Origin: Candidatus Terrybacteria bacterium RIFCSPHIGHO2_01_FULL_48_17
GTDB taxonomy: Bacteria; Patescibacteriota; Minisyncoccia; Terrybacterales; 2-01-FULL-58-14
Length of the DNA: 64,000 nucleotides
Assembly: GCA_001822835.1 (NCBI GenBank)
Contig: MHSS01000002.1
Coordinates: 1,060 to 65,059 of the forward strand
Reading direction: 5' to 3'
Shown here: piece after piece, positions 1 to 64,000 of the stretch
Numbering within the stretch: the stretch's first letter is position 1
Layout of the letters: the number at the start of each line of letters is the position of its first letter
The notes under the pieces: generated by a model
What the model was told of the DNA's origin: nothing
The model's input: only the letters and a program-made list of their open reading frames with translations
Database searches by the model: none
Program-made: the position numbers and the translations under genes

Positions 1-1430
1 GTATTGCGCAAGCACTCCGCTTTTCCACGAGTGGGAAAACACGGTCGCATCTTCTATCTCCGCGCGTTCCATAGGAGTAGCATAGGCATAGTAGTTGACA
101 AGTCCCAAGAGCACCCAGATTGCTCCGATAATTCCCGCTACTGGAGCCACATGGGTTACGAGTATTACGCCAAGCAGGCCAAGAAAGAAAATCGTGGCGA
201 TGGGCATGTAAGGGAACAATGGTGCGCGCCATGGTCGTGCAATGTGCGGTCGCCGTTTCCGTAGCGCAATAAACGTGACTGTCGCCTGTAAGAACAGTAA
301 TACAAACATGAGATCGGCCAGAGAGGCAATTTCTTCAAGCGAGAAGAAAAGCGCCAAGGCAATGATAAAGAGCGTTGAGAGGATAACGGCTCGGTGCGGT
401 GTGCGATTTTTTGAGTGGATGGCGGCAAGCCCTTGGAGTACGTGCCGCGCCCGTGCCATAGCAAGAACCACGTGGGAAGAGGAAAAAATTGTGGCATTCA
501 GCGCTGCAACGTTCACCAATAATCCCCCGATGATAATCACCAGCGCGCCGTAGGGAAAGAGCGCTGCGGCAGCCGCTGGAAGCGCTTCTGCGCCCTCCCT
601 GCCTATGGCTCCGGATACGTTTTCGCTATCAGAAAATCCGGTAATCAGGGCAAACGTAACGAGCAAATAGATGACCACGATAATCATGCGGGTGAGAAAA
701 AGGGCGCGAGGAAGGTCTCGCGAAGGATTTTGCATTTCTTCTGCTGCCTGCGTCTGTATTTCCGAGCCCTCAAACGCAATAAAAAAGAGCGACATTGCCG
801 CAAGAATTCCGATGATTCCGTTGGGAGCTGCGGGGGAAAGCTTCCCAAGATGCGCGGCAGGTGCCTGAAAGAATACAAGAAGCCCGGCGACCACAAAAAT
901 GCCGAGCACCACCAGCACGATTGCAGTTACCACGCCTCCTGCGGCGCTCAAGGCGCGCATGCCCTTCCAGTTGAAAAAACCGAATACTGCAATTATTCCC
1001 GCGGCTGCCGTAAGCTGTAGGAGGTGTTCATTGAATAGTATCGGAACGCGGATGAATTTCAAAAATGTTACGGCGTAAAATCCGAACGAAACGGCATACA
1101 ACCCGCATGCCGCGGCGTGCGCAAACCACGAAAGCCATCCTGCCATGAAGCCCTGTAGATCCCCGAGTCCTTCGCGCACCCAAATGTATCCGCCTCCGGC
1201 TTCTGGAAACGCGGTGCCAAGCTCTGCATATATTGCGACGATCCCTAGAAATCCTATCGAAAGCCCTGAAATTGCAAGAAGTGTGCCCCAGCCACCCCCT
1301 AGACCAATGGTTGCTCCAAGGAGAGTAAAAACTCCCCCTCCCAAAATGGCTCCCACGCCAAGGAAAATAACCCCGCCAGAGCCGAGTACTTTTTCAAGAC
1401 CGTGAGGAGTTTTGTGTGGAGATTGAATCA
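1..1430 (-). CDS. APC-family amino acid permease (C-terminus runs off the window start)
   Basis: Continuous reverse-strand ORF from ATG at 1430 to the window edge. About 12 hydrophobic segments; a GGGW/FPEAGG-type APC motif near the N-terminus. Missing from the ORF track because no stop codon lies inside the window. Confidence 0.7.
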
Positions 1431-1581
1431 TTTTCTTCCTTTAGAATCCTCCTTTTTTTTACTGTTGACAAGGCGTAGTGGTTAACGGTAGGGTTTAGCT
1501 ACGTGCTCCTTTTGTCGCAAGGAGCTTGTTTTAAAAGAGGCGGATTCTGGCGTAATGCATGGGATCGCCTCGCAAAGCTTT

Positions 1582-1698
1582 ATGGCATCTTGTCCATCAT
1601 GCGGTGCAGAAGACCAGAATCCGGGCGTCTGCACTTCCTGTGGGGAAGAGGTTCCTGCGGAATCGACCGACGAGGGATCTGAAGGTGGTACCGAGTAA
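1582..1698 (+). CDS. 38-aa mini zinc-ribbon protein (CPSCG...CTSCG)
   Basis: ATG..TAA ORF MASCPSCGAEDQNPGVCTSCGEEVPAESTDEGSEGGTE, with two CxxCG knuckles and an acidic tail. A clean terminator follows directly. No obvious SD. Confidence 0.3.
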   Translation: MASCPSCGAEDQNPGVCTSCGEEVPAESTDEGSEGGTE

Positions 1699-1736
1699 AG
1701 AACCCTTGCCACAGCGATTTTGTTTTGTCACAGAAG

Positions 1737-1763
1737 GCCGCTCTTTTGAGCGGCTTTTCTTTT
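1737..1763 (+). terminator. Rho-independent terminator
   Basis: gccgctc-tttt-gagcggc hairpin followed by ttttctttt. Confidence 0.6.
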
Positions 1764-1820
1764 GAGGCCGTTTTGTGTTAAGGTTGCCGTGTACATTGAC
1801 AAGGAGAAAAGGGGAAAAAG

Positions 1821-3353
1821 ATGCAGTGGGACACGATGACGCGCGAACAGTACGAGGCGCTGCAAGATCGTCAGCTAAAGCGCTTTATTGCCGAGGAAGT
1901 ATATCCGTTTCATCCCTACTACGGTGATTTATTCAGAAAGCATGGCATATTACCTAGGCACATTGGGTCGGTATCTGATCTCCGACATTTTTCTGAGCTC
2001 TTTACTACAAAGACAATCATTGCTGCGCAGCCAGAAGCATTTGTGGTGCAGCCAACCCCGAAACGCGTTTTTCTTTCTCCGCCACGAACAAGGCCGTTAG
2101 TACTTGTCGCGCGCGAGTTAGCGCGTGCGGGTATCGCAATTCCGAATCTTCTATTTGATCAGACCTTGAACCGGCTTCCTTCGCTGCTTTACCGTTTCGG
2201 ACGCGTACAGTTACCTCGGCCTCTTTCTGCAAAAGCTTTCCTTGAATATCGTTATGCCCCGCATTTTCCTACGGGAACAACCGGCCGTTCGACCGGTGGC
2301 GTGCCAACGGTATTCTGGTTTACCGGCGTTGACATGGCGCGTATGGCAAAATTGGGTTCTCGATATTTCTCTCTGCTTGGCATGGGAAACCTTCAGCCGC
2401 AAGAGAGGCGGTGCATCGATCTTTTCCCGGTTTCCATCCACCTTGCCGATCTTTTTTTGCGTGAGGTTTCGCGGGGGGTGCCGGCAATGGTATTTCCCAC
2501 GGGGGGTGGCAAGGGCATTGGTACCGAGCGAAGTTTGCGCGTGGCAGAGGCATCAGAGGCGCGCCTGCTCGCTGGCGTTCCCGATTACGTTGAGCGGTTT
2601 TTGGAATATGCGGTAGACGAAAAACGCAATCTTTCGCACGTCGAACGCGTGATACTTGGCGGTGATGCCGTAGGACCCAAACGTCGCGAAAGCATTATCG
2701 AGCTTCTTAGAAAATGTGGCGCCATGGATCCTGTTGTCATTGCCTCATACGGTTTTACGGAAGCCAAGATCGCATTTATTGAGTGCGTCGAAGGTGCGCG
2801 CGAGGGCGGAGTAGGATATCACGTATTCCCCGAACTTGGAGCCGTTGAAATTTTAGATCCCGACCCAAACAGTCGGGGAGAGGTGTGTTGGTCGACAATT
2901 GTCGGCGCCGGTACCGTGGTATTGCGTTACCGCACCGGAGATCACGCGGCATTTTCATGGGAGCCGTGCCCGGCATGCGGCCGTACCCTTCCCAGAATCG
3001 TGGGACCAATTACGCGAAAAACGTCCGACATGATAAAAAATATCGCCGGAACATTGGTTGACTTCAACCATGTCTGCGAAGTTTTTGAGAACGATGCGTC
3101 TGTTACCGAATGGCAGGTTGAAATTGTCGGGGACAAGAATGCCGGTGAACGTATAAATGTGTTTGTCGCCTTGCGCGAGGGAATAGATCAGGATGCCGTA
3201 TGTTGGCGCTTGGTGTCGGCCTTTAAAACCGCAGCTGATGGCCTTGCTCCGTACACAATCCGAGTGTTTTCACATGAGGAATTGGTTGTGCGGCTTGGCA
3301 TTGAAACGGAACTTAAAGCCCAGCGCATCAAAGACCTTCGAAAGGAGGCATAA
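1821..3353 (+). CDS. Adenylate-forming enzyme, PaaK / coenzyme F390 synthetase-like
   Basis: 510 aa. AMP-binding-type motifs (TGGTTGRSTGGVP..., FTEAK, TGD) and a C-terminal CPACGR zinc motif typical of PaaK/F390-synthetase-like ligases. AGGAG SD upstream. Confidence 0.6.
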   Translation: MQWDTMTREQYEALQDRQLKRFIAEEVYPFHPYYGDLFRKHGILPRHIGSVSDLRHFSELFTTKTIIAAQPEAFVVQPTPKRVFLSPPRTRPLVLVARELARAGIAIPNLLFDQTLNRLPSLLYRFGRVQLPRPLSAKAFLEYRYAPHFPTGTTGRSTGGVPTVFWFTGVDMARMAKLGSRYFSLLGMGNLQPQERRCIDLFPVSIHLADLFLREVSRGVPAMVFPTGGGKGIGTERSLRVAEASEARLLAGVPDYVERFLEYAVDEKRNLSHVERVILGGDAVGPKRRESIIELLRKCGAMDPVVIASYGFTEAKIAFIECVEGAREGGVGYHVFPELGAVEILDPDPNSRGEVCWSTIVGAGTVVLRYRTGDHAAFSWEPCPACGRTLPRIVGPITRKTSDMIKNIAGTLVDFNHVCEVFENDASVTEWQVEIVGDKNAGERINVFVALREGIDQDAVCWRLVSAFKTAADGLAPYTIRVFSHEELVVRLGIETELKAQRIKDLRKEA

Positions 3354-3355
3354 TT

Positions 3356-3901
3356 TTGGATGCGTTAATCGTTGGCGCGGCCTTTTTCCTCCCGGCTTTT
3401 TTTGCGAACATAGCAGCAATGGTTGTGGGTCGGGTTGCTAAAGAATTCGGACCTCCCTTTAACATAACCGTAGATAAGATTGTAACGCTCGGCAAAAGAG
3501 AATTGTTTGGGCCGAACAAAACCATGCTAGGATCCTTCGCCATGGTTCTTGCGGCGTTGGCTGCCGGCGAAAACCTCACGGCCTTGCATGAAAACTTTGG
3601 CATCGGCCCCAAGGTTTTTGATCCGGTCTGGCAACATGCGGTGCCGGTTTGGCTTTTGCTTGGGACGGGCGCCTGCCTTGGCGACCTCGCGGGCTCCTTG
3701 TGCAAGCGCGCGTTGCGCATTGCCGCAGGAAAGGATTTGTGGGTAGTAGATCAAATTGACTGGCTTTTGGGCGCCGTGGTACTCTTGTGGTTTTTTGACC
3801 TGCTCCCCGCGTGGAATCTAGTAGCATGGGGCTCTTTGGTTTTGGTTTCCGCGCGTTTCGTGTTAGAAATCCCGAGAAAAATAATATTCCCTTCGGCATA
3901 G
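3356..3901 (+). CDS. CDP-archaeol synthase-like membrane protein (CarS/DUF46 family)
   Basis: 181 aa, 5 TM segments. Alignment-by-eye to CarS: FLPAFFANxAAxVVG...DGKxxLGxNKTxxG...GDLAGSLCKRxL...VVDQIDWLL. TTG start 2 nt after the upstream stop, SD inside the upstream gene (coupled). Confidence 0.5.
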   Translation: MDALIVGAAFFLPAFFANIAAMVVGRVAKEFGPPFNITVDKIVTLGKRELFGPNKTMLGSFAMVLAALAAGENLTALHENFGIGPKVFDPVWQHAVPVWLLLGTGACLGDLAGSLCKRALRIAAGKDLWVVDQIDWLLGAVVLLWFFDLLPAWNLVAWGSLVLVSARFVLEIPRKIIFPSA

Positions 3902-3977
3902 CCGGAGGGATTGATTTTTTGGAGACCTTGCGTTATGCTTGGTACGGAATTGTTGAAAACAGAACAAGGAGGAAAAG

Positions 3978-4424
3978 ATGAACGTTGTTATGCCTCACCT
4001 GCCCGGGACGCGACACACACTATTCAACAAGAGAGGGGAAACTCTTTCTCTGCCCGAGCCGCGAAGAGAGATTTTTCCTAGCCCCGGACCGATGCGCGTT
4101 CCCGAACTTGGATGTAGTCACGAGTACTTAATGGTCTATTTGTGTCCCGGCACTTATTATCTGCTACGCATATCAGATGCGGGCGTAAGCGTTCGTTGCT
4201 ATGTGATCACCGATGAATACCCCGTAAGCGCGCGCGAAACGCTTGAAACCGACATTCCCACCGACTTTCTTTTCGGGAGATACAGCGCCGATGAAATACG
4301 CGATATTTTTCAGCGCGAAATAAAAAGGCATTCTAAAAATCGCAAAAAAGATCACCTTTGCTATCCGTCCCAGCTTGTGGACGCCATTGTTGACGCGGTA
4401 GCAAAAGCAAAGCAGAGGGCATAG
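3978..4424 (+). CDS. hypothetical protein
   Basis: 148 aa ORF with AAGGAGG SD 6 nt upstream. No recognisable motifs. Confidence 0.5.
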   Translation: MNVVMPHLPGTRHTLFNKRGETLSLPEPRREIFPSPGPMRVPELGCSHEYLMVYLCPGTYYLLRISDAGVSVRCYVITDEYPVSARETLETDIPTDFLFGRYSADEIRDIFQREIKRHSKNRKKDHLCYPSQLVDAIVDAVAKAKQRA

Positions 4425-4451
4425 CCTGCAAACACGTCCTTAAAACCATTG

Positions 4452-4479
4452 ATCCCGCCTAACGGCGGGATTGCTTTTT
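4452..4479 (+). terminator. Rho-independent terminator
   Basis: atcccgcc-taac-ggcgggat stem-loop then tgcttttt. Confidence 0.6.
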
Positions 4480-4557
4480 GGGGTAGCGGATTTTAGGGTA
4501 AGTAATATGGGGATATAGTAAAATGGTATTACGCGGCATTTGTCCCGCCGTATTTCT

Positions 4558-4629
4558 GGGGGTGTAGCTCAGTGGTAGAGCACTGCATTCGCATTGCAGG
4601 GGTCAGGGGTTCGAATCCCCTCACCTCCA
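4558..4629 (+). tRNA. tRNA-Ala (anticodon CGC)
   Basis: Cloverleaf folded by hand: 7-bp acceptor stem with the G3:U70 Ala identity pair, D-arm gctc/gagc, anticodon loop ttCGCat, T-arm agggg-ttcgaat-cccct, discriminator A. CCA not encoded. Confidence 0.85.
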
Positions 4630-4820
4630 CTCGTCCCCAGAAATATTACGGGATTGCGTTTCGTTTCTACTCGCCATGCTCGCAGACGAAACGGGAACAT
4701 TGCCGAGGTTCGGGTTTTCCCTGTTTGTCCAAGAGCGTAGCGATTGGAAACAAACAGCAATCCCGCATTCTTCAATCGAGTGCGGGACTATTCCCGGTAT
4801 CTCCATTCATTAAAAGACAC

Positions 4821-4845
4821 ACCCGCAGCTTGCTGCGGGTTTATT
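4821..4845. terminator. Bidirectional hairpin terminator
   Basis: acccgcag-cttg-ctgcgggt followed by ttatt. Sits at the 3' end of the convergent minus-strand ORF. Confidence 0.5.
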
Positions 4846-5113
4846 AATTGCCGTGGTTATGGTCGCGTACTCGTATTTCTGCCCAGCAAGCAACGAGGAT
4901 CGAAACGGCTGGGGCAAGGGTTGCAACGATTATAGCGCCAACAAAAATCAACAGCATGGGTGGGCCGTACCAACGCATAAGAAATAACGAAGGGGAAATG
5001 CTTGCGAGAAACACAATCCACCATGCCCGGAGCATCTTTTCGTAAAGCTCGACGGTCATTCGCGGCAAAAACCAAAATGCAAATTTGGTTGGCAAGCCCA
5101 TGCGATGTTCCAT
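4844..5113 (-). CDS. small membrane protein, hypothetical
   Basis: 89 aa from ATG (MEHRMGLP...) with an AAAGGA SD. Two predicted TM helices. An upstream TTG would extend the ORF to 5131. Confidence 0.35.
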   Translation of the reverse strand: MEHRMGLPTKFAFWFLPRMTVELYEKMLRAWWIVFLASISPSLFLMRWYGPPMLLIFVGAIIVATLAPAVSILVACWAEIRVRDHNHGN

Positions 5114-5289
5114 TTTTGCTTTTCCTTTCAAGTTTCTACGTAGGGCGAGAATACTAGATATGTATTAAAAAATCAAGACACACCGTGCGCGGGGCGCCCT
5201 TATTCGAGTAATTCGGGTGAGATTTGGGTATTAGTGTCGCTTCTGTAAGAATTTGACGCACGGCTCGTCTTCATAGTAAAGAGGGTACA

Positions 5290-5793
5290 ATGTCTATACA
5301 TGAGCGTGAGTTTCTTAACGCCTACGACCAGTATGCCGACGCCTTGTTCCGGCATTGCTATTTCCGTATTCACGACAGAGAGCGCGCAAAAGACCTTGTG
5401 CAAGAGACGTTTACAAAAACATGGGAATACTTGGTAGACGGCAAGGAGGTAAAGAATATGCGGGCTTTTTTGTATCGTGTTGCCACTAACCTTGTTATCG
5501 ATGAAGCGCGCAAGAAAAAGCCCATATCCCTTGATTTGTTGCAGGAAGAGAAGGGATTTGATCCAGGACACGATCCGCTCGAACGCACACAACACATGAT
5601 TGATGCCAAAACCATTGTATCTTATCTTTCCCGGCTCGATCCGCACCATAAGGAAGTCGTGGTGATGCGCTACATCGATGGCTTGGGCCCAAAGGAAATT
5701 GCAAAAATTCTTGGCGAAACAGAAAACACCGTTTCTGTGCGCCTGCACCGCGCCATACAACGTTTACGTTCCCTTGTTACCGCATATGAGTAA
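5290..5793 (+). CDS. RNA polymerase sigma-70 factor, ECF subfamily
   Basis: 167 aa. A region-2-like segment (DLVQETFTKTWEY) and a region-4 HTH (LGPKEIAKILGETENTVSVRLHRAIQRLR). Confidence 0.85.
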   Translation: MSIHEREFLNAYDQYADALFRHCYFRIHDRERAKDLVQETFTKTWEYLVDGKEVKNMRAFLYRVATNLVIDEARKKKPISLDLLQEEKGFDPGHDPLERTQHMIDAKTIVSYLSRLDPHHKEVVVMRYIDGLGPKEIAKILGETENTVSVRLHRAIQRLRSLVTAYE

Positions 5794-6904
5794 CCGCAAC
5801 CCCATCTTTCAAGAAGCACAAAAGGTCCGCCTTTCTGAAGCGGAACATGCTGCTATGCGCAGTAAGCTTATTGCGTTTATAAAAACCCACCCGGTAAGAG
5901 ATATGGCACCGCGACGTCCTTTATGGCAAAGGTCACCATTTTATCTTTTTAACGTAAAACCACAATTTGTTATGCCATTTATTCTTGCGTTCGTTATTTT
6001 GTTTGCAGTTGGCGGCGGGGCGTCTTTTGCCGCGGAAAATTCCCTCCCAGGGGAAATGCTCTATCCCGTAAAGGTCAACATTAACGAGGAAGTGCACGCC
6101 GCATTCGCATTCTCCCAAGAAGCAAAGATCGAATGGGAGGCAGAGCGCGCTGCGAGGCGGCTTAACGAAGCCGAGCAATTAGCGCAACGTGGCGAATTTG
6201 ACGCCGAGGTATTTGCGCAAATTGAACAACGTTTCGCTGTCCATGCCGAGCGTGTGCGCTTTCGTATTGAAGCGATGGGCTCGCGCGGAGAAACGGGGGT
6301 TGCGGCGCAATGGAGTTCACATTTTGAGGTATCGCTTCAGGCACACGAGCGGATTTTGAGCCGCCTTGCTGGCGAGGAGACAAGCGATCTATTGGTGTCG
6401 GTACGCGAAAACAAAGAAACGGCATCTTCGCAGCGTGAAGAGTTGGAAGAAGGGATTGCGGAAAATCCTCAAGTTCAGGCAGCAGCAGAAGGACGTTTGG
6501 GCGCTATCGAAAATAAAATTGCAGAAGCTCGTAAGTTCCTTGAGCGCCAAAGTGGGCGTCTTGGCGAAGGAGTAACGGCTGATGCCCAAGCACGCCTTCA
6601 GGTTGCAGAAGATGCTATTGCAGAAGGGAAGACAAAGATGGATGCCGGAGAGTTTGCCGAAGCATTTCGGCTGTTTCAAAAAGCGCACCGCATTGCCCAA
6701 GAGGCCCAGCTTTTAGCGGCAGCGATGGTTCGGCTTGATTTGGATATCGACCTTGGTAGCGATCAAGAAGAGGCGGAAGAGGAAGGAGAAGAACAGGACG
6801 ACGCCGACGAATCTAAGGAAGAATCAGGGGACGAAAACGAAGCACAGGATCTCCGGTTTGAAACAAACGGCAACGCACATTTGCGTTTTGAGATCGGCCG
6901 CTAG
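5786..6904 (+). CDS. putative membrane-anchored anti-sigma factor (DUF5667-like coiled-coil, acidic C-terminus)
   Basis: ATG overlaps the sigma-factor stop (ATGAGTAA, 8-nt overlap). Single TM (FILAFVILFAVGGG), a long Ala/Glu/Gln-rich coiled-coil region and an ~40-aa Asp/Glu-rich tail. The track's longer ORF (5678) is an upstream extension inside the sigma gene. Confidence 0.55.
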   Translation: MSNRNPIFQEAQKVRLSEAEHAAMRSKLIAFIKTHPVRDMAPRRPLWQRSPFYLFNVKPQFVMPFILAFVILFAVGGGASFAAENSLPGEMLYPVKVNINEEVHAAFAFSQEAKIEWEAERAARRLNEAEQLAQRGEFDAEVFAQIEQRFAVHAERVRFRIEAMGSRGETGVAAQWSSHFEVSLQAHERILSRLAGEETSDLLVSVRENKETASSQREELEEGIAENPQVQAAAEGRLGAIENKIAEARKFLERQSGRLGEGVTADAQARLQVAEDAIAEGKTKMDAGEFAEAFRLFQKAHRIAQEAQLLAAAMVRLDLDIDLGSDQEEAEEEGEEQDDADESKEESGDENEAQDLRFETNGNAHLRFEIGR

Positions 6905-6933
6905 GCTAGGGTTGCATAGAATTAGCAAGCAAA

Positions 6934-6962
6934 AGCGCCCCGTACTGCGGGGCGCTTTTTTA
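6934..6962. terminator. Bidirectional Rho-independent terminator between convergent genes
   Basis: agcgccccg-tact-gcggggcgct, with tttttt on the plus strand and an A-tract on the other side. Confidence 0.7.
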
Positions 6963-7592
6963 TCCAAATACTACGTCCACGAATGATTCCTTTGGATGCG
7001 TTGCGCGGTCGTAAAGAAAAAGATCCCACAAAAGATGGTTGCGGCGAGGTTCTTTTTGGATCTCCCGCCAGTTTGTTTGTACGCGCCGTAGATAAACGCA
7101 TGCGATCATTACAAGGTTTGCAGTAATGGCCCCGGGATAAATGACCCACCCCGTGAGAGCGCTTAAACCAAGCATAAAAAAAGGAGCGGCACCCGATGCC
7201 CGATATATAAAGAACGTGAGAAGCGGCACTGCCCCGACAACAATCGCAAGGGGAGAAAGCCAGGAAGCAGCGCCTATTGCGGCCGCAACTCCTCTTCCTC
7301 CGCTGAATTTAAAAAAGATAGGCCAATTGTGTCCTACAACGACTGCGGCAACCGGCAAGACGGGCATGCCGATGGAAGTACCCCACCACGCGGCAGACAC
7401 TCCTTTTATAAAATCAATAGCTCCTATAATAAAGCCCTCTTTTTTCCCAATCGAATGCCACGCGTTTGTTGCGCCCGCATTTTTTGTTCCGACTGCGCGT
7501 ATATCAATCCCGCGCAACCATCCAACGATGATTGCGGTGTTCAGCGATCCCAAAAGATAGCAGATAAGAGAAGCCGTGATGGTTGCAACCAT
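6960..7592 (-). CDS. plsY: Glycerol-3-phosphate acyltransferase PlsY
   Basis: 210 aa polytopic membrane protein. Carries the PlsY signature GTKNAGATN...FKGGRGVA. Confidence 0.85.
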   Translation of the reverse strand: MVATITASLICYLLGSLNTAIIVGWLRGIDIRAVGTKNAGATNAWHSIGKKEGFIIGAIDFIKGVSAAWWGTSIGMPVLPVAAVVVGHNWPIFFKFSGGRGVAAAIGAASWLSPLAIVVGAVPLLTFFIYRASGAAPFFMLGLSALTGWVIYPGAITANLVMIACVYLRRVQTNWREIQKEPRRNHLLWDLFLYDRATHPKESFVDVVFG

Positions 7593-7609
7593 AGCGATGC
7601 ACTCAGTGT

Positions 7610-7636
7610 ATCATAAAAGCCCCGAAAGGGGCTTTA
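7610..7636 (-). terminator. Terminator of rpsT
   Basis: aaagcccc-tttc-ggggcttt hairpin followed by TTTTAT on the minus strand. Confidence 0.5.
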
Positions 7637-7657
7637 TGATGTTTCATGTCGCATCTT

Positions 7658-7921
7658 TTACTTTGTAGTGCGAAGCGATTTCGTCAGTCGTGATTTTAAC
7701 CGCGCTGCGGTATTTTGTTTAATAACCCCGCGCTTAGCCGCTTTATCGAATGCCTTGTACGCTTTGGGCAGCAATGCCTCTGCCTCTTTTTTCTTGCCTT
7801 GGCTAACCAGCTTTCGTATTTCAATACGAACATCGCGCACAGCTTTTTTGCGCGTAAGATTTCTTGTGCGCCGCCGCACTGATTGCCTTAACGCTTTTTT
7901 TGCGGATTTGAGTAGTGGCAT
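7658..7921 (-). CDS. rpsT: 30S ribosomal protein S20
   Basis: MPLLKSAKKALRQSVRRRTRN... is a typical S20 N-terminus. Basic helical protein of 87 aa from the internal ATG (the ORF track extends it 7 aa upstream). Confidence 0.85.
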   Translation of the reverse strand: MPLLKSAKKALRQSVRRRTRNLTRKKAVRDVRIEIRKLVSQGKKKEAEALLPKAYKAFDKAAKRGVIKQNTAARLKSRLTKSLRTTK

Positions 7922-8052
7922 GCCAATTTTGCCTGTGGGCATCGGCGAACAGCTGCAAAATTGAGCATCTCGCCGAAGCGTAGCGAAGGCGGATTACCTG
8001 TAAAAACAGGGTACAGCAAATAGGGTACAGGGGACAGAATGATTGTGCAACG

Positions 8053-8079
8053 TTGACAATTTTTGTATACTGTGATATT
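8053..8079 (+). promoter_or_regulatory. candidate sigma-70 promoter for the 8159 gene
   Basis: TTGACA, then 15 nt, then tgtGATATT (extended -10-like). About 80 nt upstream of the start. Confidence 0.3.
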
Positions 8080-8158
8080 GTTGCGGCGATCGGGGAAACG
8101 CTGCGTCCTTCACCGCACGCGCCCGCCATAGGCGGGCCACGCAAAAGAGGAAAAGAAC

Positions 8159-8659
8159 ATGCAGCTTGAATTGGACTTTCAAAAAACACTGCGCCGCTCG
8201 CGCGACGCGCTCAATAAACTCAAAGAAGGCAATTCGGACGACGTAGAAACGCTCCGTCATATTGCAGAGGCGCTAAGGGTGCCGGTGGCCGAGGAAATTC
8301 CGGAGCAAGAGATTCGCATTGCTGAGGCATGCGAAAAGATTATGCAAATAAATCCTGCGCTTCCAGGAACCGTCACAGATATCCTACAACCCATTATTAA
8401 TCAGCTTCCCCGTCGGTTCGAGGTTTGGGAGGTGCGTGATGACATTGGGGTGGTCGGACGAGAATTCTTGGATCACGCAGCGGCTCATGCTTATGCCGGC
8501 GGATGGCGTTCGCGCTACACAACCATTACAAGCAAACGGCTTAACGTACTTGAAATGCGACGCCTCCTAGCCCACACGAATCCCGCATTTCTTTTCTCGG
8601 GCGAGCGCAAGATGCTTCCAAGGATTAAACGACTTCTTTACCTGCCGCCTAGGAACTAA
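8159..8659 (+). CDS. hypothetical protein
   Basis: 166 aa ORF. AAGAGGAAAAG SD upstream, a terminator downstream. Confidence 0.55.
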   Translation: MQLELDFQKTLRRSRDALNKLKEGNSDDVETLRHIAEALRVPVAEEIPEQEIRIAEACEKIMQINPALPGTVTDILQPIINQLPRRFEVWEVRDDIGVVGREFLDHAAAHAYAGGWRSRYTTITSKRLNVLEMRRLLAHTNPAFLFSGERKMLPRIKRLLYLPPRN

Positions 8660-8687
8660 AAACCCGATCACAGGACGCAGCCAATTT

Positions 8688-8720
8688 GCGGCTCCGCATA
8701 AGCGGAGCCGTCTTCTTTTT
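8688..8720 (+). terminator. Rho-independent terminator
   Basis: gcggctccgc-ataa-gcggagccg then tcttcttttt. A second perfect 11-bp palindrome (ctatggggatc g gatccccatag) follows at 8728-8750. Confidence 0.65.
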
Positions 8721-8811
8721 GATAATCAACTATGGGGATCGGATCCCCATAGTTCGATCCGCTGCTGTTTTATGCGTTTCCAGAAAAAAAACTTGGCGAT
8801 TCGCCAAGTTA

Positions 8812-9093
8812 TCAAATAAGATCATTCAGATGAACACAGCCACGATTATTTGGCGTAAGTTCACAGTTGGGGCAATAGGGAATACCGACCTGTTTTACCT
8901 TTCCGCTACCTGCGCAATTGGAAAAGAGCGTAGTATGCAGCGAGATGTACGCATGTACTTCTTGTACTTCTGCACCGCAATTTTTGCATACAAAAACCTC
9001 TCCCGTTTTCGTATAATATGCCTCTGCGTGTTGAGAGATCAGCCGATCCAGTTCTTCAAGGGAATCAATACGGAACTGGGTTGGTGTTTGCAT
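8812..9093 (-). CDS. zinc-ribbon protein, hypothetical
   Basis: 93 aa from ATG (MQTPTQF...) with a GGAGGG SD 6 nt upstream. Has CKNCG...C..GSG...CPNC cysteine pairs. Confidence 0.5.
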   Translation of the reverse strand: MQTPTQFRIDSLEELDRLISQHAEAYYTKTGEVFVCKNCGAEVQEVHAYISLHTTLFSNCAGSGKVKQVGIPYCPNCELTPNNRGCVHLNDLI

Positions 9094-9136
9094 TAACACC
9101 CTCCAATTTTCAAGCTAGCCGATTTCATTTTAACGA

Positions 9137-11155
9137 TTATTCGCGCGCCGTCAACCGCTTAATCAAATCCCGAATGCGTGCGGCTTCTTCAAATTCTAGT
9201 TTTTTCACGTGTTCTTCCATCTCCTTTTTGAATTGTTTAAGAATTTCTGGCGTAACTTTTTCTGGGACGAATTCGTCTTCTCTATGTGATCCGATGAGGG
9301 TTGATTCTCGAAGCGGCTTTGCAATTGTTCGAGGAGTAATGCCATGCTTTTTATTCCATTCTTCTTGGATCTTCCGGCGGCGCTTCGTTTCTGAAATTGC
9401 CGTCTTCATCGATTGCGTACGGATGTCGGCAAATAAAATGACACGTCCTTCTTCGTGGCGCGCCGCCCGTCCCATGGTTTGAATAAGCGTGGTCGCGTTT
9501 CGCAAAAAACCCTCTTTATCTGCGTCGAGAATCGCAACAAGCGACACTTCGGGCAGGTCCAGCCCTTCCCGCAAAAGATTAATGCCGACCACCACGTCAG
9601 TTTCTCCTGCACGAAGTCGATGTAATACCTCGGGTCGCTCAAGGGTTTTTACTTCTGCATGCAAGTATTCCACTTTTATATCTTTTCCTTTGAGCCAATC
9701 CGTGAGTTCCTCGGCAAGACGTTTCGTAAGCGTAGTCACTAAAACCCGTTGCTTTTTCGCCACCCTTTCTTCTATCGCCTTCACGAGGTAGGGGAGCTGG
9801 TCTTTTGTGTCGCGTATTTCAATAGTAGGGTCTAGCAATCCGGTCGGCCGGATCAATTGCTCTACGAAGCCACCCTGTACCCTGTTCTCTGAACTCTGTA
9901 CCCTTTTTGAGATGTTAATCTCAAAAACGTTTGGAGTTGCCGAGGCAAAGATTATTTGTCCGGTTTTTTGTAAAAATTCGTTGAAGTCCAACGGACGGTT
10001 GTCGCGCGCAGAGGGAAGGCGGAAACCAAAATCAATCAAGATCTGCTTTCGGGCGTTATCGCCCCGCACCATGCCCCGAAGCTGCGGCACGGTCATGTGC
10101 GATTCATCTATAATTGTGAGCCATTCTGTGCCCTGTCCCCTAACCCCTGTACCTCGTTTGGTGTATGCGGCACTCATATAATCCAAAAGCGTAAACGGTG
10201 GCTCCCCCGGTTTTCTAAATTCAAAATGGCTCGAATAGTTTTCAATGCCGTGGCAATAGCCGGCTTCTTGGATCATTGCGAGGTCGTTTTCCGTGCGTTG
10301 TTTGAGGCGCTGGGCTTCAAGAACTTTGCCGTGTTTTTTCAGTTCCGCAAGGCGTTCTGCAAGTTCGGCTTCAATGTTGGCAAGTGCCAAAGGAATTTTA
10401 TCCGAAGGCGCCACCCAAAACTTCGCCGGAAACATCAATGCTTTGGCTGCGGTGCGTTCAGGATCTTCAAGCCCTAAGCCCGAACGTCGCAGAAGGCGCG
10501 AGATTTTGTTACGGCCAAATTCAACCACAATAACTTCCATTCCGGTTGAGGGCGCTATTTCCACCCGCTCGCCGCGCTTGCGGAAGGTACCCGGCACAAG
10601 ATCTATATCGTTGCGTTCATATTGTAGATCCACAAGCAATTCGAATAGTCGTTTTTGGGTCATTGTTTGCCCGGGCGTAAGCTCAAGCGCCAATTCCTTA
10701 TATTCTTCTGGGGAGCCGATGTTATAAATACACGAGACCGATGCAACCACGATAACATCATCGCGCGTTAAAATTGCTTGGGTTGCAGCATGGCGCAGGC
10801 GGTCGAGTTCTTGATTTATTTTGACGTCTTTGTCGATATAGGTATCGGTTTGAGGAATGTAGGCCTCGGGCTGGTAATAGTCGTAATAAGAAACAAAATA
10901 ATGTACGGCATTGTCGGGGAAAAATGCCTTAAACTCCTCATAAAGTTGTGCTGCTAAGGTTTTGTTGTGAGAAATAACAAGCGTTGGGCGCTGAAGGTTT
11001 TGAATAACATTTGCGAACGTGAACGTTTTCCCGCTGCCAGTTACGCCAAGCAATGTTTGAAAGCGCAGATCTTGCTCAAGGCCGCGGGAAAGAGCCCCGA
11101 TCGCGAGGGGTTGGTCGCCGGTAGGCGCAAATGGAGCTTTGAGCTGAAATGGCAT
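9137..11155 (-). CDS. uvrB: Excinuclease ABC subunit B
   Basis: 672 aa from MPFQLKAPFAPTGDQP, the canonical UvrB N-terminus. Walker A GVTGSGKT, helicase motifs, and a C-terminal UvrB/UvrC interaction helix (EAARIRDLIKRL). The track ORF adds 54 aa upstream that run into ruvA. Confidence 0.9.
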   Translation of the reverse strand: MPFQLKAPFAPTGDQPLAIGALSRGLEQDLRFQTLLGVTGSGKTFTFANVIQNLQRPTLVISHNKTLAAQLYEEFKAFFPDNAVHYFVSYYDYYQPEAYIPQTDTYIDKDVKINQELDRLRHAATQAILTRDDVIVVASVSCIYNIGSPEEYKELALELTPGQTMTQKRLFELLVDLQYERNDIDLVPGTFRKRGERVEIAPSTGMEVIVVEFGRNKISRLLRRSGLGLEDPERTAAKALMFPAKFWVAPSDKIPLALANIEAELAERLAELKKHGKVLEAQRLKQRTENDLAMIQEAGYCHGIENYSSHFEFRKPGEPPFTLLDYMSAAYTKRGTGVRGQGTEWLTIIDESHMTVPQLRGMVRGDNARKQILIDFGFRLPSARDNRPLDFNEFLQKTGQIIFASATPNVFEINISKRVQSSENRVQGGFVEQLIRPTGLLDPTIEIRDTKDQLPYLVKAIEERVAKKQRVLVTTLTKRLAEELTDWLKGKDIKVEYLHAEVKTLERPEVLHRLRAGETDVVVGINLLREGLDLPEVSLVAILDADKEGFLRNATTLIQTMGRAARHEEGRVILFADIRTQSMKTAISETKRRRKIQEEWNKKHGITPRTIAKPLRESTLIGSHREDEFVPEKVTPEILKQFKKEMEEHVKKLEFEEAARIRDLIKRLTARE

Positions 11156-11167
11156 ACAATAGATATA

Positions 11168-11746
11168 ATGATTGCCTTTATTGAGGGTGGGTTGGTGGCG
11201 AAAGGGGAAAAATACGCGATTGTGGAGGCCAACGGCGTTGGCTATAAGGTTTTTTTGACAAAAGAGTCCCTTTCCACGCTCCCTGAAATCGGGCACCGGG
11301 TCAAGCTGTTCACGCATCTTTATCTGCGCGAAAATGAAACCCTTGAGCTTTATGGCATGCGGAACGCAAAAGAGCTTTCGTTTTTTGAAACATTGTTAGA
11401 CGTGCCGGGGGTTGGACCAAAAGGGGCGCTCGGCATTTTAAGCGCCGCATCGGTTGATGACCTTGAGCGAGCCATTGCTTCTGGTGATGAGCGATTGCTC
11501 GAACGCGTGTCGGGGATTGGCAAAAAAACTGCAAAGAAAATTTTATTAGAACTTCAGTCGCGTTACGAAGGGTTAAGCATGGTGGTGGGGGAGATGCCGC
11601 ACGAGATGCAGGATGCCATGGATGCTCTTGTGAAACTTGGCTATTCCGATCGCGAAGCACGAGAGGCGATGAAGCATGTGCCGCAGGAAGCAAAAACGGT
11701 CGAGGAGAAAATTAAGGCGGCACTGAAGGCGCTTGGGGGAAAATAG
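11168..11746 (+). CDS. ruvA: Holliday junction branch-migration protein RuvA
   Basis: 192 aa from MIAFIEGGLVAKGEKYAIVEANGVGYKV (OB-fold domain I). Contains the HhH pair (GVGPKGA...GIGKKTA) and C-terminal domain III. Confidence 0.85.
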   Translation: MIAFIEGGLVAKGEKYAIVEANGVGYKVFLTKESLSTLPEIGHRVKLFTHLYLRENETLELYGMRNAKELSFFETLLDVPGVGPKGALGILSAASVDDLERAIASGDERLLERVSGIGKKTAKKILLELQSRYEGLSMVVGEMPHEMQDAMDALVKLGYSDREAREAMKHVPQEAKTVEEKIKAALKALGGK

Positions 11747-11850
11747 CTCGCGAACCATCCGGAAAAATTCTCCGCCTTCATATATGCGATACATTATTGA
11801 TCCCACCGCCAGCCCGAGAGAATTTTTCCGGACGTTCGCTCGCAAGAAAA
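11744..11850. repeat. ~105-bp MITE-like palindromic element, copy A
   Basis: Terminal inverted repeats gctcgcgaaccatccggaaaaattctc / gagaatttttccggacgttcgctcgc around a 45-nt core. About 95% identical to 39098-39197. Begins on the ruvA stop codon. Confidence 0.6.
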
Positions 11851-11942
11851 ATAGCGCTCGTTAAGCGCTCGCGCCCTGCTCGCAACCCCGCCGCATTTTC
11901 TGCGAAAGCACTTGGAGGGAAACAAAAAGAGCCTTGCGGCTC

Positions 11943-12245
11943 TTAGTCGGGAGGCGAGTACTCAGCAAACTCGCTGGCGATATCTTCTGGTAGGTATTGG
12001 TCAAGCATTTTACGCCCCTCGAAGTTGCTTGGCCCTCGGTAAGCGGCAGAAAAAGTTGCATGGCCGTTGATAAAGTGAATTGCGGCAAGATTTAATCCGT
12101 GTATTTTGATTGCAACTAGAGCCAATTTAAGCTGATTGCGCCCAAGGAGCGGATCGGCCTTGAACCATATTAGGCGACTTCGGAATTTATGTTGTACTGG
12201 ATCGTAATATTCCAGCACCACTCCGTCGCACCTTGGTTCTTCCAT
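11943..12245 (-). CDS. hypothetical protein
   Basis: 100 aa from MEEPRCDG.... The longer track ORF overlaps the FemAB gene start. No recognised motifs. Confidence 0.4.
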   Translation of the reverse strand: MEEPRCDGVVLEYYDPVQHKFRSRLIWFKADPLLGRNQLKLALVAIKIHGLNLAAIHFINGHATFSAAYRGPSNFEGRKMLDQYLPEDIASEFAEYSPPD

Positions 12246-12293
12246 TCTTCCTTTCCCCCTTCGTTTAATTAAGGTTCTGGTGTCCTCTTTATC

Positions 12294-13271
12294 ATGGAAA
12301 CAAAGGCGAGTCAAATATGGAACAATTTTGTCATACAACACAACGGCTCTTTTTTGCAGTCGTGGGAGTGGGGCGAGTTTCAGCAAACGGTTGGGAAAAA
12401 AGTTTTTTATCTTGAAGTGCACGAAATGCGTGGCCTGGTAATTGGGCACGCGTTGCCTTTGGGAATAAAATATTTCTATATACCACGCGGCCCGGTAGGG
12501 GAGAAGAATAGCTTTCCGGCATGGTTTAAAAAAATAAGCGAGCACGCAAAACAAGCCGGCGCAGTTTTTCTTCGTATCGAACCCCCAAATTCAGTTTCTA
12601 TATTCCAAATTCCAAATTCAAAATTCGTAGATTTGGGTCGCGCAATCCAACCACGGCAAAATCTTATTGTAGACCTTGCACACACAGAAGACGATTTGCT
12701 TGCCGGCATGCACGAGAAAACAAGATACAATATCCGACTAGCAGGAAGGCATGGAGTAACCACCAGGGTTCAGGGTTCAGGGGTCAGGAGTCAGGACGTA
12801 GGCGCCTTTTTGCTTTTACTGCATGAAACCGCAAAAGAACAGGATTTGAAAATCTATTCCGACGTATATTACCAAAAAATGCTTGAGGTCTTTATGGCCG
12901 GAGACGGCGCGCCTAATGCCACAAAGGGTATATTGTTTTTCGCGGATTATAAAGGAAAACCGCTTGCGACGGCGTTTTGCGTCGGTTTTGGGAGGCGATT
13001 AACATATCTGCACGGCGGTTCCTCGCGCGAACACAAAAACGTCATGGCGCCACAGTTGTTGCATTGGGAGATAATGCGGTGGGCAAAAGAAGCGGGATAT
13101 GCCGAATACGATATGGGAGGCATTGATGAAGCGAAGTGGCCCGGCCTTACGCGTTTTAAGAAGGGCTTTGGAGGTCGAACGGTTGCGTATGCGGGCATAT
13201 ATGAATATGCTTACAATCGTTTCGTATATTCCTTGTATCGGGTTGCGCATTTTTTGGCCTATCGATCTTAG
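12294..13271 (+). CDS. FemAB-family peptidoglycan bridge aminoacyltransferase
   Basis: 325 aa. FemAB hallmarks FLQSWEWGEF, GxxxRxTYLHGGS and a GNAT-like C-terminal half. Contains two in-frame oligo-repeat insertions. Confidence 0.7.
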   Translation: METKASQIWNNFVIQHNGSFLQSWEWGEFQQTVGKKVFYLEVHEMRGLVIGHALPLGIKYFYIPRGPVGEKNSFPAWFKKISEHAKQAGAVFLRIEPPNSVSIFQIPNSKFVDLGRAIQPRQNLIVDLAHTEDDLLAGMHEKTRYNIRLAGRHGVTTRVQGSGVRSQDVGAFLLLLHETAKEQDLKIYSDVYYQKMLEVFMAGDGAPNATKGILFFADYKGKPLATAFCVGFGRRLTYLHGGSSREHKNVMAPQLLHWEIMRWAKEAGYAEYDMGGIDEAKWPGLTRFKKGFGGRTVAYAGIYEYAYNRFVYSLYRVAHFLAYRS

Positions 13272-13285
13272 GCGCGTTTGATTAT

Positions 13286-14614
13286 ATGCGTTCTCTTATT
13301 CCTTCGCCCATCATCTCTTTGTGGCATTTTTTTCTTGCGTGGCTTGCTGCGTGGTCCACGGGCAATCCTTCGCGCAGGCTCGTTATAATTGGCGTTACCG
13401 GCACCACAGGAAAATCAACCGTGGTTTGGTTGCTTTCGCGCATGCTTGAGGAGGCGGGTGCTAAAGTTGCGGCGACGTCATCCATTGAATTTCGCATACG
13501 CAACAAACAATGGATCAATAAGGAGAAAATGACCATGCCCGGCCGTTTTTTCATGCAAAAGTTTCTGCGCAAGGCCGCGGAAGCGGGCTGCACCCATGCT
13601 GTTTTGGAAGTAACCTCTGAAGGCATTACGCAGCATCGGCATCGTTTTATCCATTGGGATGTTGCCGTGCTCACCAATCTTCGCAAAGAACACATTGAGC
13701 GGCACGGTTCCGAAGAGGCGTACAAGCGAGCGAAAGGAAAATTATTCGCCGCACTTAAAAAGGGCGTGCGCAAGGGAATTCCTAAAACCGCAGTGGTAAA
13801 TTTGGCCGATCCCAATGCTGATTATTTTCTTTCGTTTCCTGCCGAGCAATATATCGGGTATCGGTTCTTTGAAGATTATCCGCGCACGAAACTTCCCCAA
13901 GGCGGACGGGAGGTGGTGGGGGAGAAGCTTGTGGCGACGGGTTCCGAGACGTCGTTTGAGTTTCAGGGAAAGATCGTTGTGAGCCGGCTTTTGGGAAAGT
14001 TTAACGCCGAAAATATATTGGCAGCGGGAGCTGCGGCCTTGGCGCTTGGGGCATCGGGGAGCTTTGTTGCAGACGTAGCAGGTCGTACCCTTTCTATCCC
14101 CGGGCGCATGGAGGAAATTCCAGAGGCCCACAATATGCGGGGGTATCGCGTATTTGTGGACTATGCTCATACCCCCGACGGCCTTGAGGCGGTATATCGT
14201 ACCGCACAAAATATGAAGCGCGAAAAAAAAGCGAATCGTATTATATGCGTGTTAGGGGCCGCAGGAGGCGGGCGCGACAAATGGAAGCGGCCCGAGATGG
14301 GAAAATTGGCAGCCCGCTACTGCGACCATATTTTTGTGACAAACGAAGACCCATATGACGAAGACCCGCGTGAAATTATGGATGGTGTTGTGGAAGGAGC
14401 GCGTGAATATCTGAAAAGTGCCTCCTCGCAGCAAATGCTCGAAGAGGTCGTGGATCGCAGAAAGGCGATTTCGCGGGCAATATATGTGGCGCAGCCGGGG
14501 GATGTAGTGTTAATAACCGGCAAGGGTTCGGAGCCATGGATGGTGGTGGGGAAGGGAAAAAAGATTCCATGGGATGATAGAGAGATTGTGCGGCAAGCGT
14601 TGATGGAGAGGTGA
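13286..14614 (+). CDS. murE: Mur ligase, MurE-like
   Basis: 442 aa. ATP-binding P-loop VTGTTGKST, DYAHTPDGL and GGGRDKWKRP motifs characteristic of MurE. The N-terminal domain is short. Confidence 0.65.
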   Translation: MRSLIPSPIISLWHFFLAWLAAWSTGNPSRRLVIIGVTGTTGKSTVVWLLSRMLEEAGAKVAATSSIEFRIRNKQWINKEKMTMPGRFFMQKFLRKAAEAGCTHAVLEVTSEGITQHRHRFIHWDVAVLTNLRKEHIERHGSEEAYKRAKGKLFAALKKGVRKGIPKTAVVNLADPNADYFLSFPAEQYIGYRFFEDYPRTKLPQGGREVVGEKLVATGSETSFEFQGKIVVSRLLGKFNAENILAAGAAALALGASGSFVADVAGRTLSIPGRMEEIPEAHNMRGYRVFVDYAHTPDGLEAVYRTAQNMKREKKANRIICVLGAAGGGRDKWKRPEMGKLAARYCDHIFVTNEDPYDEDPREIMDGVVEGAREYLKSASSQQMLEEVVDRRKAISRAIYVAQPGDVVLITGKGSEPWMVVGKGKKIPWDDREIVRQALMER

Positions 14615-14747
14615 GCGCGCAACGGCAGGGCCGCTCGCGTCTGCAAGGGATCCTTCCGTTCCTTAAGGCCGCTCGCGGCCCCGCCGCTTGCGCGCCATTA
14701 TTCAAGAGCTTGCCGCACGGGAGAAGGGTTAACATTCGCAAATTTAT

Positions 14748-15491
14748 ATGGAAAGAATCAAGACAAAAAACTTTGAACTTGCAGTATACGCAAAAGGAAA
14801 TGAAGGTGCGGCAAAAATAGCGCTTGTGTTGCCTGGACGCCTCGATACGAAAGATTACGTACACATGCGAAGCCACGTTGATTTTCTTGCGGCAAACGGA
14901 TTTTTCGCGTTGTCATTCGATCCACCCGGTACTTGGGAAAGTCCGGGCGGCATCGAGCTTTACACGACCACTAATTACATTAAAGCCATCAACGAGTTGA
15001 TAGAATATTTTGGCAACAAGCCCACCTTGCTGTTGGGACACAGCAGAGGGGGCGCGGTGGCGATATTGGCGGGAGCGTCCAATCCTTTTGTTTCAGGAAT
15101 TGTTCCCATTTTTGCGACTTACGGACCGCCGAGTGCCGCAAGCCAAGACGCCATACGGGGTGGGTTCCAAACAGAGTATCGAGACCTTCCACCAGGTGCC
15201 GCACCGAGCAGAGAACAAAAGGAATTTGCCCTTCCGCTTAACTTTTTCAAAGACGGCCAACAATATAATCCTTCATCGGCTTTGCTCGATTGTACCAAGC
15301 CAAAGCTATTAATTTATGCCAGCCGGGATGAATATACTCAACCCGATAGGGTCAAGGCGGTATATGAAACGATTCCTGGACCAAAGATGATACATGAACT
15401 TGATTCTGATCACGATTACCGCTACCACTCAAAACTCATTGAGGAAGTAAATCAGGCGGTCGGAGGTTTTTTAAAGAAGGTTTCGCTATAA
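14748..15491 (+). CDS. alpha/beta-fold hydrolase
   Basis: 247 aa. Nucleophile elbow GHSRGG, plus Asp and His (DSDHD) of a catalytic triad. Confidence 0.65.
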   Translation: MERIKTKNFELAVYAKGNEGAAKIALVLPGRLDTKDYVHMRSHVDFLAANGFFALSFDPPGTWESPGGIELYTTTNYIKAINELIEYFGNKPTLLLGHSRGGAVAILAGASNPFVSGIVPIFATYGPPSAASQDAIRGGFQTEYRDLPPGAAPSREQKEFALPLNFFKDGQQYNPSSALLDCTKPKLLIYASRDEYTQPDRVKAVYETIPGPKMIHELDSDHDYRYHSKLIEEVNQAVGGFLKKVSL

Positions 15492-15537
15492 AAACAATCG
15501 AACCCAATGACCGCTATTGGATATTTTAAAATACTTG

Positions 15538-15566
15538 TTGACATCTTGGCGACGAGACCCTAAGAT
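15538..15566 (+). promoter_or_regulatory. candidate sigma-70 promoter
   Basis: TTGACA, 17 nt, TAAGAT, located 43 nt upstream of the GTG start at 15609. Confidence 0.45.
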
Positions 15567-15608
15567 GTTTTGGTAGGAAATTAACAAATAAAAAGAAGGA
15601 GAAGAGAC

Positions 15609-15881
15609 GTGGGTAGCAAAAGTCGTTACACGCAACGGCATGATGAACACTATCCGCCGGAAGATGGCGTTGAAAAAGCAATTTACGATATTTTGACAGA
15701 GCGCGGGCCGCTGACTGCAATAGAGCTTTGGGAGGAAGTAAAGCGCCGCGGATTTCCTGAAAGCGATGCGCGTGTACATGCCTCGTATCTTGCTGACCGC
15801 GGCTGGCTAGAACTTACGGATGATTGTAAGTTCCGCGCGCTTTCTGAGCGCCTGAACCCAGCGCCGACCGATCTTTTCTAA
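15609..15881 (+). CDS. hypothetical small protein (possible winged-helix)
   Basis: 90 aa, GTG start with AAGGAGAAG SD. Confidence 0.45.
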   Translation: MGSKSRYTQRHDEHYPPEDGVEKAIYDILTERGPLTAIELWEEVKRRGFPESDARVHASYLADRGWLELTDDCKFRALSERLNPAPTDLF

Positions 15882-15922
15882 CTAAACCGAGAAACAAAAT
15901 GCCCACCATGCGGTGGGCATTA

Positions 15923-16921
15923 TCATTTCCAATAAGCAAGTTCTTTAATTGCCCGAACAATCTTTTCGGCATTCGGCATAAACGCTTCTTCAAGCGCTTT
16001 GGAGTAAGGGGCTGCGGGAACTTCTGGAGCTGCAAGACGCACAATGGGAGCCGCAAGCGACGTAAAAGTGTCCGGATCCTCTGAAATTTCCGCTGCAATT
16101 TCAGCGCCATAGCCGCAGAACATATTGTCTTCGTGTACGACAAGGGCTCGCCCTGTTTTTTGAACCGATTGCAATACAGTGGTAGCATCAAGCGGCCGAA
16201 GCGTTTGCAGATCGATGATTTCAATGCTTATTTCTTTTGCGAGCGTTTGTGTGGCTTTCCAGCATTCAAAGAGCATCGCGCCGTAAGCAATAACCGTTAC
16301 GTCAGCGCCTTCTTGTATGACTTCGGCGTTTCCGAGTGGGAGCGTATACGCGTCTTTGCAAACTTCTTTATAAATAAAAGGATCTTTCGCCCGGTAAATC
16401 TTTTTTGGCTCAAGAAAAATCACGGGGTCGGGATCGCGAATCGCAGACGCAAGCAATCCTTTCGCGGTGTATGAATCCCGAGGCACTACGACCTTCAGAC
16501 CGGGGACGTGCGCATAAAATACTTCGATGCTTTGTGAGTGATGAAGTCCGCCATGGACTCCTCCGCCATAAGGCGTGCGAATTACCATGGGTACGCCGAA
16601 TGTTCCGTTTGATCGATAACGCATTCGCGCCGCCTCGCTTACAATCTGGTTGAATGCCGGGTGGATAAAGTCGGCAAATTGAATTTCTGCAACCGGTATG
16701 AGGCCGCCAAGCGCCATGCCAATTGCGCATCCAACGATTGAGGATTCGGCAAGCGGGGTGTTAAACACCCGAGTGTTTCCAAAACGTTCCTGCAACCCAT
16801 GGGTAGCCAGAAACACACCACCCTTTTTCCCGACGTCTTCCCCAAATACTACAATGCGCGTATCTCGCGCCATCTCTAATTCAAGGGCGTCGTGTACGGC
16901 TTCAAGAAGCGTTTGCTGCAT
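15923..16921 (-). CDS. pdhB: 2-oxoacid (pyruvate/acetoin) dehydrogenase E1 component, beta subunit
   Basis: 332 aa. Transketolase-like pyrimidine-binding and C-terminal domains (FGEDVG..GGVF, IQFADF, RTPYGGG). Confidence 0.85.
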   Translation of the reverse strand: MQQTLLEAVHDALELEMARDTRIVVFGEDVGKKGGVFLATHGLQERFGNTRVFNTPLAESSIVGCAIGMALGGLIPVAEIQFADFIHPAFNQIVSEAARMRYRSNGTFGVPMVIRTPYGGGVHGGLHHSQSIEVFYAHVPGLKVVVPRDSYTAKGLLASAIRDPDPVIFLEPKKIYRAKDPFIYKEVCKDAYTLPLGNAEVIQEGADVTVIAYGAMLFECWKATQTLAKEISIEIIDLQTLRPLDATTVLQSVQKTGRALVVHEDNMFCGYGAEIAAEISEDPDTFTSLAAPIVRLAAPEVPAAPYSKALEEAFMPNAEKIVRAIKELAYWK

Positions 16922-17906
16922 CAGAGCCCTCCTTTAGATATACGTTTTCGCCAATGGTTGCTGGATCGGGAGTGGGGGATTGTTCTGCCTCTTGTTCGGC
17001 CGCTAAAAGCCCTGAGGCGATTTCTTGTTCCAGCGCGGCTTCTGTTGCGTCGTTGACTATTCCGCGTACGCGCAAGAAACGCTCAAGTGCCGCGAGCGGA
17101 TCGCGTAGGGCTTCTTTGGAAAGCTCATGATCACTTCGATATTTTCTCTGATCGTCATCCGATGAGTGAGCCGCAAGCCGCGGCACCCTCACTTCGATGA
17201 GAGTGGGTCCCTCGCCTTCCCGCGCGCGTTTACATGCTTTTTGCGCTTCATGCGCAATGCCTTCCACGTCTGTTCCGTCAAGCGATACCCCATAGATGCC
17301 GTATCCTCGTGCGCGGTTTGCGATGTTTCGAATAGCCATCTGTTCGCGTTGTGTTACGGAAATTGCATAGCCGTTGTTTTCGCACACAAAAACCACGGGG
17401 AGTTTATGAATACCTGCCCAGTTCAACGCCTCGTGAAAGTCCCCTTCGGAGGTTGCGCCGTCGCCAAAAAATACCACAACAATTTCCTGGGCACCAAGCA
17501 ATGTGCGCGCGTGGGCAATACCAACGGCATGTAACAGTTGGGTTGCGATAACGCTTGATCCGGACACAATCCGTTTTTCTGCATCTCCAAAATGCGATGG
17601 CATTTGCCTGCCGCCTGATGAAGGATCGCCTGCGCGCGCAAAAAAGTGAAGCATCACATCGGTCGGCGTCATGCCTTTCGTTAAGACGGCACAGGTTGAG
17701 CGATAGTAGGGGACAAGCCAGTCGGTTGGCTGAAGGAACGATGTGATAATTCCTTGCGGAACTTCGTGTCCCTGTCCGGAAATAATAAATGGCCCCTTTC
17801 CCGCGCGAACAAGAACCCACAACCGTTCATCAAGCCGACGCGCACCGAGCGATATGCGAAAAATGCGCTCGAGCCGTGTCAACAAATCAGCATCTTTTTC
17901 TGACAT
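16902..17906 (-). CDS. pdhA: 2-oxoacid dehydrogenase E1 component, alpha subunit (TPP-dependent)
   Basis: 334 aa. TPP motif GDGATSEGDFHEALNWAG...VVFVCENNGYAIS. Overlaps the beta gene by 20 nt. Confidence 0.85.
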   Translation of the reverse strand: MSEKDADLLTRLERIFRISLGARRLDERLWVLVRAGKGPFIISGQGHEVPQGIITSFLQPTDWLVPYYRSTCAVLTKGMTPTDVMLHFFARAGDPSSGGRQMPSHFGDAEKRIVSGSSVIATQLLHAVGIAHARTLLGAQEIVVVFFGDGATSEGDFHEALNWAGIHKLPVVFVCENNGYAISVTQREQMAIRNIANRARGYGIYGVSLDGTDVEGIAHEAQKACKRAREGEGPTLIEVRVPRLAAHSSDDDQRKYRSDHELSKEALRDPLAALERFLRVRGIVNDATEAALEQEIASGLLAAEQEAEQSPTPDPATIGENVYLKEGSDAANAS

Positions 17907-17975
17907 ATGTGCAGCCCCTTTTTCAAAGATCGTGTACGTGCAGCATATACCTCAGGAATTTAAAACGCAATATGA

Positions 17976-18005
17976 TTGACAATAAAAACGTTTTGCCGCT
18001 ACAAT
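17976..18005 (+). promoter_or_regulatory. candidate sigma-70 promoter of the OFOR operon
   Basis: TTGACA, 18 nt, TACAAT, about 38 nt upstream of the start codon, in the divergent intergenic region. Confidence 0.45.
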
Positions 18006-18042
18006 GGAGCCGTTCATTGAGAGATGAAAGGGGAGAAAAACC

Positions 18043-20013
18043 TTGTCACGAAATGTACTAAAAGAGGTTATTGAATCACATGTTGCATGTCCACGATGCG
18101 CAAAAACGCCAGCTCTCATGTTCGCGTTTTGCGGTCGAGGGGGTGACGGATCGTTGACCACCGCGAATACGCTTGCGGGAATCGGAAAACTTCTTGGGGT
18201 TTGTCCCCACGGGCAACGCGGGGTCGAGTCCAACATTAAAACCGAACCAACCGAACTTTGGTTGCGTCTTGCTTCGGTTCCCATCGCATGCACGTCCGGT
18301 TTGCTTGATGTGCTCGTTGCGTTCGATCAAAGCGCGATTGAAGACGAAGAGGGTGAAGGCAGGACGCTGCCGATTACACAAATGCGCGATGGCGGTGTAT
18401 TGATTTATGATTCATCGCCGCGGCTCCTGTATCCCAACATGAAGCACGAGCTAAACCGTGCAGCAGCGGATGCGATCCTTCGGGAGAAGAAGATTTTGGT
18501 TTTTGGTATTCCAATGGCGCAGGAGATTATGCGGCGTTTTGGCGCAAATGCGTATGTAACACGAAACGCGGTAGCCATTGGCGTCATTGCTGAACTTTTC
18601 TGTCTTCCCGAAAAAGCATGTCGCGCACAGCTTGCGCGCGAACACAAAGGCGGAACACGTCTTGAATGGAACATCGCTGCTTATGAATTTGGGCGCCAAT
18701 TCACCCGAGAACAAGAGTGGAAGCTTCCCGGAGTTTCGTTCCCGGAATCTGCGGGGATTTTGGAAGAATGTCAGCTCACCCTGGGTGGCAATGCTATAGG
18801 CCTTGGTGCGCTTGTGGCGGGATGCCGCAATTATGTGGGCTATCCCATTACGCCCGCCTCTGAAGTTCTGGAATATATGGCCGAGAACATGCCTTCTCCC
18901 GGAGTGGTGGTCATAGCACGCTCGCAAGACCCTTCCCCAGAAGAAGTTGCATTTCTTGATCGTATTCAGCAAACTTCCGGGGTGCTTATTCAGGAGATGT
19001 CGGAACTCATGGCGATCAACCAGCTGCAGGGTGCTGCGATTGCGGGTGCCCGTGCGATGACTGCGACGTCCGGTCCCGGCTTCTCGCTTATGCAAGAGGG
19101 TTTGTCTGCCGGAGGAATTGGTGAAATTCCTTTGGTGGTTGTCCTTTCCCAGCGCGGAGGTCCGGGCACCGGTTTGCCCACGCGTACGGGACAAGAAGAT
19201 CTTCTGTTTAGCATTTTTGGATCCCACGGCGAATTCCCTAAAATTGTTATCTCGCCAAAGGACCTGAAAGAAGCGTTTCTGTTTGCCGTAGAGATGTTCA
19301 ACATCGCCGAGCGGTATCAGACGCCCGCGATTCTTTTGACAGAACAGGCAGTGGCGCAAGGCCTCTTTTGCTCCCGAGCGTTTCCGCTCGACCAAATAGC
19401 CATTGACCGCGGGAAACTGCTCACGCAAGAGGAGCTTGATTCGCTTTGCGCGTCGGGAACTCCGTATAAGCGTTACGAGATTACCGAAGATGGTATTTCG
19501 AGGCGCACGATTCCCGGCATGCGAGGCGGCCAGCATCTTGCGACCACAAACGAGCATGACGAGTTTGGGTCAGCCATTGAGACGATTAAAAACCGTCTCG
19601 CCATGACCCACAAGCGTATGCGAAAGTTTGAGGTTGCAGCAAAAGACAGGCGCTTGCCGCAGCCGCGCGTATTTGGAAGCAAGGACGCACGGTTTGGATT
19701 CATTACCTATGGCTTCCCAACCAACGCAACATGCGAAGCCGCAGCACACCTTGAAGAGCAGGGAACGCCTACCGCGGTGCTACAGCTGCGTACGCTCTGG
19801 CCATTTCCAGAACAAGCAGTTCGCGCATTTTTGCGCGGGAAAGATACGTGTTTTGTGGTTGAGCAAAACTATACAAAGCAGCTTCGCAGGATTATCGAGA
19901 TGGAAGTCGTCGGGCCAAGATCGCGAAAAATCAAGAGCATTCTTCGATATGATGGCCGACCCATAACGCCCGAAGATGTTTTGGAGCAAGTCGTGAAGGG
20001 AGGGCTGAACTAA
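18043..20013 (+). CDS. korA: 2-oxoacid:ferredoxin oxidoreductase, fused gamma-alpha subunit
   Basis: 656 aa. N-terminal gamma-like domain (CGRGGDGSLTTANTLAGIG), then an alpha domain (GNAIGLGALVAGCRNYVGYPITPASE...ATSGPGFSLMQEG). TTG start; an ATG 11 nt downstream is an alternative. Confidence 0.8.
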   Translation: MSRNVLKEVIESHVACPRCAKTPALMFAFCGRGGDGSLTTANTLAGIGKLLGVCPHGQRGVESNIKTEPTELWLRLASVPIACTSGLLDVLVAFDQSAIEDEEGEGRTLPITQMRDGGVLIYDSSPRLLYPNMKHELNRAAADAILREKKILVFGIPMAQEIMRRFGANAYVTRNAVAIGVIAELFCLPEKACRAQLAREHKGGTRLEWNIAAYEFGRQFTREQEWKLPGVSFPESAGILEECQLTLGGNAIGLGALVAGCRNYVGYPITPASEVLEYMAENMPSPGVVVIARSQDPSPEEVAFLDRIQQTSGVLIQEMSELMAINQLQGAAIAGARAMTATSGPGFSLMQEGLSAGGIGEIPLVVVLSQRGGPGTGLPTRTGQEDLLFSIFGSHGEFPKIVISPKDLKEAFLFAVEMFNIAERYQTPAILLTEQAVAQGLFCSRAFPLDQIAIDRGKLLTQEELDSLCASGTPYKRYEITEDGISRRTIPGMRGGQHLATTNEHDEFGSAIETIKNRLAMTHKRMRKFEVAAKDRRLPQPRVFGSKDARFGFITYGFPTNATCEAAAHLEEQGTPTAVLQLRTLWPFPEQAVRAFLRGKDTCFVVEQNYTKQLRRIIEMEVVGPRSRKIKSILRYDGRPITPEDVLEQVVKGGLN

Positions 20014-21086
20014 TGTACGATCCGGAAGAACAGGCATTTATTAAAAAGAATACTTATAGCGACATTCCGCTTACGGTGAAGGATATCAGCGGAAAAGAAT
20101 CAAATTGGTGCGCAGGATGCGGGGATTTTGGCATCCTTGCCGCGTACAAAAATGTCGTGGTAAAGCTTCACAACGAAGATGGGGTACCGCTTGAGAATTT
20201 TGTGGCAGTAGGCGGCATTGGTTGCTCTGCTAAGACCCCCGAATGGCTGGCGAAATCCCCAAGCGCCGGGAATATGGGTCTTTACGGATGCCACACGCTT
20301 CACGGCCGCGACCTCTCGGTTGCAAGCGGTTTGAAAATGACAAATCCAAACCTGATTGTGGTGGCGTTTGGCGGCGACGGCAATACGCTTGCCATAGGCA
20401 TGTCGGAATTCATGCATACGTGCCGCAGGAACCACAATATTACCATTGTTATCTTCAACAACCAGGTATACGGTCTCACGAAAGGTCAGGCAAGCCCTAC
20501 CGCGCACAAGGATTTGGTAACCGGCTCTACCCCCCGCGGAGTGCGGGACCAGCCGGTTGATCCTATACAGCTTGCGATAGTTGCGGGTGCGACGTTTGTC
20601 GCGCGAGGGTTCTCCAAAAACAGAAAAGAGCTTGAAGAACTTTTGTTGGCAGCCATCCGCCACAACGGATGTTCGGTGGTGGATGTAATCACTCCCTGCG
20701 TTACTTACCATCGTGAAGAGGGCGGCAAAATCAGAGACACCGCAATTTACGGCTGGTGGGATGAACACATCGCTCCGATCAAAGATATTTGGGGCGACGC
20801 AAAGCAAAGAGTTGAGAAAGAATCTGCGGCAGGTCCTGATTATGATGTCACCGACAAGCTCCATGCGCTCGCAGTAGCACACGAGGGCGCAGAAGGAGGC
20901 CGTTGGCCGCTGGGACTTTTCTATCATGTAATCGGGGTACCCACTGCAGAGGAAGTCGTTGGCATTGCCGAGCGGCAACCCGATGGTACCTTGAAAATCC
21001 ATGCGCCCGCGCATGCGAATATCAGCGTTCAAGATAACCTTCCATACTATAGGCAACTTGCAGAAGCACTACGATATAAACCGTAA
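20013..21086 (+). CDS. korB: 2-oxoacid:ferredoxin oxidoreductase, beta subunit (TPP-binding)
   Basis: 357 aa. WCAGCGDFGIL and GGDGNTLAIG...NNQVYGLTKGQ TPP-fold motifs. Start overlaps the korA stop. Confidence 0.85.
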   Translation: MYDPEEQAFIKKNTYSDIPLTVKDISGKESNWCAGCGDFGILAAYKNVVVKLHNEDGVPLENFVAVGGIGCSAKTPEWLAKSPSAGNMGLYGCHTLHGRDLSVASGLKMTNPNLIVVAFGGDGNTLAIGMSEFMHTCRRNHNITIVIFNNQVYGLTKGQASPTAHKDLVTGSTPRGVRDQPVDPIQLAIVAGATFVARGFSKNRKELEELLLAAIRHNGCSVVDVITPCVTYHREEGGKIRDTAIYGWWDEHIAPIKDIWGDAKQRVEKESAAGPDYDVTDKLHALAVAHEGAEGGRWPLGLFYHVIGVPTAEEVVGIAERQPDGTLKIHAPAHANISVQDNLPYYRQLAEALRYKP

Positions 21087-21151
21087 ACAAAACACGTCCG
21101 GCATTGCCGGGCGTTTTATTGTAGTCCCTCGATATTCTATTCTGTTTTTTC

Positions 21152-21436
21152 TTACGCCAATAGCCCTTCAAGGACTTTTCTGAAATATATGATACCAGAG
21201 AGCGTAAGCCTGCCTTCGTTCTCGATATTACCGTTTGGGTGGCGTAAAGTATGCATTACGTACATACTACTGAAAGGCGTTCGTTTGTCCTCGGAAACAA
21301 AAGATATCTCCCAACCATTGTTGAAGCGCAACACGAATCCGTCTCCCTTAAGTTCAATATTTTGCATCGGAACAGATATGTCAGGATACGAGAGGCTAAG
21401 CAAGTCCTCCGCGGCGCTTTTAATATCCGGCGCCAT
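21152..21436 (-). CDS. hypothetical protein
   Basis: 94 aa from ATG (MAPDIKSAAEDLL...) with AAGGAAGAGGG SD 7 nt upstream. Convergent with korB. The longer track ORF would overlap the archease gene. Confidence 0.4.
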   Translation of the reverse strand: MAPDIKSAAEDLLSLSYPDISVPMQNIELKGDGFVLRFNNGWEISFVSEDKRTPFSSMYVMHTLRHPNGNIENEGRLTLSGIIYFRKVLEGLLA

Positions 21437-21532
21437 CTCGTTGCCCTCTTCCTTGTTTGTTTCGTCGGGTCTTCGTGAGACCCCGGGCTCCGATCGTCTT
21501 TCCATAACCGTATGATACCATAAGAGTGTATT

Positions 21533-21955
21533 TTGGACAAAGATATGCCATATGAGATATTGCCGCACACCGCAGATGTTCGCGTAAAAGCGAGTGGCGC
21601 GTCGCTTGGGGAATTGTTTCGCGAGATGATGCGCGGTATGTTTCATGCGATGAAACCGCGGGGGACAGGGAACAGGGGACAGGGTACAGTACGGCACGAA
21701 ATAAAATTGGCGGCGTCGGATGGGGAAGCGCTGTTGGCGGATTTTTTAAATGAGGTACTGTATTTGGGCGAAACAAACCAAGAAGCGTATGAGGATGCAA
21801 AATTTTTAAAATTGTCGGACACGGAGTTGCAAGCAGAGCTCGTCGGCAAAAAACGCGAATCCGTTGCAGTGCAGGTGAAGGCGGCAACATATCATGGATT
21901 GAAGATTGAGGAGAAGGAGGGGCGGGTTGAGGCGACGGTGGTGTTCGATATTTGA
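21533..21955 (+). CDS. Archease (RtcB ligase activator)
   Basis: MPYEILPHTADVRVKASG...KAATYHGLKIEEKEGRVEATVVFDI matches the archease N- and C-terminal signatures. Alternative start at 21545. Carries an in-frame oligo-repeat insert (RGTGNRGQGTV). Confidence 0.8.
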   Translation: MDKDMPYEILPHTADVRVKASGASLGELFREMMRGMFHAMKPRGTGNRGQGTVRHEIKLAASDGEALLADFLNEVLYLGETNQEAYEDAKFLKLSDTELQAELVGKKRESVAVQVKAATYHGLKIEEKEGRVEATVVFDI

Positions 21956-22028
21956 TAGACACAAATCAACACGAATGAGAAAACGAATAAACACAAATAT
22001 AAAAAGCCGGCAGCAGAGCTGCCGGTAT

Positions 22029-22649
22029 TTACTTAACGATAGCAAGAATTTCTTTAAGATCACGGATGGTGTGGTCGGGGTTCGTTGCGTCAATAAGCGT
22101 TTTTGGAACGTAGCCGTTGAGATACGCAACTGAAACCATTCCCGCTTTTTGCGCCGAGCGCACATCCGATGGCGTGTCTCCCACATATATACATTGTTGC
22201 GGCGAAATTCTTTCTTTCATCATAATTTCGTTGATCTTTTCTGCTTTGGCGGTTACAGGATAATAAGCATATGAAAAATAGGGGGCAAGCTGGAGCCGGG
22301 AGAAAATGGGTTTAAACAGCTCAGCAATTTGTGCGCTTACAATACCGCAGGGAATGCCGTTGGTTTTTAGCGCCCGGAGTGTTTCGCGCGCGCTGCGCGT
22401 CAGCACGATCTGCGACATTTGTTGACCGTACACTTTACCGTATACTGCATTGAGTTCACCAAACGACGCCCGGACGCCGCGTCTCGTATACAATTCCCAG
22501 TATTGGTGTCCTTCAAGTTCCATAAAATATTCATCCAATGTTGGTGGTTGTGCGCCAAACGCCAAAAAGGTTTCGCGCACCGCTGTATACCAAGCAGGTA
22601 TGTCGTCAAGCAGCGTGCCGTTTAAGTCCCACAAAACGAGTTTTATCAT
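22029..22649 (-). CDS. HAD-superfamily hydrolase (motif I variant DxN)
   Basis: 206 aa from MIKLVLWDLNGTLLDD, with AGGAGG SD. HAD motifs II-IV present (SAQ.., K, GDTPSD). Confidence 0.75.
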   Translation of the reverse strand: MIKLVLWDLNGTLLDDIPAWYTAVRETFLAFGAQPPTLDEYFMELEGHQYWELYTRRGVRASFGELNAVYGKVYGQQMSQIVLTRSARETLRALKTNGIPCGIVSAQIAELFKPIFSRLQLAPYFSYAYYPVTAKAEKINEIMMKERISPQQCIYVGDTPSDVRSAQKAGMVSVAYLNGYVPKTLIDATNPDHTIRDLKEILAIVK

Positions 22650-22766
22650 TATCGCCTCCTTTTTGTTTGTAACGAACGTAGGATAAGTTAAACACGATTT
22701 TTGCAATTACGCAACATTCGTGTTATAGGGGTGTTAGTTCTCTGAAACAGAGAAAGGGGACGAAGC

Positions 22767-23306
22767 GTGAAACCCGCCTTTGTGTTTATTGGTACGTCCT
22801 GTTCCGGTAAAAGCACTTTGAGCAAACGTTTTGCTGACGAATTTGGGCTACGGCGTATCGACGTAGTGGATTTTGTGCTGCCGCTTCTTCCGCTTCGGGA
22901 TGCCGGAGAAATAACTACGCACGAGATGCTTACGATTGGTTACGAAGGGTTTTTCCATATGCTTATGCAGGAAGATTTTGATGTTATTGAGGTCGCAAGC
23001 GACGATCCGCAAAAACACCTTCCTGGAATCGCAGAAATCGTGAAGGCACATGACCGCAGCATGATTGTGGTATTTACCGATGCGTCATTTGATGATTGTG
23101 TGGAGCGAAATTTTACGCGTCCGGTTAATATGCAGGTGCCGGTGGACGTTTTATACCAGCAGGCGCAATACGATCGGGCGTTTTTCGTAAATATGTGGGG
23201 TATTCTTAAGTGTCCGCTCGTTTTTGTAGACACAAGTTCCGCCAGGCCGCTTGAGGAATCGTATGTCATCTGCATTGAGATGTTTCAGCAATTCGGTTTG
23301 CTATAA
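22767..23306 (+). CDS. P-loop kinase-like protein (possible polynucleotide/nucleoside kinase)
   Basis: 179 aa. Walker A GTSCSGKST at the N-terminus, an Asp-rich beta-strand (RRIDVVD) and an Arg lid (FTRP). Confidence 0.5.
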   Translation: MKPAFVFIGTSCSGKSTLSKRFADEFGLRRIDVVDFVLPLLPLRDAGEITTHEMLTIGYEGFFHMLMQEDFDVIEVASDDPQKHLPGIAEIVKAHDRSMIVVFTDASFDDCVERNFTRPVNMQVPVDVLYQQAQYDRAFFVNMWGILKCPLVFVDTSSARPLEESYVICIEMFQQFGLL

Positions 23307-23364
23307 TAAAACCGCCTTTACAAAAGGGCGGTCGCCTTTTGTAAATATCGTACTACCAATTACA

Positions 23365-23482
23365 AAATCCCAATGTCAAATGAAATTCCAAGTTCCAATG
23401 CCAAAAACCGAACGTGCGGGTCTTGGATATTATGTCATTGGACATTTATTTGGCATTTGGGCTTTTGATTTTTGATTTTTTA
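23365..23482. repeat. composite inverted oligo-repeat hairpin (AAATCCA/TTGGAAT-type units)
   Basis: ccaatgtcaaatgaaattccaagttccaatgccaaa ... tttggcatttgggcttttgatttttgatttt. Sits just upstream of rtcB. Confidence 0.6.
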
Positions 23483-23493
23483 TCCTCTCTTCT

Positions 23494-24927
23494 ATGGGCG
23501 CCATTTCTTCTCTTAAGCGCGTAAGCGATTATATTTACGAGATACCTAAAGATTTTAGGTCTGATATGCGCGTTCCGGCGCGGCTCTTTGCGTCCGAAAA
23601 GTTGCTTGTAGCGATTGGCAAGGACCGCTCGCTTGAGCAATTAGTGAACACCGCCACACTCCCTGGTATTGAACGCTACGCAATGGCAATGCCCGATATC
23701 CATGAGGGCTATGGTTTCCCCATAGGCGGGGTGGTGGCAACGCGCGTTGAGGATGGGATAATTTCTCCCGGCGGCGTGGGTTATGATATAAATTGCGGCG
23801 TCCGGTTGATCCGCTCGGAAGCAATGGTTTCAGATGTAAAATTAAAGCTTGAGGAACTCGCAACACAACTTCAGCATGATGTGCCGTCGGGTCTGGGCAG
23901 GGGAGGGCCGTTGGTGTTATCCGAGCAGCGTTTGGACGAAGTGATGCACAAGGGGGTTTCATGGATGCTTGAACAGGGGTACGGCGAACAAGGGGATAAC
24001 ACTTATTGCGAAGCGCAGGGAACATTATCAGATGCTGACCCTGGTTTTGTTTCAAGCCGTGCCAAAAAACGCGGGCGCGACCAATTAGGTACCATTGGTT
24101 CGGGAAACCATTTCGCAGAAGTTGAGCGCGTGGACGAGGTATTCGACGAAAGTGCAGCAAAAGCGCTCGGGCTTTTCAAAGACCAAGTGGTGTTTTTGGT
24201 ACATTGCGGCTCGCGCGGATTAGGGCATCAGGTGGCGACTGATTATATTCGGCAGTTTATGCCGAAGTTATCTGGGTGGGGGATTGTGTTGCCGGATCGG
24301 GAGCTTGTGGGCGCGCCATTTCATACGAAAGACGGCCAACAATATTTTCAGGCGATGAACGCGGCAGCAAACTTTGCGTTTGCGAATCGGCATTTCATTA
24401 TGCATAACATCCGGGGTGCGTGGCAGAAGATTTTTGGAGATTCGCTCGGGCGGCTCTCATTGGTGTATGACGTTGCACATAACATGGCAAAAATGGAAAA
24501 TCATCTGGGAAAACAATTGGTGGTGCATCGTAAGGGCGCAACGAGGGATTTTGAGCCAGACAGCCCGGAATTGCCCAAAGAGTATGGCGCAGTTGGTCAG
24601 CCCGTCCTTATTCCAGGGTCAATGGGCACGGCGTCGTTTGTGTTGGTCGGTACCGAAAAGGCAGAAGAGTTATCGTTTGCCACAACATGTCATGGAGCAG
24701 GCCGTCGGATGTCGCGTACGCAAGCAAGCAAACAAATTCCGTACGAAGAATTGGTAAGGAACATGAAACAACAAGGGATTGTGGTACGCTCGGGATCGCG
24801 CAGGGGGTTGGTAGAGGAAGCGCCGGAGGCGTATAAGGATGTTGAAGAGGTGGTGAGGGTGGTGCATGAGGTTGGAATAGCGAAGAGGGTCGTAAGATTA
24901 AAGCCGCTTGCCGTGGTGAAGGGGTAG
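23494..24927 (+). CDS. rtcB: RNA-splicing ligase RtcB
   Basis: 477 aa. RtcB metal- and GTP-binding motifs (PDIHEGYGFPIGG, GYDINCG, CHNG..H). Start fits the family. Confidence 0.9.
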   Translation: MGAISSLKRVSDYIYEIPKDFRSDMRVPARLFASEKLLVAIGKDRSLEQLVNTATLPGIERYAMAMPDIHEGYGFPIGGVVATRVEDGIISPGGVGYDINCGVRLIRSEAMVSDVKLKLEELATQLQHDVPSGLGRGGPLVLSEQRLDEVMHKGVSWMLEQGYGEQGDNTYCEAQGTLSDADPGFVSSRAKKRGRDQLGTIGSGNHFAEVERVDEVFDESAAKALGLFKDQVVFLVHCGSRGLGHQVATDYIRQFMPKLSGWGIVLPDRELVGAPFHTKDGQQYFQAMNAAANFAFANRHFIMHNIRGAWQKIFGDSLGRLSLVYDVAHNMAKMENHLGKQLVVHRKGATRDFEPDSPELPKEYGAVGQPVLIPGSMGTASFVLVGTEKAEELSFATTCHGAGRRMSRTQASKQIPYEELVRNMKQQGIVVRSGSRRGLVEEAPEAYKDVEEVVRVVHEVGIAKRVVRLKPLAVVKG

Positions 24928-25183
24928 GCGCTCGCGGTAGCGCTTCTCGCTTTCCTCGCACGCCCCACCGAGGCGTGCTCAGGGACTCGGCCTTCGCTCC
25001 CCCGCATCTGATTTATATTTTTATTGAAGCGGGGACCATGGCCGCTCCGGCCTCGTAACCCGCTCGAGGCGCTACCGCTCGCGGAAGTATTGATTGCGCT
25101 TTTCGCAACACGTTCACTTCTGCTTGTGGCCGCTTCACGCATACGTTGTTAAAGAAAGAAAAGGGAGGGGAAAACGGAAATCC

Positions 25184-25222
25184 GCTGCGCCGCGTCTGAC
25201 GCGGCTGCGCAGATTTTTGTTT
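25184..25222 (+). terminator. Rho-independent terminator closing a ~300-nt GC-rich noncoding region
   Basis: ctgcgccgcg-tctga-cgcggctgcgcag hairpin then atttttgttt. Confidence 0.55.
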
Positions 25223-25282
25223 GGTTATTGATTTTTGGGGATTGTTTGGTTATTGTATCTTGTATCTCGTTTTTTGGTTTTC

Positions 25283-25474
25283 ATGCCTACCGATACTGTT
25301 GAACAACAAAAAACCGATGATCGTACAGCCAAAATAGCGCCTAGAGCAAAGCTTCCGCGCGGGGTGCGCAAACACATTCGACGTAAGAAGGCGGATATCC
25401 GGCACACCATTGAAGACAGAGAGGAAGCAAAAAAAAGGATTGAGGAATTATACGCTCATTTTTCGCGCGCATAG
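25283..25474 (+). CDS. small basic hypothetical protein
   Basis: 63 aa ORF (MPTDTVEQQKTDDR...). Weak support. Confidence 0.25.
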   Translation: MPTDTVEQQKTDDRTAKIAPRAKLPRGVRKHIRRKKADIRHTIEDREEAKKRIEELYAHFSRA

Positions 25475-25673
25475 TTTGCGCGTTTGGCGCAAGGGTGATA
25501 CGGTGCGGATACTCGCACCTTTTGTTTTTTAAAACGGAGAACATGGTGGAAAAGTATAAACGGGCAACGCTTAACGCGTATGAGCAAAATGCAACGCAGT
25601 ACGCAGAAGGAACGGTGGATTATCTCAAACGCGTACCGACGGCACGCGCGACGTTTGGGCCTTTACGGCACTG

Positions 25674-26165
25674 ATGAATGGTTCTCGCATTCTTGACCTT
25701 GGCTGCGGACCCGGGCGCGATTGTGCCTATTTTGCCGGGTTGGAACTAAAACCAATCGGCGCCGATCTTTCTTCCGGAATGCTTGTTTTGGTGCGCGAAC
25801 GAGGGCTCCCCACCGTGCGCATGGATTTTGAACATCTTGGCTTTGCCGATCAAGTTTTTGACGGCGTGTGGGCGTTCCATTCCCTTATGCACTCGCCGAA
25901 ATACAAGATGCCGTCAATCCTGAAAGGCATTTTCCGTACTATGAGCCCGGGCGCGCCATTGCTGGTTGCGTTTATGGAAGGTAAGGGAAATGAGTGGCGA
26001 AGGTCTTCGCGCTGGGGCAAAAGTCCGCCTCGTTACTTTGCGCTTTATCAAGAACACGAGCTGCGAAAACTTCTTGAGCGCGCGGGCTTTTACATCGTCG
26101 GCGTATTGCGGCCCGAGCCGCGGTGGCTCAACATTCTTGCCGTGCGGCCGCACGAAACGGCCTAA
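25674..26165 (+). CDS. class I SAM-dependent methyltransferase (apparently frameshifted N-terminus)
   Basis: 163 aa with motif I LDLGCGPGRD. The typical 43-aa N-terminal helix (MVEKYKRATLNAYEQNATQYAEGT...) lies in the +1 frame at 25544-25672 and ends at TGATGA right at this ATG. Confidence 0.55.
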   Translation: MNGSRILDLGCGPGRDCAYFAGLELKPIGADLSSGMLVLVRERGLPTVRMDFEHLGFADQVFDGVWAFHSLMHSPKYKMPSILKGIFRTMSPGAPLLVAFMEGKGNEWRRSSRWGKSPPRYFALYQEHELRKLLERAGFYIVGVLRPEPRWLNILAVRPHETA

Positions 26166-26260
26166 TCACATTTCCCTTTTGAGATGTTGTTACACGTTGA
26201 CGTGGCACCATTTCGTAGTATTGTGAACCAAAGAGTTTGAAAGCCAAAAAGGGTTGTTTA

Positions 26261-26518
26261 ATGGAAGACGATGCGAAATGGACGCTTCGGGAACTTCTTG
26301 AGGAATATGAGGTGGCGCTGAATCCTGATTTTTTTGTATGTTGCCTCAACTGTAAAGAGCGGATGTTGGTCGGAGATCTTCTTGTTGATGAAATCATGAG
26401 CGAGAGCCCCGGCGAAGGGATCAACGAAAGCCTCAGCATTCTTGCCGCCTGCCCTCGTTGTGGCAGCACAACGGGATTCGATCGTATTGAGGAGAGCCCA
26501 TCGGAAGACGAAAGTTGA
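26261..26518 (+). CDS. zinc-ribbon small protein, hypothetical
   Basis: 85 aa with CCLNC...CPRCG and an acidic C-terminus. Confidence 0.4.
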   Translation: MEDDAKWTLRELLEEYEVALNPDFFVCCLNCKERMLVGDLLVDEIMSESPGEGINESLSILAACPRCGSTTGFDRIEESPSEDES

Positions 26519-26523
26519 TATTT

Positions 26524-26555
26524 AGACGCGCACATGCGCGTCTTTTCATTGTTTT
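26524..26555 (+). terminator. Rho-independent terminator
   Basis: agacgcgc-acat-gcgcgtct hairpin then tttcattgtttt. Confidence 0.6.
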
Positions 26556-26674
26556 GTATATTTTAAGTGCCGTTTGGGATTACGATTGCGCGACGCGGTT
26601 GACAAGGCGCGAAAAACCTGTAACGCTGCAGGCACGTTGTTGTTCATTGAAAAGCGAAAAAAGGAAAGATTGTA

Positions 26675-27595
26675 ATGTCCCGATCTCAAGATATTCCTGT
26701 TTTTCCGTTGATTCCGCGAAAGCGCGTACCGTTTGGCGTCGCATTTGGCCGGTTTATCAGCCAACGGCGGGGGATTGGTTATGACTACCGTGGTCCCCGC
26801 CACTGGGAACCGGGCGACGACATGCACCAACTTGATCACAAAACCACTATGCGCCAAAGCGCTTTTAAGCAGTCGTTTGACCCATGGATACGTGAACATC
26901 ATGCCGATGTTTCGTTACGGGCGGTCGTGATTGTTGACCGCTCCCCGCGCATGCAACGCTATCCCATCTGGTCGCCGTGGCTAAAAAAACCAGAGGCGAT
27001 TGTTCGAGTGGGATCTGTGGTAGTTGCATCGGCAAAACATGCGGGTGCGTTTGTGGGATATCTTGATTTTGCCGATTGGGCAAAGGACCAGGAACCTTTC
27101 TGGCGCCCCCCCAATCAAGAAACCGAAGCGGCAAAAATCATCGAGAAATATCTTCCTCACAAGCACTTTACTGCTCCGAATACCACGCTGAATGATGCGT
27201 TTTTGTTTCTGCTCGGCTTATCCCGTGATCTTCCACAGGAAAGTTTCGTATTCGTACTTTCCGATTTTCTGGCCATACCCGATCGCGAACTTTTCCAAGA
27301 GGTCGTAAACCGTTGGGATACTATTCCTGTGGTTATTCAAGATCCAGTGCTTGAGGCCTCATTTCCTGTTTGGAAGGAGGGCATTATGCCGATACCGGCT
27401 TTTTTGCCTGGTTCTCCCAAAACCGCACGCGGTTCCCGCAAACAACGACAAGAACACGAACAGCGCCTTGCTGCGATTCGCGAAATGTTTTATGAGCTCG
27501 GTCTTGTTCCCGTGTTCGTGAACGATGTAACCCATGAGCATATTTTGCAACGATTTTTTGTGCATGTTGATGAACGAAACGCGATACGGAGGTAA
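26675..27595 (+). CDS. DUF58 domain protein (Bat/MoxR-operon type)
   Basis: 306 aa. The DUF58 signature G..YRGPRHWEPGDDMHQLDHKTTMRQ matches the family consensus (G..F..R.Y..GDD.R.IDWK..AR). Confidence 0.7.
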   Translation: MSRSQDIPVFPLIPRKRVPFGVAFGRFISQRRGIGYDYRGPRHWEPGDDMHQLDHKTTMRQSAFKQSFDPWIREHHADVSLRAVVIVDRSPRMQRYPIWSPWLKKPEAIVRVGSVVVASAKHAGAFVGYLDFADWAKDQEPFWRPPNQETEAAKIIEKYLPHKHFTAPNTTLNDAFLFLLGLSRDLPQESFVFVLSDFLAIPDRELFQEVVNRWDTIPVVIQDPVLEASFPVWKEGIMPIPAFLPGSPKTARGSRKQRQEHEQRLAAIREMFYELGLVPVFVNDVTHEHILQRFFVHVDERNAIRR

Positions 27596-28566
27596 TGATG
27601 CGGAAATTTTTTTTCTTGGGCCTTTTATGCGCGCTTATCGGCGGCTTGGGTATCGCATCCTTCTTATTTTCACGGGGGTGGATACCAGAGGGTCTGCCGC
27701 GCGAGATGGGGCCAAGGGAAACCACGGTTTCAGCAACCTGGCGCAACAGCCATGTTGCATTTGCCGATACCGCCTATCTTGAAGTCGCGGTTGTCGCAAG
27801 CGCGGATTTGGCTGTTCCCGATACCATTACGATTCATTCTCCCATGCAGACGATCGATTTTGTCATCGAGGGGGAAAAGCAAAAAATTGTGCGGTCGGGA
27901 AATCAGATTATCGCGATACGCACCTTTTCATTTCGTTGCCTGACGTGCTTGGCTCGCCAAGATGGTTATAGCTTTTCTCGAGGAGCCATTACACTTCAGC
28001 GAATCAATGCAAAATCTGCATCGACGATACGATATGATCTTCCGAAGCTTTTCATTACCTCGCGTCTTGTTCCGCAGAATCTCGCCGAACCCATCTTTGA
28101 GCCAGATCGCCTTGAGGCGCCGGAATTTTCGCAGCCACATTGGCTGAATACCCTTGTGGTATTTCTGCCGTGGATGTTTGTTGCCGCGACAGTTGGCGCA
28201 ATTGTTTGGACGGCGCTGTTTGTTTTGAGAAAGGAACCGTCTTCGGCTGCCCAAAAGATTACTCTTCGTTTGTGCTGCAGCAAACTTCGCAGCATTGCCA
28301 AAGCGGTGCCAAGGGCCTCTACGCGCGAGGAAATACAGCGCCTGTGCGATTCGGCGTGGTACTGGTTTGCCGAAGCACTGAATCTTATCGGAACGAGCGA
28401 AGTCCAAGAAACTATTCTTAAGCGGCTTGACGCGTTTGCTTTTGGCGAGCCACAAGATCTTCCCGTGGACCAATTTCGAACCGTCGCCCACGAGGAAATA
28501 GTCGGGGCGCTCTTGAGTGTTCGTAAATTACGTTTTGGGAGAATACGGCGATGGATTGGTTGGTGA
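27595..28566 (+). CDS. membrane protein, hypothetical (Bat-cluster member)
   Basis: 323 aa. N-terminal TM and a central TM (VVFLPWMFVAATVGAIVWTALFVL). Start overlaps the upstream stop (ATGA). Confidence 0.5.
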   Translation: MMRKFFFLGLLCALIGGLGIASFLFSRGWIPEGLPREMGPRETTVSATWRNSHVAFADTAYLEVAVVASADLAVPDTITIHSPMQTIDFVIEGEKQKIVRSGNQIIAIRTFSFRCLTCLARQDGYSFSRGAITLQRINAKSASTIRYDLPKLFITSRLVPQNLAEPIFEPDRLEAPEFSQPHWLNTLVVFLPWMFVAATVGAIVWTALFVLRKEPSSAAQKITLRLCCSKLRSIAKAVPRASTREEIQRLCDSAWYWFAEALNLIGTSEVQETILKRLDAFAFGEPQDLPVDQFRTVAHEEIVGALLSVRKLRFGRIRRWIGW

Positions 28567-29468
28567 GCAATACAACACTGTCGCCCGTAGTTCTTGCGGG
28601 TGTTCCTATTGTCGTTGGTGCGGCTACGTTGCTTCTTTTCGCATTTGCGCGGCAGCCGATGTTTATGGAGACAGAGAAGCGCACGATATTGTTGCGTTTT
28701 CTCGCCCCTGTTCTTGTTGTATGCGCCGTAGTGTCGGGTTCTGTGGGCCTTATGTTGGGCCTTGCGTCAAGCGGGATTGAGCGTGAACAGGTTATCGTAC
28801 GCACAACTCCTTTGCTCGACTGCATTTTTGTCTTTGACGTTTCTGGATCCATGGGAACAAGACAGGGCCAGCGCGATCTTGTGGTGAAAATCGAAGAATA
28901 TATGGCAGAACACGCCGGGGGCGCTCGCTGCAGCACGATTGCCTTTAGTGATGATGCGGTTGAGGTCGTTGCCCACACACATGAGCACGCGCTCATTTTG
29001 GGGGGTATCGAGTTTGCGCAAGATCAATTAAGCGGGGGCACAAACATTTCCGCAGGCATCCAAAGGGCATATCAAGCGTGGCAGCGCGCAGGAAAGCCGT
29101 CCTCAATTAAAATATTTTTGGTAAGCGACTTGTTAGACGGAAATTCTGGAGAGTATCTCGTCCCCGTAAAAGCTTTGCTGACGGAAGGCGCCGACGTAAC
29201 CATTGTATGGGTTTCGGCGGGAGTGAATCGACGCACCGATCTGAATGCCCAAGTGGTTGAGCTTCGCGCGAGCGGCGCGGCAATTGTGCCGGTCGAGAGC
29301 GAAGAGGGTATTTCCAACATTCCTCTCTCGTTTGATCCTCGGTACCCCCAAGAACAACGAATTGCGCCTTCTGTTTCCGGGCACATTCCACCAAATCTGT
29401 TGATTGCGGGGGGGCTTCTTATGTTCGTTCTTTTCGTTACGCTTTTCCCCTGGGTTCGATGGAGGTGA
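28551..29468 (+). CDS. VWA-domain membrane protein (BatA-like)
   Basis: 305 aa. Two N-terminal TMs, a VWA MIDAS motif DVSGSM, and a C-terminal TM. Confidence 0.7.
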   Translation: MDWLVSNTTLSPVVLAGVPIVVGAATLLLFAFARQPMFMETEKRTILLRFLAPVLVVCAVVSGSVGLMLGLASSGIEREQVIVRTTPLLDCIFVFDVSGSMGTRQGQRDLVVKIEEYMAEHAGGARCSTIAFSDDAVEVVAHTHEHALILGGIEFAQDQLSGGTNISAGIQRAYQAWQRAGKPSSIKIFLVSDLLDGNSGEYLVPVKALLTEGADVTIVWVSAGVNRRTDLNAQVVELRASGAAIVPVESEEGISNIPLSFDPRYPQEQRIAPSVSGHIPPNLLIAGGLLMFVLFVTLFPWVRWR

Positions 29469-29473
29469 TTTGA

Positions 29474-30037
29474 ATGAGACGCATGCTTGTTCTTTTTCTG
29501 CTTACGATAGTGACGGTTGCTGTATTTGCGGCATCGACCTTGGTATCACGCACGAGTGAACTTGTCTTGCAAGGGGATCGATCGTTTTTGGCGACGCAAG
29601 CGGCGCCCGAAGCATATAAGAAGCTTGAACAACAACCCTGGCAGTTTACGTTTGAGCAATTAGTCCCAGAGGACGAACGCCTGTTGCGCAGAGCATTGGC
29701 GGAAGGCGATCCCGTTTTGCTGCAAACTTTGTTGGTTTCTTCTGATCCTGAAATTGCTTCTTATGCGGCGTTAGTGCTTGGTAGAATCTTTATCGATGCC
29801 GCAGTGTCGCAACAAAATCCCGAATTTGTACAAACGGCACTTGCGCTTTTTATGCAAGCCGCGCGCCTCAATGAGGAAAACGAGGATGCCAAGTATAACC
29901 TCGAGCTTTTGTTCGTTCTCCTTCAAGCTAATCCGCAGTTTCCAAATCCCGGGAACGACTCGGGAGACGAAGGGGACACGGGCGCTAATGGCGGAGACAA
30001 GGGCGCTGGACGCGGCCCATTGGGCGGGGGGTATTAG
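29474..30037 (+). CDS. TPR-like membrane-anchored protein (BatC-like)
   Basis: 187 aa with an N-terminal TM, helical repeats, and a Gly/Asp-rich tail. Confidence 0.5.
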   Translation: MRRMLVLFLLTIVTVAVFAASTLVSRTSELVLQGDRSFLATQAAPEAYKKLEQQPWQFTFEQLVPEDERLLRRALAEGDPVLLQTLLVSSDPEIASYAALVLGRIFIDAAVSQQNPEFVQTALALFMQAARLNEENEDAKYNLELLFVLLQANPQFPNPGNDSGDEGDTGANGGDKGAGRGPLGGGY

Positions 30038-30039
30038 CG

Positions 30040-31134
30040 ATGAATATCACGTTTTTGGCGCCCGAGCAGGCGCTCTGGGGCTTGACCTTTGTTGCTGCTT
30101 TTTTCTATCTGATACTCTCAGACAGGAAGGCTGTCCGCGTTAGGCGCGCGTTCGCTTTACCAAATATTGGGTACCGCCGTACGTTCATTTCAGGATTTCT
30201 CCTTTTGGTTCTTGCTGCATCTTTTGCAGCAATTGCCGCGCGTCCGGTAACGTTCGCGAAGGAACCAATAGGCGTTCGCCAAGACGCTGCCATCGTCTTT
30301 CTGTTTGATGCCTCTGAAAGCATGGCAGCAGAACCCGTTGCGACGAGCGGGGCACTCAACCGACTTGAGCGCGCAAAGCTTATGGCACAGGAAGTTGCCG
30401 AGGCCCATCCTGATATTCCGACGGGCATTTATGCCTTTACCGATATTCTTGTTCCGCATCTTCCGGTTTCGTCCGATCGCAATGCGATTCGTGTCGCTCT
30501 TGCTGACGTAGTAAAAATCGGATCGGTTCCCGTACGCACGTACACCATTGAGAGTTCTCCCGGAGTTATTACAACCCTGCAACCCATTATCTTGCGCGCA
30601 CGTTATCTGTTTCCGGAATACACGACGCAACGCATACTCGTGGTGTTCTCTGACGGGGATTTCGCATCCAGTACCCGTTACGCAATCCCCGCGATTTCCG
30701 AGCGACTTTTACAGAACCACATTAAATTGGTTACCGTAGCGGTTGGGAACTGGCATGAGCGTATTCCGGAAGTTACCAAAGAAGGGATGCGTACCGGCAG
30801 ATACGTCCGGCATATCCCTGCCGTTGACGAACAGTTTTTGCGTACGTTTGCGGAAGAATCGCAGGGAATGCATCTCACGGAATCCGATAGCGCAGAACTC
30901 GGACGTTTTGTCGGAGAAACGGTTGTCGATTCCGCACGAGACGCTTCCCTTGAGCGGATCGTTGTAAAAGATAGGACGTGGTGGTTCGTAATCGTTGCGG
31001 CCTCCGCCCTGATTCTTTTGGTGCTTTGGAGGTTGGGGACAATGATTTTGCTTCGTTCGGTTGCCAGCCATGCAGTAAAAATTGTTTTGCGCATGGCACG
31101 AATAGTTCTTTCTTTAAGATTAAGATACCGTTAA
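30040..31134 (+). CDS. VWA-domain membrane protein (BatB-like)
   Basis: 364 aa. Two N-terminal TMs, a MIDAS motif DASESM, and a C-terminal TM. Confidence 0.7.
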   Translation: MNITFLAPEQALWGLTFVAAFFYLILSDRKAVRVRRAFALPNIGYRRTFISGFLLLVLAASFAAIAARPVTFAKEPIGVRQDAAIVFLFDASESMAAEPVATSGALNRLERAKLMAQEVAEAHPDIPTGIYAFTDILVPHLPVSSDRNAIRVALADVVKIGSVPVRTYTIESSPGVITTLQPIILRARYLFPEYTTQRILVVFSDGDFASSTRYAIPAISERLLQNHIKLVTVAVGNWHERIPEVTKEGMRTGRYVRHIPAVDEQFLRTFAEESQGMHLTESDSAELGRFVGETVVDSARDASLERIVVKDRTWWFVIVAASALILLVLWRLGTMILLRSVASHAVKIVLRMARIVLSLRLRYR

Positions 31135-31181
31135 CCCTCGGCGCTTGCGCATCCGGGGGTTTTGTTTTATGAAGAAAAGAG

Positions 31182-31697
31182 ATGACGTTATCCAAGCAAG
31201 ATTTTTTTAGCCCGACCGTCGGACGGCTTTCGTTTGACGGAGTAGTGTATGCAATTGTGGGGTTGGTGCGCGAGTATCCTGGCGCACCTTTTCGTATCAG
31301 TGTCGGGACCGATTCCGAAGAGATTTTGGGGCACGTGAAATTTATGACGGTTATTCATGTATGGCGCATAGGACATGGTGCGCGCGCATTTCGTACCGAG
31401 GGCAATGGATCAGAAATAAAAACCGGGACACCGAAAAACTTCCGGCCGCGCATTTACGAGGAGATTTTACGCACGGCCACGTTAGCTCAAGAGCTGCGAT
31501 CGGCCCTTCGCGAAGCGTTTGGTGACCCGAATCTTGAAGATATCGAGGTGCATGCCGACGTATCAGAAACAGGAGGCACTTCCTCGATGTTGCGCGAGGT
31601 GATTGGGATGCTGAAGGGTTATGGATTTGCCGATGCCCTTATCAAAATAAAACCGGAAGCATATGCGGCGTCTGCGGTAGCGGATCATTATATTTAG
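31182..31697 (+). CDS. conserved hypothetical protein (possibly RNase H-like YkuK/DUF458 family)
   Basis: 171 aa soluble protein with acidic residues in RISVGTDSE and HADVSETGG. The family assignment is tentative. Confidence 0.4.
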   Translation: MTLSKQDFFSPTVGRLSFDGVVYAIVGLVREYPGAPFRISVGTDSEEILGHVKFMTVIHVWRIGHGARAFRTEGNGSEIKTGTPKNFRPRIYEEILRTATLAQELRSALREAFGDPNLEDIEVHADVSETGGTSSMLREVIGMLKGYGFADALIKIKPEAYAASAVADHYI

Positions 31698-31775
31698 GGA
31701 ATGGGGGTGTAGGGCTTAGGAAGTCGACTAGAATATGTATGAAGAAATATTCAATGAAAGCGGCAAAGAGGGGCA

Positions 31776-31805
31776 GGACGGCATATCGGACGCCGTCTGT
31801 TTTTC
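31776..31805 (+). terminator. Rho-independent terminator
   Basis: gacggc-atatcggac-gccgtc hairpin then tgtttttc. Confidence 0.5.
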
Positions 31806-31828
31806 GCTATAAAAAAGAAAAAGATGTT

Positions 31829-31857
31829 TTGACAAAAAAGGCAAACGTGGGTTATAA
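31829..31857 (+). promoter_or_regulatory. candidate sigma-70 promoter of the CYTH/kinase pair
   Basis: TTGACA, 17 nt, TTATAA, about 35 nt upstream of the GTG start. Confidence 0.45.
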
Positions 31858-31891
31858 CAGAAAGCCCTAGCACCTTGAAAGGAACAAATGG

Positions 31892-32590
31892 GTGTCTCAG
31901 GAAGTTGAGCTGAAGTGGAGAGTGCGCACGTTCGATCGAGTTTTGATGGGAATGTGGCAGCTTGTAGTTGGAAGGCCTTTGCTTACGCGCTTGCGACGAT
32001 CAATTCCGCACCTTTCCGGTATGTCCGCCAATGATTTGCGTGCAAAATTTGGGCCGAATATTGTTGGTCGGCACCCTTGGGTATTTGAAAGGAATATTAA
32101 ATATGATACGCCAAGCGGCAAAGATGGTCGTTTGCGCATGGTGGTATCGCATTATGGCGTTCACGGCGCAGCGGATAGGATTTTTGAGCTTACGCTAAAG
32201 CAATTTGTCCCGCATCCCGATTTTCAAATTCAGGATGAGGTCAGCATTCCTTTAGTAGGCGTTTCGGGAAACGGTATCCAACATTGGTTGCGTAGCTGCG
32301 GTTGGAAACAGCGATGGGTATATGAGAACAGACGTACCGATATTCGAATATCCGGAGTGGTAGTGTCATTGCGCAGCTTTCCGGCTTTTGGGCTTTGGGT
32401 AGAGATTGAAGGATTGCCTGACGATATCTTGCGCGTGGCGCGGGCATTTGGCTTAAGACCAAACCGCGCAGTGCGCGAGGGTTGGCATTCTATATGGCAA
32501 GAATTCTGTAGAACACATCGGGGGTATGATCCCGACAATCTTACGTTTTCCGCCATAAAATTCGCAAAAAAGGAGAAGAAGAATGGGTGA
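31892..32590 (+). CDS. CYTH-domain protein (CyaB/ThTPase-type triphosphate tunnel metalloenzyme)
   Basis: 232 aa. The N-terminal EVELKWRV strand matches the CYTH ExExK signature. GTG start with AAAGGA SD. Confidence 0.5.
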   Translation: MSQEVELKWRVRTFDRVLMGMWQLVVGRPLLTRLRRSIPHLSGMSANDLRAKFGPNIVGRHPWVFERNIKYDTPSGKDGRLRMVVSHYGVHGAADRIFELTLKQFVPHPDFQIQDEVSIPLVGVSGNGIQHWLRSCGWKQRWVYENRRTDIRISGVVVSLRSFPAFGLWVEIEGLPDDILRVARAFGLRPNRAVREGWHSIWQEFCRTHRGYDPDNLTFSAIKFAKKEKKNG

Positions 32591-33233
32591 TGTACAAGTG
32601 AAAATTGCAGTGCCTGGAGGGCCGGGTTCTGGCAAGTCAACGCTGGTAAAGCTTCTTTCGGTGGCGCTCGGGGACGAACGGAGGGTTGGGCGCGTCATTG
32701 CTTCCGAAGCCCCTGTCGAATACGCACGTACATTTATTGACCGTCGGGCCAAGAGAGAGCTGGTGAAGGGGAAAATGGTGCCCGGACGACCCTTAAATGT
32801 ATATGATCAAGTGCTCTTGTACCTCGGGCAAAAACGGCGCGAGGAAGATCTTGCCGACTATCCGATTCTTATTACCGATAGCCCCACCTTTTTTCCCTAC
32901 GTCTATTTCGAGGAGGTTGAGAAGCTCGAGGGAATCATCGGTGATTTTACGCGAGATCTGATCCGGAGATTTTTGGAACAGCACGCCTATCAAGATGCGC
33001 ATAATTATGACCTTATTCTTTTTGCGCCGCCGAATATTCCATTTAGAACGGATCCTACGCGATGGCAGCAAGATTTCAAGCAGCGCAAGCGCACGTCCGA
33101 TCGCATTGAGGCATTTTTGATGTTAAACAATGTTTCCTATGTGCGCTTACGAGCGCGTTCCCGACAGGGAAGGGTGCGCGAAGCGCTGAAACATATAATT
33201 CCGCTTTTAGAAAATGAACTCGCCCCGAAATAG
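32583..33233 (+). CDS. P-loop NTPase / nucleoside-kinase-like ATP-binding protein
   Basis: 216 aa with Walker A GGPGSGKST. Overlaps the CYTH gene by 8 nt (translational coupling). Confidence 0.55.
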   Translation: MGDVQVKIAVPGGPGSGKSTLVKLLSVALGDERRVGRVIASEAPVEYARTFIDRRAKRELVKGKMVPGRPLNVYDQVLLYLGQKRREEDLADYPILITDSPTFFPYVYFEEVEKLEGIIGDFTRDLIRRFLEQHAYQDAHNYDLILFAPPNIPFRTDPTRWQQDFKQRKRTSDRIEAFLMLNNVSYVRLRARSRQGRVREALKHIIPLLENELAPK

Positions 33234-33246
33234 CTCGGGGCGATTT

Positions 33247-33537
33247 TTACTCTTCGGTCCAGTACTTTACTTCAGGGTCGGATGCGCCTCCGACCTTGAT
33301 GCGTGGAGGAGGGCTATAAATTTTCTGTTCTCTCCCATCAGGGAGTTTCTCGAAAACCTTCAGCCAGTCTGGGTTGTAGTGGAGCGGCCAGTTTGCTCCT
33401 TTGCGCTCGCGGCTCTTCAACTCAAGGAGAAGCTTGCCGCGCGCGCTTTGAAGGTCCGGCGCTTCGATGATTTCGTTAATCGCCGGTCTCATATCGTTGA
33501 AGCGGCCGACAAAATGGAACGTAGTCACGGGACCCAC
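33247..33537 (-). CDS. hypothetical protein (GTG start; possibly the 3' part of a frameshifted gene)
   Basis: 96 aa ORF overlapping the upstream ORF by 13 nt. Confidence 0.35.
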   Translation of the reverse strand: MGPVTTFHFVGRFNDMRPAINEIIEAPDLQSARGKLLLELKSRERKGANWPLHYNPDWLKVFEKLPDGREQKIYSPPPRIKVGGASDPEVKYWTEE

Positions 33538-33746
33538 GTTTTATTGTCGGTGATGTCGGTGACTTCGCAGTCGCCAAGATAGGGCCGGAAATTTGGGTTT
33601 GTGCTTTGGTCTTCCAAGCGCCTCGCGATGAGCCACCGTGCTTGTTTTGGAGAGATCGCCCAACAGTATTTTCTTATCTCCCCGAAGTTAGGTACAATAC
33701 CTTCCACGCGATAGTGTCGTTTCTTCGGGTTTATACGTTTGGGCAT
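33525..33746 (-). CDS. hypothetical basic protein
   Basis: 73 aa (MPKRINPKKRHYRVEG...). AAGGAAG SD inside the upstream mini-ORF. Confidence 0.4.
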   Translation of the reverse strand: MPKRINPKKRHYRVEGIVPNFGEIRKYCWAISPKQARWLIARRLEDQSTNPNFRPYLGDCEVTDITDNKTWVP

Positions 33747-33862
33747 TGCCCGCTTCCTTTGCAGTGCGCGCAGGCGCCCAGTTTAATGCTTCCCGCAATG
33801 AGCGCCATGCCCGTGCCATTGCAGGGCCTGCAGCGCGTACCGCCGCAGCATTGGTTCTTCAT
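33731..33862 (-). CDS. 43-aa DnaJ-type zinc-finger mini-protein (2x CxxCxGxG)
   Basis: MKNQCCGGTRCRPCNGTGMALIAGSIKLGACAHCKGSGQCPNV. AGGAGG SD 6 nt upstream. 16-nt overlap with the next gene. Not in the ORF track (shorter than 60 aa). Confidence 0.45.
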   Translation of the reverse strand: MKNQCCGGTRCRPCNGTGMALIAGSIKLGACAHCKGSGQCPNV

Positions 33863-33949
33863 TCCCGTCCTCCTTTAACCTGTTGTAAACCGGATCATTT
33901 TATGCTATCCTTTTTATATCATACTTTAATGTTCTTGTCAATATTTTCT

Positions 33950-34021
33950 GCCCCTATAGCTCAACGGACAGAGCGCAAGCCTCCGGAGCTTGAGATCGGG
34001 GTTCGATTCCTCGTAGGGGTA
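33950..34021 (+). tRNA. tRNA-Arg (anticodon CCG)
   Basis: Hand-folded cloverleaf: acceptor gccccta/taggggt (G1:U72), D-arm gctc/gagc, anticodon loop ctCCGga, T-arm cgggg-ttcgatt-cctcg, discriminator A. Confidence 0.75.
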
Positions 34022-34213
34022 CGGGTTTGGTGCGGGGCGGAGCTGAAGATTGCGCGTTCGAGTCGCGCCAGAGACGCCGTGCTTTTTAAGAAAGAAGCGT
34101 GCCATCCGGAAAGGCACCCCCCTTGTGCTTCTTAAGCGCTATAATCAAAAGAAAGTTGGGAAATGATGATATAATGCCGCCAGGAAGGCGGCATTTCTGT
34201 TATAATATAAAAT

Positions 34214-34549
34214 ATGGAATCTTCCGCGGAACATACGGGCGAGCAACAGAAGGACAATCTTCATAGGGGTATTGATATCGTTATGGAAATTGCCGCGCGG
34301 CACGAACAAAAGCTTCGTGAGCTGATTGAACGGAAGGGCGGCGAGATGCCGATTAATCCTATCGTGGATGGCCCGATAACTTCAGAGGGGCTTAGTAATG
34401 AATTTGAAACATTGGCGCGCGAGCATGGAGTTGATCTTGAAGATTTTTATCAACGGGCAGGGAGCTGGACGCTTTTCGGCCATCAGTTTGAGGGAGCTGC
34501 CTGGTATCAAATTCTCATGCATCACGTGCGCGAAGGGCAAAAACATTAA
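34214..34549 (+). CDS. hypothetical protein
   Basis: 111 aa ORF. A small hairpin immediately upstream. Confidence 0.4.
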   Translation: MESSAEHTGEQQKDNLHRGIDIVMEIAARHEQKLRELIERKGGEMPINPIVDGPITSEGLSNEFETLAREHGVDLEDFYQRAGSWTLFGHQFEGAAWYQILMHHVREGQKH

Positions 34550-34562
34550 CACGCAATATCTT

Positions 34563-35912
34563 ATGGCAAAACTTACGTTTCTTGGCGGAGCTCGTTCGGT
34601 AACCGGAGCGCAATACCTTTTGGAAACGAATAGCGCACGGATTTTAATTGACTGTGGCCTTACCCAGGGTTGTCATTTTTGCGAGGGTGCCAACATTCGT
34701 CCATTTTCGTTTGATCTTTCACGACTCGATTTGGTAATTATAACCCATGCCCACGTTGATCATGTGGGACTTATCCCAAAACTTGCCAAAGAGGGCTATC
34801 GCGGGCCGATTTACGCAACCCCTGCAACCATTGAAATGGCAAAACTTATGTTAGACGACAGCGCGGACCTTTTAGGACATGAAGCCCGCGAACGTGGAGA
34901 AGAGGCGCCGTATACGCAGCAAGATCTTGTGCAGACATTTCCGTTATTTCGTTCGCTCGACTATGAACACAAGGGAACCGCCAAGGACGTTTCCTTTTCC
35001 TTCCATGAAGCAGGACACGTGCTTGGGTCAGGCGTTGTTGAAATTGAAGCAGAAGGAATGCGTCTTGCGTTTTCTGGAGATCTTGGTAACCCCCCAGCTT
35101 CTTTGCTTCGGCTTCCCGAGGCAATACCTAATTCAAATTATGTCATTGTGGAATCCGCCTACGGCGACCGTATTCATGAAGACCGTAGCCGCCGTCGAGA
35201 AATCCTGGAAGACGTGGTGGAAGATACCGTACGGCGCGGCGGGACGTTGCTTATCCCTGCTTTTGCGTTTGAGCGCACGCAAGAAATTTTACATGAATTG
35301 CACGATCTTATGGAAACCCGCAAGATTCCGCGTCTCCCCGTTTTTCTCGACAGTCCCCTCGCCATTCGGGCCGTTGATATCTTTCGGCAGTTTGAGCATT
35401 ACTTCAACAAAGAGGCCGTTACGCACACGATTCGCGGAGACGAACTTTTTAAATTTCCAAACGTCAGTTTTTGTCGAACGGTTGAGGAATCAAAACATAT
35501 TAATGACATTCTGCCGCCCAAAATTATTATCGCCGGTTCCGGCATGATGCAAGGGGGGCGGATTTTACACCACGCACGGCGTTATCTTCCCGATGATAAA
35601 TCTAGCTTGCTGATTCTTGGGTTTCAGGCTGGAGGTTCGTTGGGTCGGCAACTTTTATCAAAGGCGAAACGCGTACGAATCTTGGGCGAAAATGTTTCGG
35701 TCCGCTGCAGGGTTAAAGCAATTGGCGGCTACTCGGCTCATGCGGATCAAGAAGGTCTTATGCAATGGGTGCGCGCATGCGGAAAACCCAAGAAAGTGTT
35801 TGTGGTTCAGGGCGAGGAAGCCGCCTCATTGGCATTGCGCCAACGTATACGAGACGAGATGGGATTTGATGTGATGGTGCCTTATAGGGGAGATATGGTC
35901 GTGTTAGAATAA
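34563..35912 (+). CDS. beta-CASP family MBL-fold ribonuclease (RNase J / CPSF73-like)
   Basis: 449 aa from MAKLTFLGG. MBL motifs HAHVDHVG and GHVLGSG, plus beta-CASP motifs and an RNA-specificity C-terminus. Confidence 0.8.
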   Translation: MAKLTFLGGARSVTGAQYLLETNSARILIDCGLTQGCHFCEGANIRPFSFDLSRLDLVIITHAHVDHVGLIPKLAKEGYRGPIYATPATIEMAKLMLDDSADLLGHEARERGEEAPYTQQDLVQTFPLFRSLDYEHKGTAKDVSFSFHEAGHVLGSGVVEIEAEGMRLAFSGDLGNPPASLLRLPEAIPNSNYVIVESAYGDRIHEDRSRRREILEDVVEDTVRRGGTLLIPAFAFERTQEILHELHDLMETRKIPRLPVFLDSPLAIRAVDIFRQFEHYFNKEAVTHTIRGDELFKFPNVSFCRTVEESKHINDILPPKIIIAGSGMMQGGRILHHARRYLPDDKSSLLILGFQAGGSLGRQLLSKAKRVRILGENVSVRCRVKAIGGYSAHADQEGLMQWVRACGKPKKVFVVQGEEAASLALRQRIRDEMGFDVMVPYRGDMVVLE

Positions 35913-35916
35913 ACGC

Positions 35917-36543
35917 ATGCCGCAAACACCAAAAAAACCTGTTGCGATAGGGGAACCGAAACTCAAGATTTGCGTATCGGGTGCTGCCGACACCGGACAC
36001 TGCGCCAAAGATGCATTGGAAAAGGCAAAGGAAATCGGGCGAGAAATTGTACGCCACAACAGCGTTTTGGTAACGGGCGCGACCCACGGCGCTCCTTACT
36101 GGGCAGCTATTGGCGCTAAAGAGGAGGGCGGTTTTTCTATTGGCCTTTCGCCAGCCGCCTCGTTTGCAGCACATACCAAGACCTATCGCCTCCCTACCGA
36201 TTACTTTGATATAATTGTGTATACGGGCTTTGAATACTCCGGGCGCAATTTGTTGCTTACCCGTTCTTCTGATGCGATTGTGGTGGTATGCGGTCGCATG
36301 GGAACGCTCAATGAGTTTACGATCGCATTTGAGGAACATAAGCCCATAGGGATATTGGAAGGCACGGGTGGCACAGCCGACATGGTTCGGGATTTGGTGC
36401 GAAAAATGCACCGCGGAGCAGGCACTATCATTTATGATCGTGACCCCCATCGTTTGATAAAACGTTTGTGCGCGGCTGTTCGGAAAAATAAACAAAGAAG
36501 CGAAAAGGTCGAAAAATTAGAACTTGTTCGTTCTCATTTATGA
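35917..36543 (+). CDS. LOG/SLOG-family Rossmann-fold protein (TIGR00725-like)
   Basis: 208 aa. GxGxxG-like VLVTGATHG and the PGGxGTxxE-like CGRMGTLNEF motif. Four nt after the RNase gene. Confidence 0.55.
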   Translation: MPQTPKKPVAIGEPKLKICVSGAADTGHCAKDALEKAKEIGREIVRHNSVLVTGATHGAPYWAAIGAKEEGGFSIGLSPAASFAAHTKTYRLPTDYFDIIVYTGFEYSGRNLLLTRSSDAIVVVCGRMGTLNEFTIAFEEHKPIGILEGTGGTADMVRDLVRKMHRGAGTIIYDRDPHRLIKRLCAAVRKNKQRSEKVEKLELVRSHL

Positions 36544-36800
36544 ATACCAATACGGGCGAACTTGTGGGAGCCATAACACATTACTATCCAAAAATTAATG
36601 TTGCGGTCGTAAAGTTGTCGGCGCCGTTGCGTGTGGGGGATAATATACAGGTAGTTACGAAGGGCGGAGAATTTACGCAGGCCGTATCATCCATGCAGGT
36701 CGACCACAAATCCGTTAACCAAGGCAACGCGGGCGAGGTTATTGCGATTATGGTTGAACAAAAAGTCCGCGAGGGGGATGAAGTTCGCAAAGTTCAATAA
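36540..36800 (+). CDS. small beta-barrel protein (EF-Tu domain-2-like), hypothetical
   Basis: 86 aa. Start overlaps the upstream stop. Pattern G.V..Y...VAVVKL...VGD.I is typical of translation-protein beta-barrels. Confidence 0.4.
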   Translation: MNTNTGELVGAITHYYPKINVAVVKLSAPLRVGDNIQVVTKGGEFTQAVSSMQVDHKSVNQGNAGEVIAIMVEQKVREGDEVRKVQ

Positions 36801-36802
36801 AT

Positions 36803-36890
36803 ATCCAATCTCCAAATCCCAATTTCCAATATTATTTTTAAACGCGAAGCCATGTTGGTTATTTGGATTTTGGTATTGGGATTTTTGCAA
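36803..36890. repeat. composite inverted oligo-repeat hairpin (CCAAATC/GATTTGG units)
   Basis: ccaatctccaaatcccaatttccaat ... ttggttatttggattttggtattgggattt. Confidence 0.6.
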
Positions 36891-37357
36891 TGCTAGATTT
36901 TCTTGATCCAGAATGGATATTCGTTCCGCGTCTGCTTTTGGCAGCGCTTTTGGGCGCGGTAGTTGGTTTTGAACGCGAATATTTCGGGAAAGCAGCGGGC
37001 TTAAGAACCTTTTCCTTGGTTTCGCTTGGCGCGTGTCTTTTTACCGTGCTATCGCTTGCCGGATTTCAAGAAATTGCGGCACAGACCGGTGCCGTGATTG
37101 ATCCTTCGCGTATCGCAGCGCAGGTAGTGGTGGGCATCGGTTTTTTGGGTGCGGGGCTCATTATATTTCGTGGATTCCGCGTAGAGGGGCTAACAACCGC
37201 CGCCGGACTTTGGGTGTCTTCCGCCATAGGAATGTCTGTTGGGGTTGGCATGTATTTGCTGGCGGCCGTCACCTCGATTTTGATGGTAATTATTTTCTTC
37301 TTCTTAAAACGGATAGAGCCGGAAGAGCATGATGGACATCGCGATCATGCGCTCTAG
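36890..37357 (+). CDS. mgtC: MgtC/SapB family membrane protein
   Basis: 155 aa from ATG (the track's TTG start at 36863 lies inside the upstream hairpin). Motif LLLAALLGAVVGFEREY. Confidence 0.75.
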   Translation: MLDFLDPEWIFVPRLLLAALLGAVVGFEREYFGKAAGLRTFSLVSLGACLFTVLSLAGFQEIAAQTGAVIDPSRIAAQVVVGIGFLGAGLIIFRGFRVEGLTTAAGLWVSSAIGMSVGVGMYLLAAVTSILMVIIFFFLKRIEPEEHDGHRDHAL

Positions 37358-38507
37358 CGCCGGAAACAAAAAATACGTTTCTGGGTTTTGGGCTGCCACC
37401 GCAACGCTTGCGGGAACCATTATTGGCGCCGGAGTATTTGGATTGCCGTTTGCCGCCGCACAAAGCGGTTTTTTTGCGGCAATTATTTGGCTTTTGGTGC
37501 TTGCCGTGGCTGTAGCGCTTTTACACCTTATGCTTGCCGAGACCATTCTTCGTACTAACGGCCGGCATCGGCTCTCGGGTCTTGCAGAGCTTTATCTTGG
37601 AAAGGGGGCTGCGCGATTTGTGCTCGTGAGCGAATTGGTGGGGCTTACGGGATCACTGTTGATATATATTGTGCTGGGCGGTTTGTTCATTTCAAATATT
37701 TTTGGGGGTATCGCCACCCCCTTTTGGGGGAGCGTAGCATTTTGGTTTTTATTTAGCTTGCCGGCGTTGTTTGGCCTCCGACTTTTTGCCGAGGTGGAAC
37801 TTTTAATGTCTGGGGCGCTTGCGGTTTTATTTTTGGGGCTAAGTATTTTTTTATTTTCCGATTTTTCTTTTTCGCATATCCCATGGGTAACATCCAAGAG
37901 CATTGCCCAGTTTTTTGTTCCCTACGGAATCATCCTTTTTGCGCTTTTGGGGACCAATGCAATTTATTCCGTGCGTGATATGCTCGGAGGGCGCGAGGGA
38001 AGGGTTTTTGGTGCAGTGGCATGGGGCAGCATTATTCCTGCGGCGATCTATTTTTTATTTAGCTTTTCGGTGCTTGGGGTGACAGGAGCCGCGACTTCAG
38101 AAGAGGCAATTTCTGGTCTTGGAAGCGTCCTGGGATTTCCTGTGGTGGTTGCGGGGTCATTCGTGGGACTGCTTGCGCTTGCCACTTCCTATATGGTGAT
38201 TGCGCGTTATGTGGTGGAAGAACTATGGTTTGATGTGCGCTTGCCGCGTTCGTTTGCCTTTGTAATGCTTCTTGTACCGATTCTGCTTTTTGGGCTCGGC
38301 GCGCGTAATTTTATTGCGATTGCCGGGTTTGTGGGTACTGTTGTTGCCGCAATTTCCGGAACAATTATTGTATTAACCTGGTGGCGCGCCAAAACCAGGG
38401 GAGAGCGCAGATCAGAAATTCATGTTCCCGTGCCAAAAGTGGCTGCAATTGCTATAGTGGTTATGTTTCTTGTCGCTGCAATATTACAAGTCGCATTTTT
38501 ATTATGA
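37347..38507 (+). CDS. amino acid transporter-like polytopic membrane protein
   Basis: 386 aa with about 11 TM segments. Overlaps mgtC by 11 nt. Confidence 0.5.
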   Translation: MRSSAGNKKYVSGFWAATATLAGTIIGAGVFGLPFAAAQSGFFAAIIWLLVLAVAVALLHLMLAETILRTNGRHRLSGLAELYLGKGAARFVLVSELVGLTGSLLIYIVLGGLFISNIFGGIATPFWGSVAFWFLFSLPALFGLRLFAEVELLMSGALAVLFLGLSIFLFSDFSFSHIPWVTSKSIAQFFVPYGIILFALLGTNAIYSVRDMLGGREGRVFGAVAWGSIIPAAIYFLFSFSVLGVTGAATSEEAISGLGSVLGFPVVVAGSFVGLLALATSYMVIARYVVEELWFDVRLPRSFAFVMLLVPILLFGLGARNFIAIAGFVGTVVAAISGTIIVLTWWRAKTRGERRSEIHVPVPKVAAIAIVVMFLVAAILQVAFLL

Positions 38508-39043
38508 AAACACAAAAATTTTCCCAGAGAGGTACTAAAACTTTTTTGCGCTATACTCCAAGCCCGCGAAAAACGGAACAGGAATTTGGGCCGGGACGGC
38601 ACGAGTATTTTGTATGCTCCGATTGTGGCGCCGTTTATTTCAAGAAATCGTGGCATCATAGCTTTCGCGGCTCAAACGTGCGAGGCGGCAAGCATGTCCA
38701 TTTCACGAAATGCCCCGCATGTGCCATGATCGCAAACAAAAAGTTTGAAGGCGAAGTTTTTATTGATACCAGTAATCTTTCTGGAAAAATGCGCCAAGAA
38801 CTGATACAACACCTCCGGCACGTGGGGGAGCGGGCGTACGCGCGAGATCCGATGCACCGAATCATAAAGTTACAAGTTCAAGGTTCAAAAGGTTCAATAG
38901 TTCGGGTGACGACGACGGAAAATCAGTTGGCGATTCGAATTGGTAGGGAGGTTGAAAAATTATTGAAGGGAAAAGGGAGAAAGCGAGTGGAGTTTTCGAA
39001 GGAAGAGGATGTGGTGAGGGTGTTTTGGAAAAGCGCGCGCTAA
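38504..39043 (+). CDS. C4 zinc-ribbon protein, hypothetical
   Basis: 179 aa from MKTQKF, with CSDCG...CPAC. Contains an in-frame oligo-repeat insert (VQGSKGSIVRV). Confidence 0.5.
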   Translation: MKTQKFSQRGTKTFLRYTPSPRKTEQEFGPGRHEYFVCSDCGAVYFKKSWHHSFRGSNVRGGKHVHFTKCPACAMIANKKFEGEVFIDTSNLSGKMRQELIQHLRHVGERAYARDPMHRIIKLQVQGSKGSIVRVTTTENQLAIRIGREVEKLLKGKGRKRVEFSKEEDVVRVFWKSAR

Positions 39044-39097
39044 ATCTCGCGTTGGCCTGCGGGGGCGATCGCTCGGGATGCTCTTCGAAAAGAGGAT

Positions 39098-39197
39098 AGC
39101 TCGCGAACCGTCCGGAAAAATTCTCCGCCTCCATTGACTGCGATACATTATTGATCCCACCGCCAGCCCGAGAGAATTTTTCCGACAGTTCGCTCGC
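39098..39197. repeat. ~105-bp MITE-like palindromic element, copy B
   Basis: About 95% identical to 11744-11850, with the same terminal inverted repeats and core. Confidence 0.6.
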
Positions 39198-39305
39198 AAA
39201 AGAAACAACTGCGCCTTTCTCAGCGCATCCACTCGCTTTCAAATATTTTCTGCGGACGGGTTTCCTTTTTTCGGAAACGCTCGATTTAGGCGCACTTTCC
39301 ATATT

Positions 39306-40670
39306 ATGTCAATCCCTCGCGTTTTTCTATATTCTATCTTCCATCTTCTATCCTCGCGCAAAGAGGAGTTCCTCCTTGCGTTCTTCGTGCTTACCGCGCC
39401 TTTACAAATCCGATGGTTTTTGAAAGATCTTACCCAGCTTGTTGATGTTGAATGGACACAGGCATGGGTGTGGTTAAGCGATTTCGTTCTGTTGGCGCTT
39501 GTGGCGGTTTGGATATGGCGAGGGGGACATAAGGCAACGCGTGCGATGTGGCCGATTTTGTTTTCCGTTCCTGTGTTTGTGCTTGCCGCTTTAAGCCCCA
39601 ACCCGATCTTGGGTTTGTGGTCGGCAGTAAAACTTGCAGAAGGTCTTGCGCTTTTTTCGTATGTGCGCGCCAACAAAAACATTGCTTTCTCGCGCGCAAG
39701 CATCATCTCTTTTGTTGCCATTGTAACTATTATGGCCGTTGTCGCCATTGCCCAGTTTTGGTTGCAGCATGATTTGGGTCTTCAAAAAATAGGGGAGAGC
39801 GAGCTTTCGCCAAACCTTCCAGCGGTTGCAAAATTTGAGCTGCCTGATGGCTCAAAACTTATGCGCGCATATTCTTTGGCGCCGCATCCAAACATTGCCG
39901 CGGTGATATTTCTTGCCGGAATTTTTGTTATTTCGTGGCTGTACATCAAGCGGGGGGTGGGTTTGGTGTGGCGGTTCTCTTTTAAGCGACTTAAGCAAGA
40001 ACTTGTGCTTGGCGTTTCGCTTTTTGTGTTGTTATTTGCGCTTGCGGTTACGTTTTCCCGCAGCGCATGGATGGGATTTGTATTGGGCATTGGAGTTTTG
40101 GTGGCAGGTATTGTGATAATTCCGACGCTTCTTCGTGTCTATATCTTTGAAGCCCTGCGTTTTATGTTATTGGTCATTGCAATCGTTGGGTTGTTGTATT
40201 TTGCCGTTCCTGGAATGCAGATACGTACACATATCAACTCGCAGGAACAGGCAGTAACCCTGCGAAAGTTTTTCAGCGAACAGGCGATTGAAATGCTAAA
40301 AGAAAAGCCAATTTTAGGAGTTGGGCCCGGCCAATTTGTAGAGGAGCTGGCTGCGCGCCATATCGTGAACTTGCCGGGTGAGCGCTTAACGCTCGGGCCT
40401 ATATTTTTGCAGCCGGTGCACAATGTGCCGTTTTTGTGGGCAGCAGAATACGGCCTCCCTATCGCTATGCTTTTTTTGCTTTTTGGCATGTGGTTATTTT
40501 TGCGAAAACTCTTTAACATCATACGCGAATCCGGTCCGGCAAGTTCATTACAACGTCTTCTTGCCGTGTCGTTATTTGCGAGCTTTGTGTCGCTTTTCAT
40601 GTTCGATCATTTTTTCTGGACACTTCAACAGGGACGCCTGCTTTTCTTCTTGACGCTTGCCTTCCTCTAG
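39306..40670 (+). CDS. O-antigen ligase / Wzy_C family membrane protein
   Basis: 454 aa with about 11 TMs. Periplasmic loop motif PVHNVPFLWAAEYGL (the H...E...G pattern of WaaL). Confidence 0.65.
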   Translation: MSIPRVFLYSIFHLLSSRKEEFLLAFFVLTAPLQIRWFLKDLTQLVDVEWTQAWVWLSDFVLLALVAVWIWRGGHKATRAMWPILFSVPVFVLAALSPNPILGLWSAVKLAEGLALFSYVRANKNIAFSRASIISFVAIVTIMAVVAIAQFWLQHDLGLQKIGESELSPNLPAVAKFELPDGSKLMRAYSLAPHPNIAAVIFLAGIFVISWLYIKRGVGLVWRFSFKRLKQELVLGVSLFVLLFALAVTFSRSAWMGFVLGIGVLVAGIVIIPTLLRVYIFEALRFMLLVIAIVGLLYFAVPGMQIRTHINSQEQAVTLRKFFSEQAIEMLKEKPILGVGPGQFVEELAARHIVNLPGERLTLGPIFLQPVHNVPFLWAAEYGLPIAMLFLLFGMWLFLRKLFNIIRESGPASSLQRLLAVSLFASFVSLFMFDHFFWTLQQGRLLFFLTLAFL

Positions 40671-40720
40671 TTTAGTTTCTTACATGGCTGTCATTGTAGG
40701 ACACGGTTTTATTCAAACGC

Positions 40721-40748
40721 AAAGCCCCTGGGAGGGGCTTATTTTATT
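40721..40748. terminator. hairpin terminator between convergent genes
   Basis: aagcccc-tggga-ggggctt followed by attttatt. Confidence 0.55.
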
Positions 40749-41371
40749 ATAGGCAGGGTTTTGAGTTCTCTAAAATCTTTCAGGAAGTATTGCGCGCCGG
40801 CTTTGGCGAGCTTTGTTTTTGTATGCACGCCGCCAAGGTATGCGACGGCAATGCATCCTGCGGCGCGCGCAAAGCGCATGTCGCTGTCTTGATCGCCCAC
40901 ATACGCCACTTCTTGTGGAGAAACATCCATTTCGCTGCAGAGCGCAAGAATCGTTTCGGCCTTGTCGTGAACGCCGCCTTCTACGCGGCTGAATAAGAGA
41001 TTAAGGGCGTGTTGGTCGAGCAGCGGAAGGGTGATGTCGTTTTGCTGCGTTGAGACAATGGTGGCAGGAATACCCCGGCGATAGAGCCAATGGAGCACTT
41101 CGCGAACTCCCAGCGAAGGGGCGGGCGGTGGCTGTTTTTGGTAGGCGCTGTTATATAGTTCGTACAATTTTGCGTGCGACGCCATCTCTTCCGTGATGCC
41201 GGCTTCGCGATACATTTTGGTCCACGGCTGCGTAAATTGTTGCCGTAGTTCTCGCAGCGGCATGCGGGGTTTGCCGAAATGGTCAAAAATGCACGACAGC
41301 GCCTCCAGAAGCTGCGGCGTGTCATTAAAAAGCGTGCCATTTACGTCAAAATCAATGCGTTTAATCTTCAT
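40739..41371 (-). CDS. HAD-superfamily hydrolase (paralog, motif I DxN)
   Basis: 210 aa from MKIKRIDFDVNGTLFND. HAD motifs II-IV present. Confidence 0.75.
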   Translation of the reverse strand: MKIKRIDFDVNGTLFNDTPQLLEALSCIFDHFGKPRMPLRELRQQFTQPWTKMYREAGITEEMASHAKLYELYNSAYQKQPPPAPSLGVREVLHWLYRRGIPATIVSTQQNDITLPLLDQHALNLLFSRVEGGVHDKAETILALCSEMDVSPQEVAYVGDQDSDMRFARAAGCIAVAYLGGVHTKTKLAKAGAQYFLKDFRELKTLPIIK

Positions 41372-41427
41372 TTTTTTCTTCTTTTATTTATTAAGGCGCT
41401 TGTTTTGCAATCGTATCATTTCTGCTT

Positions 41428-41456
41428 TAAAAATCAACCCCTCATTGGAGGGGTTT
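41428..41456 (-). terminator. terminator of the DUF218 gene
   Basis: aacccctc-caat-gaggggtt on the minus strand followed by gatttttaaa. Confidence 0.5.
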
Positions 41457-41464
41457 AGACGTCT

Positions 41465-42055
41465 TTAATGGTCGTTTCGATTGTAGTTTTGGTTTTTCAC
41501 CCGTTTCCGTCGTAATCCTGCCTTTATGTTCGCAGTCGGAGGAAAATAGTATCCCGCGATATCTACTATTGTGCCAAGATAATCGTGCAGGAATGTCTGC
41601 GGCAGAGATTCGTGGGCGGCAAAAGCGCCTACTGTAACTTTTAGATTTTTGGGAAGGAGGCGTGGTGCAAGAAATTTTACCTTACGTTGGGCGTGCGTGA
41701 GACAGAATACCTTTGCCTCGCAATCATTACGGGAACGGAAGCCGGGAAACATCGCATAAGTAATCGCGCTTTTTTGTATCACGCGTCCGGCGTTCACGAG
41801 GTTTTCTTTGGTGGTAAACGAGTCATGATCCCGTAAAATGATAAACCGCACCCCATGCGTCTCTAGATAATTTGCCATAAGATCCGCTTCGTTTTTTTGA
41901 GGAATGTGCGGATCGGTATATCCTCCGCACGTAATTATATAGCCGATGTGTTTTTGATTCGCATTGATATATTTGTTCACCGCATCAAGGTAGGCCTTAA
42001 GATTTTTGGTGAGTACACATCCGTATCCCAGCACAACCACGACTTGATTTACCAC
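41465..42055 (-). CDS. DUF218 (YdcF/SanA-like) domain protein
   Basis: 196 aa. The VVVLGYG...YIITCGG pattern is typical of DUF218. Confidence 0.55.
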   Translation of the reverse strand: MVNQVVVVLGYGCVLTKNLKAYLDAVNKYINANQKHIGYIITCGGYTDPHIPQKNEADLMANYLETHGVRFIILRDHDSFTTKENLVNAGRVIQKSAITYAMFPGFRSRNDCEAKVFCLTHAQRKVKFLAPRLLPKNLKVTVGAFAAHESLPQTFLHDYLGTIVDIAGYYFPPTANIKAGLRRKRVKNQNYNRNDH

Positions 42056-42142
42056 GGTATTTCTCCTTTCGGATTGTCAGAGAGCGTCGTGTGAATTATT
42101 TATTATCTTTTAAACAAAGTCAACATCTAGCCAGAAAGGCCA

Positions 42143-43480
42143 TTGCATCGTATGATGCATCCGATGCGTTGGTTCGGCGACTTTCATATTCATTCCCGGT
42201 TTTCGCGCGCAACATCAAAAGAGTTAACGTTGCCGGTGTTAGATGAGTGGGCACGCAAAAAAGGGATTGCAGTTATGGGAACGGGGGATTTTACGCATCC
42301 CCAATGGATTTCGGAACTTAAAGAACAACTCGAACCTTCGCCAGAGAAAGGATTATTCTGGCTTCGGAATGACAAAATCCAAAATCCAAAATCCAAAACG
42401 CGGTTTCTTTTGACGGTGGAGATTTCGAGCATTTACTCAAAAGCTGGGAGGGTGCGGAAGGTGCATACGATTCTATTTGCACCATCGTTTGAGGCGGCAG
42501 AGGCAATAAATGCTCGCCTTTCCTGGACCGGCAATTTAGCATCTGATGGCCGTCCTATTATCGGGATGGATGCGAAAGAGGTAGCAAAGATTGCGTTTAA
42601 GTCCTCGCCCGACTGTATGGTGATTCCGGCGCACGCATGGACTCCATGGTTTAGTATTTTTGGATCTATGTCCGGATTCGATAGTATCGAGGAATGTTTT
42701 GAAGAGCTTGCGCCAAATATTTTGGCAATAGAAACCGGTTTGTCGTCTGACCCATCCATGAACTGGCGAGTTTCGGCTCTTGATAATGTGGCTTTGATGT
42801 CTAACTCCGATAGTCATTCGGCAAGAAAAATCGGACGCGAGGTAAATGTACTTGATGGGGCAATGTCGTACCCCGCGATTGTAGACGCATTCCGAACCGG
42901 AGCGCCCGTACGCGCTGGCGAGCGCGAAAAAGCCGCTTGCAAGCTTTTGGGCACCATTGAATTTTTCCCGGAGGAAGGGAAATATCATTACGATGGGCAT
43001 CGTTTGTGCAAAGTACGCTGGACGCCGGCACAGACAAGAGAAAATAGTGGAAAGTGCACCGTATGCGGACGACCCGTAACGGTGGGGGTACTTTCGCGCG
43101 TGGATGATTTGGCAGATCGTCCAGAGGGACAAAAGCCCGAAGGCGCGCCGCATTTTCGTTCATTAGTACCGCTTGAGGAGATTATCGCTGATGTTGTGGG
43201 GGTTGGGACGGGCACAAAGTCGGTTGAGGGGAGTTATAACACGCTTGTTTCGGCGTTTGGAAATGAGTTTTCGGTGCTATTGGATGCGCCAATTGAACAA
43301 ATCGCCAAAGAATCTACTTCTCAAATCGCTGAAGGTATTCGGCGCGTGCGCGAACGGAAACTATATATCGAGCCGGGATACGACGGCGAATTTGGGAAAG
43401 TGAAGATTTTTGGGGAAGAGGAAAGGGAATCTATCGGTAAACAGGGATCGGGGGACAAGGAACAGGACAGTTTATTTTAA
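42143..43480 (+). CDS. PHP-domain nuclease, endonuclease Q-like (TIGR00375 family)
   Basis: 445 aa. N-terminal PHP motif FHIHSRFSRATS, a His-rich metal site, and a C-terminal Zn finger (C..HR..C...C..C). Confidence 0.5.
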   Translation: MHRMMHPMRWFGDFHIHSRFSRATSKELTLPVLDEWARKKGIAVMGTGDFTHPQWISELKEQLEPSPEKGLFWLRNDKIQNPKSKTRFLLTVEISSIYSKAGRVRKVHTILFAPSFEAAEAINARLSWTGNLASDGRPIIGMDAKEVAKIAFKSSPDCMVIPAHAWTPWFSIFGSMSGFDSIEECFEELAPNILAIETGLSSDPSMNWRVSALDNVALMSNSDSHSARKIGREVNVLDGAMSYPAIVDAFRTGAPVRAGEREKAACKLLGTIEFFPEEGKYHYDGHRLCKVRWTPAQTRENSGKCTVCGRPVTVGVLSRVDDLADRPEGQKPEGAPHFRSLVPLEEIIADVVGVGTGTKSVEGSYNTLVSAFGNEFSVLLDAPIEQIAKESTSQIAEGIRRVRERKLYIEPGYDGEFGKVKIFGEEERESIGKQGSGDKEQDSLF

Positions 43481-43521
43481 GAAAGCGCCATTCCTTTATC
43501 CCTATTGGCGTAGCGTTGCCC

Positions 43522-43550
43522 TTGACGCAGACGAGATTTGCGCACATAAT
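43522..43550 (+). promoter_or_regulatory. candidate sigma-70 promoter of the metalloprotease gene
   Basis: TTGACG, 17 nt, CATAAT, about 48 nt upstream of the ATG. Confidence 0.45.
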
Positions 43551-43597
43551 GGAGTAAGTCGATAAGGCATTTGCCAATATAATTAACATAACGTCGT

Positions 43598-44479
43598 ATG
43601 CATACCACAATAAACCAAAAAATCCTTGCGCTTGCCGTAATGGTGAGCGTGTTGGGGCTATCAGCTCCTGTTGCTGCAGCTCCTCCGGTGTTTTCAAATA
43701 TCGACCTTACAACGCCCGGCACTAACCGGACCTTAACATTACCTGCGGCGGCAGATAATTCGCCGGTCATTTCTCTTGGCTCTGCGGTTGATCCGGAAAC
43801 CGGCACGGTAGTTGAAGGATATGCAATTGTACACTATAAAGCCGACTTTACGCATCGCGAAGGACACGCAAAGGGAGGAAAGAGTGGTGGTAATGGAGCG
43901 GGTGCCTGTTACGGGTTTCTTGCGAGCGGCGCAAGGTGGAAAACGGTTGAACCGTGGGTCGTGAATGCCTCAAACACGCGTGGTCTCGACGCGGCATTTG
44001 TTGCAAGCAATCTTGCGGCAGACATTGCAAAGTGGGAAGATGCTGCTGACGGCACGGTGGGCGATGCAGGCAGCGTCGATATTTTGGGGGTCGGATCCTC
44101 TACTTCCGATGTTTTGGTTGCCGACACATCTTCTCCAGATGGCGTAAACGAAGTATATTTTGCGGATGTTTCAAGTTCCGGCGCAATTGCCGTTACTATT
44201 GTGTGGGGTTACTTTTCGGGACCGCCGTTTGCGCGCGAGCTTTTGGAATGGGATATGATTTTTGACGATGTTGACTTTGACTGGTCGCCCACGGGCGAGG
44301 CAAGCAAGATGGATTTTGAAAATATCGCAACGCACGAGCTTGGCCACAGCGTTGGCTTGGGCGACTTGTACGAACCATCATGCGCCGAGGAGACCATGTA
44401 CGGGTATGCCACCGAAGGGGAGACAAAGAAGCAGGATCTGAATGCGGGCGACATTGCCGGAGTTAGCAAGCTGTACTAG
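43598..44479 (+). CDS. secreted metzincin-like zinc metalloprotease
   Basis: 293 aa. Signal peptide (ILALAVMVSVLGLSAPVAAA) and a zinc motif HELGHSVGLGD plus a downstream Met-turn. Confidence 0.65.
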   Translation: MHTTINQKILALAVMVSVLGLSAPVAAAPPVFSNIDLTTPGTNRTLTLPAAADNSPVISLGSAVDPETGTVVEGYAIVHYKADFTHREGHAKGGKSGGNGAGACYGFLASGARWKTVEPWVVNASNTRGLDAAFVASNLAADIAKWEDAADGTVGDAGSVDILGVGSSTSDVLVADTSSPDGVNEVYFADVSSSGAIAVTIVWGYFSGPPFARELLEWDMIFDDVDFDWSPTGEASKMDFENIATHELGHSVGLGDLYEPSCAEETMYGYATEGETKKQDLNAGDIAGVSKLY

Positions 44480-44621
44480 ACGGAGTTTCCAGCAATAAGT
44501 CATCAAGAATCAGCGATCAGACAAAGATGCCCCGGGCGCGTGCGCCGGGGCATAGTGTTATAATAACGATAAGCCGTTCGTCTCTACTCCCTATTCACTA
44601 TTCCCCAATCCCTATTTTGCT

Positions 44622-45083
44622 ATGGACCCAAAACATCTCGATTTAGACCCAAAAGCCATACGGGAGCTTTGCGTGCGCTACGAACGCGAACTGGTCTATG
44701 CCAAGGACTGGATGTTTTGGTTTTTGATGGTATGGACCATCCTGCTTTTGGGTATGGAGTGGCTCCATTTTTTTACCGCACGGGGAGTACCTGCCGCCAT
44801 GACCGCAGGATATGTCGTGCTTTTGGGAACATATATTGCGCACAAGGAGGTCTTGCGCTGGACCGGCATTGCAGCGCATATCCATCGCGGCGAGATTTTT
44901 GTTTATATTTGGTGGGGTGCGCTTTTGGTCATGTTTTTAGTTGAGTATTCTTGGGGTACATTTCGCATCCCCGAGGGCATGACCACGCTTGCATATGAGG
45001 TATTGGGGTACTTTTTGGTCACCGAGGTTTCAAAAGCAGTAAATACGTGGAGAAAACATAAAAAGTTAGGGAATAGAGAATAG
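44622..45083 (+). CDS. membrane protein, hypothetical
   Basis: 153 aa with 4 TMs. The gene is bracketed by inverted CCCTATT/AATAGGG oligo-repeats. Confidence 0.5.
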   Translation: MDPKHLDLDPKAIRELCVRYERELVYAKDWMFWFLMVWTILLLGMEWLHFFTARGVPAAMTAGYVVLLGTYIAHKEVLRWTGIAAHIHRGEIFVYIWWGALLVMFLVEYSWGTFRIPEGMTTLAYEVLGYFLVTEVSKAVNTWRKHKKLGNRE

Positions 45084-45386
45084 GGAGATAAGGGGATAGA
45101 GAAGTGGGGACAGAAAGAAAAGCCCCGATATTGTTCGGGGCCTCTGGGGTGGCGTAGAGCCACGTGCCTTACCAGCAAAGGAAGCATATGCCTTTCATTG
45201 TTGTTTGTCAAATTGGTGCCGGAAATGAAAAGACTCGCCCGTGTTGAAGCGAGTCCATGCTCCGGCAAGATTAAACCGAAGCGAGATGATTGCTGGGGGT
45301 GGTGGAAGGAGAGGAGTTAACCTAGTAGCGGTCACCACCCCCCAGCCCATCCGCTACCAGTTTCTATTATACTCTTATTATTATAA

Positions 45387-47165
45387 ATGTCAACCCCTTC
45401 TCTTTCAAACCAAGAGATTGCCCGTATTCTCTACCAAATCGGTGAGTATTTGGAATTACAAGATGTGGCGTTTAAGCCCCGAGCATATGAACGGGCCGCG
45501 CGAGCGCTTGAAACGCTGGGAGCTCCCGCAGGGGATATCTACCAAAAAGGAGGCCTTAAGGCCCTGGGTGAAATTTCGGGGGTGGGTGAGTCCATCGCGC
45601 AAAAAATAGAGGAACTTATCAGAACGGGGCATTTAAAATATTACGAGCAACTCAAGGAAAAACTACCCATGGATGTTGAGGCGTTATCCGCTATTGAGGG
45701 AGTCGGTCCCAAACATATAAAGCAATTTTGGCAAAAACTGAAGATAAAAAACGTTATCGATCTTGAAAAGGCCGCAAAAACGGGAAAGCTTCGGACACTT
45801 GAGCGCATGTCAGAAAAGTTAGAGCAGAAAATATTGCGCAGCATCGAGTTTCATAAGACCCATGGCGCGCGCTTTTTTATCGGCGCAATACTGCCAGAGA
45901 TTAGAGATATTGAGAAGCGGCTTAAGAATCTGCAATGGACCCGAAACGCAGCGGTTGCCGGATCCATTCGTCGCCGAAAGGAAACTGTTGGCGATGCTGA
46001 TATTCTTGCAACATCTGACCACTCTGCAAAAGTAATGGAATTTTTTATCAACATGCCCGAAGTCGCGGAGGTCTTGGCGCACGGTGACACCAAAAGCATG
46101 GTGCGTTTGCATAATGGCCTTGAGCTTGATTTGCGTGTGGTCCCAGAGGAGTCGTTTGGCGCGGCACTGCAATACTTTACCGGCAACAAAGACCATAATG
46201 TTGCATTGCGCAAAATTGCCATAGCGCGTGGCTGGAAGCTTAACGAGTACGGTCTATTCGGGGTACAGGGTGCAGGGGACAGGGGACAGAAACAAATTGC
46301 GGGAAGGACAGAAGAAGAAATATATGACAAGCTTGGCTTGGCGTATATTGAACCGGAGCTTCGCGAAATGACGGGAGAGCTGGAGGCCGCCATTCGGCAG
46401 GCGCAGGGCAAGCCCAACGGATTGCCGAAACTGATTGATTACAACGATTTGAAAGGCGATTTGCAAACGCAAACCAATTGGTCGGATGGCGAACATTCCA
46501 TTGAAGAAATGGCAAAAGCGGCACAAGCGCGGGGTTTAACATATCTTGCAATTACGGATCATTCAAAGCGGCTGGCAATGACCGGCGGGCTTGATGAGAA
46601 AAAAATCAAGAGGCAATGGAAAGAAATCGACCGCGTGAATAGGAAGCTCAAAGGTACTAGAATACTCAAAGGGAGCGAAGTTGATATATTAAAAGACGGT
46701 TCGCTCGATTTGCCCGACGCCATTTTGGCGCAGCTTGATGTGGTGGGCGCTTCTGTTCATTCTTATTTTGAAATGCCGCGTGCCGATATGACTAAACGTC
46801 TTTTGCGTACGATACAAAATCCGCACGTAGATATTTTATTTCATCCTACGGGGCGGGTAGTGAATAAACGAAAGCCCATTGAGGTTGATATGGAGATGTT
46901 GATAAAAGGGGCAAAAAAAACAGGGACGGTGTTAGAAGCAAACGCCTCTGAACGCCTTGATCTGAAGGATGAGCATATCAGAATGGCGGTTGAAGCGGGT
47001 GTGAAAATCGCCATCGATTCTGACGCCCATTCCAACGCACAGTTTTCTTTGCTTGAATATGGCATTGCGCAAGCAAGGCGCGGTTGGGCCACAGCAGAGG
47101 ATGTTATCAATACACGAACAGTTGACGATATGCTATTGCTTTTAAAGGGCAAGAGAACAAAGTAG
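45387..47165 (+). CDS. DNA polymerase X family protein with C-terminal PHP 3'-5' exonuclease domain
   Basis: 592 aa. HhH motifs, the Pol-beta-type nucleotidyltransferase GSIRRRKETVGDADIL, and PHP His/Asp clusters. Contains an in-frame oligo-repeat insert. Confidence 0.9.
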   Translation: MSTPSLSNQEIARILYQIGEYLELQDVAFKPRAYERAARALETLGAPAGDIYQKGGLKALGEISGVGESIAQKIEELIRTGHLKYYEQLKEKLPMDVEALSAIEGVGPKHIKQFWQKLKIKNVIDLEKAAKTGKLRTLERMSEKLEQKILRSIEFHKTHGARFFIGAILPEIRDIEKRLKNLQWTRNAAVAGSIRRRKETVGDADILATSDHSAKVMEFFINMPEVAEVLAHGDTKSMVRLHNGLELDLRVVPEESFGAALQYFTGNKDHNVALRKIAIARGWKLNEYGLFGVQGAGDRGQKQIAGRTEEEIYDKLGLAYIEPELREMTGELEAAIRQAQGKPNGLPKLIDYNDLKGDLQTQTNWSDGEHSIEEMAKAAQARGLTYLAITDHSKRLAMTGGLDEKKIKRQWKEIDRVNRKLKGTRILKGSEVDILKDGSLDLPDAILAQLDVVGASVHSYFEMPRADMTKRLLRTIQNPHVDILFHPTGRVVNKRKPIEVDMEMLIKGAKKTGTVLEANASERLDLKDEHIRMAVEAGVKIAIDSDAHSNAQFSLLEYGIAQARRGWATAEDVINTRTVDDMLLLLKGKRTK

Positions 47166-47361
47166 CCCAGCCGCGCAGGAAGGGGTCGGGAAACGGGAGT
47201 TTCTCGTGTTGGAAACCAGCGAGCGGGGCGAGCGCAAGAAACGAGGGTTTCTTGGGAGCGAGTAGGGCGAGCGGCAGAGGGTGGGTGAGCGAAGCGAAAA
47301 AAAGACGTCATTAATGCGTGGCCGTTAGAGAAAATGCAAACGATGCTCAAAAACCGTAACA

Positions 47362-47430
47362 CTACGAAGTACCAATAACTTACGAATATACAAATTCCTA
47401 TATTCGTATTGATTCGTATTTCGTAGTATT
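47362..47430. repeat. palindromic TACGAAT-type oligo-repeat hairpin
   Basis: ctacgaagtac...ttacgaatatacaaattcctatattcgtattgattcgtatttcgtag. A near-copy lies at 50152-50233. Confidence 0.6.
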
Positions 47431-47432
47431 GC

Positions 47433-47924
47433 ATGCCTTTAGAAAAATCCGCTGGAGCAGTAATTTTTACGCTCCATAAACCAAAATATCCTGACGGGCG
47501 CGGGCAACATCCGCGCAGAGAGTATTTGCTTTTGCGTTACGAGGCAGGGCATTGGGATTTTCCTAAAGGACATTTAGAAAAAGAAGAGTCGCCGGAAGAG
47601 GCCGCGAAGCGTGAAATCTATGAAGAGACGGGGCTTCGTACGATAACCCTTTTACCGGGCTTCAAAGAACACATCAAGTATTGGCTTTGGCCGTATAACT
47701 TTGGGCCGCGTCGGCATGCAACGAAACAAACACAGCGCCATCGAATACTTAAAATCGTGACCTTTTTTGCTGCCCGCGCAAGAAGCCGAGGCGTTAAGCT
47801 TTCATGGGAACATACGGGCTATGCGTGGCTCCCTTTCAAAGATGCCCTAAATCTTGTAACCTATAAGAATGCAAAAGACGTTCTTCAAAAAGCAGAACAA
47901 TTTCTTTCAAAAAAGAGTCCTTAA
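47433..47924 (+). CDS. NUDIX hydrolase
   Basis: 163 aa with the Nudix box GHWDFPKGHLEKEESPEEAAKREIYEETG. Confidence 0.9.
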   Translation: MPLEKSAGAVIFTLHKPKYPDGRGQHPRREYLLLRYEAGHWDFPKGHLEKEESPEEAAKREIYEETGLRTITLLPGFKEHIKYWLWPYNFGPRRHATKQTQRHRILKIVTFFAARARSRGVKLSWEHTGYAWLPFKDALNLVTYKNAKDVLQKAEQFLSKKSP

Positions 47925-48150
47925 GATTGTGCAGGCCATTCCCTCTGGCACTACCTTAAGCTATAGCGAGGTTGCCCGGAAAGCCGGCAATGCGAAAGCT
48001 GCGCGGGCGGTTGGTGCTATCATGGCCGCAAATCACAATCCGCAAGTTCCATGCCACAGAGTTATCAGGGCAGATGGATCTTTGGGCGGCTACAACCGCG
48101 GCAAGACCAGAAAACAAAAGCTATTAATATCTGAAGGGATTGAACCTTAA
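47869..48150 (+). CDS. ogt: Methylated-DNA-protein-cysteine methyltransferase (short, DNA-binding/active-site domain only)
   Basis: 93 aa with the PCHRV active site and an HTH. Overlaps the Nudix gene by 56 nt if the ATG at 47869 is used. Confidence 0.7.
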   Translation: MQKTFFKKQNNFFQKRVLKIVQAIPSGTTLSYSEVARKAGNAKAARAVGAIMAANHNPQVPCHRVIRADGSLGGYNRGKTRKQKLLISEGIEP

Positions 48151-48201
48151 TTTTTTGTTTATAATTTCTTATTTTTTTATTCTTACTTCTTAGTTTGAAA
48201 T

Positions 48202-49452
48202 ATGCTACCTCGCGTTGAGCCATCAAAGCGTACTATTGCCGAATACGAGCCGATTGCGCCGACAGAACTTATTGCCGAGATAAAAAAACTTGCCGCTCCG
48301 TTACGTGGATTGCGTGTCATCCATCTCAATGCGACTCCGAAGGGCGGGGGGGTTGCCGAGATGTTGCAAACCCTGGTATCACTCCAAAACGACGTTGGCT
48401 TAAAGGCGGAATGGTATGTAATTCCGCCGAACCCCGACTTTTTCGTGGTTACCAAAAAAATACACAACACTTTTCAAGGGAAAAAGCACTCGCTTACGAA
48501 TCAAGAAAAGCAGTTGTATATTGAACACAACAAAAAAATTGCGGAATTGATGGATGATATCCGGGCAGATGTATGGGTGGTGCACGACCCCCAACCCATG
48601 GCAGCCATTGAGTATTTGCGCACGCGTCCGGCAATGGTAAGCCGCATTCATATTGATACATCAACCCCGCATGGTCCCACGCTTTCGTTTCTTGAGCGTT
48701 ACATGAAGCAATATGATCGCGTGGTATTCAGCTTACCCGAATTTGTGCCCAAGGATTTTGACCTAAAGCGTGTGGTTATTTTTAATCCTGCAATTGACCC
48801 GTTAAGTCCGAAGAATAAAGCCCTTCCTCCGCGCGCGGCTGATACTATTTTGGAAGGATTTGGCATTAACATTTTAAATCCTTTAGCGGTGCAGGTATCC
48901 CGTTTTGACCCTTGGAAAGACCCCATGGGCGTTATTGACGCATACTATCTTGCAAAAAACAAAATCCCCGATTTGCAATTGATGCTTGTAGGACTTGCGC
49001 TTGCACAAGATGATCCGGAAGCGGATAAAATTTTTAAAAAAGTGCAGAAACATGCGAAAGGGGATCCGGATATCTTCCTTTTTTCTGATATTGCGCAAAT
49101 TGGTCCTATGTCTAACGATTTGTTTGTAAATGCGGTGCAGGTTGGCGCTGATGTGGTGATTCAAAAGTCAACGCGCGAAGGGTTTGGGCTGGTTGTCACG
49201 GAAGCAATGTGGAAGGGAAGGCCCGTGATTGGCGGGAATGTGGGCGGCATTCGAGTACAGATTGAACACGGAAAATCTGGTTTTTTGGTCAATTCCTCCG
49301 GGGAGGCGGCAGGACATATGGTTGAGTTGTTGGAAAATAGGATCTTGCGAAGGAAAATGGGAAGAGCAGCAAAAGAGCGCGCGCGCAAACATTTTTTGCT
49401 GCCGCGTCTTTTGCGTGACTATTTGAAGATGCTTACAGAATTGAAGGGTTAA
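48202..49452 (+). CDS. Glycosyltransferase family 4 (TreT/trehalose-synthase-like)
   Basis: 416 aa. N-terminal HLNATPKGGGVAEML and a C-terminal GT-B E..G motif (TREGFGLVVTEAMWKGRPVIG). Confidence 0.6.
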   Translation: MLPRVEPSKRTIAEYEPIAPTELIAEIKKLAAPLRGLRVIHLNATPKGGGVAEMLQTLVSLQNDVGLKAEWYVIPPNPDFFVVTKKIHNTFQGKKHSLTNQEKQLYIEHNKKIAELMDDIRADVWVVHDPQPMAAIEYLRTRPAMVSRIHIDTSTPHGPTLSFLERYMKQYDRVVFSLPEFVPKDFDLKRVVIFNPAIDPLSPKNKALPPRAADTILEGFGINILNPLAVQVSRFDPWKDPMGVIDAYYLAKNKIPDLQLMLVGLALAQDDPEADKIFKKVQKHAKGDPDIFLFSDIAQIGPMSNDLFVNAVQVGADVVIQKSTREGFGLVVTEAMWKGRPVIGGNVGGIRVQIEHGKSGFLVNSSGEAAGHMVELLENRILRRKMGRAAKERARKHFLLPRLLRDYLKMLTELKG

Positions 49453-49532
49453 CATGATAAGACAATATTATAACAACAATCCGCGCCAACGGCGCGGATT
49501 GTTGTGTTCGGAGATCGGGATATGTCAGGAGG

Positions 49533-49880
49533 TTAGGATTGGATTATTTCAACTATTTTTTTGAACACTTCTGGTTCTTGTGCAGCAAGCTCCGCCAAGA
49601 TTTTACGGTCAAGTTGGATATTGGCTTTTTTCAATCCTGCCATAAATTTACTATACGAAAGGCCATGCGCGCGGCTAGCGGCGCCAATTCGTATTTGCCA
49701 CAACGCTCGCTTCTCTCGTTTCAGGCGTCTGCGGTCGCGGTATTGGTATTGCCACGCCTTCATGAGCGCCTGCTTTGCGGCCTTATATGTTGATTTCCTA
49801 CGCCATTGGTATCCTTTGGCTTTTTTTAGAAGGCGTTCCCGTTTTTTATGTTTTATAGTTCCTCGTTTGACTCGGCTCAT
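49533..49880 (-). CDS. rplT: 50S ribosomal protein L20
   Basis: MSRVKRGTIKHKKRERLLKKAKGY... is canonical L20. Confidence 0.9.
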   Translation of the reverse strand: MSRVKRGTIKHKKRERLLKKAKGYQWRRKSTYKAAKQALMKAWQYQYRDRRRLKREKRALWQIRIGAASRAHGLSYSKFMAGLKKANIQLDRKILAELAAQEPEVFKKIVEIIQS

Positions 49881-49949
49881 ACTAAGGGTACAGGAAACGG
49901 GGGGCAGGGGACAGTTTTTGGCTGAACCCTGAACTCCGAACCCTGATGA
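49881..49949. repeat. composite inverted oligo-repeat hairpin (GGGNACA / TGAACCC units) between rpmI and rplT
   Basis: gggtacaggaaacggggggcaggggacag-tttttgg-ctgaaccctgaactccgaaccctga. Confidence 0.6.
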
Positions 49950-50144
49950 CTAGCGGTAAAGGTATCTTATTATCGCTTTTTTGTCGGCTTTGGAAAGTTT
50001 TATCGTTTGGCGCAGTTGTCGGCGCTTACCCCCACTTTTTTTTGCGCGAAAGTGATCTTGCCCCGCGCGTTTGCGCAAAATGATGCCGCGCTTCGTTATC
50101 TTGAAACGCGCCTTTACGGATTTGTTGGTTTTTCGTTTCGGCAT
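49950..50144 (-). CDS. rpmI: 50S ribosomal protein L35
   Basis: MPKRKTNKSVKARFKITKRG is a canonical L35 start. Confidence 0.85.
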   Translation of the reverse strand: MPKRKTNKSVKARFKITKRGIILRKRAGQDHFRAKKSGGKRRQLRQTIKLSKADKKAIIRYLYR

Positions 50145-50151
50145 GCTCGGA

Positions 50152-50233
50152 TACTACGAAGTACAAATTTTACGAATATACGGATTACGACCGTAAGCGA
50201 TTCGTATATTCGTACTAATTCGTATTTGTAGTG
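50152..50233. repeat. palindromic TACGAAT-type oligo-repeat hairpin between infC and rpmI
   Basis: actacgaagtacaaattttacgaatatacggattacgaccgtaagcgattcgtatattcgtactaattcgtatttgtagtg. Confidence 0.6.
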
Positions 50234-50871
50234 TTGTTTGTATCTTGTGTCTTAGTATTTGTATCTTGTTTGCTCTCTTGCGTATCGTTGCTTATATCGT
50301 TGGATGGCTTTTGCGTTTGTTTCTTCCCTTTCACAATTATCGTCTCCATCCCTTTGCCGCCGCGAGCCGGTTCTTGCTCCATGCGCCAGGGAGTGATCAA
50401 AAGGTCTAAAAATTCTGTAATTCGTTCCTTCCCAAAATCTTTGTGGGCTTTTTCGCGTCCGTACATGGCCAGTTCAAGCCGGACTTTATGGCCTTCTTTT
50501 AAAAACCCGTCCGCTTGTCGTGCGCGAAAGGCGAGGTCGTGGGTAGAGGCGCGCATGGTGATACGAACACCTTTTGTTTCGCTTTGTCGGTGTTTTCCTT
50601 CTTTCCGTTCCAGGCGCGTCTTCTTTGCCTGCTCATATTGCCATTTGCCAAGATTTGCAATGTGGCATACCGGCGGGCGGGCATCGGGCGCCACTTCAAT
50701 AAGATCAAGGCCTTGCTCATGGGCGCGTGTGAGTGCTTGGGTGGTCGAAATTACTCCCAAATTCGTGCCATCCGAATCGATGACTCGAACCTCGGCGATT
50801 CGTATTTGATTGTTGACGCGCGGGCCGTATTTTCGTGGCTGCGGCCGGCGCCTAAAGCGTGATCGTCTCAA
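50215..50871 (-). CDS. infC: Translation initiation factor IF-3 with low-complexity C-terminal tail
   Basis: IRIAEVRVIDSDGTNLGV... plus a C-terminal domain. The track's start is TTG; an internal AUA/AUC IF-3-type start is possible. The last ~35 aa (KQTQKPSNDISNDTQESKQDTNTKTQDTNNTTNTN) are encoded by repeat DNA. Confidence 0.8.
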   Translation of the reverse strand: MRRSRFRRRPQPRKYGPRVNNQIRIAEVRVIDSDGTNLGVISTTQALTRAHEQGLDLIEVAPDARPPVCHIANLGKWQYEQAKKTRLERKEGKHRQSETKGVRITMRASTHDLAFRARQADGFLKEGHKVRLELAMYGREKAHKDFGKERITEFLDLLITPWRMEQEPARGGKGMETIIVKGKKQTQKPSNDISNDTQESKQDTNTKTQDTNNTTNTN

Positions 50872-50951
50872 AAATTAGGGAACAGGGTTCAGGGAATAGG
50901 GAACAGGCAAAACCTGATACCCGATTTCTGATACCTGATAGCAAATTTATG

Positions 50952-51321
50952 TGGAGATGGTGGGAGTTGAACCCACGTCAAAAGAATGCGCCGGGGCCTG
51001 TGTACGAGCGTAGTCCATCTTGTGTTTCTTTGGCAATTACGGTAGGAGACGGACAGAATCTATAATTGCCGCAGCTCAAATATTTCGCGCAAGCAATTGG
51101 GTAGGTGCTTGGCTAGCTCGATTATAACACCCTAAACCCCCTATCGAGCATCGGGGCAGGATGGCCTACATGCCAATTAGGCGTAGGCGTATGAGGGGCG
51201 CAAAGACCCCTTTGTCAATAAGTTTGCACTTATTTGGTTGGCTACAAAGATTAACGAGGAAGGCAGCCATCCTCGGCTCGCAAGCAACCCTTTGTATTCC
51301 TTTTCAAGGCCCGGCATCCCC
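50952..51321 (-). ncRNA. ssrA: tmRNA (SsrA)
   Basis: Minus-strand 5' GGGGAUG pairs with 3' CAUCUCC (a G3:U Ala identity pair). 3' T-arm gtggg-UUCAACU-cccac and discriminator A. Candidate tag ORF ...ANLLTKGSLRPSYAYA* with UAA. Located right downstream of smpB. Confidence 0.7.
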
Positions 51322-51385
51322 GCGAATTTTTCCCGCGAACTTAAGAGCGGCTGAAAAATTCAGCGCCCTGAGCCGCGGCGAAGGA

Positions 51386-51826
51386 CTACATTTTCAAATG
51401 CCGTTTTATTTCCCTCTCGGATTCTCTTTTCTTGATAACCTCTCGCTTATCCATTTTCTTTCGGTGTTTTGCAATTCCAATTTCAACCTTGATTTTACCC
51501 CGCACACTATACAGGCGCAAGGGTATGGCAGTCAAGTGCCTCTGGGCAAGTTTTCCGACAAGCCACGAGAGCTCTTTTTTCTGCACGAGTACTTTGCGCG
51601 ACCGCGTGTCGTTATAGTCGGGAGGGGCGTTTTTTGGCTGCCACGCAGGAATCGTGGCGTTGGTCAAAAACGCTTCTCCTGCTTTTAGGGTAACAAATGC
51701 TCCGGCAAGCGAGGCGCGTCCTGCGCGAATGCTTTTTACTTCCTGGCCAGAGAGCACCAAACCGCCTTGCAGTGTTTCAAGGATTTCGTAGTCAAAGCGT
51801 GCGCGTTTGTTGTCAGCAAAACTCAT
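51386..51826 (-). CDS. smpB: SsrA-binding protein SmpB
   Basis: 146 aa from MSFADNKRARFDYEILETLQGGLVLSGQEVKSIR (compare E. coli NKRARHEYFI..GLALQGWEVKSLR). Confidence 0.85.
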   Translation of the reverse strand: MSFADNKRARFDYEILETLQGGLVLSGQEVKSIRAGRASLAGAFVTLKAGEAFLTNATIPAWQPKNAPPDYNDTRSRKVLVQKKELSWLVGKLAQRHLTAIPLRLYSVRGKIKVEIGIAKHRKKMDKREVIKKRESEREIKRHLKM

Positions 51827-51993
51827 AGAAGCGGATCTGCGCGCCTGCCTGCCGGCAGGCAGGGACATCAACACTGATCTGCGCCGATGTTTTCAGCGTA
51901 GCACGACGGTTGTAAAAACAAGAATCGTATGCTAGAAAGGTTTTGCCTGCGCCACAGGTAGTTCCTATCAAACAAACAAAAAGGAGGAACGAG

Positions 51994-52449
51994 ATGTCTA
52001 AACACCGGGCGGAAAAAGAGATTTCGCGACCACCGGCGTCGCAACCTTTGCGGTCACCGAGTGTGGGTTCCGGCGAAACCGAGCGTGGCGGAAAAGTAGA
52101 TGCGTGTATGGATAACGTGACCGCAAGAGGTTTTGCTGCAAAGATGGCACGGCAAATCGGCGACGAGGAGTGGCGGAAGGGCAATACGAAGTATGCGTTT
52201 GAAGCATGGGAGGCATCCGATATTACTCCTGCCGAGCTTTACGAGATAGCGGAGAGACTCGCAAAATCCCTGGAACTTTTTACAGCGGCAGAGCGCGGAT
52301 ACCGCGCAACCGCGGCAAAGGTTCTTGGTTGGGAGGAATCGCGGCTTTTAAATGATTACATCGCGAAGGATCGACGAGTATACACGTCTAATTTTTTCCG
52401 TCAGGCCATTGTGGCATGCCTGAAACTTATCAAGCGGATGGCAGCATAG
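51994..52449 (+). CDS. hypothetical protein
   Basis: 151 aa from the ATG preceded by AAAGGAGGAA SD. Confidence 0.5.
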   Translation: MSKHRAEKEISRPPASQPLRSPSVGSGETERGGKVDACMDNVTARGFAAKMARQIGDEEWRKGNTKYAFEAWEASDITPAELYEIAERLAKSLELFTAAERGYRATAAKVLGWEESRLLNDYIAKDRRVYTSNFFRQAIVACLKLIKRMAA

Positions 52450-52574
52450 CTCAATAAAACACGTTCCCCAATGGCGCAGGTCTCGTCATCAAACTATGGC
52501 GGGCAGGGGATGAGATACAAAAGAATACGCAAACCAGCGCGGAAGCGCTGGTTTTCTTATGCTATGGTAAAGAT

Positions 52575-54260
52575 ATGCTGCGCTCTTTTGTTGAAGGCCC
52601 AGGCGGGCTTTTGGAACAAGCGCTCGCCCGGGCGTTTAAAAAACTGAAGCTCCCATTAGGGGGGGCGATTTTTGAGCGTCCGGAAAACCCAAAACATGGC
52701 GATTATGCAACGAGTGCTGCTTTGCGGCTTGCGAAGAAGGAAAAACGTCCGCAAATGGAGATTGCAAAAGGGCTTACGGATGAATTATTGCGTGATGCCC
52801 GTATTGCGCAGATGATTCAAAAAGCCGAAACAATACCTCCTGGTTTTATCAATATATTTCTGTCTCCTAAGTGGCTTCAGGCACAAATTCCCGGCATTAT
52901 CTCGTCCGGAGAAAACTACGGGAAAACCTTGCACTCGTCTTTTAGCGATAAACATTCCAAGGTGCAGGTTGAGTTTATTTCGGCAAACCCGACGGGTCCC
53001 TTGACGCTCGCCAACGGAAGAGGAGGATTTTTGGGAGATGTGCTTGCAAATATCCTTGAAGCCGCAGGCAATAATGTTACGCGCGAATATTATGTGAACG
53101 ATGCGGGGGAACAGGTGCGAAAGCTTGGCTGGTCCATCCTTGCGGCAAAGGGATACAAGACACCCTACCAAGCAGAGGAGCTTTATCAAGGCAGTTATAT
53201 TCGTGAGTTGGCGGAGAAGATAATGTCGCAAGAAATCCAAAATCCAAAATCCAAAATCCAAAACAAACCTCAAATCCAAACTTCGAAACTCGCGGAATAC
53301 GCGGCGAGGGAAGGGTCTAAGCTCTTGCTTAAAGACATCAAGCGCGTGGTGCGAAAGGCCGGGATTAGATTCGACGTATGGTTTTCGGAAAAAAGTTTAC
53401 ATCGCCAACGAATTGTCGACGAAGTGCTGAAGATAGTGAAACGAAAACGGCTCGTTGAAGAAAGAGAGGGCGCATTGTGGTTGCGCGCGCAAGAGCTTGG
53501 CGAATCCAAAGACAAGGTGCTGGTGAAGTCATCGGGCGACCCCACCTACCTTTTACCTGACCTTGCTTATCATTGGGAGAAGTTTATGCGTCGCAGATTT
53601 TCCAGCGTTATCGATATTGTGGGTGCAGACCATCATGGTCACATGCGGGCGTTGAGCGTAGGACTTAAAGTGCTTGGTCTGAAACAGCCATCCGTTATTT
53701 TGGTGCAATTTGTGCGACTTGTAGAAAATGGACAGGAAGTCAAGATGTCCAAGCGCGCAGGGACGTTTGTGACACTCGAGGAATTGCTCAATTCGGTTGG
53801 AAAGGATGTTGCGCGCTTTTTCTTTCTGCAGTCGTCGCCGACAAGCCACATGGACTTTGATCTTGCGCTTGCGCGCGAGCAATCGCAGAAAAACCCAGTG
53901 TATTATACGCAATATGCTCACGCGAGAATCGCAAGCATGTTGCGTAAATCCAAAATCCCAAATCCTAAATTCAAAACCGATTATACGCTGCTGCAGCATC
54001 CAAGCGAGATCGTTTTAATGAAACAAATCGTGCAGCTTCCTGATCTTGTGGGGCGTATTGCAAAAAACCATGAAGTGCATCATTTGACGACCTATAGCCG
54101 GGAACTTGCAACTGCTTTTCATGCATTTTACCGCGACTGCCGCGTCATCTCGGAAAACAAAGGAACAACCGCAGCGCGCCTTGCACTATGCCGTGCCACG
54201 CAAATAACACTTGCCAACACCCTTCGTTTTATGGGCATTCGGGCGCCGGAAAAAATGTAG
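52575..54260 (+). CDS. argS: Arginyl-tRNA synthetase
   Basis: 561 aa. Class I motif region FISANPTGPL (HIGH degenerate), KMSKRAG, and a DALR anticodon-binding C-terminus. Two in-frame AAATCCA-type repeat insertions (QNPKSKIQNKPQIQ; KSKIPNPKFK). Confidence 0.9.
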   Translation: MLRSFVEGPGGLLEQALARAFKKLKLPLGGAIFERPENPKHGDYATSAALRLAKKEKRPQMEIAKGLTDELLRDARIAQMIQKAETIPPGFINIFLSPKWLQAQIPGIISSGENYGKTLHSSFSDKHSKVQVEFISANPTGPLTLANGRGGFLGDVLANILEAAGNNVTREYYVNDAGEQVRKLGWSILAAKGYKTPYQAEELYQGSYIRELAEKIMSQEIQNPKSKIQNKPQIQTSKLAEYAAREGSKLLLKDIKRVVRKAGIRFDVWFSEKSLHRQRIVDEVLKIVKRKRLVEEREGALWLRAQELGESKDKVLVKSSGDPTYLLPDLAYHWEKFMRRRFSSVIDIVGADHHGHMRALSVGLKVLGLKQPSVILVQFVRLVENGQEVKMSKRAGTFVTLEELLNSVGKDVARFFFLQSSPTSHMDFDLALAREQSQKNPVYYTQYAHARIASMLRKSKIPNPKFKTDYTLLQHPSEIVLMKQIVQLPDLVGRIAKNHEVHHLTTYSRELATAFHAFYRDCRVISENKGTTAARLALCRATQITLANTLRFMGIRAPEKM

Positions 54261-54283
54261 TAGCATTATTTTAAGTAAAGGCT

Positions 54284-57200
54284 ATGGATTTTTCGAAAAG
54301 CGAAGAAAAAATACTTAAAAGTTGGGAAAAGGGGAAAACCTTTAATGCTTCCCTTAAGGCAAGGGCCAAAGCTCCGCGTTTTATATTTTTTGAAGGACCG
54401 CCAACTGCCAATGGACGGCCGGGTATTCACCATTTATTGGGGCGCGCTTTCAAGGATGTTGTGTGCCGGTATAAAACTATGCGGGGCTTTTTGGTTGAAC
54501 GTCGGGCAGGATGGGATACGCATGGCCTTCCCGTTGAATTGGAAGTGGAAAGAGAGCTTGGGCTGAAGGCCAAGCAGGATATCGAGCAATATGGCATCGC
54601 CCGTTTTAATGCCCGCTGCAAAAAAAGCGTTTGGAAATATAAAGATGAATGGGAGAAATTTACCAGGCGTATCGGTTTCTGGATTGATCTTAATGACCCG
54701 TATATCACCTATACCAATGGCTATATTGAAACGCTTTGGTGGATCATCAAAAATATCTACGACCAAGGACTTTTGTATGAGGATTTTAAAGTAGTGCCAT
54801 GGTGTCCGCGGTGCGGATCGACGTTATCTTCTCACGAAGTGGCGTTGGGATATGAGTCGGTTTCCGAAAATTCCTTGTACGTAAAATTTAAAGTAAAAGG
54901 CGAAGCAAATACGTATATTTTGGGATGGACCACAACCCCTTGGACTTTGCCGGGTAATGTTGCGTTGGCAGTGGGCAGCGACACCGATTATGTAAAAGTA
55001 GAATTTTCGGGCATGGATGGGATTTATATTCTTGCAAAAGATAGCGTTGGACGGATAAGCCGTGCCCTGCAGCTAACTGGTGAGGTTTCTGGATCGGTAC
55101 TAAAAGGGCATGAGCTTGTCGGTTTTGCATATGAGCCGCTGTTTGATATTCCCGAAACACAAAACGAAAAAAGCCATAAAGTGTACGCAGCTGATTTTGT
55201 AAATACCGACGAGGGAACAGGTATTGTGCATACCGCCGCGATGTACGGGGAAGACGACTATCGGCTTGGTGTGCGCGTGGGTTTGCCAAAAGTTCACACC
55301 GTTGATGAGGAAGGAAGATTTCTGCCAAATGTTCCAGCGGGTCTTGCCGGTCGGCAGGTTAAAGCAAAAGATACCGAACAAGACATTCTTGCACATCTTA
55401 TAAAACGCAATCTTTTGTTTAAGGAGGAGCAATATACGCATGACTATCCTTTTTGTTGGCGCTGCAAAAGCGCATTGCTTTATTACGCCAAAAGGTCATG
55501 GTTTATTAAAATGTCGCAGCTGCGCGCGAAACTTATTTCAGAAAACGAACGGGTTAATTGGATACCCGAGCATCTTAAGTCCGGAAGGTTTGGCGAATGG
55601 CTTCGTGAGCTTAAGGATTGGGCGTTTTCGCGCGAACGCTATTGGGGAACCCCCTTACCTATTTGGCGATGCGTGGAATGCGGCGAAACCGAAGCAGTCG
55701 GTTCGCTGAAAGAATTGGGAGCTCGCAGCAAGATGAGGAACCGCTATATTTTATTGCGTCACGCCGAAGCGAAGTCCAATGTCGAAAGCTGGGTGTCATG
55801 TATGCCCGAAAAAAAGAGAAGCCCTCTTACTAAAAAGGGAAGGGCACAGGCGAGACAGGCGGCAGATAGTTTAAAAAAATATAAACCAGACGTAATCGTA
55901 AGTTCGCCGCTTGAGCGCACAAACGAAACTGCGGCAATCGTTGGGAATTTGCTTGATCTGCCCGTGATCATAGAAAGCAGGATTCAGGAATTTAAGCTTG
56001 GCACATTTAATACCCGCCCCGTCGATGAATACCACAAGTTTTTGGGGTATAAGCCCGAGGCCCATTGGGATAAAAAACCGCTTGGAGGTGAAACGTGGAA
56101 AGAATTGCGCAAGCGCATGCTTGTTGCAGTAAAGGATCTTGAGAAGAAATACGAAGGGAAAACGATTGTTTTAGTAAGTCATGGAGATCCGCTTTTTGTT
56201 TTGCAGGGAGCGCTTCTTGGGATAGACGAAAATGATTTTGCGGTTTCGTATCGGCACGCATATCCCAAATATCAATCACAAGCAAAGGGAAGGCGTATAC
56301 CATATCCGGAAACAGGAAAGCCGTTGGTATTGCCAAATTATGCATTGCCGCTTGATGAGTCGGGTCGGCCCGATTTGCACCGTCCTTTTGTGGACGAGCT
56401 TACTTTTTCTTGTAAAAAATGCAAGGGCTTTATGCGACGCGTACCAGAGGTCATTGATGTCTGGTTCGATTCCGGCGCCATGCCGTTCGCTTCGCAGACC
56501 GACGCGGATTTGGCCCGGCAAGTTGCGGGGCAGGCGCGGACAGACGCGGGAAATGTTCAGCGTGGGTCAGCGTCCAGTCAGCGTAAGTCAGCGTTTCTCT
56601 ATCCGGCAGACTTTATTTGTGAGGGCATTGATCAGACGCGCGGATGGTTTTACACCTTACTTGCAGTGGCGACACTGTTGGGCCGAGAACGACCATATAG
56701 AAACGTAATTTCACATGGGCATGTCCTTGATAAAAACGGGAAAAAAATGTCCAAATCCCTGGGTAATATGGTAAGTCCATGGGACATGGTTGAACGATAT
56801 GGCGCCGATGCGGTGCGATGGTATTTTTACACCATTAATCAGCCAAGCGATCCGAAACGTTTTGATGAACAAGACGTGAAACGGGTGCAGCAGCGTTTTA
56901 TTGGAACGCTATACAACCTTCTTGCTTTTTGGCATACCTATTCGCGCACAAAAAAGGGTACAGGGTACAGGGTACAGGGTACGGGGTTGACGGTTTTAGA
57001 CAGGTGGATTCTTTCCCGCATAAACACCGTAATCGAACGGGTTTGCCAGTATATGGATGCATACGACTTGGTTAACGCCGCACGGCTTCTTGATACGTTT
57101 GCGGTTGACGATTTGTCTAACTGGTATGTGCGCCGTTCGCGTGAACGTTTCCAGCACCCCAAGAATCGCAGTGAACGTGTTTATGCCGAGGCGTTATTAA

Positions 57201-57862
57201 CACATCTGCTCGAAACGCTTGCGCAAATGATTGCTCCATTTACGCCCTTCGTAGCAGAAGAGATTTTCCATAACGTTTCCGACGGGGCAAGCGTTCATGT
57301 GACCGATTTCCCAAAAACGGAAAAGAAATTGCAATTTATGGAGCTTGAGGCCGATATGGAAAAAATACGAGAGGCAGCAGCGCTTGGGCATGCCGAACGC
57401 AGGAAGGCGAATATCCGAGTACGCCAACCGCTTGCGTCATTAAGCATTGCGCAAGACCTTGTCCCGAAGTCACCGGCAAAAAACGAACTTTTTTCAATTC
57501 TTGCTGACGAACTAAATGTGAAAGAAATAAAAGCGGGGGATGGCCTTCCTGCGCATTCCGTAGTGTTGGATACCGAGCTTACGCCGGCCCTACGCGCCGA
57601 AGGCGTGAGGCGTGAAGTGATACGTATTTTGCAGGACTTGCGGAAAGAGGCGGGGCTTAAACCCAAAGACCGTGTGCGTATGCGCCTTTCGCTTTCTGGC
57701 ACTTTCCACGATGCATTTCATGGACACTACAAGGAACTTGAGAGGGCAGTGGGCGCGCGAGAAGTTTTGTTCGGCAGTAGGGACGAGCGAATAAAAGTGC
57801 GGGCGGAACGCTCCGTGCGGATTGATGATTCGGTTGAGGTGTGGGCAGCAATTATAAAATAG
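54284..57862 (+). CDS. ileS: Isoleucyl-tRNA synthetase (type 2) with an inserted SixA-like histidine phosphatase domain
   Basis: 1192 aa. HIGH (PPTANGRPGIHH), CP1 editing (TTTPWTLPGNVALAV), EGIDQTRGWF, KMSKSLGN. Between the zinc knuckles WRCVECG and FSCKKCKG lies an ~210-aa domain with the SixA motifs LRHAEA, LTKKGRAQARQAA, VSSPLERTNETAA and LVSHGDP. Confidence 0.9.
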   Translation: MDFSKSEEKILKSWEKGKTFNASLKARAKAPRFIFFEGPPTANGRPGIHHLLGRAFKDVVCRYKTMRGFLVERRAGWDTHGLPVELEVERELGLKAKQDIEQYGIARFNARCKKSVWKYKDEWEKFTRRIGFWIDLNDPYITYTNGYIETLWWIIKNIYDQGLLYEDFKVVPWCPRCGSTLSSHEVALGYESVSENSLYVKFKVKGEANTYILGWTTTPWTLPGNVALAVGSDTDYVKVEFSGMDGIYILAKDSVGRISRALQLTGEVSGSVLKGHELVGFAYEPLFDIPETQNEKSHKVYAADFVNTDEGTGIVHTAAMYGEDDYRLGVRVGLPKVHTVDEEGRFLPNVPAGLAGRQVKAKDTEQDILAHLIKRNLLFKEEQYTHDYPFCWRCKSALLYYAKRSWFIKMSQLRAKLISENERVNWIPEHLKSGRFGEWLRELKDWAFSRERYWGTPLPIWRCVECGETEAVGSLKELGARSKMRNRYILLRHAEAKSNVESWVSCMPEKKRSPLTKKGRAQARQAADSLKKYKPDVIVSSPLERTNETAAIVGNLLDLPVIIESRIQEFKLGTFNTRPVDEYHKFLGYKPEAHWDKKPLGGETWKELRKRMLVAVKDLEKKYEGKTIVLVSHGDPLFVLQGALLGIDENDFAVSYRHAYPKYQSQAKGRRIPYPETGKPLVLPNYALPLDESGRPDLHRPFVDELTFSCKKCKGFMRRVPEVIDVWFDSGAMPFASQTDADLARQVAGQARTDAGNVQRGSASSQRKSAFLYPADFICEGIDQTRGWFYTLLAVATLLGRERPYRNVISHGHVLDKNGKKMSKSLGNMVSPWDMVERYGADAVRWYFYTINQPSDPKRFDEQDVKRVQQRFIGTLYNLLAFWHTYSRTKKGTGYRVQGTGLTVLDRWILSRINTVIERVCQYMDAYDLVNAARLLDTFAVDDLSNWYVRRSRERFQHPKNRSERVYAEALLTHLLETLAQMIAPFTPFVAEEIFHNVSDGASVHVTDFPKTEKKLQFMELEADMEKIREAAALGHAERRKANIRVRQPLASLSIAQDLVPKSPAKNELFSILADELNVKEIKAGDGLPAHSVVLDTELTPALRAEGVRREVIRILQDLRKEAGLKPKDRVRMRLSLSGTFHDAFHGHYKELERAVGAREVLFGSRDERIKVRAERSVRIDDSVEVWAAIIK

Positions 57863-57955
57863 TGATCCGGGATCAGAAATCAGTAATCAGTAATCAGTAT
57901 GGGCGGGACTTGCGGGAATGATCTCCGATCCCTGATGTCTGATAACTGATTCCTT
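57863..57955. repeat. composite inverted oligo-repeat hairpin (ATCAGNA/TCTGATN units)
   Basis: gatcagaaatcagtaatcagtaatcag ... atctccgatccctgatgtctgataactgatt, directly after the ileS stop. Confidence 0.6.
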
Positions 57956-57958
57956 GCT

Positions 57959-58525
57959 ATGCGGGCATTAATTCTTCAAACTGAATCAGTAGGCGAGGCG
58001 GATTGGGAGATAACCATGCTTTCCGAGGAGCTTGGTAAGCTGCGCGTCAAGGCCAAAGGCGCTGCCAAAATGGAGTCGAAATTGCGTGCCGGCATTTTGC
58101 CATTTGTTACGAGCGATGTTATGTTGCATCCCCAAAAGAACGGGGGTTTTCTTTTAAAAACCGCTGCACCGTACGTAGAACGTCTATCAATACGAGAATC
58201 GCTTTGTGCGCTTTCGGTGGCAGAGGTCTTTGCCGAGATTCTTTTAGCAATAACCGGGGAGGGGATTGTGGACGAAAAGCTGTTTTTATTTGCGGAAAAG
58301 GCATTTGATGCGCTCGAAGAAGGCAAGGATCCCGTAACGGTGTTTCTCTATGCCGTCTCTGCATTTATTCGGGAAGCAGGTCTTGCGCCTCCCAAAAACG
58401 CTCATGACCTTCCTTTATTTATGCAAGAACACTTCGAGTACCCGCTTGGCAGCTTTTCTTTTATGCAAAAGGCGTGTCATGAGGTAAAATATAGGAGCGA
58501 TGCCCAAGAGACGGTATTTATATGA
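57959..58525 (+). CDS. recO: DNA repair protein RecO
   Basis: 188 aa with an N-terminal OB-fold pattern (ALILQTESVGEADWEITMLSEELGKLRVKAKGA). The C-terminus is shorter than E. coli RecO. Confidence 0.6.
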   Translation: MRALILQTESVGEADWEITMLSEELGKLRVKAKGAAKMESKLRAGILPFVTSDVMLHPQKNGGFLLKTAAPYVERLSIRESLCALSVAEVFAEILLAITGEGIVDEKLFLFAEKAFDALEEGKDPVTVFLYAVSAFIREAGLAPPKNAHDLPLFMQEHFEYPLGSFSFMQKACHEVKYRSDAQETVFI

Positions 58526-59121
58526 ATGCCCCCACTAAAGAATTTATTGCCTTATTAAGCGCAACCACCATTGCCTTGGCAGCTGCCATAATTATGGAAG
58601 ACGCGCAGCCAAAAGCTGCTACGCCGGTGGTTGGGCAACTAGCGCAAGAAAGCGCGACACCGCCGCAAGAGGACGAATTTGCCGGCTGGCAAACCTACCG
58701 CAATGAAGAGTATGGGTTTGAGGTGAGGTATCCAGGAGAATGGATTGTTGCTAATGAAGTATGCCCCGATTATTCTTCTGACGATCTTATCATTTTGGGC
58801 AATAGGGGTAATGATTGTTTTGCTTATGGAAGCTTAGAAGGTTCTTACGAATTTGCAATATCTATTAATGAACAAGAACATGATCTAAACGAAATGATTA
58901 AGGGTAGAGAAGGATTTGTACCTACTGGGGAATTTATTTCCCTTTCTGGGGTTAGGACGGCAAAAGTCTATCCAATTTACACGGCTTTTTATGGGAGAAT
59001 TGAGATGTATCTAAATCATAGATCTAATGGGTTTATGATTGTATTTCCAAACATAGATTACCAAGGAAATTATGATTCAATGTATAACCAAATCCTCTCT
59101 ACGTTCCGGTTTATTGAATAG
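58522..59121 (+). CDS. signal-anchored secreted protein, paralog A
   Basis: 199 aa. N-terminal TM/signal LLSATTIALAAAIIMEDAQPK is nucleotide-identical over ~60 nt to the start of the 59727 gene. Confidence 0.55.
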   Translation: MNAPTKEFIALLSATTIALAAAIIMEDAQPKAATPVVGQLAQESATPPQEDEFAGWQTYRNEEYGFEVRYPGEWIVANEVCPDYSSDDLIILGNRGNDCFAYGSLEGSYEFAISINEQEHDLNEMIKGREGFVPTGEFISLSGVRTAKVYPIYTAFYGRIEMYLNHRSNGFMIVFPNIDYQGNYDSMYNQILSTFRFIE

Positions 59122-59202
59122 AACTATTCCCTAATCTCTATTCTTTGTTTCCTCGCATGTGCGAATCCGGTAACGTTGCAGTGCTTTTAAGGGTTTGCTA
59201 GT

Positions 59203-59415
59203 ATGCATAGTATGAATCCGGTTACCATTCCCAAAAAAATAACCAAAGGAGAGGAACTCGTTATCCTTTCTCGAAAGGAATACGAACGTCTTTCTCAAAA
59301 ACAAGAGGCCGCGCTTGACCGCGATCTCGCCAAAGCGCTTTCTGATGTGCGTTCGGGTCGCCTGTTCGGGCCTTTTCAAAGCTTGCGGGGTCTGAAGAGG
59401 GCGCTTCGCACATAG
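59203..59415 (+). CDS. putative type II antitoxin (partner of the RelE/ParE toxin)
   Basis: 70 aa (VTIPKKITKGEELVILSRKEYERL...), ending 13 nt before the toxin gene. Confidence 0.5.
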   Translation: MHSMNPVTIPKKITKGEELVILSRKEYERLSQKQEAALDRDLAKALSDVRSGRLFGPFQSLRGLKRALRT

Positions 59416-59427
59416 TCGCACAACGGC

Positions 59428-59673
59428 ATGAGATTTTATTTCACCGCACATTTTGCGGCGCGATACCGCAGGTTGAGCCCGCGCGCCAAAACCCAGACCG
59501 ACAAGGCCCTGGGGTTTCTTTTACGCGATCTTCGGCATCCTTCGCTTCACGCAAAGAAATACGATGAGACGCGCGGCATATGGCAGGTGCGAGTAACGAA
59601 AACATACCGCCTCTATTTTCTTATTGAAGGAGAAGCGTATGTCTTGCTTGATGTGAAAACGCATCCGAAGTGA
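59428..59673 (+). CDS. RelE/ParE-family type II toxin
   Basis: 81 aa. LHAKKYDETRGIWQVRVTKTYRLYFLIEGEAYVLLDVKTHPK fits the RelE/ParE core. Confidence 0.7.
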   Translation: MRFYFTAHFAARYRRLSPRAKTQTDKALGFLLRDLRHPSLHAKKYDETRGIWQVRVTKTYRLYFLIEGEAYVLLDVKTHPK

Positions 59674-59726
59674 TAATGCCACACGGCCCGATGTATCGTA
59701 TTGGGCAATTTTGGTACAATAAGAAC

Positions 59727-60371
59727 ATGGAACCCTCCCTCTCAAAGCACCTTTTCATATTATTGGCCGCAACCACCATTGCCTTGGCAGCTGCCATAAT
59801 TATGGAAGACGCGCAGCCAAAGCCGGCGACGCCAGCGTTCTCGCCAGCGCAGCAAACTCAACTATCGCAGCAGGGAAACGAATTAGAACAGGCGTTACCA
59901 CAAAGTGACGATATCTATTCATGTGATTTTTGGAAGGATAAGATTTTTGCTACCACTGATTTTGGTGCTTCAGCGGGCATGGTCGATCTCCGTGGTATCG
60001 TACACAGCGTCCAAACGACGATATGGGATGAGAACGTAACGCGTGTCTATTTTGAAATCAGCCCTCCACAAGAAGAGTCAGCGCGGACTTTTTATCAATA
60101 TTTCTTGGATATGATACGGGAAGGAAATAGCGTTAATACACAAGAAAGCGATGTCTTACAATTTACATTAGGCGTTCTGGAAAACGAAAAAATTGAATCA
60201 TCGGCATACATTTCTGATGCTACGCAATATCGATTGCAAACGGCGCTCGCCTACGCCCTTCCTGTTTCATTACGATTTGTTGTTCCCCTTTATCTTGGCG
60301 CAGGGGCTCCCACAGATTTCAGTTTCGCCTGCAGTATTGAATATCGTATAGTCGATACCCCTATTCCTTGA
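59727..60371 (+). CDS. signal-anchored secreted protein, paralog B
   Basis: 214 aa from MEPSLSKHLF, with the same anchor as paralog A (LLAATTIALAAAIIMEDAQPK) and an unrelated C-terminal domain. An alternative ATG at 59670 overlaps the toxin stop. Confidence 0.5.
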   Translation: MEPSLSKHLFILLAATTIALAAAIIMEDAQPKPATPAFSPAQQTQLSQQGNELEQALPQSDDIYSCDFWKDKIFATTDFGASAGMVDLRGIVHSVQTTIWDENVTRVYFEISPPQEESARTFYQYFLDMIREGNSVNTQESDVLQFTLGVLENEKIESSAYISDATQYRLQTALAYALPVSLRFVVPLYLGAGAPTDFSFACSIEYRIVDTPIP

Positions 60372-60395
60372 TTCCTGATTTCTGATCACTATTTT

Positions 60396-62096
60396 ATGCG
60401 TACCTGGCAATTCAATGTAAGGAAACTGCTTATATGGCTTGTGTTTGTCGTGGCACTTTTTGGCGCTGCCTTATTTATTTTGCGCCGCGGCTTTGACCCC
60501 GGAGACGTCAGCATTGAGCTTAACGCTCCACAGTTTGTTACGGTTGGGGAGGAAGCAAAAATAGTAGCGGTGGTTAAAAACGGCTCGGGTTCCGTGCTGC
60601 GTGATGTTAATGCCACGCTTTTTTTGCCCGAAGGCATAAGCAGCGAAGCGTCCCAAACCCAGCGTCTTGAGCCAATCAACGCTCGTGAACAGCGCACCGT
60701 TGAATTTACTGTTCCCGTTGTGGCAAATGCCCGCGATTTCACTGTACGCACATCAGTTCGATTTCGGGCCGGTACTTTATCCGCGACCTTCGAAAAAACT
60801 GCAGAAACATCGATTTTGGTTTCGGCAGCTCCGGTAAAAATTTCCCTTTCATTCCCTTCAGATATTTCGGCTGAACGTCCATTCACCTTTTTTATACGCT
60901 ATCAGTCCGATGCCACCACAATCCTTGAGAATGTGGGCGTAATACTTCAAAAACCAGGCGGTTTTAGCATTGATCGCGCACGCCCAAGCCACACATCCGT
61001 GGATAGCTTGGCCCTATGGGATATTGGCGCGCTTCGGCCGGGTGAGGAGAGTGAGATTTCCGTAACCGGAAGATTTGCCGCGGGTGATCCCGCCGGTGAA
61101 TTTGTTGCACGTATTGGTTTATTAGACGATAGCCATCGGTCATTGCGTATTATTTTTGCCGGAACGAGCGAGAAACAAACGGCAGCACGCGAGGAACTCG
61201 GGCTTACGGTTTTTATTCAGGAAGTTGAAAATCCCGGAGAGGTTATTGTATTTGCGGGGGATACCATTTCAATCGCCATCGGATACGAGAATAAAAGCAA
61301 TCGCGAGCTTGAAAATGTGCTTGTGGATTTAGGCATTGCGCATCGTGACCTTGACCAAAAAAGCATCATTGCAAATCCGAGTTTCCGTCGTTCGCCTTCT
61401 GGAAGTTTTCGTTGGGATGCCAGTGTTATTCCACAGTTTTCGCAACTTGCCCGCGGAGCATCGGGCCGTATCACCTTTTCTATTAATCTTGCAAACACTA
61501 TTACAATGAATGGGTTTGAAGATGCAAACCAATCATTTCCCATAGAGGTTCGCGTTTTTGCCGAAGGCCGCACGCAGGCAGAACACACAACTACCGCAAA
61601 GATCGGGACGCGCTTGGCGGTGCGAGGGGATATTTATTATAACGACAGCACCTATGTAAATACGGGACCGCTTCCTTTGCGTGTCGGCCAGACAACGACG
61701 TTTACGGTCCGAATACTTGTGTTGGGTGGTACAAACGGTTTTCGTAACGCCATCGTCCGTTTTGTGCTGGGCCCCGCCGTATCATTTGGCGAAACTCTTT
61801 CTCCTAAGGATGCTGCAGTATCGTGGAATGAAGAAACACGCGAGGTGGTTTGGAACATCGGTACATTGACAGCCGGCACGGGGATTTTGCAACCGCCACG
61901 CGAATTAGTGTTTCGTATCGATGCGGCGCCACGGCAGCAAGACCTAGGAGGCCCTATTTCTCTTATCGATACCGTTGTGCTGAACGGTGAAGATGAATTC
62001 ACCGGCCGCACATCCGACGCCCAACTTCCCGGTGCGGGTTCTGACAAATTAAGCGACCAGGGCTTTCGGCCAACAAACGGATATGTACAGCAATAA
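60396..62096 (+). CDS. large surface protein with repeated CARDB/DUF11-like beta-sandwich domains
   Basis: 566 aa. N-terminal TM, then four or more ~100-aa repeats with an alternating hydrophobic beta pattern (..VTV.V.N.G...). Confidence 0.5.
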   Translation: MRTWQFNVRKLLIWLVFVVALFGAALFILRRGFDPGDVSIELNAPQFVTVGEEAKIVAVVKNGSGSVLRDVNATLFLPEGISSEASQTQRLEPINAREQRTVEFTVPVVANARDFTVRTSVRFRAGTLSATFEKTAETSILVSAAPVKISLSFPSDISAERPFTFFIRYQSDATTILENVGVILQKPGGFSIDRARPSHTSVDSLALWDIGALRPGEESEISVTGRFAAGDPAGEFVARIGLLDDSHRSLRIIFAGTSEKQTAAREELGLTVFIQEVENPGEVIVFAGDTISIAIGYENKSNRELENVLVDLGIAHRDLDQKSIIANPSFRRSPSGSFRWDASVIPQFSQLARGASGRITFSINLANTITMNGFEDANQSFPIEVRVFAEGRTQAEHTTTAKIGTRLAVRGDIYYNDSTYVNTGPLPLRVGQTTTFTVRILVLGGTNGFRNAIVRFVLGPAVSFGETLSPKDAAVSWNEETREVVWNIGTLTAGTGILQPPRELVFRIDAAPRQQDLGGPISLIDTVVLNGEDEFTGRTSDAQLPGAGSDKLSDQGFRPTNGYVQQ

Positions 62097-62229
62097 TCAT
62101 TCATAAGCAAAAGGACGGCTTTTCGTACAAGGAATTTCTATTCATTTCTCTTTATATCTATAAGTTTCAGAAATTTATAGAAACGTGCTTCGAGAAACTT
62201 GTAGAGATTCATTGTATATTGCTTCTTCT

Positions 62230-63612
62230 ATGTCAGCCCAAACTCTTGAGACCATTGTTTCGGTAGCTAAGCGCCGCGGCTTTATTTTTCCCTCTTCTGA
62301 AATATACGACGGGTTCCGTTCGTCATATGATTATGGTCCTTTAGGAGTGGAACTTAAAAATGTCATTAAAAAACTCTGGTGGGAAGAGATGGTGGTGAAG
62401 CGTGAGGATATCGTGGGGCTTGATTCGGCAATCCTTATGAATCCAAAAATCTGGGAGGCATCGGGCCACACTTCTGCTGGTTTTGCCGATGAACTTGCCG
62501 AATGCCCGCAATGCCATAAGCGATGGCGGGTTGACCACGTGGAAGGGAAGTGTCCGGAATGTGAAGTGGCGTTGGGCGGGGCGCGTAAGTTTAATTTGCT
62601 TGTGCGTACTCATCTTGGGCCGGTGGAAGACGAAACTACGCTTGCATATTTTCGTCCCGAAACCGCGCAGGGTATTTATGTCAATTTTCCTAACGTTCAA
62701 CAAGCATCCCGGATGAAAGTCCCGTTTGGCATTGCGCAAATTGGAAAGGCATTTCGAAATGAAATTACGCCAGGGCCGTTTACGTTTCGCACGCGCGAAT
62801 TTGAGCAGATGGAAATGCAATGGTTCTGCAAGCCAGGGAACAGGGAACAGGGTACAGGGGACAGAAATCTGAAAAAAAACGAGAAACGAAGTGATCGCCG
62901 GTCTCTGAACCCCGATGACTGGTTTATGTACTGGAAAGAACAGCGCATGCGGTGGTATGGGGATGTTCTTGGGATTGAAGCCGGGCATCTACGATTTCAT
63001 CCGCACGGGAAGGATGAGCTTGCGCATTATGCAAAAGCAGCGTTTGATATCGAATACCAATACCCCTGGGGATGGGGCGAATTTGAGGGCATTCACAATC
63101 GAGGGGATTTTGACCTTTCAAACCACGCCAAACACTCCGGCAAAGACCTTGCGTATTTTGATGAGGAGACAAAAGATCGGTTTATCCCTTTTATTATCGA
63201 GACATCTGGAGGGGTCGACCGGGCCTTACTAGTTACGCTACTCGAGCATTTTGATGAAGAAGAGGTGCGGGGTGAAAAACGTTCGTTGTTCAGATTTCCT
63301 CCATGGCTTGCGCCTGTTACCGTGGGAGTTTTACCGATTGTTCGCAATAACGAGCGCATTGTTGCAAAAGCGCGCGATATCGCCGAAGACATAAGAAAAA
63401 ATGCAATCCGTTTTTTCTACGACGAAACAGGATCTATTGGTCGCAGATACCGTCGGCTTGACGAAATAGGGGCTCCCTTTGCCATCACCATCGATTTTCA
63501 AACACTTGAGGATAACACCGTAACTCTGCGCGGTCGCGATTCTATGGAGCAGCAACGCATTGCATCAGACGAGCTTTGTCCGGTTTTGCATACTAAGCAA
63601 CAAGCACCATGA
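62230..63612 (+). CDS. glyS: Glycyl-tRNA synthetase, archaeal/eukaryal-type dimeric form
   Basis: 460 aa from MSAQTLETIVSVAKRRGFIFPSSEIYDG, with class II motifs 2 and 3. Contains an in-frame GGGNACA-repeat insert (NREQGTGDR). Confidence 0.9.
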   Translation: MSAQTLETIVSVAKRRGFIFPSSEIYDGFRSSYDYGPLGVELKNVIKKLWWEEMVVKREDIVGLDSAILMNPKIWEASGHTSAGFADELAECPQCHKRWRVDHVEGKCPECEVALGGARKFNLLVRTHLGPVEDETTLAYFRPETAQGIYVNFPNVQQASRMKVPFGIAQIGKAFRNEITPGPFTFRTREFEQMEMQWFCKPGNREQGTGDRNLKKNEKRSDRRSLNPDDWFMYWKEQRMRWYGDVLGIEAGHLRFHPHGKDELAHYAKAAFDIEYQYPWGWGEFEGIHNRGDFDLSNHAKHSGKDLAYFDEETKDRFIPFIIETSGGVDRALLVTLLEHFDEEEVRGEKRSLFRFPPWLAPVTVGVLPIVRNNERIVAKARDIAEDIRKNAIRFFYDETGSIGRRYRRLDEIGAPFAITIDFQTLEDNTVTLRGRDSMEQQRIASDELCPVLHTKQQAP

Positions 63613-64000
63613 TACATACGACAAAATTGCAAAATGGGATACGAGGAATTGTGGTTCCCATGAAGGGCGTAAAAGCCGCCACCGCTCTTGTATTGGTGCG
63701 TACCGGTTCCAAATACGAAACCAAACGCACCAATGGTGTTGCGCACTTTGTTGAGCACATGATTTTTAAAGGATCAAAAAAATATCCTTCGGTGCGAAAG
63801 CTTACGGAAACTCTTGACCGGTTGGGTGCGGAGTATAACGCATTTACTTCCAAAGAAATGACCGGATATTGGGTAAAAGCAGCCGGCGAAAAGCGGGGTA
63901 AAGTACTTGAAATTGTCGCAAGCATGTTGCGCGATCCATTATTCCCCAGAGGGGAATTGGAGCGAGAACGCGGCGTTATTCTCCAGGAGTTAAACTTATA
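63609..64000 (+). CDS. M16-family zinc peptidase (insulinase-like), 3' end outside the window
   Basis: Inverzincin motif HFVEHMIFKGS. ATG overlaps the glyS stop. Confidence 0.8.
   Translation, partial: MIHTTKLQNGIRGIVVPMKGVKAATALVLVRTGSKYETKRTNGVAHFVEHMIFKGSKKYPSVRKLTETLDRLGAEYNAFTSKEMTGYWVKAAGEKRGKVLEIVASMLRDPLFPRGELERERGVILQELNL

Follow-up and report, generated by a model that had tools for sequence, protein, structure and literature searches.

Rickettsia palindromic elements (RPEs) are situated in intergenic DNA and also in frame in housekeeping genes, and nearly half of the RPEs of R. conorii are located in ORFs (PMC10969869, summarising Ogata et al. 2000, 2002). Enterobacterial repetitive intergenic consensus elements (ERICs) are imperfect palindromes of ~127 bp found in transcribed intergenic regions, with occasional intragenic copies and with effects on mRNA stability (PMC10969869). 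Correia elements, which have arms of ~26 bp, are co-transcribed and their stems are cleaved by RNase III; they can also invert in place and mark points of rearrangement (PMC10969869). Here, we describe a hairpin repeat that is present in two copies in a 64-kb stretch of DNA from a Candidatus Terrybacteria genome (called the window hereafter) and in further copies in other genomes. The genomes of Patescibacteria (CPR bacteria) are tiny and contain little non-coding DNA; to our knowledge, almost nothing is known of their repeats and non-coding RNAs. The hairpin repeat represents a so-far undescribed family that is widespread in these bacteria.

The original prediction of two near-identical copies in the window, the first starting on the stop codon of ruvA and the second in a spacer of ~260 nt, was borne out. 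The copies, which we call A and B, are 93-95% identical across ~105 nt. Their similarity spans positions 11743-11851 for copy A and 39096-39205 for copy B and stops at the element ends; they are thus not parts of a segmental duplication. They have a 28-nt exact word in common, for which the expectation is 0 (100 shuffles). Both consist of complementary arms of 26-27 nt, forming a stem that we call P1, on either side of a core of 45-46 nt. The stop codon of ruvA (TAG) occupies positions 11744-11746, and the 5' arm of copy A starts on its G. Copy B lies in a spacer of 262 nt, between a gene end at 39043 and a gene start at 39306. As for the 'GCTCGCG-rich' flanks also noted earlier, GCTCGCG is the outer part of the arm itself, and further GCTCGC words are indeed found 3' of copy A. 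The features are as follows.

11168..11746, + strand: ruvA, the gene directly 5' of copy A (context)
11746..11843, + strand: copy A, the whole hairpin repeat (78.1 bits with the family covariance model R1)
11746..11772, + strand: 5' arm of P1 of copy A (GCTCGCGAACCATCCGGAAAAATTCTC), 27 nt; its first base is the G of the ruvA stop codon
11773..11817, + strand: conserved core, or loop, of copy A, 45 nt, composed of CGCCTTCAT, an AU-rich linker and TTGATCCCACCGCCAGCCCGA; this is the short form, without an inner hairpin
11818..11843, + strand: 3' arm of P1 of copy A (GAGAATTTTTCCGGACGTTCGCTCGC), 26 nt
11943..12275, - strand: small convergent gene 3' of copy A, a homologue of L045:2107-2442, with no Pfam domain
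38504..39043, + strand: gene 5' of copy B (UniRef name 'Nmd3 N-terminal domain-containing protein', Candidatus Terrybacteria)
39099..39197, + strand: copy B, the whole hairpin repeat (67.8 bits with model R1)
39099..39125, + strand: 5' arm of P1 of copy B
39126..39171, + strand: conserved core, or loop, of copy B
39172..39197, + strand: 3' arm of P1 of copy B, within which the assembly L051 diverges from the window
39306..40670, + strand: Wzy_C/O-antigen-ligase-like gene 3' of copy B (context)

Both copies are predicted to fold into a long hairpin, with minimum free energies as RNA of -36.9 kcal/mol for copy A (z = -5.5) and -33.8 kcal/mol for copy B (z = -4.1), and the opposite strand folds equally well. 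When the 64-kb window was scanned with the covariance model, copies A and B scored 78 and 68 bits and all else at most 16 bits; the window thus holds exactly two copies. Five other assemblies of this organism contain copy B with an unchanged sequence.

To collect further members, we used an exact 20-mer from the core, which led to the Patescibacteria MAG REEB69, and a second, overlapping 20-mer, which led to metagenome loci. The first word is found in six copies on six contigs of REEB69, plus one chance match in a GC-rich gene. The second matched 31 metagenome loci from groundwater and sediment, amounting to ~24 distinct copies after removal of duplicates and of two chance matches in coding sequence. 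In addition, there are one solitary half-core (L020) and one copy truncated by a contig end. The copy number is at least two to three in the window organism and at least six in REEB69. With these further copies in other genomes, the situation that the original prediction had named as its refutation, namely that only two copies exist and belong to a larger duplication, clearly does not apply.

The copies follow a common plan, with a 5' arm, the motif CGCCUYYAUYU, a variable middle, the motif (A/U)UGAUCCCACCGCCAGCCCGA and a 3' arm. The core is pyrimidine-rich and unpaired, and it is C-rich and G-poor on the + strand. Its 5' motif CGCCU, which lies outside both search words, is present without change in all 24 copies that were aligned. 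The mean identity between copies is 0.84 and 0.96 for the two core motifs, a conservation partly inflated by the retrieval of copies with exact 20-mers, and 0.38 for the arms. The earlier description of the arms as terminal inverted repeats of fixed sequence thus does not fit the family, as only their complementarity and length are kept between copies. Several copies came to light independently of the search words, namely L021:11851-11933 (L021b), the inner copy of L031 and four copies in arginyl-tRNA synthetase (ArgRS) genes described below (L039, L041, L054 and L055). They differ from the searched 20-nt word by one or two mismatches in the ArgRS copies (two in L041) and by five or six in L021b and the inner copy of L031. 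Membership of the family therefore extends beyond exact matches to the word, and retrieval accounts in part, but not entirely, for the 3' motif being nearly invariant. The neighbouring proteins RuvA and UvrB are 53% and 57% identical, respectively, between the window organism and REEB69, a much lower conservation than that of the core.

The Rfam check proposed earlier returned no family for the element. At the gathering threshold, the window yielded only tmRNA and two tRNAs, and 15 of the loci yielded nothing at the elements. At E<=10, copy A matched only miRNA-type noise at 15-18 bits, and the long form described below gave noise only. Viral contigs and the records of phages and plasmids contained no match to the element, and a full-text literature search returned no paper that describes a repeat of this kind from Patescibacteria or Parcubacteria.

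P1 usually measures 24-28 bp, and the sequence of its arms is free, with complementarity kept. In an ungapped alignment of 24 copies, all 18 P1 pairs tested change on both sides. The proportion of P1 cells that are paired is 87.5%, vs 47% in shuffles and 40-56% with the partner arm slid. Uninterrupted runs of at least 18 Watson-Crick pairs are found in 13 of 30 copies, and runs of at least 24 in 11 of 30. At 4-7 bp from the loop, most copies have an A/T tract, in which U5 of the 5' arm usually pairs with A5 of the 3' arm. G.U and A.C pairs are equally numerous in P1, at 14 each; since G.U pairs are not the commoner, P1 bears no mark of selection acting on a particular RNA strand. That so many stems are perfect and yet unrelated in sequence suggests that the complementarity of the arms is maintained by a templated process at the DNA level.

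Three types of middles were distinguished. In the window and in REEB69 copies, the middle is an AU-rich linker of ~12 nt; in others it is a short GC hairpin, e.g. CCCUUUCAGGG. The third type is a domain of ~140 nt present in five loci (L010, L011, L019, L033 and L035), which gives a long form of ~230 nt, e.g. L010:8935-9162 on the minus strand. The inner domain of this long form opens with its own 16-bp stem, followed by a junction of further helices. RNAalifold predicted 76 pairs for the five long forms, 30 of them compensatory, with one G.U pair conserved in four of the five. The four helices of the inner domain covary, and the conserved nucleotides of the long form include unpaired ones. 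The domain counts 10 G.U against 4 A.C pairs on the + strand, and in this predicted fold the G.U excess mildly favours the + strand as the folding strand. We considered whether the inner domain might be an independent nested repeat and rejected this idea; because its motifs occur only within the outer element, with a constant position and orientation, it is treated as a domain of the family. A hammerhead-like reading of a GAUGAG motif in the long form was also discarded, as CUGA and GAAA are missing on inspection by eye.

We then related the copies to the genes around them, using a crude but uniform ORF rule for the orientation count. Out of 22 cases, the + strand of the element is that of the gene ending just upstream in 18, and in one more that gene is a tRNA. 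The element starts 0-56 nt after the upstream stop codon, and the next gene is often 14-40 nt away. With this mostly sense orientation after genes, the element is usually part of a sense transcript, as a 3' UTR or between cistrons. Since the element seems able to flip, as described below for ArgRS genes, the orientation bias suggests selection or a strand-specific insertion step. In the window itself, the GC skew is positive throughout and copies A and B have the same orientation, so that the directions of transcription and replication are inseparable here.

No promoter-like or terminator-like site was called at the window copies. The element does not have the make-up of an intrinsic terminator, with A-rich 3' flanks and a 45-nt loop at the window copies and a T-rich tail in only 4 of 30 copies. 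Some copies (L012, L022, L025 and L037) do look like terminators made of an A-tract, a stem and a T-tract. The idea that the element inserts into pre-existing terminator loops, its arms being derived from the target, was rejected as a general rule since copies at different sites within a genome share whole arms of 27-33 bp (A and B in the window; L004-L006 in REEB69). An origin from tRNA or tmRNA, or antisense pairing with them, was likewise set aside: the core shares only TCCCACC with the 3' end of tmRNA, and the duplex energies of the core with the tmRNA and tRNAs of the window are within those of shuffled controls.

Some copies are located inside ORFs encoding ArgRS. In the ArgRS gene of L008, which is antisense to the + strand of the element, the repeat is in frame and encodes ...KKKLDFSSVGLAVGSFSKNKIEAREEKSGF...; the insertion site is the linker before the DALR anticodon-binding domain. 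The ArgRS genes of L008, L041, L054 and L055 harbour it in the same orientation and encode ...S[IVF]GLAVGS.... Among 25 close ArgRS homologues, the segment, which measures 17-20 residues, is present in four others, in the same orientation in P0005, P0019 and P0025 and in the opposite orientation in P0001, and most homologues are devoid of it. The family model found the element at 48-66 bits in the DNA of those homologues. The protein with the opposite orientation (P0001, locus L039) is 81% identical to that of L008 and encodes ...FIFKYINDSTASPIEKKQ... (...INDSTASP...) at this place. This pair is most simply explained by a flip in place, mediated by the inverted arms, that left the reading frame intact. 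The bounds of the insertion are not cleanly delimited because the linker is variable in all homologues. A general, conserved small ORF was rejected as an explanation of the family, as the minus-strand GLAVGS frame is open in the window copies and closed by TAA in REEB69.

Comparisons of orthologous sites point to mobility. Both the window and REEB69, whose RuvA and UvrB have the levels of identity given above, carry the element after ruvA, and this site is empty in four relatives that are closer or no more distant, L044 (RuvA 78% identical), L045 (77%), L046 and L047 (59% each). In L044, L046 and L047, ruvA abuts femAB; in L045, it is followed by an ordinary terminator hairpin only and then by the small convergent gene that the window also has. 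In a 99%-identical strain, the contig breaks off precisely with the stop codon of ruvA, as a repeat would be expected to cause. Shared arms are found within one genome, in copies A and B of the window and in L004-L007 of REEB69, and not between genomes. In L022 and L037, copies located after the same gene (82% amino acid identity) have almost identical cores and inner hairpins and unrelated arms. L031 contains one copy nested, in inverted orientation, in the variable middle of another. Finally, the assembly L051 is identical to the window up to copy B and continues with a different 3' arm and an unrelated downstream gene. This junction results either from recombination with a third copy or from an assembly chimera at the repeat; under either reading, there is a third copy in that population.

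In 30 copies, we found no consistent direct repeat and no TA or other target duplication at the stem feet. A-rich words flank some copies on both sides, including copy A (GAAAATAG / GAAAAATAG), and this is not general. No precise junction between filled and empty sites could be aligned. As there is neither a consistent target duplication nor such a junction, transposition is something that we infer rather than observe. In 56 ORFs of the window, no Pfam domain of a transposase, integrase, reverse transcriptase or HUH nuclease was found, and no gene family recurs beside the copies at the 30 loci. We looked for an autonomous partner in which the 5' and 3' halves of the core would be split by an ORF and found no such case; the half-core of L020 is a solitary 3' half without arms.

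We compared these properties with those of the described systems. Like RPEs, which are hairpin repeats of ~100-150 bp in reduced-genome bacteria, the element is both intergenic and in frame, adding a peptide without breaking the frame, and no associated transposase or clear target duplication was found. Insertion of a hairpin with preservation of the reading frame, the hallmark of RPEs, is found here in the ArgRS genes of the five loci mentioned above, including L039. However, the likeness, compared by description, is functional only, and the hosts belong to another phylum. The in-frame copies are also the minority here (one gene family, ArgRS, among ~30 loci), and unlike RPEs the family is characterized by a conserved central loop, free arms and a long form with a structured domain. 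Like ERICs, the element is conserved in many genera, its locations varying with the species, and it has longer variants produced by internal insertion at fixed points. In contrast, ERICs are conserved over their full length including the arms, whereas only the loop is conserved here, and the hosts are unrelated. The Correia elements (CREE) of Neisseria are also small palindromic repeats, with arms of similar length, but their terminal inverted repeats (TIRs) are conserved, they duplicate a TA target and they contain internal promoters as well as an IHF site; we saw none of these features here.

Other systems may resemble the element in the way in which their DNA is recognized. For REP/BIME elements and their RAYT enzymes (IS200/IS605-like Y1) and for HUH origins, a DNA hairpin is recognized rather than terminal repeats, and there is no target duplication. 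In HUH origins such as those of circoviruses and geminiviruses, the stem varies and the loop sequence is conserved, which makes them the closest analogy to the design with a conserved loop and a variable stem. In contrast with our ~100-nt element, REPs are ~35 nt long (~20-40 nt), have a conserved GTAG-type 5' tetranucleotide and are species-specific in sequence; no conserved tetranucleotide was found at the stem foot among the family copies. The loop, of at least 45 nt, is also much longer than known nick-site loops, and no Y1 or HUH protein was found in the window or recurrently near the copies. Integron attC sites are hairpin recombination sites after stop codons, whose sequence varies and structure is kept, with a variable terminal structure. 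However, attC sites conserve the stem foot (R''/R') and vary at the centre, and the reverse is true here; no integrase was seen in the window and no cassette array. As for classical MITEs, the element is likewise small, non-coding, multi-copy and polymorphic for insertion, but it lacks conserved TIRs, and no cognate transposase element was found within 56 window ORFs and the neighbourhoods of the 30 loci. A conserved centre with changing arms is the reverse of a classical MITE.

The family thus differs from RPEs, ERICs, Correia elements and classical MITEs in what is conserved, namely the central loop together with the length and pairing of a stem whose sequence is free. If this reading is right, a design so unlike the logic in which a transposase binds the ends would point to recognition via a single-stranded hairpin. 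The nearest mechanistic analogy is with the recognition of single-stranded hairpins by HUH/Y1 enzymes or integron integrases, none of which is linked to the element here. The labels first proposed for the element, MITE, REP-like element or structured small RNA, were therefore right in part. A small, non-autonomous, palindromic, multi-copy and probably mobile repeat agrees with the many copies in several genomes, the filled and empty orthologous sites, the nested copy and the in-frame gene copy. Those specific labels do not fit, as the arms are 38% identical, no consistent target duplication or transposase partner was found, and there is no GTAG-type REP signature or matching Rfam family.

We consider that the element is probably a non-autonomous, selfish or mobile palindromic repeat of the general kind of RPEs, ERICs and Correia elements, widespread in Patescibacteria. 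It is unlikely to be primarily a structured RNA useful to the host, be it a small RNA or a module acting in cis in 3' UTRs or between cistrons, with copies kept by selection and with a long stem that would present the conserved, C-rich loop to a G-rich RNA or a protein. Its roles might be protection of mRNA 3' ends, processing, a Rho loading site or a decoy. Such a function would account for a core that is nearly invariant between hosts with RuvA and UvrB proteins of 53-57% identity, for the C-rich, G-poor and unpaired loop on the + strand and for the strong sense-strand bias right after stop codons in spite of an evident ability to invert in place. The four-helix domain of the long form, with its 30 compensatory pairs, its conserved G.U pair and its G.U excess on the + strand (10 vs 4 A.C), also speaks for it. 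However, a host RNA fits poorly with orthologous sites that are filled in some genomes and empty in others, with a copy nested within a copy and with ArgRS copies translated in both orientations. The lack of a G.U excess in P1, of promoter- or terminator-like sites at the window copies, of an Rfam match and of complementarity to the window tmRNA and tRNAs beyond that of shuffled controls argues in the same direction. A useful RNA role is not incompatible with a selfish origin. In another, more speculative reading, which we regard as a long shot, the family would be a new type of mobile element that is protein-less or depends on host enzymes and is recognized via the conserved loop on a self-templated stem of fixed length. 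The long form would then be the complete, active version, for instance a catalytic or protein-recruiting RNA or single-stranded DNA, and the short forms, including both window copies, would be deletion derivatives riding on it. If true, this would explain both the conservation of the loop across lineages as distant as those of the window and REEB69 (RuvA and UvrB 53-57% identical) and the fact that no transposase was found.

IHF-binding BIME/RIP and Correia elements are examples of sites for nucleoid proteins, and the perfect Watson-Crick palindromes formed by the arms, devoid of an RNA-type wobble bias, and the A/T tract at a fixed distance from the core might suggest a comparable role at the DNA level. 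The element would then be a site for protein binding or recombination on a cruciform or hairpin, recognized by a nucleoid-associated protein or serving as a polar replication or segregation signal, with its orientation set by replication. The common orientation of both window copies on a stretch of uniformly positive GC skew agrees with this proposal. We nevertheless find it very improbable, in view of the low copy number, of positions that differ between related genomes and of an asymmetric multi-helix domain with G.U pairs in the long form that duplex DNA would not need; an informal comparison by eye also yielded no match to simple known consensus sites. That there are only two copies in the window could be taken to mean that their similarity is fortuitous or reflects a larger segmental duplication private to this genome, but this has next to no chance of being correct, since the similarity stops at the element ends, the shared 28-nt word is expected zero times and dozens of related copies exist in other genomes.

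Returning to a mobile palindromic repeat as the preferred explanation, we propose that a trans-acting factor recognizes the hairpin and its conserved loop in a single-stranded intermediate, in which the stem would matter as a structure alone. The complementarity of the arms would be maintained by a templated process at the DNA level, one arm being copied from the other or corrected within the strand, rather than by slow compensation at the RNA level. The element would land mostly just 3' of stop codons and rarely in permissive protein linkers, where it is translated. Its copies would flip in place by recombination between the arms and also serve as substrates for recombination with one another. 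Once inserted, the element would be co-transcribed with the upstream gene, given its sense orientation in most cases. By analogy with Correia elements, the duplex of 24-28 bp may then act as a hairpin in 3' UTRs or between cistrons and would probably be a substrate of RNase III.

The weight of evidence favours an element long resident in Patescibacteria. If our interpretation is correct, it would be the CPR counterpart of RPEs, ERICs and Correia elements, one that spreads after stop codons and adds a peptide to an essential enzyme, ArgRS. It would also break assemblies and mark rearrangement points. In practical terms, the core 20-mer would be a specific marker with which contigs of Patescibacteria can be retrieved, and the repeat would explain contig breaks in their assemblies.

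The long form of the hairpin element, of ~230 nt, was found at five metagenome loci, where it occupies the following positions:

L010:8935-9162 (-)
L011:1312-1532
L019:8516-8738
L033:203-428 (-)
L035:4212-4439 (-)

It contains a conserved inner domain of four helices (GUGCGGCAACUACGGA ... GAUGAGGCGUAGGC ... GGUGCCGUCAGG); 30 pairs show compensatory changes, and one G.U pair is conserved. Rfam returned no match for this long form. The long form could represent an independently functional RNA. At yet another locus, an element copy (L031:2394-2572, +) encloses a second one (L031:2436-2517, -), which is inverted relative to the outer copy and placed in the variable middle of the latter.

On their 3' side, both window copies, which are of the short form, are followed by an A-rich run and then by a short GC hairpin:

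11853-11869, - strand, 3' of copy A
39210-39227, - strand, 3' of copy B

The two GC hairpins differ in sequence, and hence they lie outside the repeat. Read on the minus strand, the run and hairpin look like a small terminator; next to copy B, there is no minus-strand gene that requires one.

The window also harbours two families of heptamer repeats. Those of the GGGNACA type form short tandem arrays of three to five units:

8007-8039
12764-12796
21659-21691
46259-46291
49884-49916
50883-50915
56954-56986
62834-62866

They resemble the cyanobacterial STRR heptanucleotide repeats but, in contrast with these, sit in coding sequence. Several are positioned in frame within ORFs, and the array at 12764-12796, TRVQGSGVRSQD, is carried by a FemAB-like gene. 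Relative to UvrB of REEB69, another Patescibacteria genome, the window UvrB has two 10-residue insertions, GTGVRGQGTE and RVQSSENRVQ. AAAATCC units make up the second family:

12587-12632
23377-23408
36801-36832
42368-42399
53233-53264
53946-53991

Two of these arrays are found within the window's own arginyl-tRNA synthetase (ArgRS) gene (52575-54257). In many other CPR ArgRS proteins, KIQNPK- or FKPQ-like low-complexity linkers seem to be encoded by an AAAATCC-type repeat, at the exact site where other ArgRS harbour the palindromic element.

The gene at 54284-57859 (+) codes for an isoleucyl-tRNA synthetase-like protein of 1192 residues, whose class I catalytic domain is interrupted by a His_Phos_1 (histidine-phosphatase) domain (residues 489-652). 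Further downstream, a 74-nt direct repeat (58552-58625 and 59760-59833; 91% identity, 1.2 kb spacing) falls in two adjacent ORFs (58522-59118 and 59670-60368) devoid of Pfam domains, which are probably paralogous genes.

The Rfam search of the window yielded only three matches:

50949-51321 (-), tmRNA gene
4558-4629 (+), tRNA gene
33950-34021 (+), tRNA gene

Finally, the window codes for an RtcB RNA ligase (23494-24924, +; 558 bits). This gene may be of interest with regard to how the organism cleaves and ligates RNA.

Follow-up and report, generated by a model that had tools for sequence, protein, structure and literature searches.

Why should an aminoacyl-tRNA synthetase (aaRS) carry a phosphatase in the middle of its catalytic domain? 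The question is raised by a locus of Candidatus Terrybacteria bacterium RIFCSPHIGHO2_01_FULL_48_17, where a first-pass annotation of a 64,000-nucleotide stretch (hereafter the window) had recognized an isoleucyl-tRNA synthetase (IleRS) with an embedded histidine phosphatase. Few enzymes have been studied as intensively as the aminoacyl-tRNA synthetases, and new biology has come to light time and again from their accessory domains for editing, tRNA binding, and signalling. We know of no aminoacylation step that needs a phosphomonoesterase. What the evidence makes probable is that the domain represents a partner phosphatase dedicated to IleRS, in its fused form, inside the housekeeping IleRS of a patescibacterial (Parcubacteria/Paceibacteria-type) organism.

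The host gene, ileS (54284–57862; this and all other features discussed here lie on the forward strand), is a single open reading frame of 1192 amino acids that encodes a type-2 IleRS. The protein reaches 868.9 bits with the TIGR00392 ileS model (cutoff 621.4) in two matching stretches either side of the insert, which also interrupts the match to the Pfam family tRNA-synt_1 (E 3.8e-113); Anticodon_1 and DUF5915 are matched as well. Its closest solved relative is IleRS2 of P. megaterium (8c8w; E 1e-250), and the IleRS2 structures 8c8w and 1ile are the best solved matches, with the IleRS1 structures 8c9f and 1ffy attaining only E 1e-96 to 1e-93. Membership in IleRS2 is evident from its position closest to the IleRS2/MupA/MupB clade and from a C-terminus that consists of DUF5915 (ARD2-ARD3) without a C-terminal Zn-binding domain; the scores for MupA (778 bits) and MupB (768 bits) are under the exception cutoffs, as expected.

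The CP1 editing domain (aa 188–389, matched by the structures 1wk8 and 1wny), the EGIDQTRGWF motif, and the KMSKS loop (aa 821–825; 56744–56758; KMSKS in 50/50 homologs) are intact and in frame in this one protein, as had been claimed, and both Zn knuckles (C174/C177/C391/C394 and C463/C466/C710/C713) are present. By contrast, the class-I signature described as an intact HIGH motif actually reads as a swapped, non-canonical G-I-H-H (aa 47–50; 54422–54433), and GxHH is present in 49 of 50 homologs. The GXHH signature of IleRS2 is functional and tied to mupirocin hyper-resistance (Brkic et al., PMC10485003). When compared with the free or inserted state of the phosphatase, the HxGH and GxHH signatures gave a mixed pattern in a search whose pattern missed many sequences. 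No second ileS is located within the 64-kb window, and homology suggests that the reading frame encodes the housekeeping, isoleucine-specific enzyme that charges tRNA-Ile. A disordered, low-complexity loop between DVWFDSG and EGIDQTRGWF (aa 737–772; 56492–56599; pLDDT 30–37) is lineage-specific, with 4% identity to homologs. The same position, termed site A-prime, holds a second phosphatase domain in two other IleRSs (P0292 and P0308).

The inserted domain spans aa 481–696 (55724–56371; edges from the alignment with 8c8w) and thus falls inside the interval 55700–56420 in which it had been reported. A connection of 10 residues in 8c8w (476 to 487) corresponds to aa 480 to 697 of the window protein, which gives an insert of ~206–216 aa. 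The phosphatase is looped out from the tip of the second Zn-knuckle hairpin in CP2, immediately ahead of the point at which the polypeptide returns to the catalytic core. It separates the first half of the knuckle, C463-V-E-C466 in WRCVECG (55670–55681; C463 in 50/50 and C466 in 44/50 homologs), from the second half, C710-K-K-C713 in FSCKKCKG (56411–56422; C710 in 50/50 and C713 in 49/50). Because the HUP core of PmIleRS2 resumes at residue 513, the Zn hairpin belongs to the connective-peptide region.

There is ample evidence that the insert is a complete branch-1 histidine phosphatase, as the first-pass annotation had proposed with correct residue numbers. It matches His_Phos_1 (PF00300) at aa 489–652 (55748–56239) with E 3.4e-35 and 121.9 bits (cutoff 21.7; profile positions 2–166 of 194), and the excised insert alone reaches 125.8 bits against the same cutoff. 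Besides the profile score, the domain has the alpha/beta/alpha fold and the catalytic core of branch 1 (RH, second Arg, second His, acid donor). The catalytic R492-H493 (55757–55762), which aligns with the RHG-type motif and here reads R-H-A, is invariant in 50/50 homologs, with H493 as the predicted phospho-acceptor; the position of A494 is occupied by G in 41/50. Equally invariant (50/50 each) are R545 (55916–55918), E603 in G602-E603 (56087–56092), and H633 (56180–56182; SHG at aa 632–634), and E569 (55988–55990) is E in 45 and D in 5 of 50 homologs. Across 297 aligned domain copies, R-H is retained in all except seven whose sequence does not contain the N-terminal motif; the catalytic set is kept in nearly all. 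At the same time, the insert diverges faster than the IleRS core (39% vs 54–61% all-pairs identity). Invariant catalytic residues in an otherwise diverged domain are a signature of selection on catalysis, and judging from its intact active site, the domain is apparently an active phosphatase. AlphaFold2 models are in agreement with autonomous folding of the insert, with pLDDT values of 92–97 inside the full-length model and 95.5 when modelled alone (pTM 0.92). The model of the whole protein (mean pLDDT 88.7) has a pTM of 0.84, which implies a defined placement of the phosphatase domain.

The assignment to the SixA (phosphohistidine-phosphatase) type did not hold. The motifs quoted as marks of SixA are generic to branch-1 histidine phosphatases, and the SixA model TIGR00249 yields a partial match that covers ~65 N-terminal residues (aa 26–94 of the excised insert) with 25.9 bits and E 7e-6, far below its cutoff of 74.5. 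Eleven other phosphatase and mutase models score higher; models of PspA, CobC, PhoE, and dPGM_arch all match better, and SixA structures are absent from the top 50 Foldseek matches to the domain model. SixA (1ujc) shares the superfamily and the N-terminal RH nucleophile motif with the window domain but represents a minimal core that lacks the two specificity insertions and acts on a phosphoprotein (PMC12051542). The window domain, with ~200 aa, possesses both insertion regions (aa 494–513 and a two-helix cap at aa 570–602), and such elaborations beyond the SixA core are thought to set substrate specificity (PMC12051542).

The nearest relatives by both sequence and structure are PspA, PhoE, GpgP, CobC, and the HFP of the riboflavin pathway. 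PspA (4ij5/4ij6), GpgP, PhoE, and CobC are the best Foldseek matches (probability 1.00), and superposition of the domain model on 4ij5/4ij6, 6s2q, and 1h2e gave TM scores of 0.64–0.72 and an rmsd of 2.3–2.8 Å. None of the NCBIfam equivalog cutoffs is reached, be it that of dPGM_arch (NF038349; 104.6–108.4 bits, cutoff 225), PspA (NF045917; 70–74 bits, cutoff 350), CobC (TIGR03162; 69–73 bits, cutoff 162.9), GpmB, or SixA, and other phosphoglycerate mutase models, such as TIGR01258 (24.7 bits, cutoff 81.7) and PRK14115, are not matched above their cutoffs either; homology therefore transfers no specific activity to the domain. The substrate motif of dPGM-type enzymes is E-R-H-Y-G; the corresponding position reads E-F-K-L-G in the window domain and E-x-N-x-G in the consensus. 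Profile scores and the structural model both predict a capped phosphomonoesterase of the small-molecule type, similar to PhoE, PspA, and CobC.

The association of IleRS and phosphatase is not unique to the window but phylum-wide in Patescibacteria. PF00300 is present, as the same insert, in all of the best 120 full-length homologs (1120–1250 aa), which stem from many patescibacterial lineages and are 46–72% identical to the window protein except for one near-duplicate cluster at 99% (P0121). The insert length is confined to 206–223 aa across homologs, and the same junctions recur in hundreds of them. A GTDB scan with an alignment of insert plus flanks (A3) detected the insert in at least 29 species genomes; the same database gave no match when a single free phosphatase (P0014) was the query. 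In both the metagenome and the GTDB scans, matches were ranked by similarity, so that proportions among them are not a census. The CP2 hairpin is only one of at least three insertion sites in IleRS, the others being the loop that leads from DVWFDSG to DQTRGWF and a position after KMSKS, and some IleRSs hold two to four phosphatase copies. These copies are just 23–48% identical to each other, yet each complete one retains the catalytic set apart from two single substitutions. All multi-domain matches scanned in the census were IleRSs (PF00133 with or without Anticodon_1/DUF5915), with no other aaRS among them. The statement that no aaRS with such a phosphatase had been described stands as far as the literature found is concerned: no description of an IleRS with this phosphatase was encountered, and a survey of 96,219 IleRS architectures does not mention it.

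In sister lineages, the phosphatase is encoded by a separate gene (~190 aa) right upstream of an insert-less ileS. A linkage scan seeded solely on the phosphatase motif recovered at least 80 metagenome loci. Among the 80 matches listed, the domain is located inside ileS at 31. At 41 of the 46 testable loci with a free phosphatase gene, one or more such genes immediately precede, in the same orientation, an ileS that lacks the insert; ileS is further downstream at two, three are unlinked, and another three are untestable. The gap between the free gene and ileS among these matches ranges from −10 to +22 nt, with an overlap in 21 of the 41 loci, and two tandem phosphatase genes precede ileS at two loci. 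In genomes with the free state, the order argS, His_Phos, ileS, recO is seen as well in independent gene predictions for assembled contigs that are also available from NCBI. The window has the same block minus the free phosphatase gene. It starts with the arginyl-tRNA synthetase gene argS (52575–54260; Pfam Arg_tRNA_synt_N, tRNA-synt_1d, DALR_1), continues with ileS after a gap of 23 nt (54261–54283), which is the slot filled by the free phosphatase in the sister lineages, and ends with a recO-like gene (57959–58525; RecO_N) in the position that it also holds in free-state genomes.

An upstream phosphatase gene is absent from all 51 insert-less control IleRS loci, 50 of which are from outside Patescibacteria. 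The occurrence of fused, upstream-free, multi-site, and multi-copy forms, together with the absence from the control loci, identifies the phosphatase as a candidate dedicated partner of IleRS. The partnership is not obligatory everywhere: insert and nearby phosphatase gene are both missing from at least one patescibacterial genome (L061), and three of the 46 free genes lie apart from ileS. The neighbourhoods of these unlinked genes (L122, L123, and L137) include an AlwI restriction-modification pair, an HI0933-like flavoprotein, a PD-(D/E)XK nuclease, an M23 peptidase, and a nucleotidyl transferase, and offer no functional hint. In a crude neighbour-joining tree of IleRS based on p-distances, 55 of 56 nearest neighbours share the free or inserted state, with ~4 changes, and the distances of phosphatase and IleRS are correlated (Pearson 0.44; Mantel p ~0.001). 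The clustering of the two states on the IleRS tree suggests that phosphatase and IleRS are co-inherited.

We infer from these patterns that phosphatase and IleRS are physically and functionally coupled. A conserved neighbourhood in the operon and fusion speak for a common function or a common assembly, which is less than proof of an action on an IleRS ligand. In the proposed arrangement, IleRS would charge tRNA-Ile as usual by means of its intact GIHH, editing, EGIDQTRGWF, and KMSKS motifs, and the phosphatase would hydrolyse a phosphomonoester via a phospho-His493 intermediate, with R492, R545, and H633 holding the phosphate and E569 acting as acid/base. Fusion, or translational coupling in lineages with a free gene, would provide a phosphatase:IleRS ratio of 1:1 or higher and would keep the phosphatase beside that half of the catalytic domain in which the motifs for binding of amino acid and ATP are located. 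What the substrate is can only be a matter of speculation; it would be a small phosphomonoester, probably nucleotide- or acid-sugar-like and connected with the IleRS reaction, rather than a phosphoprotein. AMP, as an example of a reaction product, is one candidate, and a phosphorylated compound that binds to or inhibits the synthetic site is another. Of the two functions originally envisaged, action on a phosphorylated nucleotide fits the family relationships better than a coupling of charging to a phosphorylation signal.

A dedicated partner must be weighed against the possibility that a phosphomonoesterase of general metabolism (phosphoserine phosphatase, broad PhoE-like phosphatase, or short dPGM), functionally unrelated to IleRS, merely resided in an ancestral argS-ileS operon and later became fused neutrally. 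The closest characterised relatives are indeed metabolic (PspA 4ij5, PhoE 1h2e, GpgP, dPGM_arch), the block also contains the unrelated genes recO and argS, and Patescibacteria have small genomes in which fusions and odd operons are common. However, a neutral passenger should hardly be found at three or more independent internal sites or in two to four apparently active copies, insertion within a hairpin of the catalytic domain carries a cost that only selection for the product would offset, and the start/stop coupling to ileS persists across IleRS cores that are only ~46–60% identical. Since the domain also misses the specific equivalog cutoffs and has E-F-K-L-G in place of the dPGM motif, such a hitch-hiking origin is distinctly improbable. 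An artefact or a dead domain (a chimera, an intein-like element, or an inactive structural spacer) is scarcely conceivable, even though the source is a metagenome-assembled genome and the insert evolves faster than the core. Eleven contigs encode the identical protein, and they stem from four assemblies that are independent of each other (NCBI GCA_001822935.1, two from ENA, and JGI 3300002502) and were produced by different assemblers, which excludes a chimera, and the composition of the insert (GC 0.460, GC3 0.451) resembles that of the N-terminal core of ileS (0.460 and 0.440); with a GC3 equal to that of its host gene, the insert is no recent import. Also an intein or other mobile element can be dismissed, because the phosphatase fold explains the entire insert and splicing and endonuclease motifs are absent; the invariance of the catalytic residues amid divergence argues against a mere spacer.

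Alternatively, the substrate may be macromolecular, either tRNA or the synthetase itself. In the first case, tRNA ends that are damaged, immature, or modified by a toxin might lose a 2'/3'- or 5'-phosphate ahead of aminoacylation; in the second, the phosphatase might reverse a phosphorylation of IleRS, for example one by a HipA/HipT-like kinase at a serine of the KMSKS loop. Protein phosphatases (SixA, PGAM5, Sts) occur in the superfamily, and KMSKS-loop serines of GltX and TrpS are targets of kinase toxins. Moreover, the three insertion sites flank active-site motifs in the second half of the catalytic core (WGTPLP, DVWFDSG, EGIDQTRGWF, KMSKS), stoichiometric tethering suits a substrate that is bound to IleRS, and the RNase H/acid phosphatase family PRK07238, a precedent on a nucleic-acid enzyme, is among the best NCBIfam matches of both inserted and free forms (74–97 bits, below its cutoff of 326). 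The basic character of the domain (pI ~9) is also compatible with RNA binding, but the IleRS core is about equally basic, so that charge does not discriminate in favour of an RNA substrate. A capped small-molecule architecture in place of the open, minimal SixA core, the restriction to IleRS among the multi-domain matches scanned when repair of tRNA ends should serve all tRNAs, and the absence of a kinase from the conserved block make a macromolecular substrate unlikely. A phosphohistidine phosphatase of the SixA type that links IleRS to a His-Asp phosphorelay is highly improbable: the RH...H catalytic core that it has in common with the domain is shared by the entire superfamily, the N-terminal TIGR00249 match is weak, the minimal core of SixA comprises ~155–160 aa, and genes for histidine kinases or HPt proteins are absent from the block.

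Relatives and parallels of the fused enzyme exist among both phosphatases and synthetases. PhoE, PspA (iPSP1), GpgP, CobC, and HFP (1h2e, 4ij5, 4qih, 6e4b, and 9mmh) share with the window domain the fold, the RH...R...E...H residues, a size of ~200 aa, and the two insertions, at 25–30% sequence identity (E 6e-14 to 1e-5) and with Foldseek E values of ~1e-14 to 1e-11 (TM ~0.65–0.72). They are separate proteins of metabolism whose small substrates are known, whereas the window domain is embedded in IleRS or its free relatives are coupled to ileS. The IleRS2 enzymes of P. megaterium (8c8u–8c8w) and T. thermophilus (1ile) are collinear with the window protein over the full length and share its Zn knuckles, editing domain, KMSKS, and ARD/DUF5915, and its GXHH signature is that of the hyper-resistant IleRS2 subclass (Brkic et al.). 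They differ at the hairpin tip, where the 10 residues of 8c8w (476–487) are replaced by an enzyme domain of 216 aa, and in the extra disordered loop of the window protein. An annotated IleRS family with a second enzyme domain exists in NF040702 (ileS_w_GNAT), for which no paper was found, but there the partner is a GNAT; the window protein, with 314 bits (cutoff 1999) and no GNAT match in Pfam, is not a member. Members of PRK07238 (Rv2228c type) likewise combine a CobC/PhoE-like phosphatase with a nucleic-acid-processing enzyme, although by C-terminal, end-to-end fusion and with another partner, in contrast to the internal insertion in IleRS. Helper modules of aaRSs that are fused or free depending on lineage are known from the trans-editing factors AlaX, YbaK/ProX, and ThrRS-ed. 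The window phosphatase follows the same evolutionary pattern, but these factors hydrolyse aminoacyl esters for proofreading, whereas the window domain is a predicted phosphomonoesterase.

To the extent of the literature found, the partnership of IleRS and histidine phosphatase is undescribed. Its recognition corrects the annotation of the fused proteins, which are often named just 'class I tRNA ligase family protein' at NCBI, and of the free genes, which tend to appear there as 'PhoE' or 'histidine phosphatase family protein'. It also provides a natural pair of fused and split forms for tests of protein-protein docking and demonstrates that the tip of the CP2 Zn hairpin of IleRS tolerates a 200-aa domain. 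The combination of operon coupling, multi-site internal fusion, and copy multiplication, by which a very large and little understood radiation of bacteria keeps a phosphatase with its IleRS, implies selection for some function. Tentatively, and with less than even confidence, we envisage a step of isoleucyl-tRNA synthesis that was added in Patescibacteria and is known from no other organism, in which the dedicated phosphatase, either free or in one to four built-in copies, acts on a phospho-ligand bound to IleRS. A nucleotide product or a phosphorylated inhibitor might serve as this ligand, and so might the end of tRNA-Ile or the active-site loop of the enzyme itself. If so, phosphate removal would be coupled to the charging, proofreading, or protection of IleRS and would constitute a new accessory activity of aaRSs. 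Once identified, the substrate could point to a new step of quality control or regulation in translation, to protection from a toxin or antibiotic directed at IleRS in organisms that already carry the GXHH motif of mupirocin hyper-resistance, or to a metabolic shortcut specific to ultra-small symbionts.

The single 1192-aa ileS ORF of the window (54284..57862, + strand) encodes an isoleucyl-tRNA synthetase (IleRS) in which the tRNA-synt_1 match (E 3.8e-113) is split in two by a His_Phos_1 domain (PF00300; aa 489-652; E 3.4e-35). The latter match, anticipated by the first-pass annotation, scores 121.9 bits, far above the Pfam cutoff of 21.7. Anticodon_1 and DUF5915 were also detected, and the NCBIfam equivalog TIGR00392 (ileS), whose cutoff is 621.4 bits, matches in two parts, one on either side of the insert, with 868.9 bits. 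The residue numbers of the first-pass annotation are correct (CVEC, aa 463-466; CKKC, 710-713; RH, 492-493; SHG, 632-634), and its view that an insert of ~210 residues separates two zinc-knuckle halves agrees with the alignment to the nearest IleRS of known structure, 8c8w (P. megaterium IleRS2; E 1e-250). The alignment is collinear to residue 476 and resumes at residue 487, with a gap in the window protein from aa 480 to 697; hence, where the reference has a hairpin tip of 10 residues, the window protein has ~206-216 (nt 55724-56371), flanked by all four cysteines of the zinc knuckle. The limits of the catalytic (HUP) core of PmIleRS2 (residues 40-168 and 513-632; PMC10485003) assign this hairpin to the connective-peptide (CP2) region, just ahead of the re-entry of the chain into the core at DVWFDSG. 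The class-I signature, previously described as an intact HIGH motif, is indeed present, but in the swapped, non-canonical form G-I-H-H instead of HxGH (window 54422-54433, aa 47-50). GxHH occurs in 49 of 50 homologs; the motif has been shown experimentally to confer mupirocin hyper-resistance on IleRS2 (Brkic et al., PMC10485003).

The possibility that the fusion is an assembly artefact, which the first-pass annotation had raised, can be rejected, because four independent assemblies (NCBI MAG GCA_001822935.1, two ENA assemblies, and JGI 3300002502) encode the identical 1192-aa protein, on 11 contigs in all, and the GC/GC3 of the insert (0.460/0.451) matches that of the N-terminal core of ileS (0.460/0.440). 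In an AlphaFold2 prediction of the whole protein, based on 50 homologs (mean pLDDT 88.7, pTM 0.84), the insert is predicted to fold with high confidence (pLDDT 92-97 over aa 480-650), as it is when the phosphatase domain is modelled alone (pLDDT 95.5, pTM 0.92). The only disordered part of the model (aa 740-769; pLDDT 30-37) belongs to a GC-rich, low-complexity loop (…DADLARQVAGQARTDAGNVQRGSASSQRKS…; window 56492-56599, aa 737-772) between DVWFDSG and DQTRGWF, which is lineage-specific and unconserved (4% identity to homologs); some homologs (P0292, P0308) carry a second phosphatase domain at this position.

The first-pass annotation had classified the insert as a SixA-type phosphatase. This label does not hold: the SixA model (TIGR00249) has a cutoff of 74.5 bits but matches with just 25.9, limited to the N-terminal third. 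SixA has been described as the core of the superfamily in minimal form, to which HFP and iPSP1-type enzymes add two insertions that are thought to set substrate specificity (PMC12051542); both are present in the window domain. The best-scoring models likewise remain below their own cutoffs, namely dPGM_arch (104-108 bits), the bifunctional RNase H/acid phosphatase PRK07238 (74-78 bits), PspA (70-74 bits), and CobC (69-73 bits). The top sequence relative among solved structures is the phosphoserine phosphatase of H. thermophilus (4ij5; E 5.6e-14); B. stearothermophilus PhoE, mycobacterial GpgP, and CobC are further close relatives, and a Foldseek search with the domain model recovered the same enzymes together with the Aquifex riboflavin-pathway phosphatase HFP (TM 0.64-0.72). 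The sub-cutoff SixA score, the nearest relatives, and the two insertions together predict a capped, small-molecule-type branch-1 phosphomonoesterase that can be assigned to no characterised specificity.

Among 50 full-length homologs, the catalytic residues R492, H493, R545, E603, and H633 are invariant, and position 569 is occupied by E (45) or D (5); the RH motif and the catalytic histidine thus align as originally proposed. All-pairs identity is 39% for the phosphatase domain, 54-61% for the IleRS core, and 36% for the C-terminal domain. The phosphatase domain therefore diverges faster than the synthetase, its catalytic residues remaining unchanged and its length confined to 206-223 aa; its active site is under selection.

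The fused form is clade-wide. PF00300 is located inside IleRS in all of the best 120 full-length database matches (1120-1250 aa), which are 46-72% identical except for one 99% near-duplicate cluster (P0121). Their source names include Terry-, Jorgensen-, Wildermuth-, Brenner-, Azam-, Lipton-, Yanofsky-, Sung-, Portnoy-, and Nealsonbacteria and Paceibacterota, and they are annotated merely as ‘class I tRNA ligase family protein’ or ‘isoleucine--tRNA ligase’. At least 29 GTDB species genomes carry the insert, including four of Peribacteria/Peregrinibacteria (L035-L038) whose IleRS of 1447-1486 aa contain two tandem phosphatase domains. Relative to the IleRS landmarks, the domain occupies three or more distinct sites: between WGTPLP and DVWFDSG (site A, that of the window, with a tandem duplicate in some homologs), between DVWFDSG and EGIDQTRGWF (site A-prime, where the window protein has its disordered loop), and after KMSKS but before the anticodon-binding domain (site B). 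Among the large IleRS of 1419-1486 aa (L035-L038, P0263, P0249, P0299, and P0308), two-domain layouts are either tandem at site A or combine A or A-prime with B; P0263 even has four domains. Copies within one protein are just 23-48% identical, but each complete copy keeps the catalytic set, barring changes in copy 3 of P0263 (N-to-A) and copy 1 of P0292 (E603Q/R611Q).

The same phosphatase also occurs as a separate gene. The free proteins most similar to the insert (38-40% identity), P0014 and P0015, have 203-204 aa, and their genes lie 74-119 nt upstream of a true ileS that lacks the insert (TIGR00392, 871 bits in a single continuous match). A total of 1.84 billion cluster representatives were searched exhaustively, and 14 complete free proteins from this search were aligned. 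The free family is large, with 1,241 proteins at E <= 1e-10 among scored candidates; it is likewise derived from Patescibacteria and annotated as ‘histidine phosphatase family protein’ or ‘PhoE’. JGI metagenome contigs were scanned with a seed pattern confined to the phosphatase, and the loci were sorted with local HMMs. Among the 80 loci in the matches listed, the domain is inside ileS in 31, whereas 41 have one or more free phosphatase genes directly upstream of an insert-less ileS on the same strand (gap of -10 to +22 nt; 21 overlap). In two loci, ileS is located farther downstream (309 and 1381 nt); in three, the contig end is too near to judge; and in the remaining three (L122, L123, and L137), ileS is not nearby. 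An AlwI-type restriction-modification pair adjoins the free gene in L122. In two loci (L133, 4983-9028; L158, 4983-9153), two free genes in tandem directly precede an insert-less ileS, an unfused equivalent of the double-domain fusions. By contrast, an upstream phosphatase gene is absent from all 51 insert-less IleRS2 loci among the listed matches of the GTDB scan, 50 of which are from other phyla. In Patescibacteria group bacterium STA_36 (L061), ileS has neither an insert nor a nearby phosphatase gene. In Urinicoccus massiliensis (Firmicutes), ileS is followed at a distance of 60 nt by an ORF of 184 aa (L063, 6840-7391) that the phosphatase HMM matches; this is the sole adjacency outside Patescibacteria among the matches listed and may be coincidental.

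Independent gene calls around three free phosphatase genes gave the order smpB(-) | argS -> His_Phos -> ileS -> small ORF -> recO -> ~550-aa protein -> class-II aaRS. The window shows the order smpB(-) | argS -> ileS -> recO -> ... -> 566-aa protein -> class-II aaRS, with just 23 nt between argS and ileS and the phosphatase inside the latter. Since the block matches except for the free gene, the embedded domain functionally takes the position of the free gene in the operon and is its orthologous replacement. A crude neighbor-joining tree based on the N-terminal core of IleRS groups its 56 tips by state, free or inserted (55 of 56 nearest neighbors agree in state; minimum of four changes), and the correlation of pairwise distances between phosphatase and IleRS (Pearson 0.44; Mantel p about 0.001) indicates long co-inheritance. 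The upstream edge of the block is formed by smpB and an adjoining tmRNA gene (tag ANLLTKGSLRPSYAYA; window 50951-51321 and 51386-51874, both on the - strand). The otherwise conserved block is broken by an ORF of 81 aa (59428-59673, +) that weakly matches a ParE-like toxin (22.5 bits, just under the cutoff of 24.4). Two ORFs (58522-59121 and 59670-60371, both +) share a near-identical N-terminal hydrophobic segment (…ATTIALAAAIIMEDAQPK[A/P]ATP…) and little else, and may encode paralogous secreted or membrane-anchored proteins.

The insert is apparently an active phosphomonoesterase, real, conserved, and structurally autonomous as judged from sequence and model. Its tie to IleRS is evident from translationally coupled gene order, fusion at multiple sites, and multiplication of copies, and is limited to Patescibacteria among the loci compared. 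Proteins that interact or share a function classically show conserved adjacency and fusion, and the combination of both suggests that phosphatase and IleRS work together physically. A metabolic enzyme that merely hitch-hikes with ileS is improbable, because a neutral passenger would hardly enter an essential catalytic domain repeatedly and at several sites while keeping an intact active site. If the two activities are coupled, the cap and the enzymes most closely related to the domain favor a small phosphomonoester as substrate, which, speculatively, could be AMP, a product of IleRS, or else a phosphorylated compound that binds the synthetic site; this is plausible but tentative. A macromolecular substrate, either a tRNA end or phospho-IleRS, would be consistent with the position of all three insertion sites beside motifs of the active site, but carries less weight and seems rather unlikely, though slightly less so than mere hitch-hiking.

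Synthetases with appended or inserted modules are a known theme, and modules such as AlaX and YbaK likewise alternate between fused and free forms from lineage to lineage. NCBIfam includes a model of IleRS bearing a GNAT domain, a module other than a phosphatase. The combination of IleRS and His_Phos is already precomputed among the Pfam architectures in public databases, but the full-text literature searched, which covers few subscription journals, yielded no description of a histidine phosphatase as a module of any synthetase, and a 2026 survey of the domain architectures of 96,219 IleRS sequences mentions neither phosphatase nor Patescibacteria; as far as this literature goes, the module is undescribed in IleRS. 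The existence of the association between IleRS and the phosphatase is robust and would surprise specialists in aminoacyl-tRNA synthetases.
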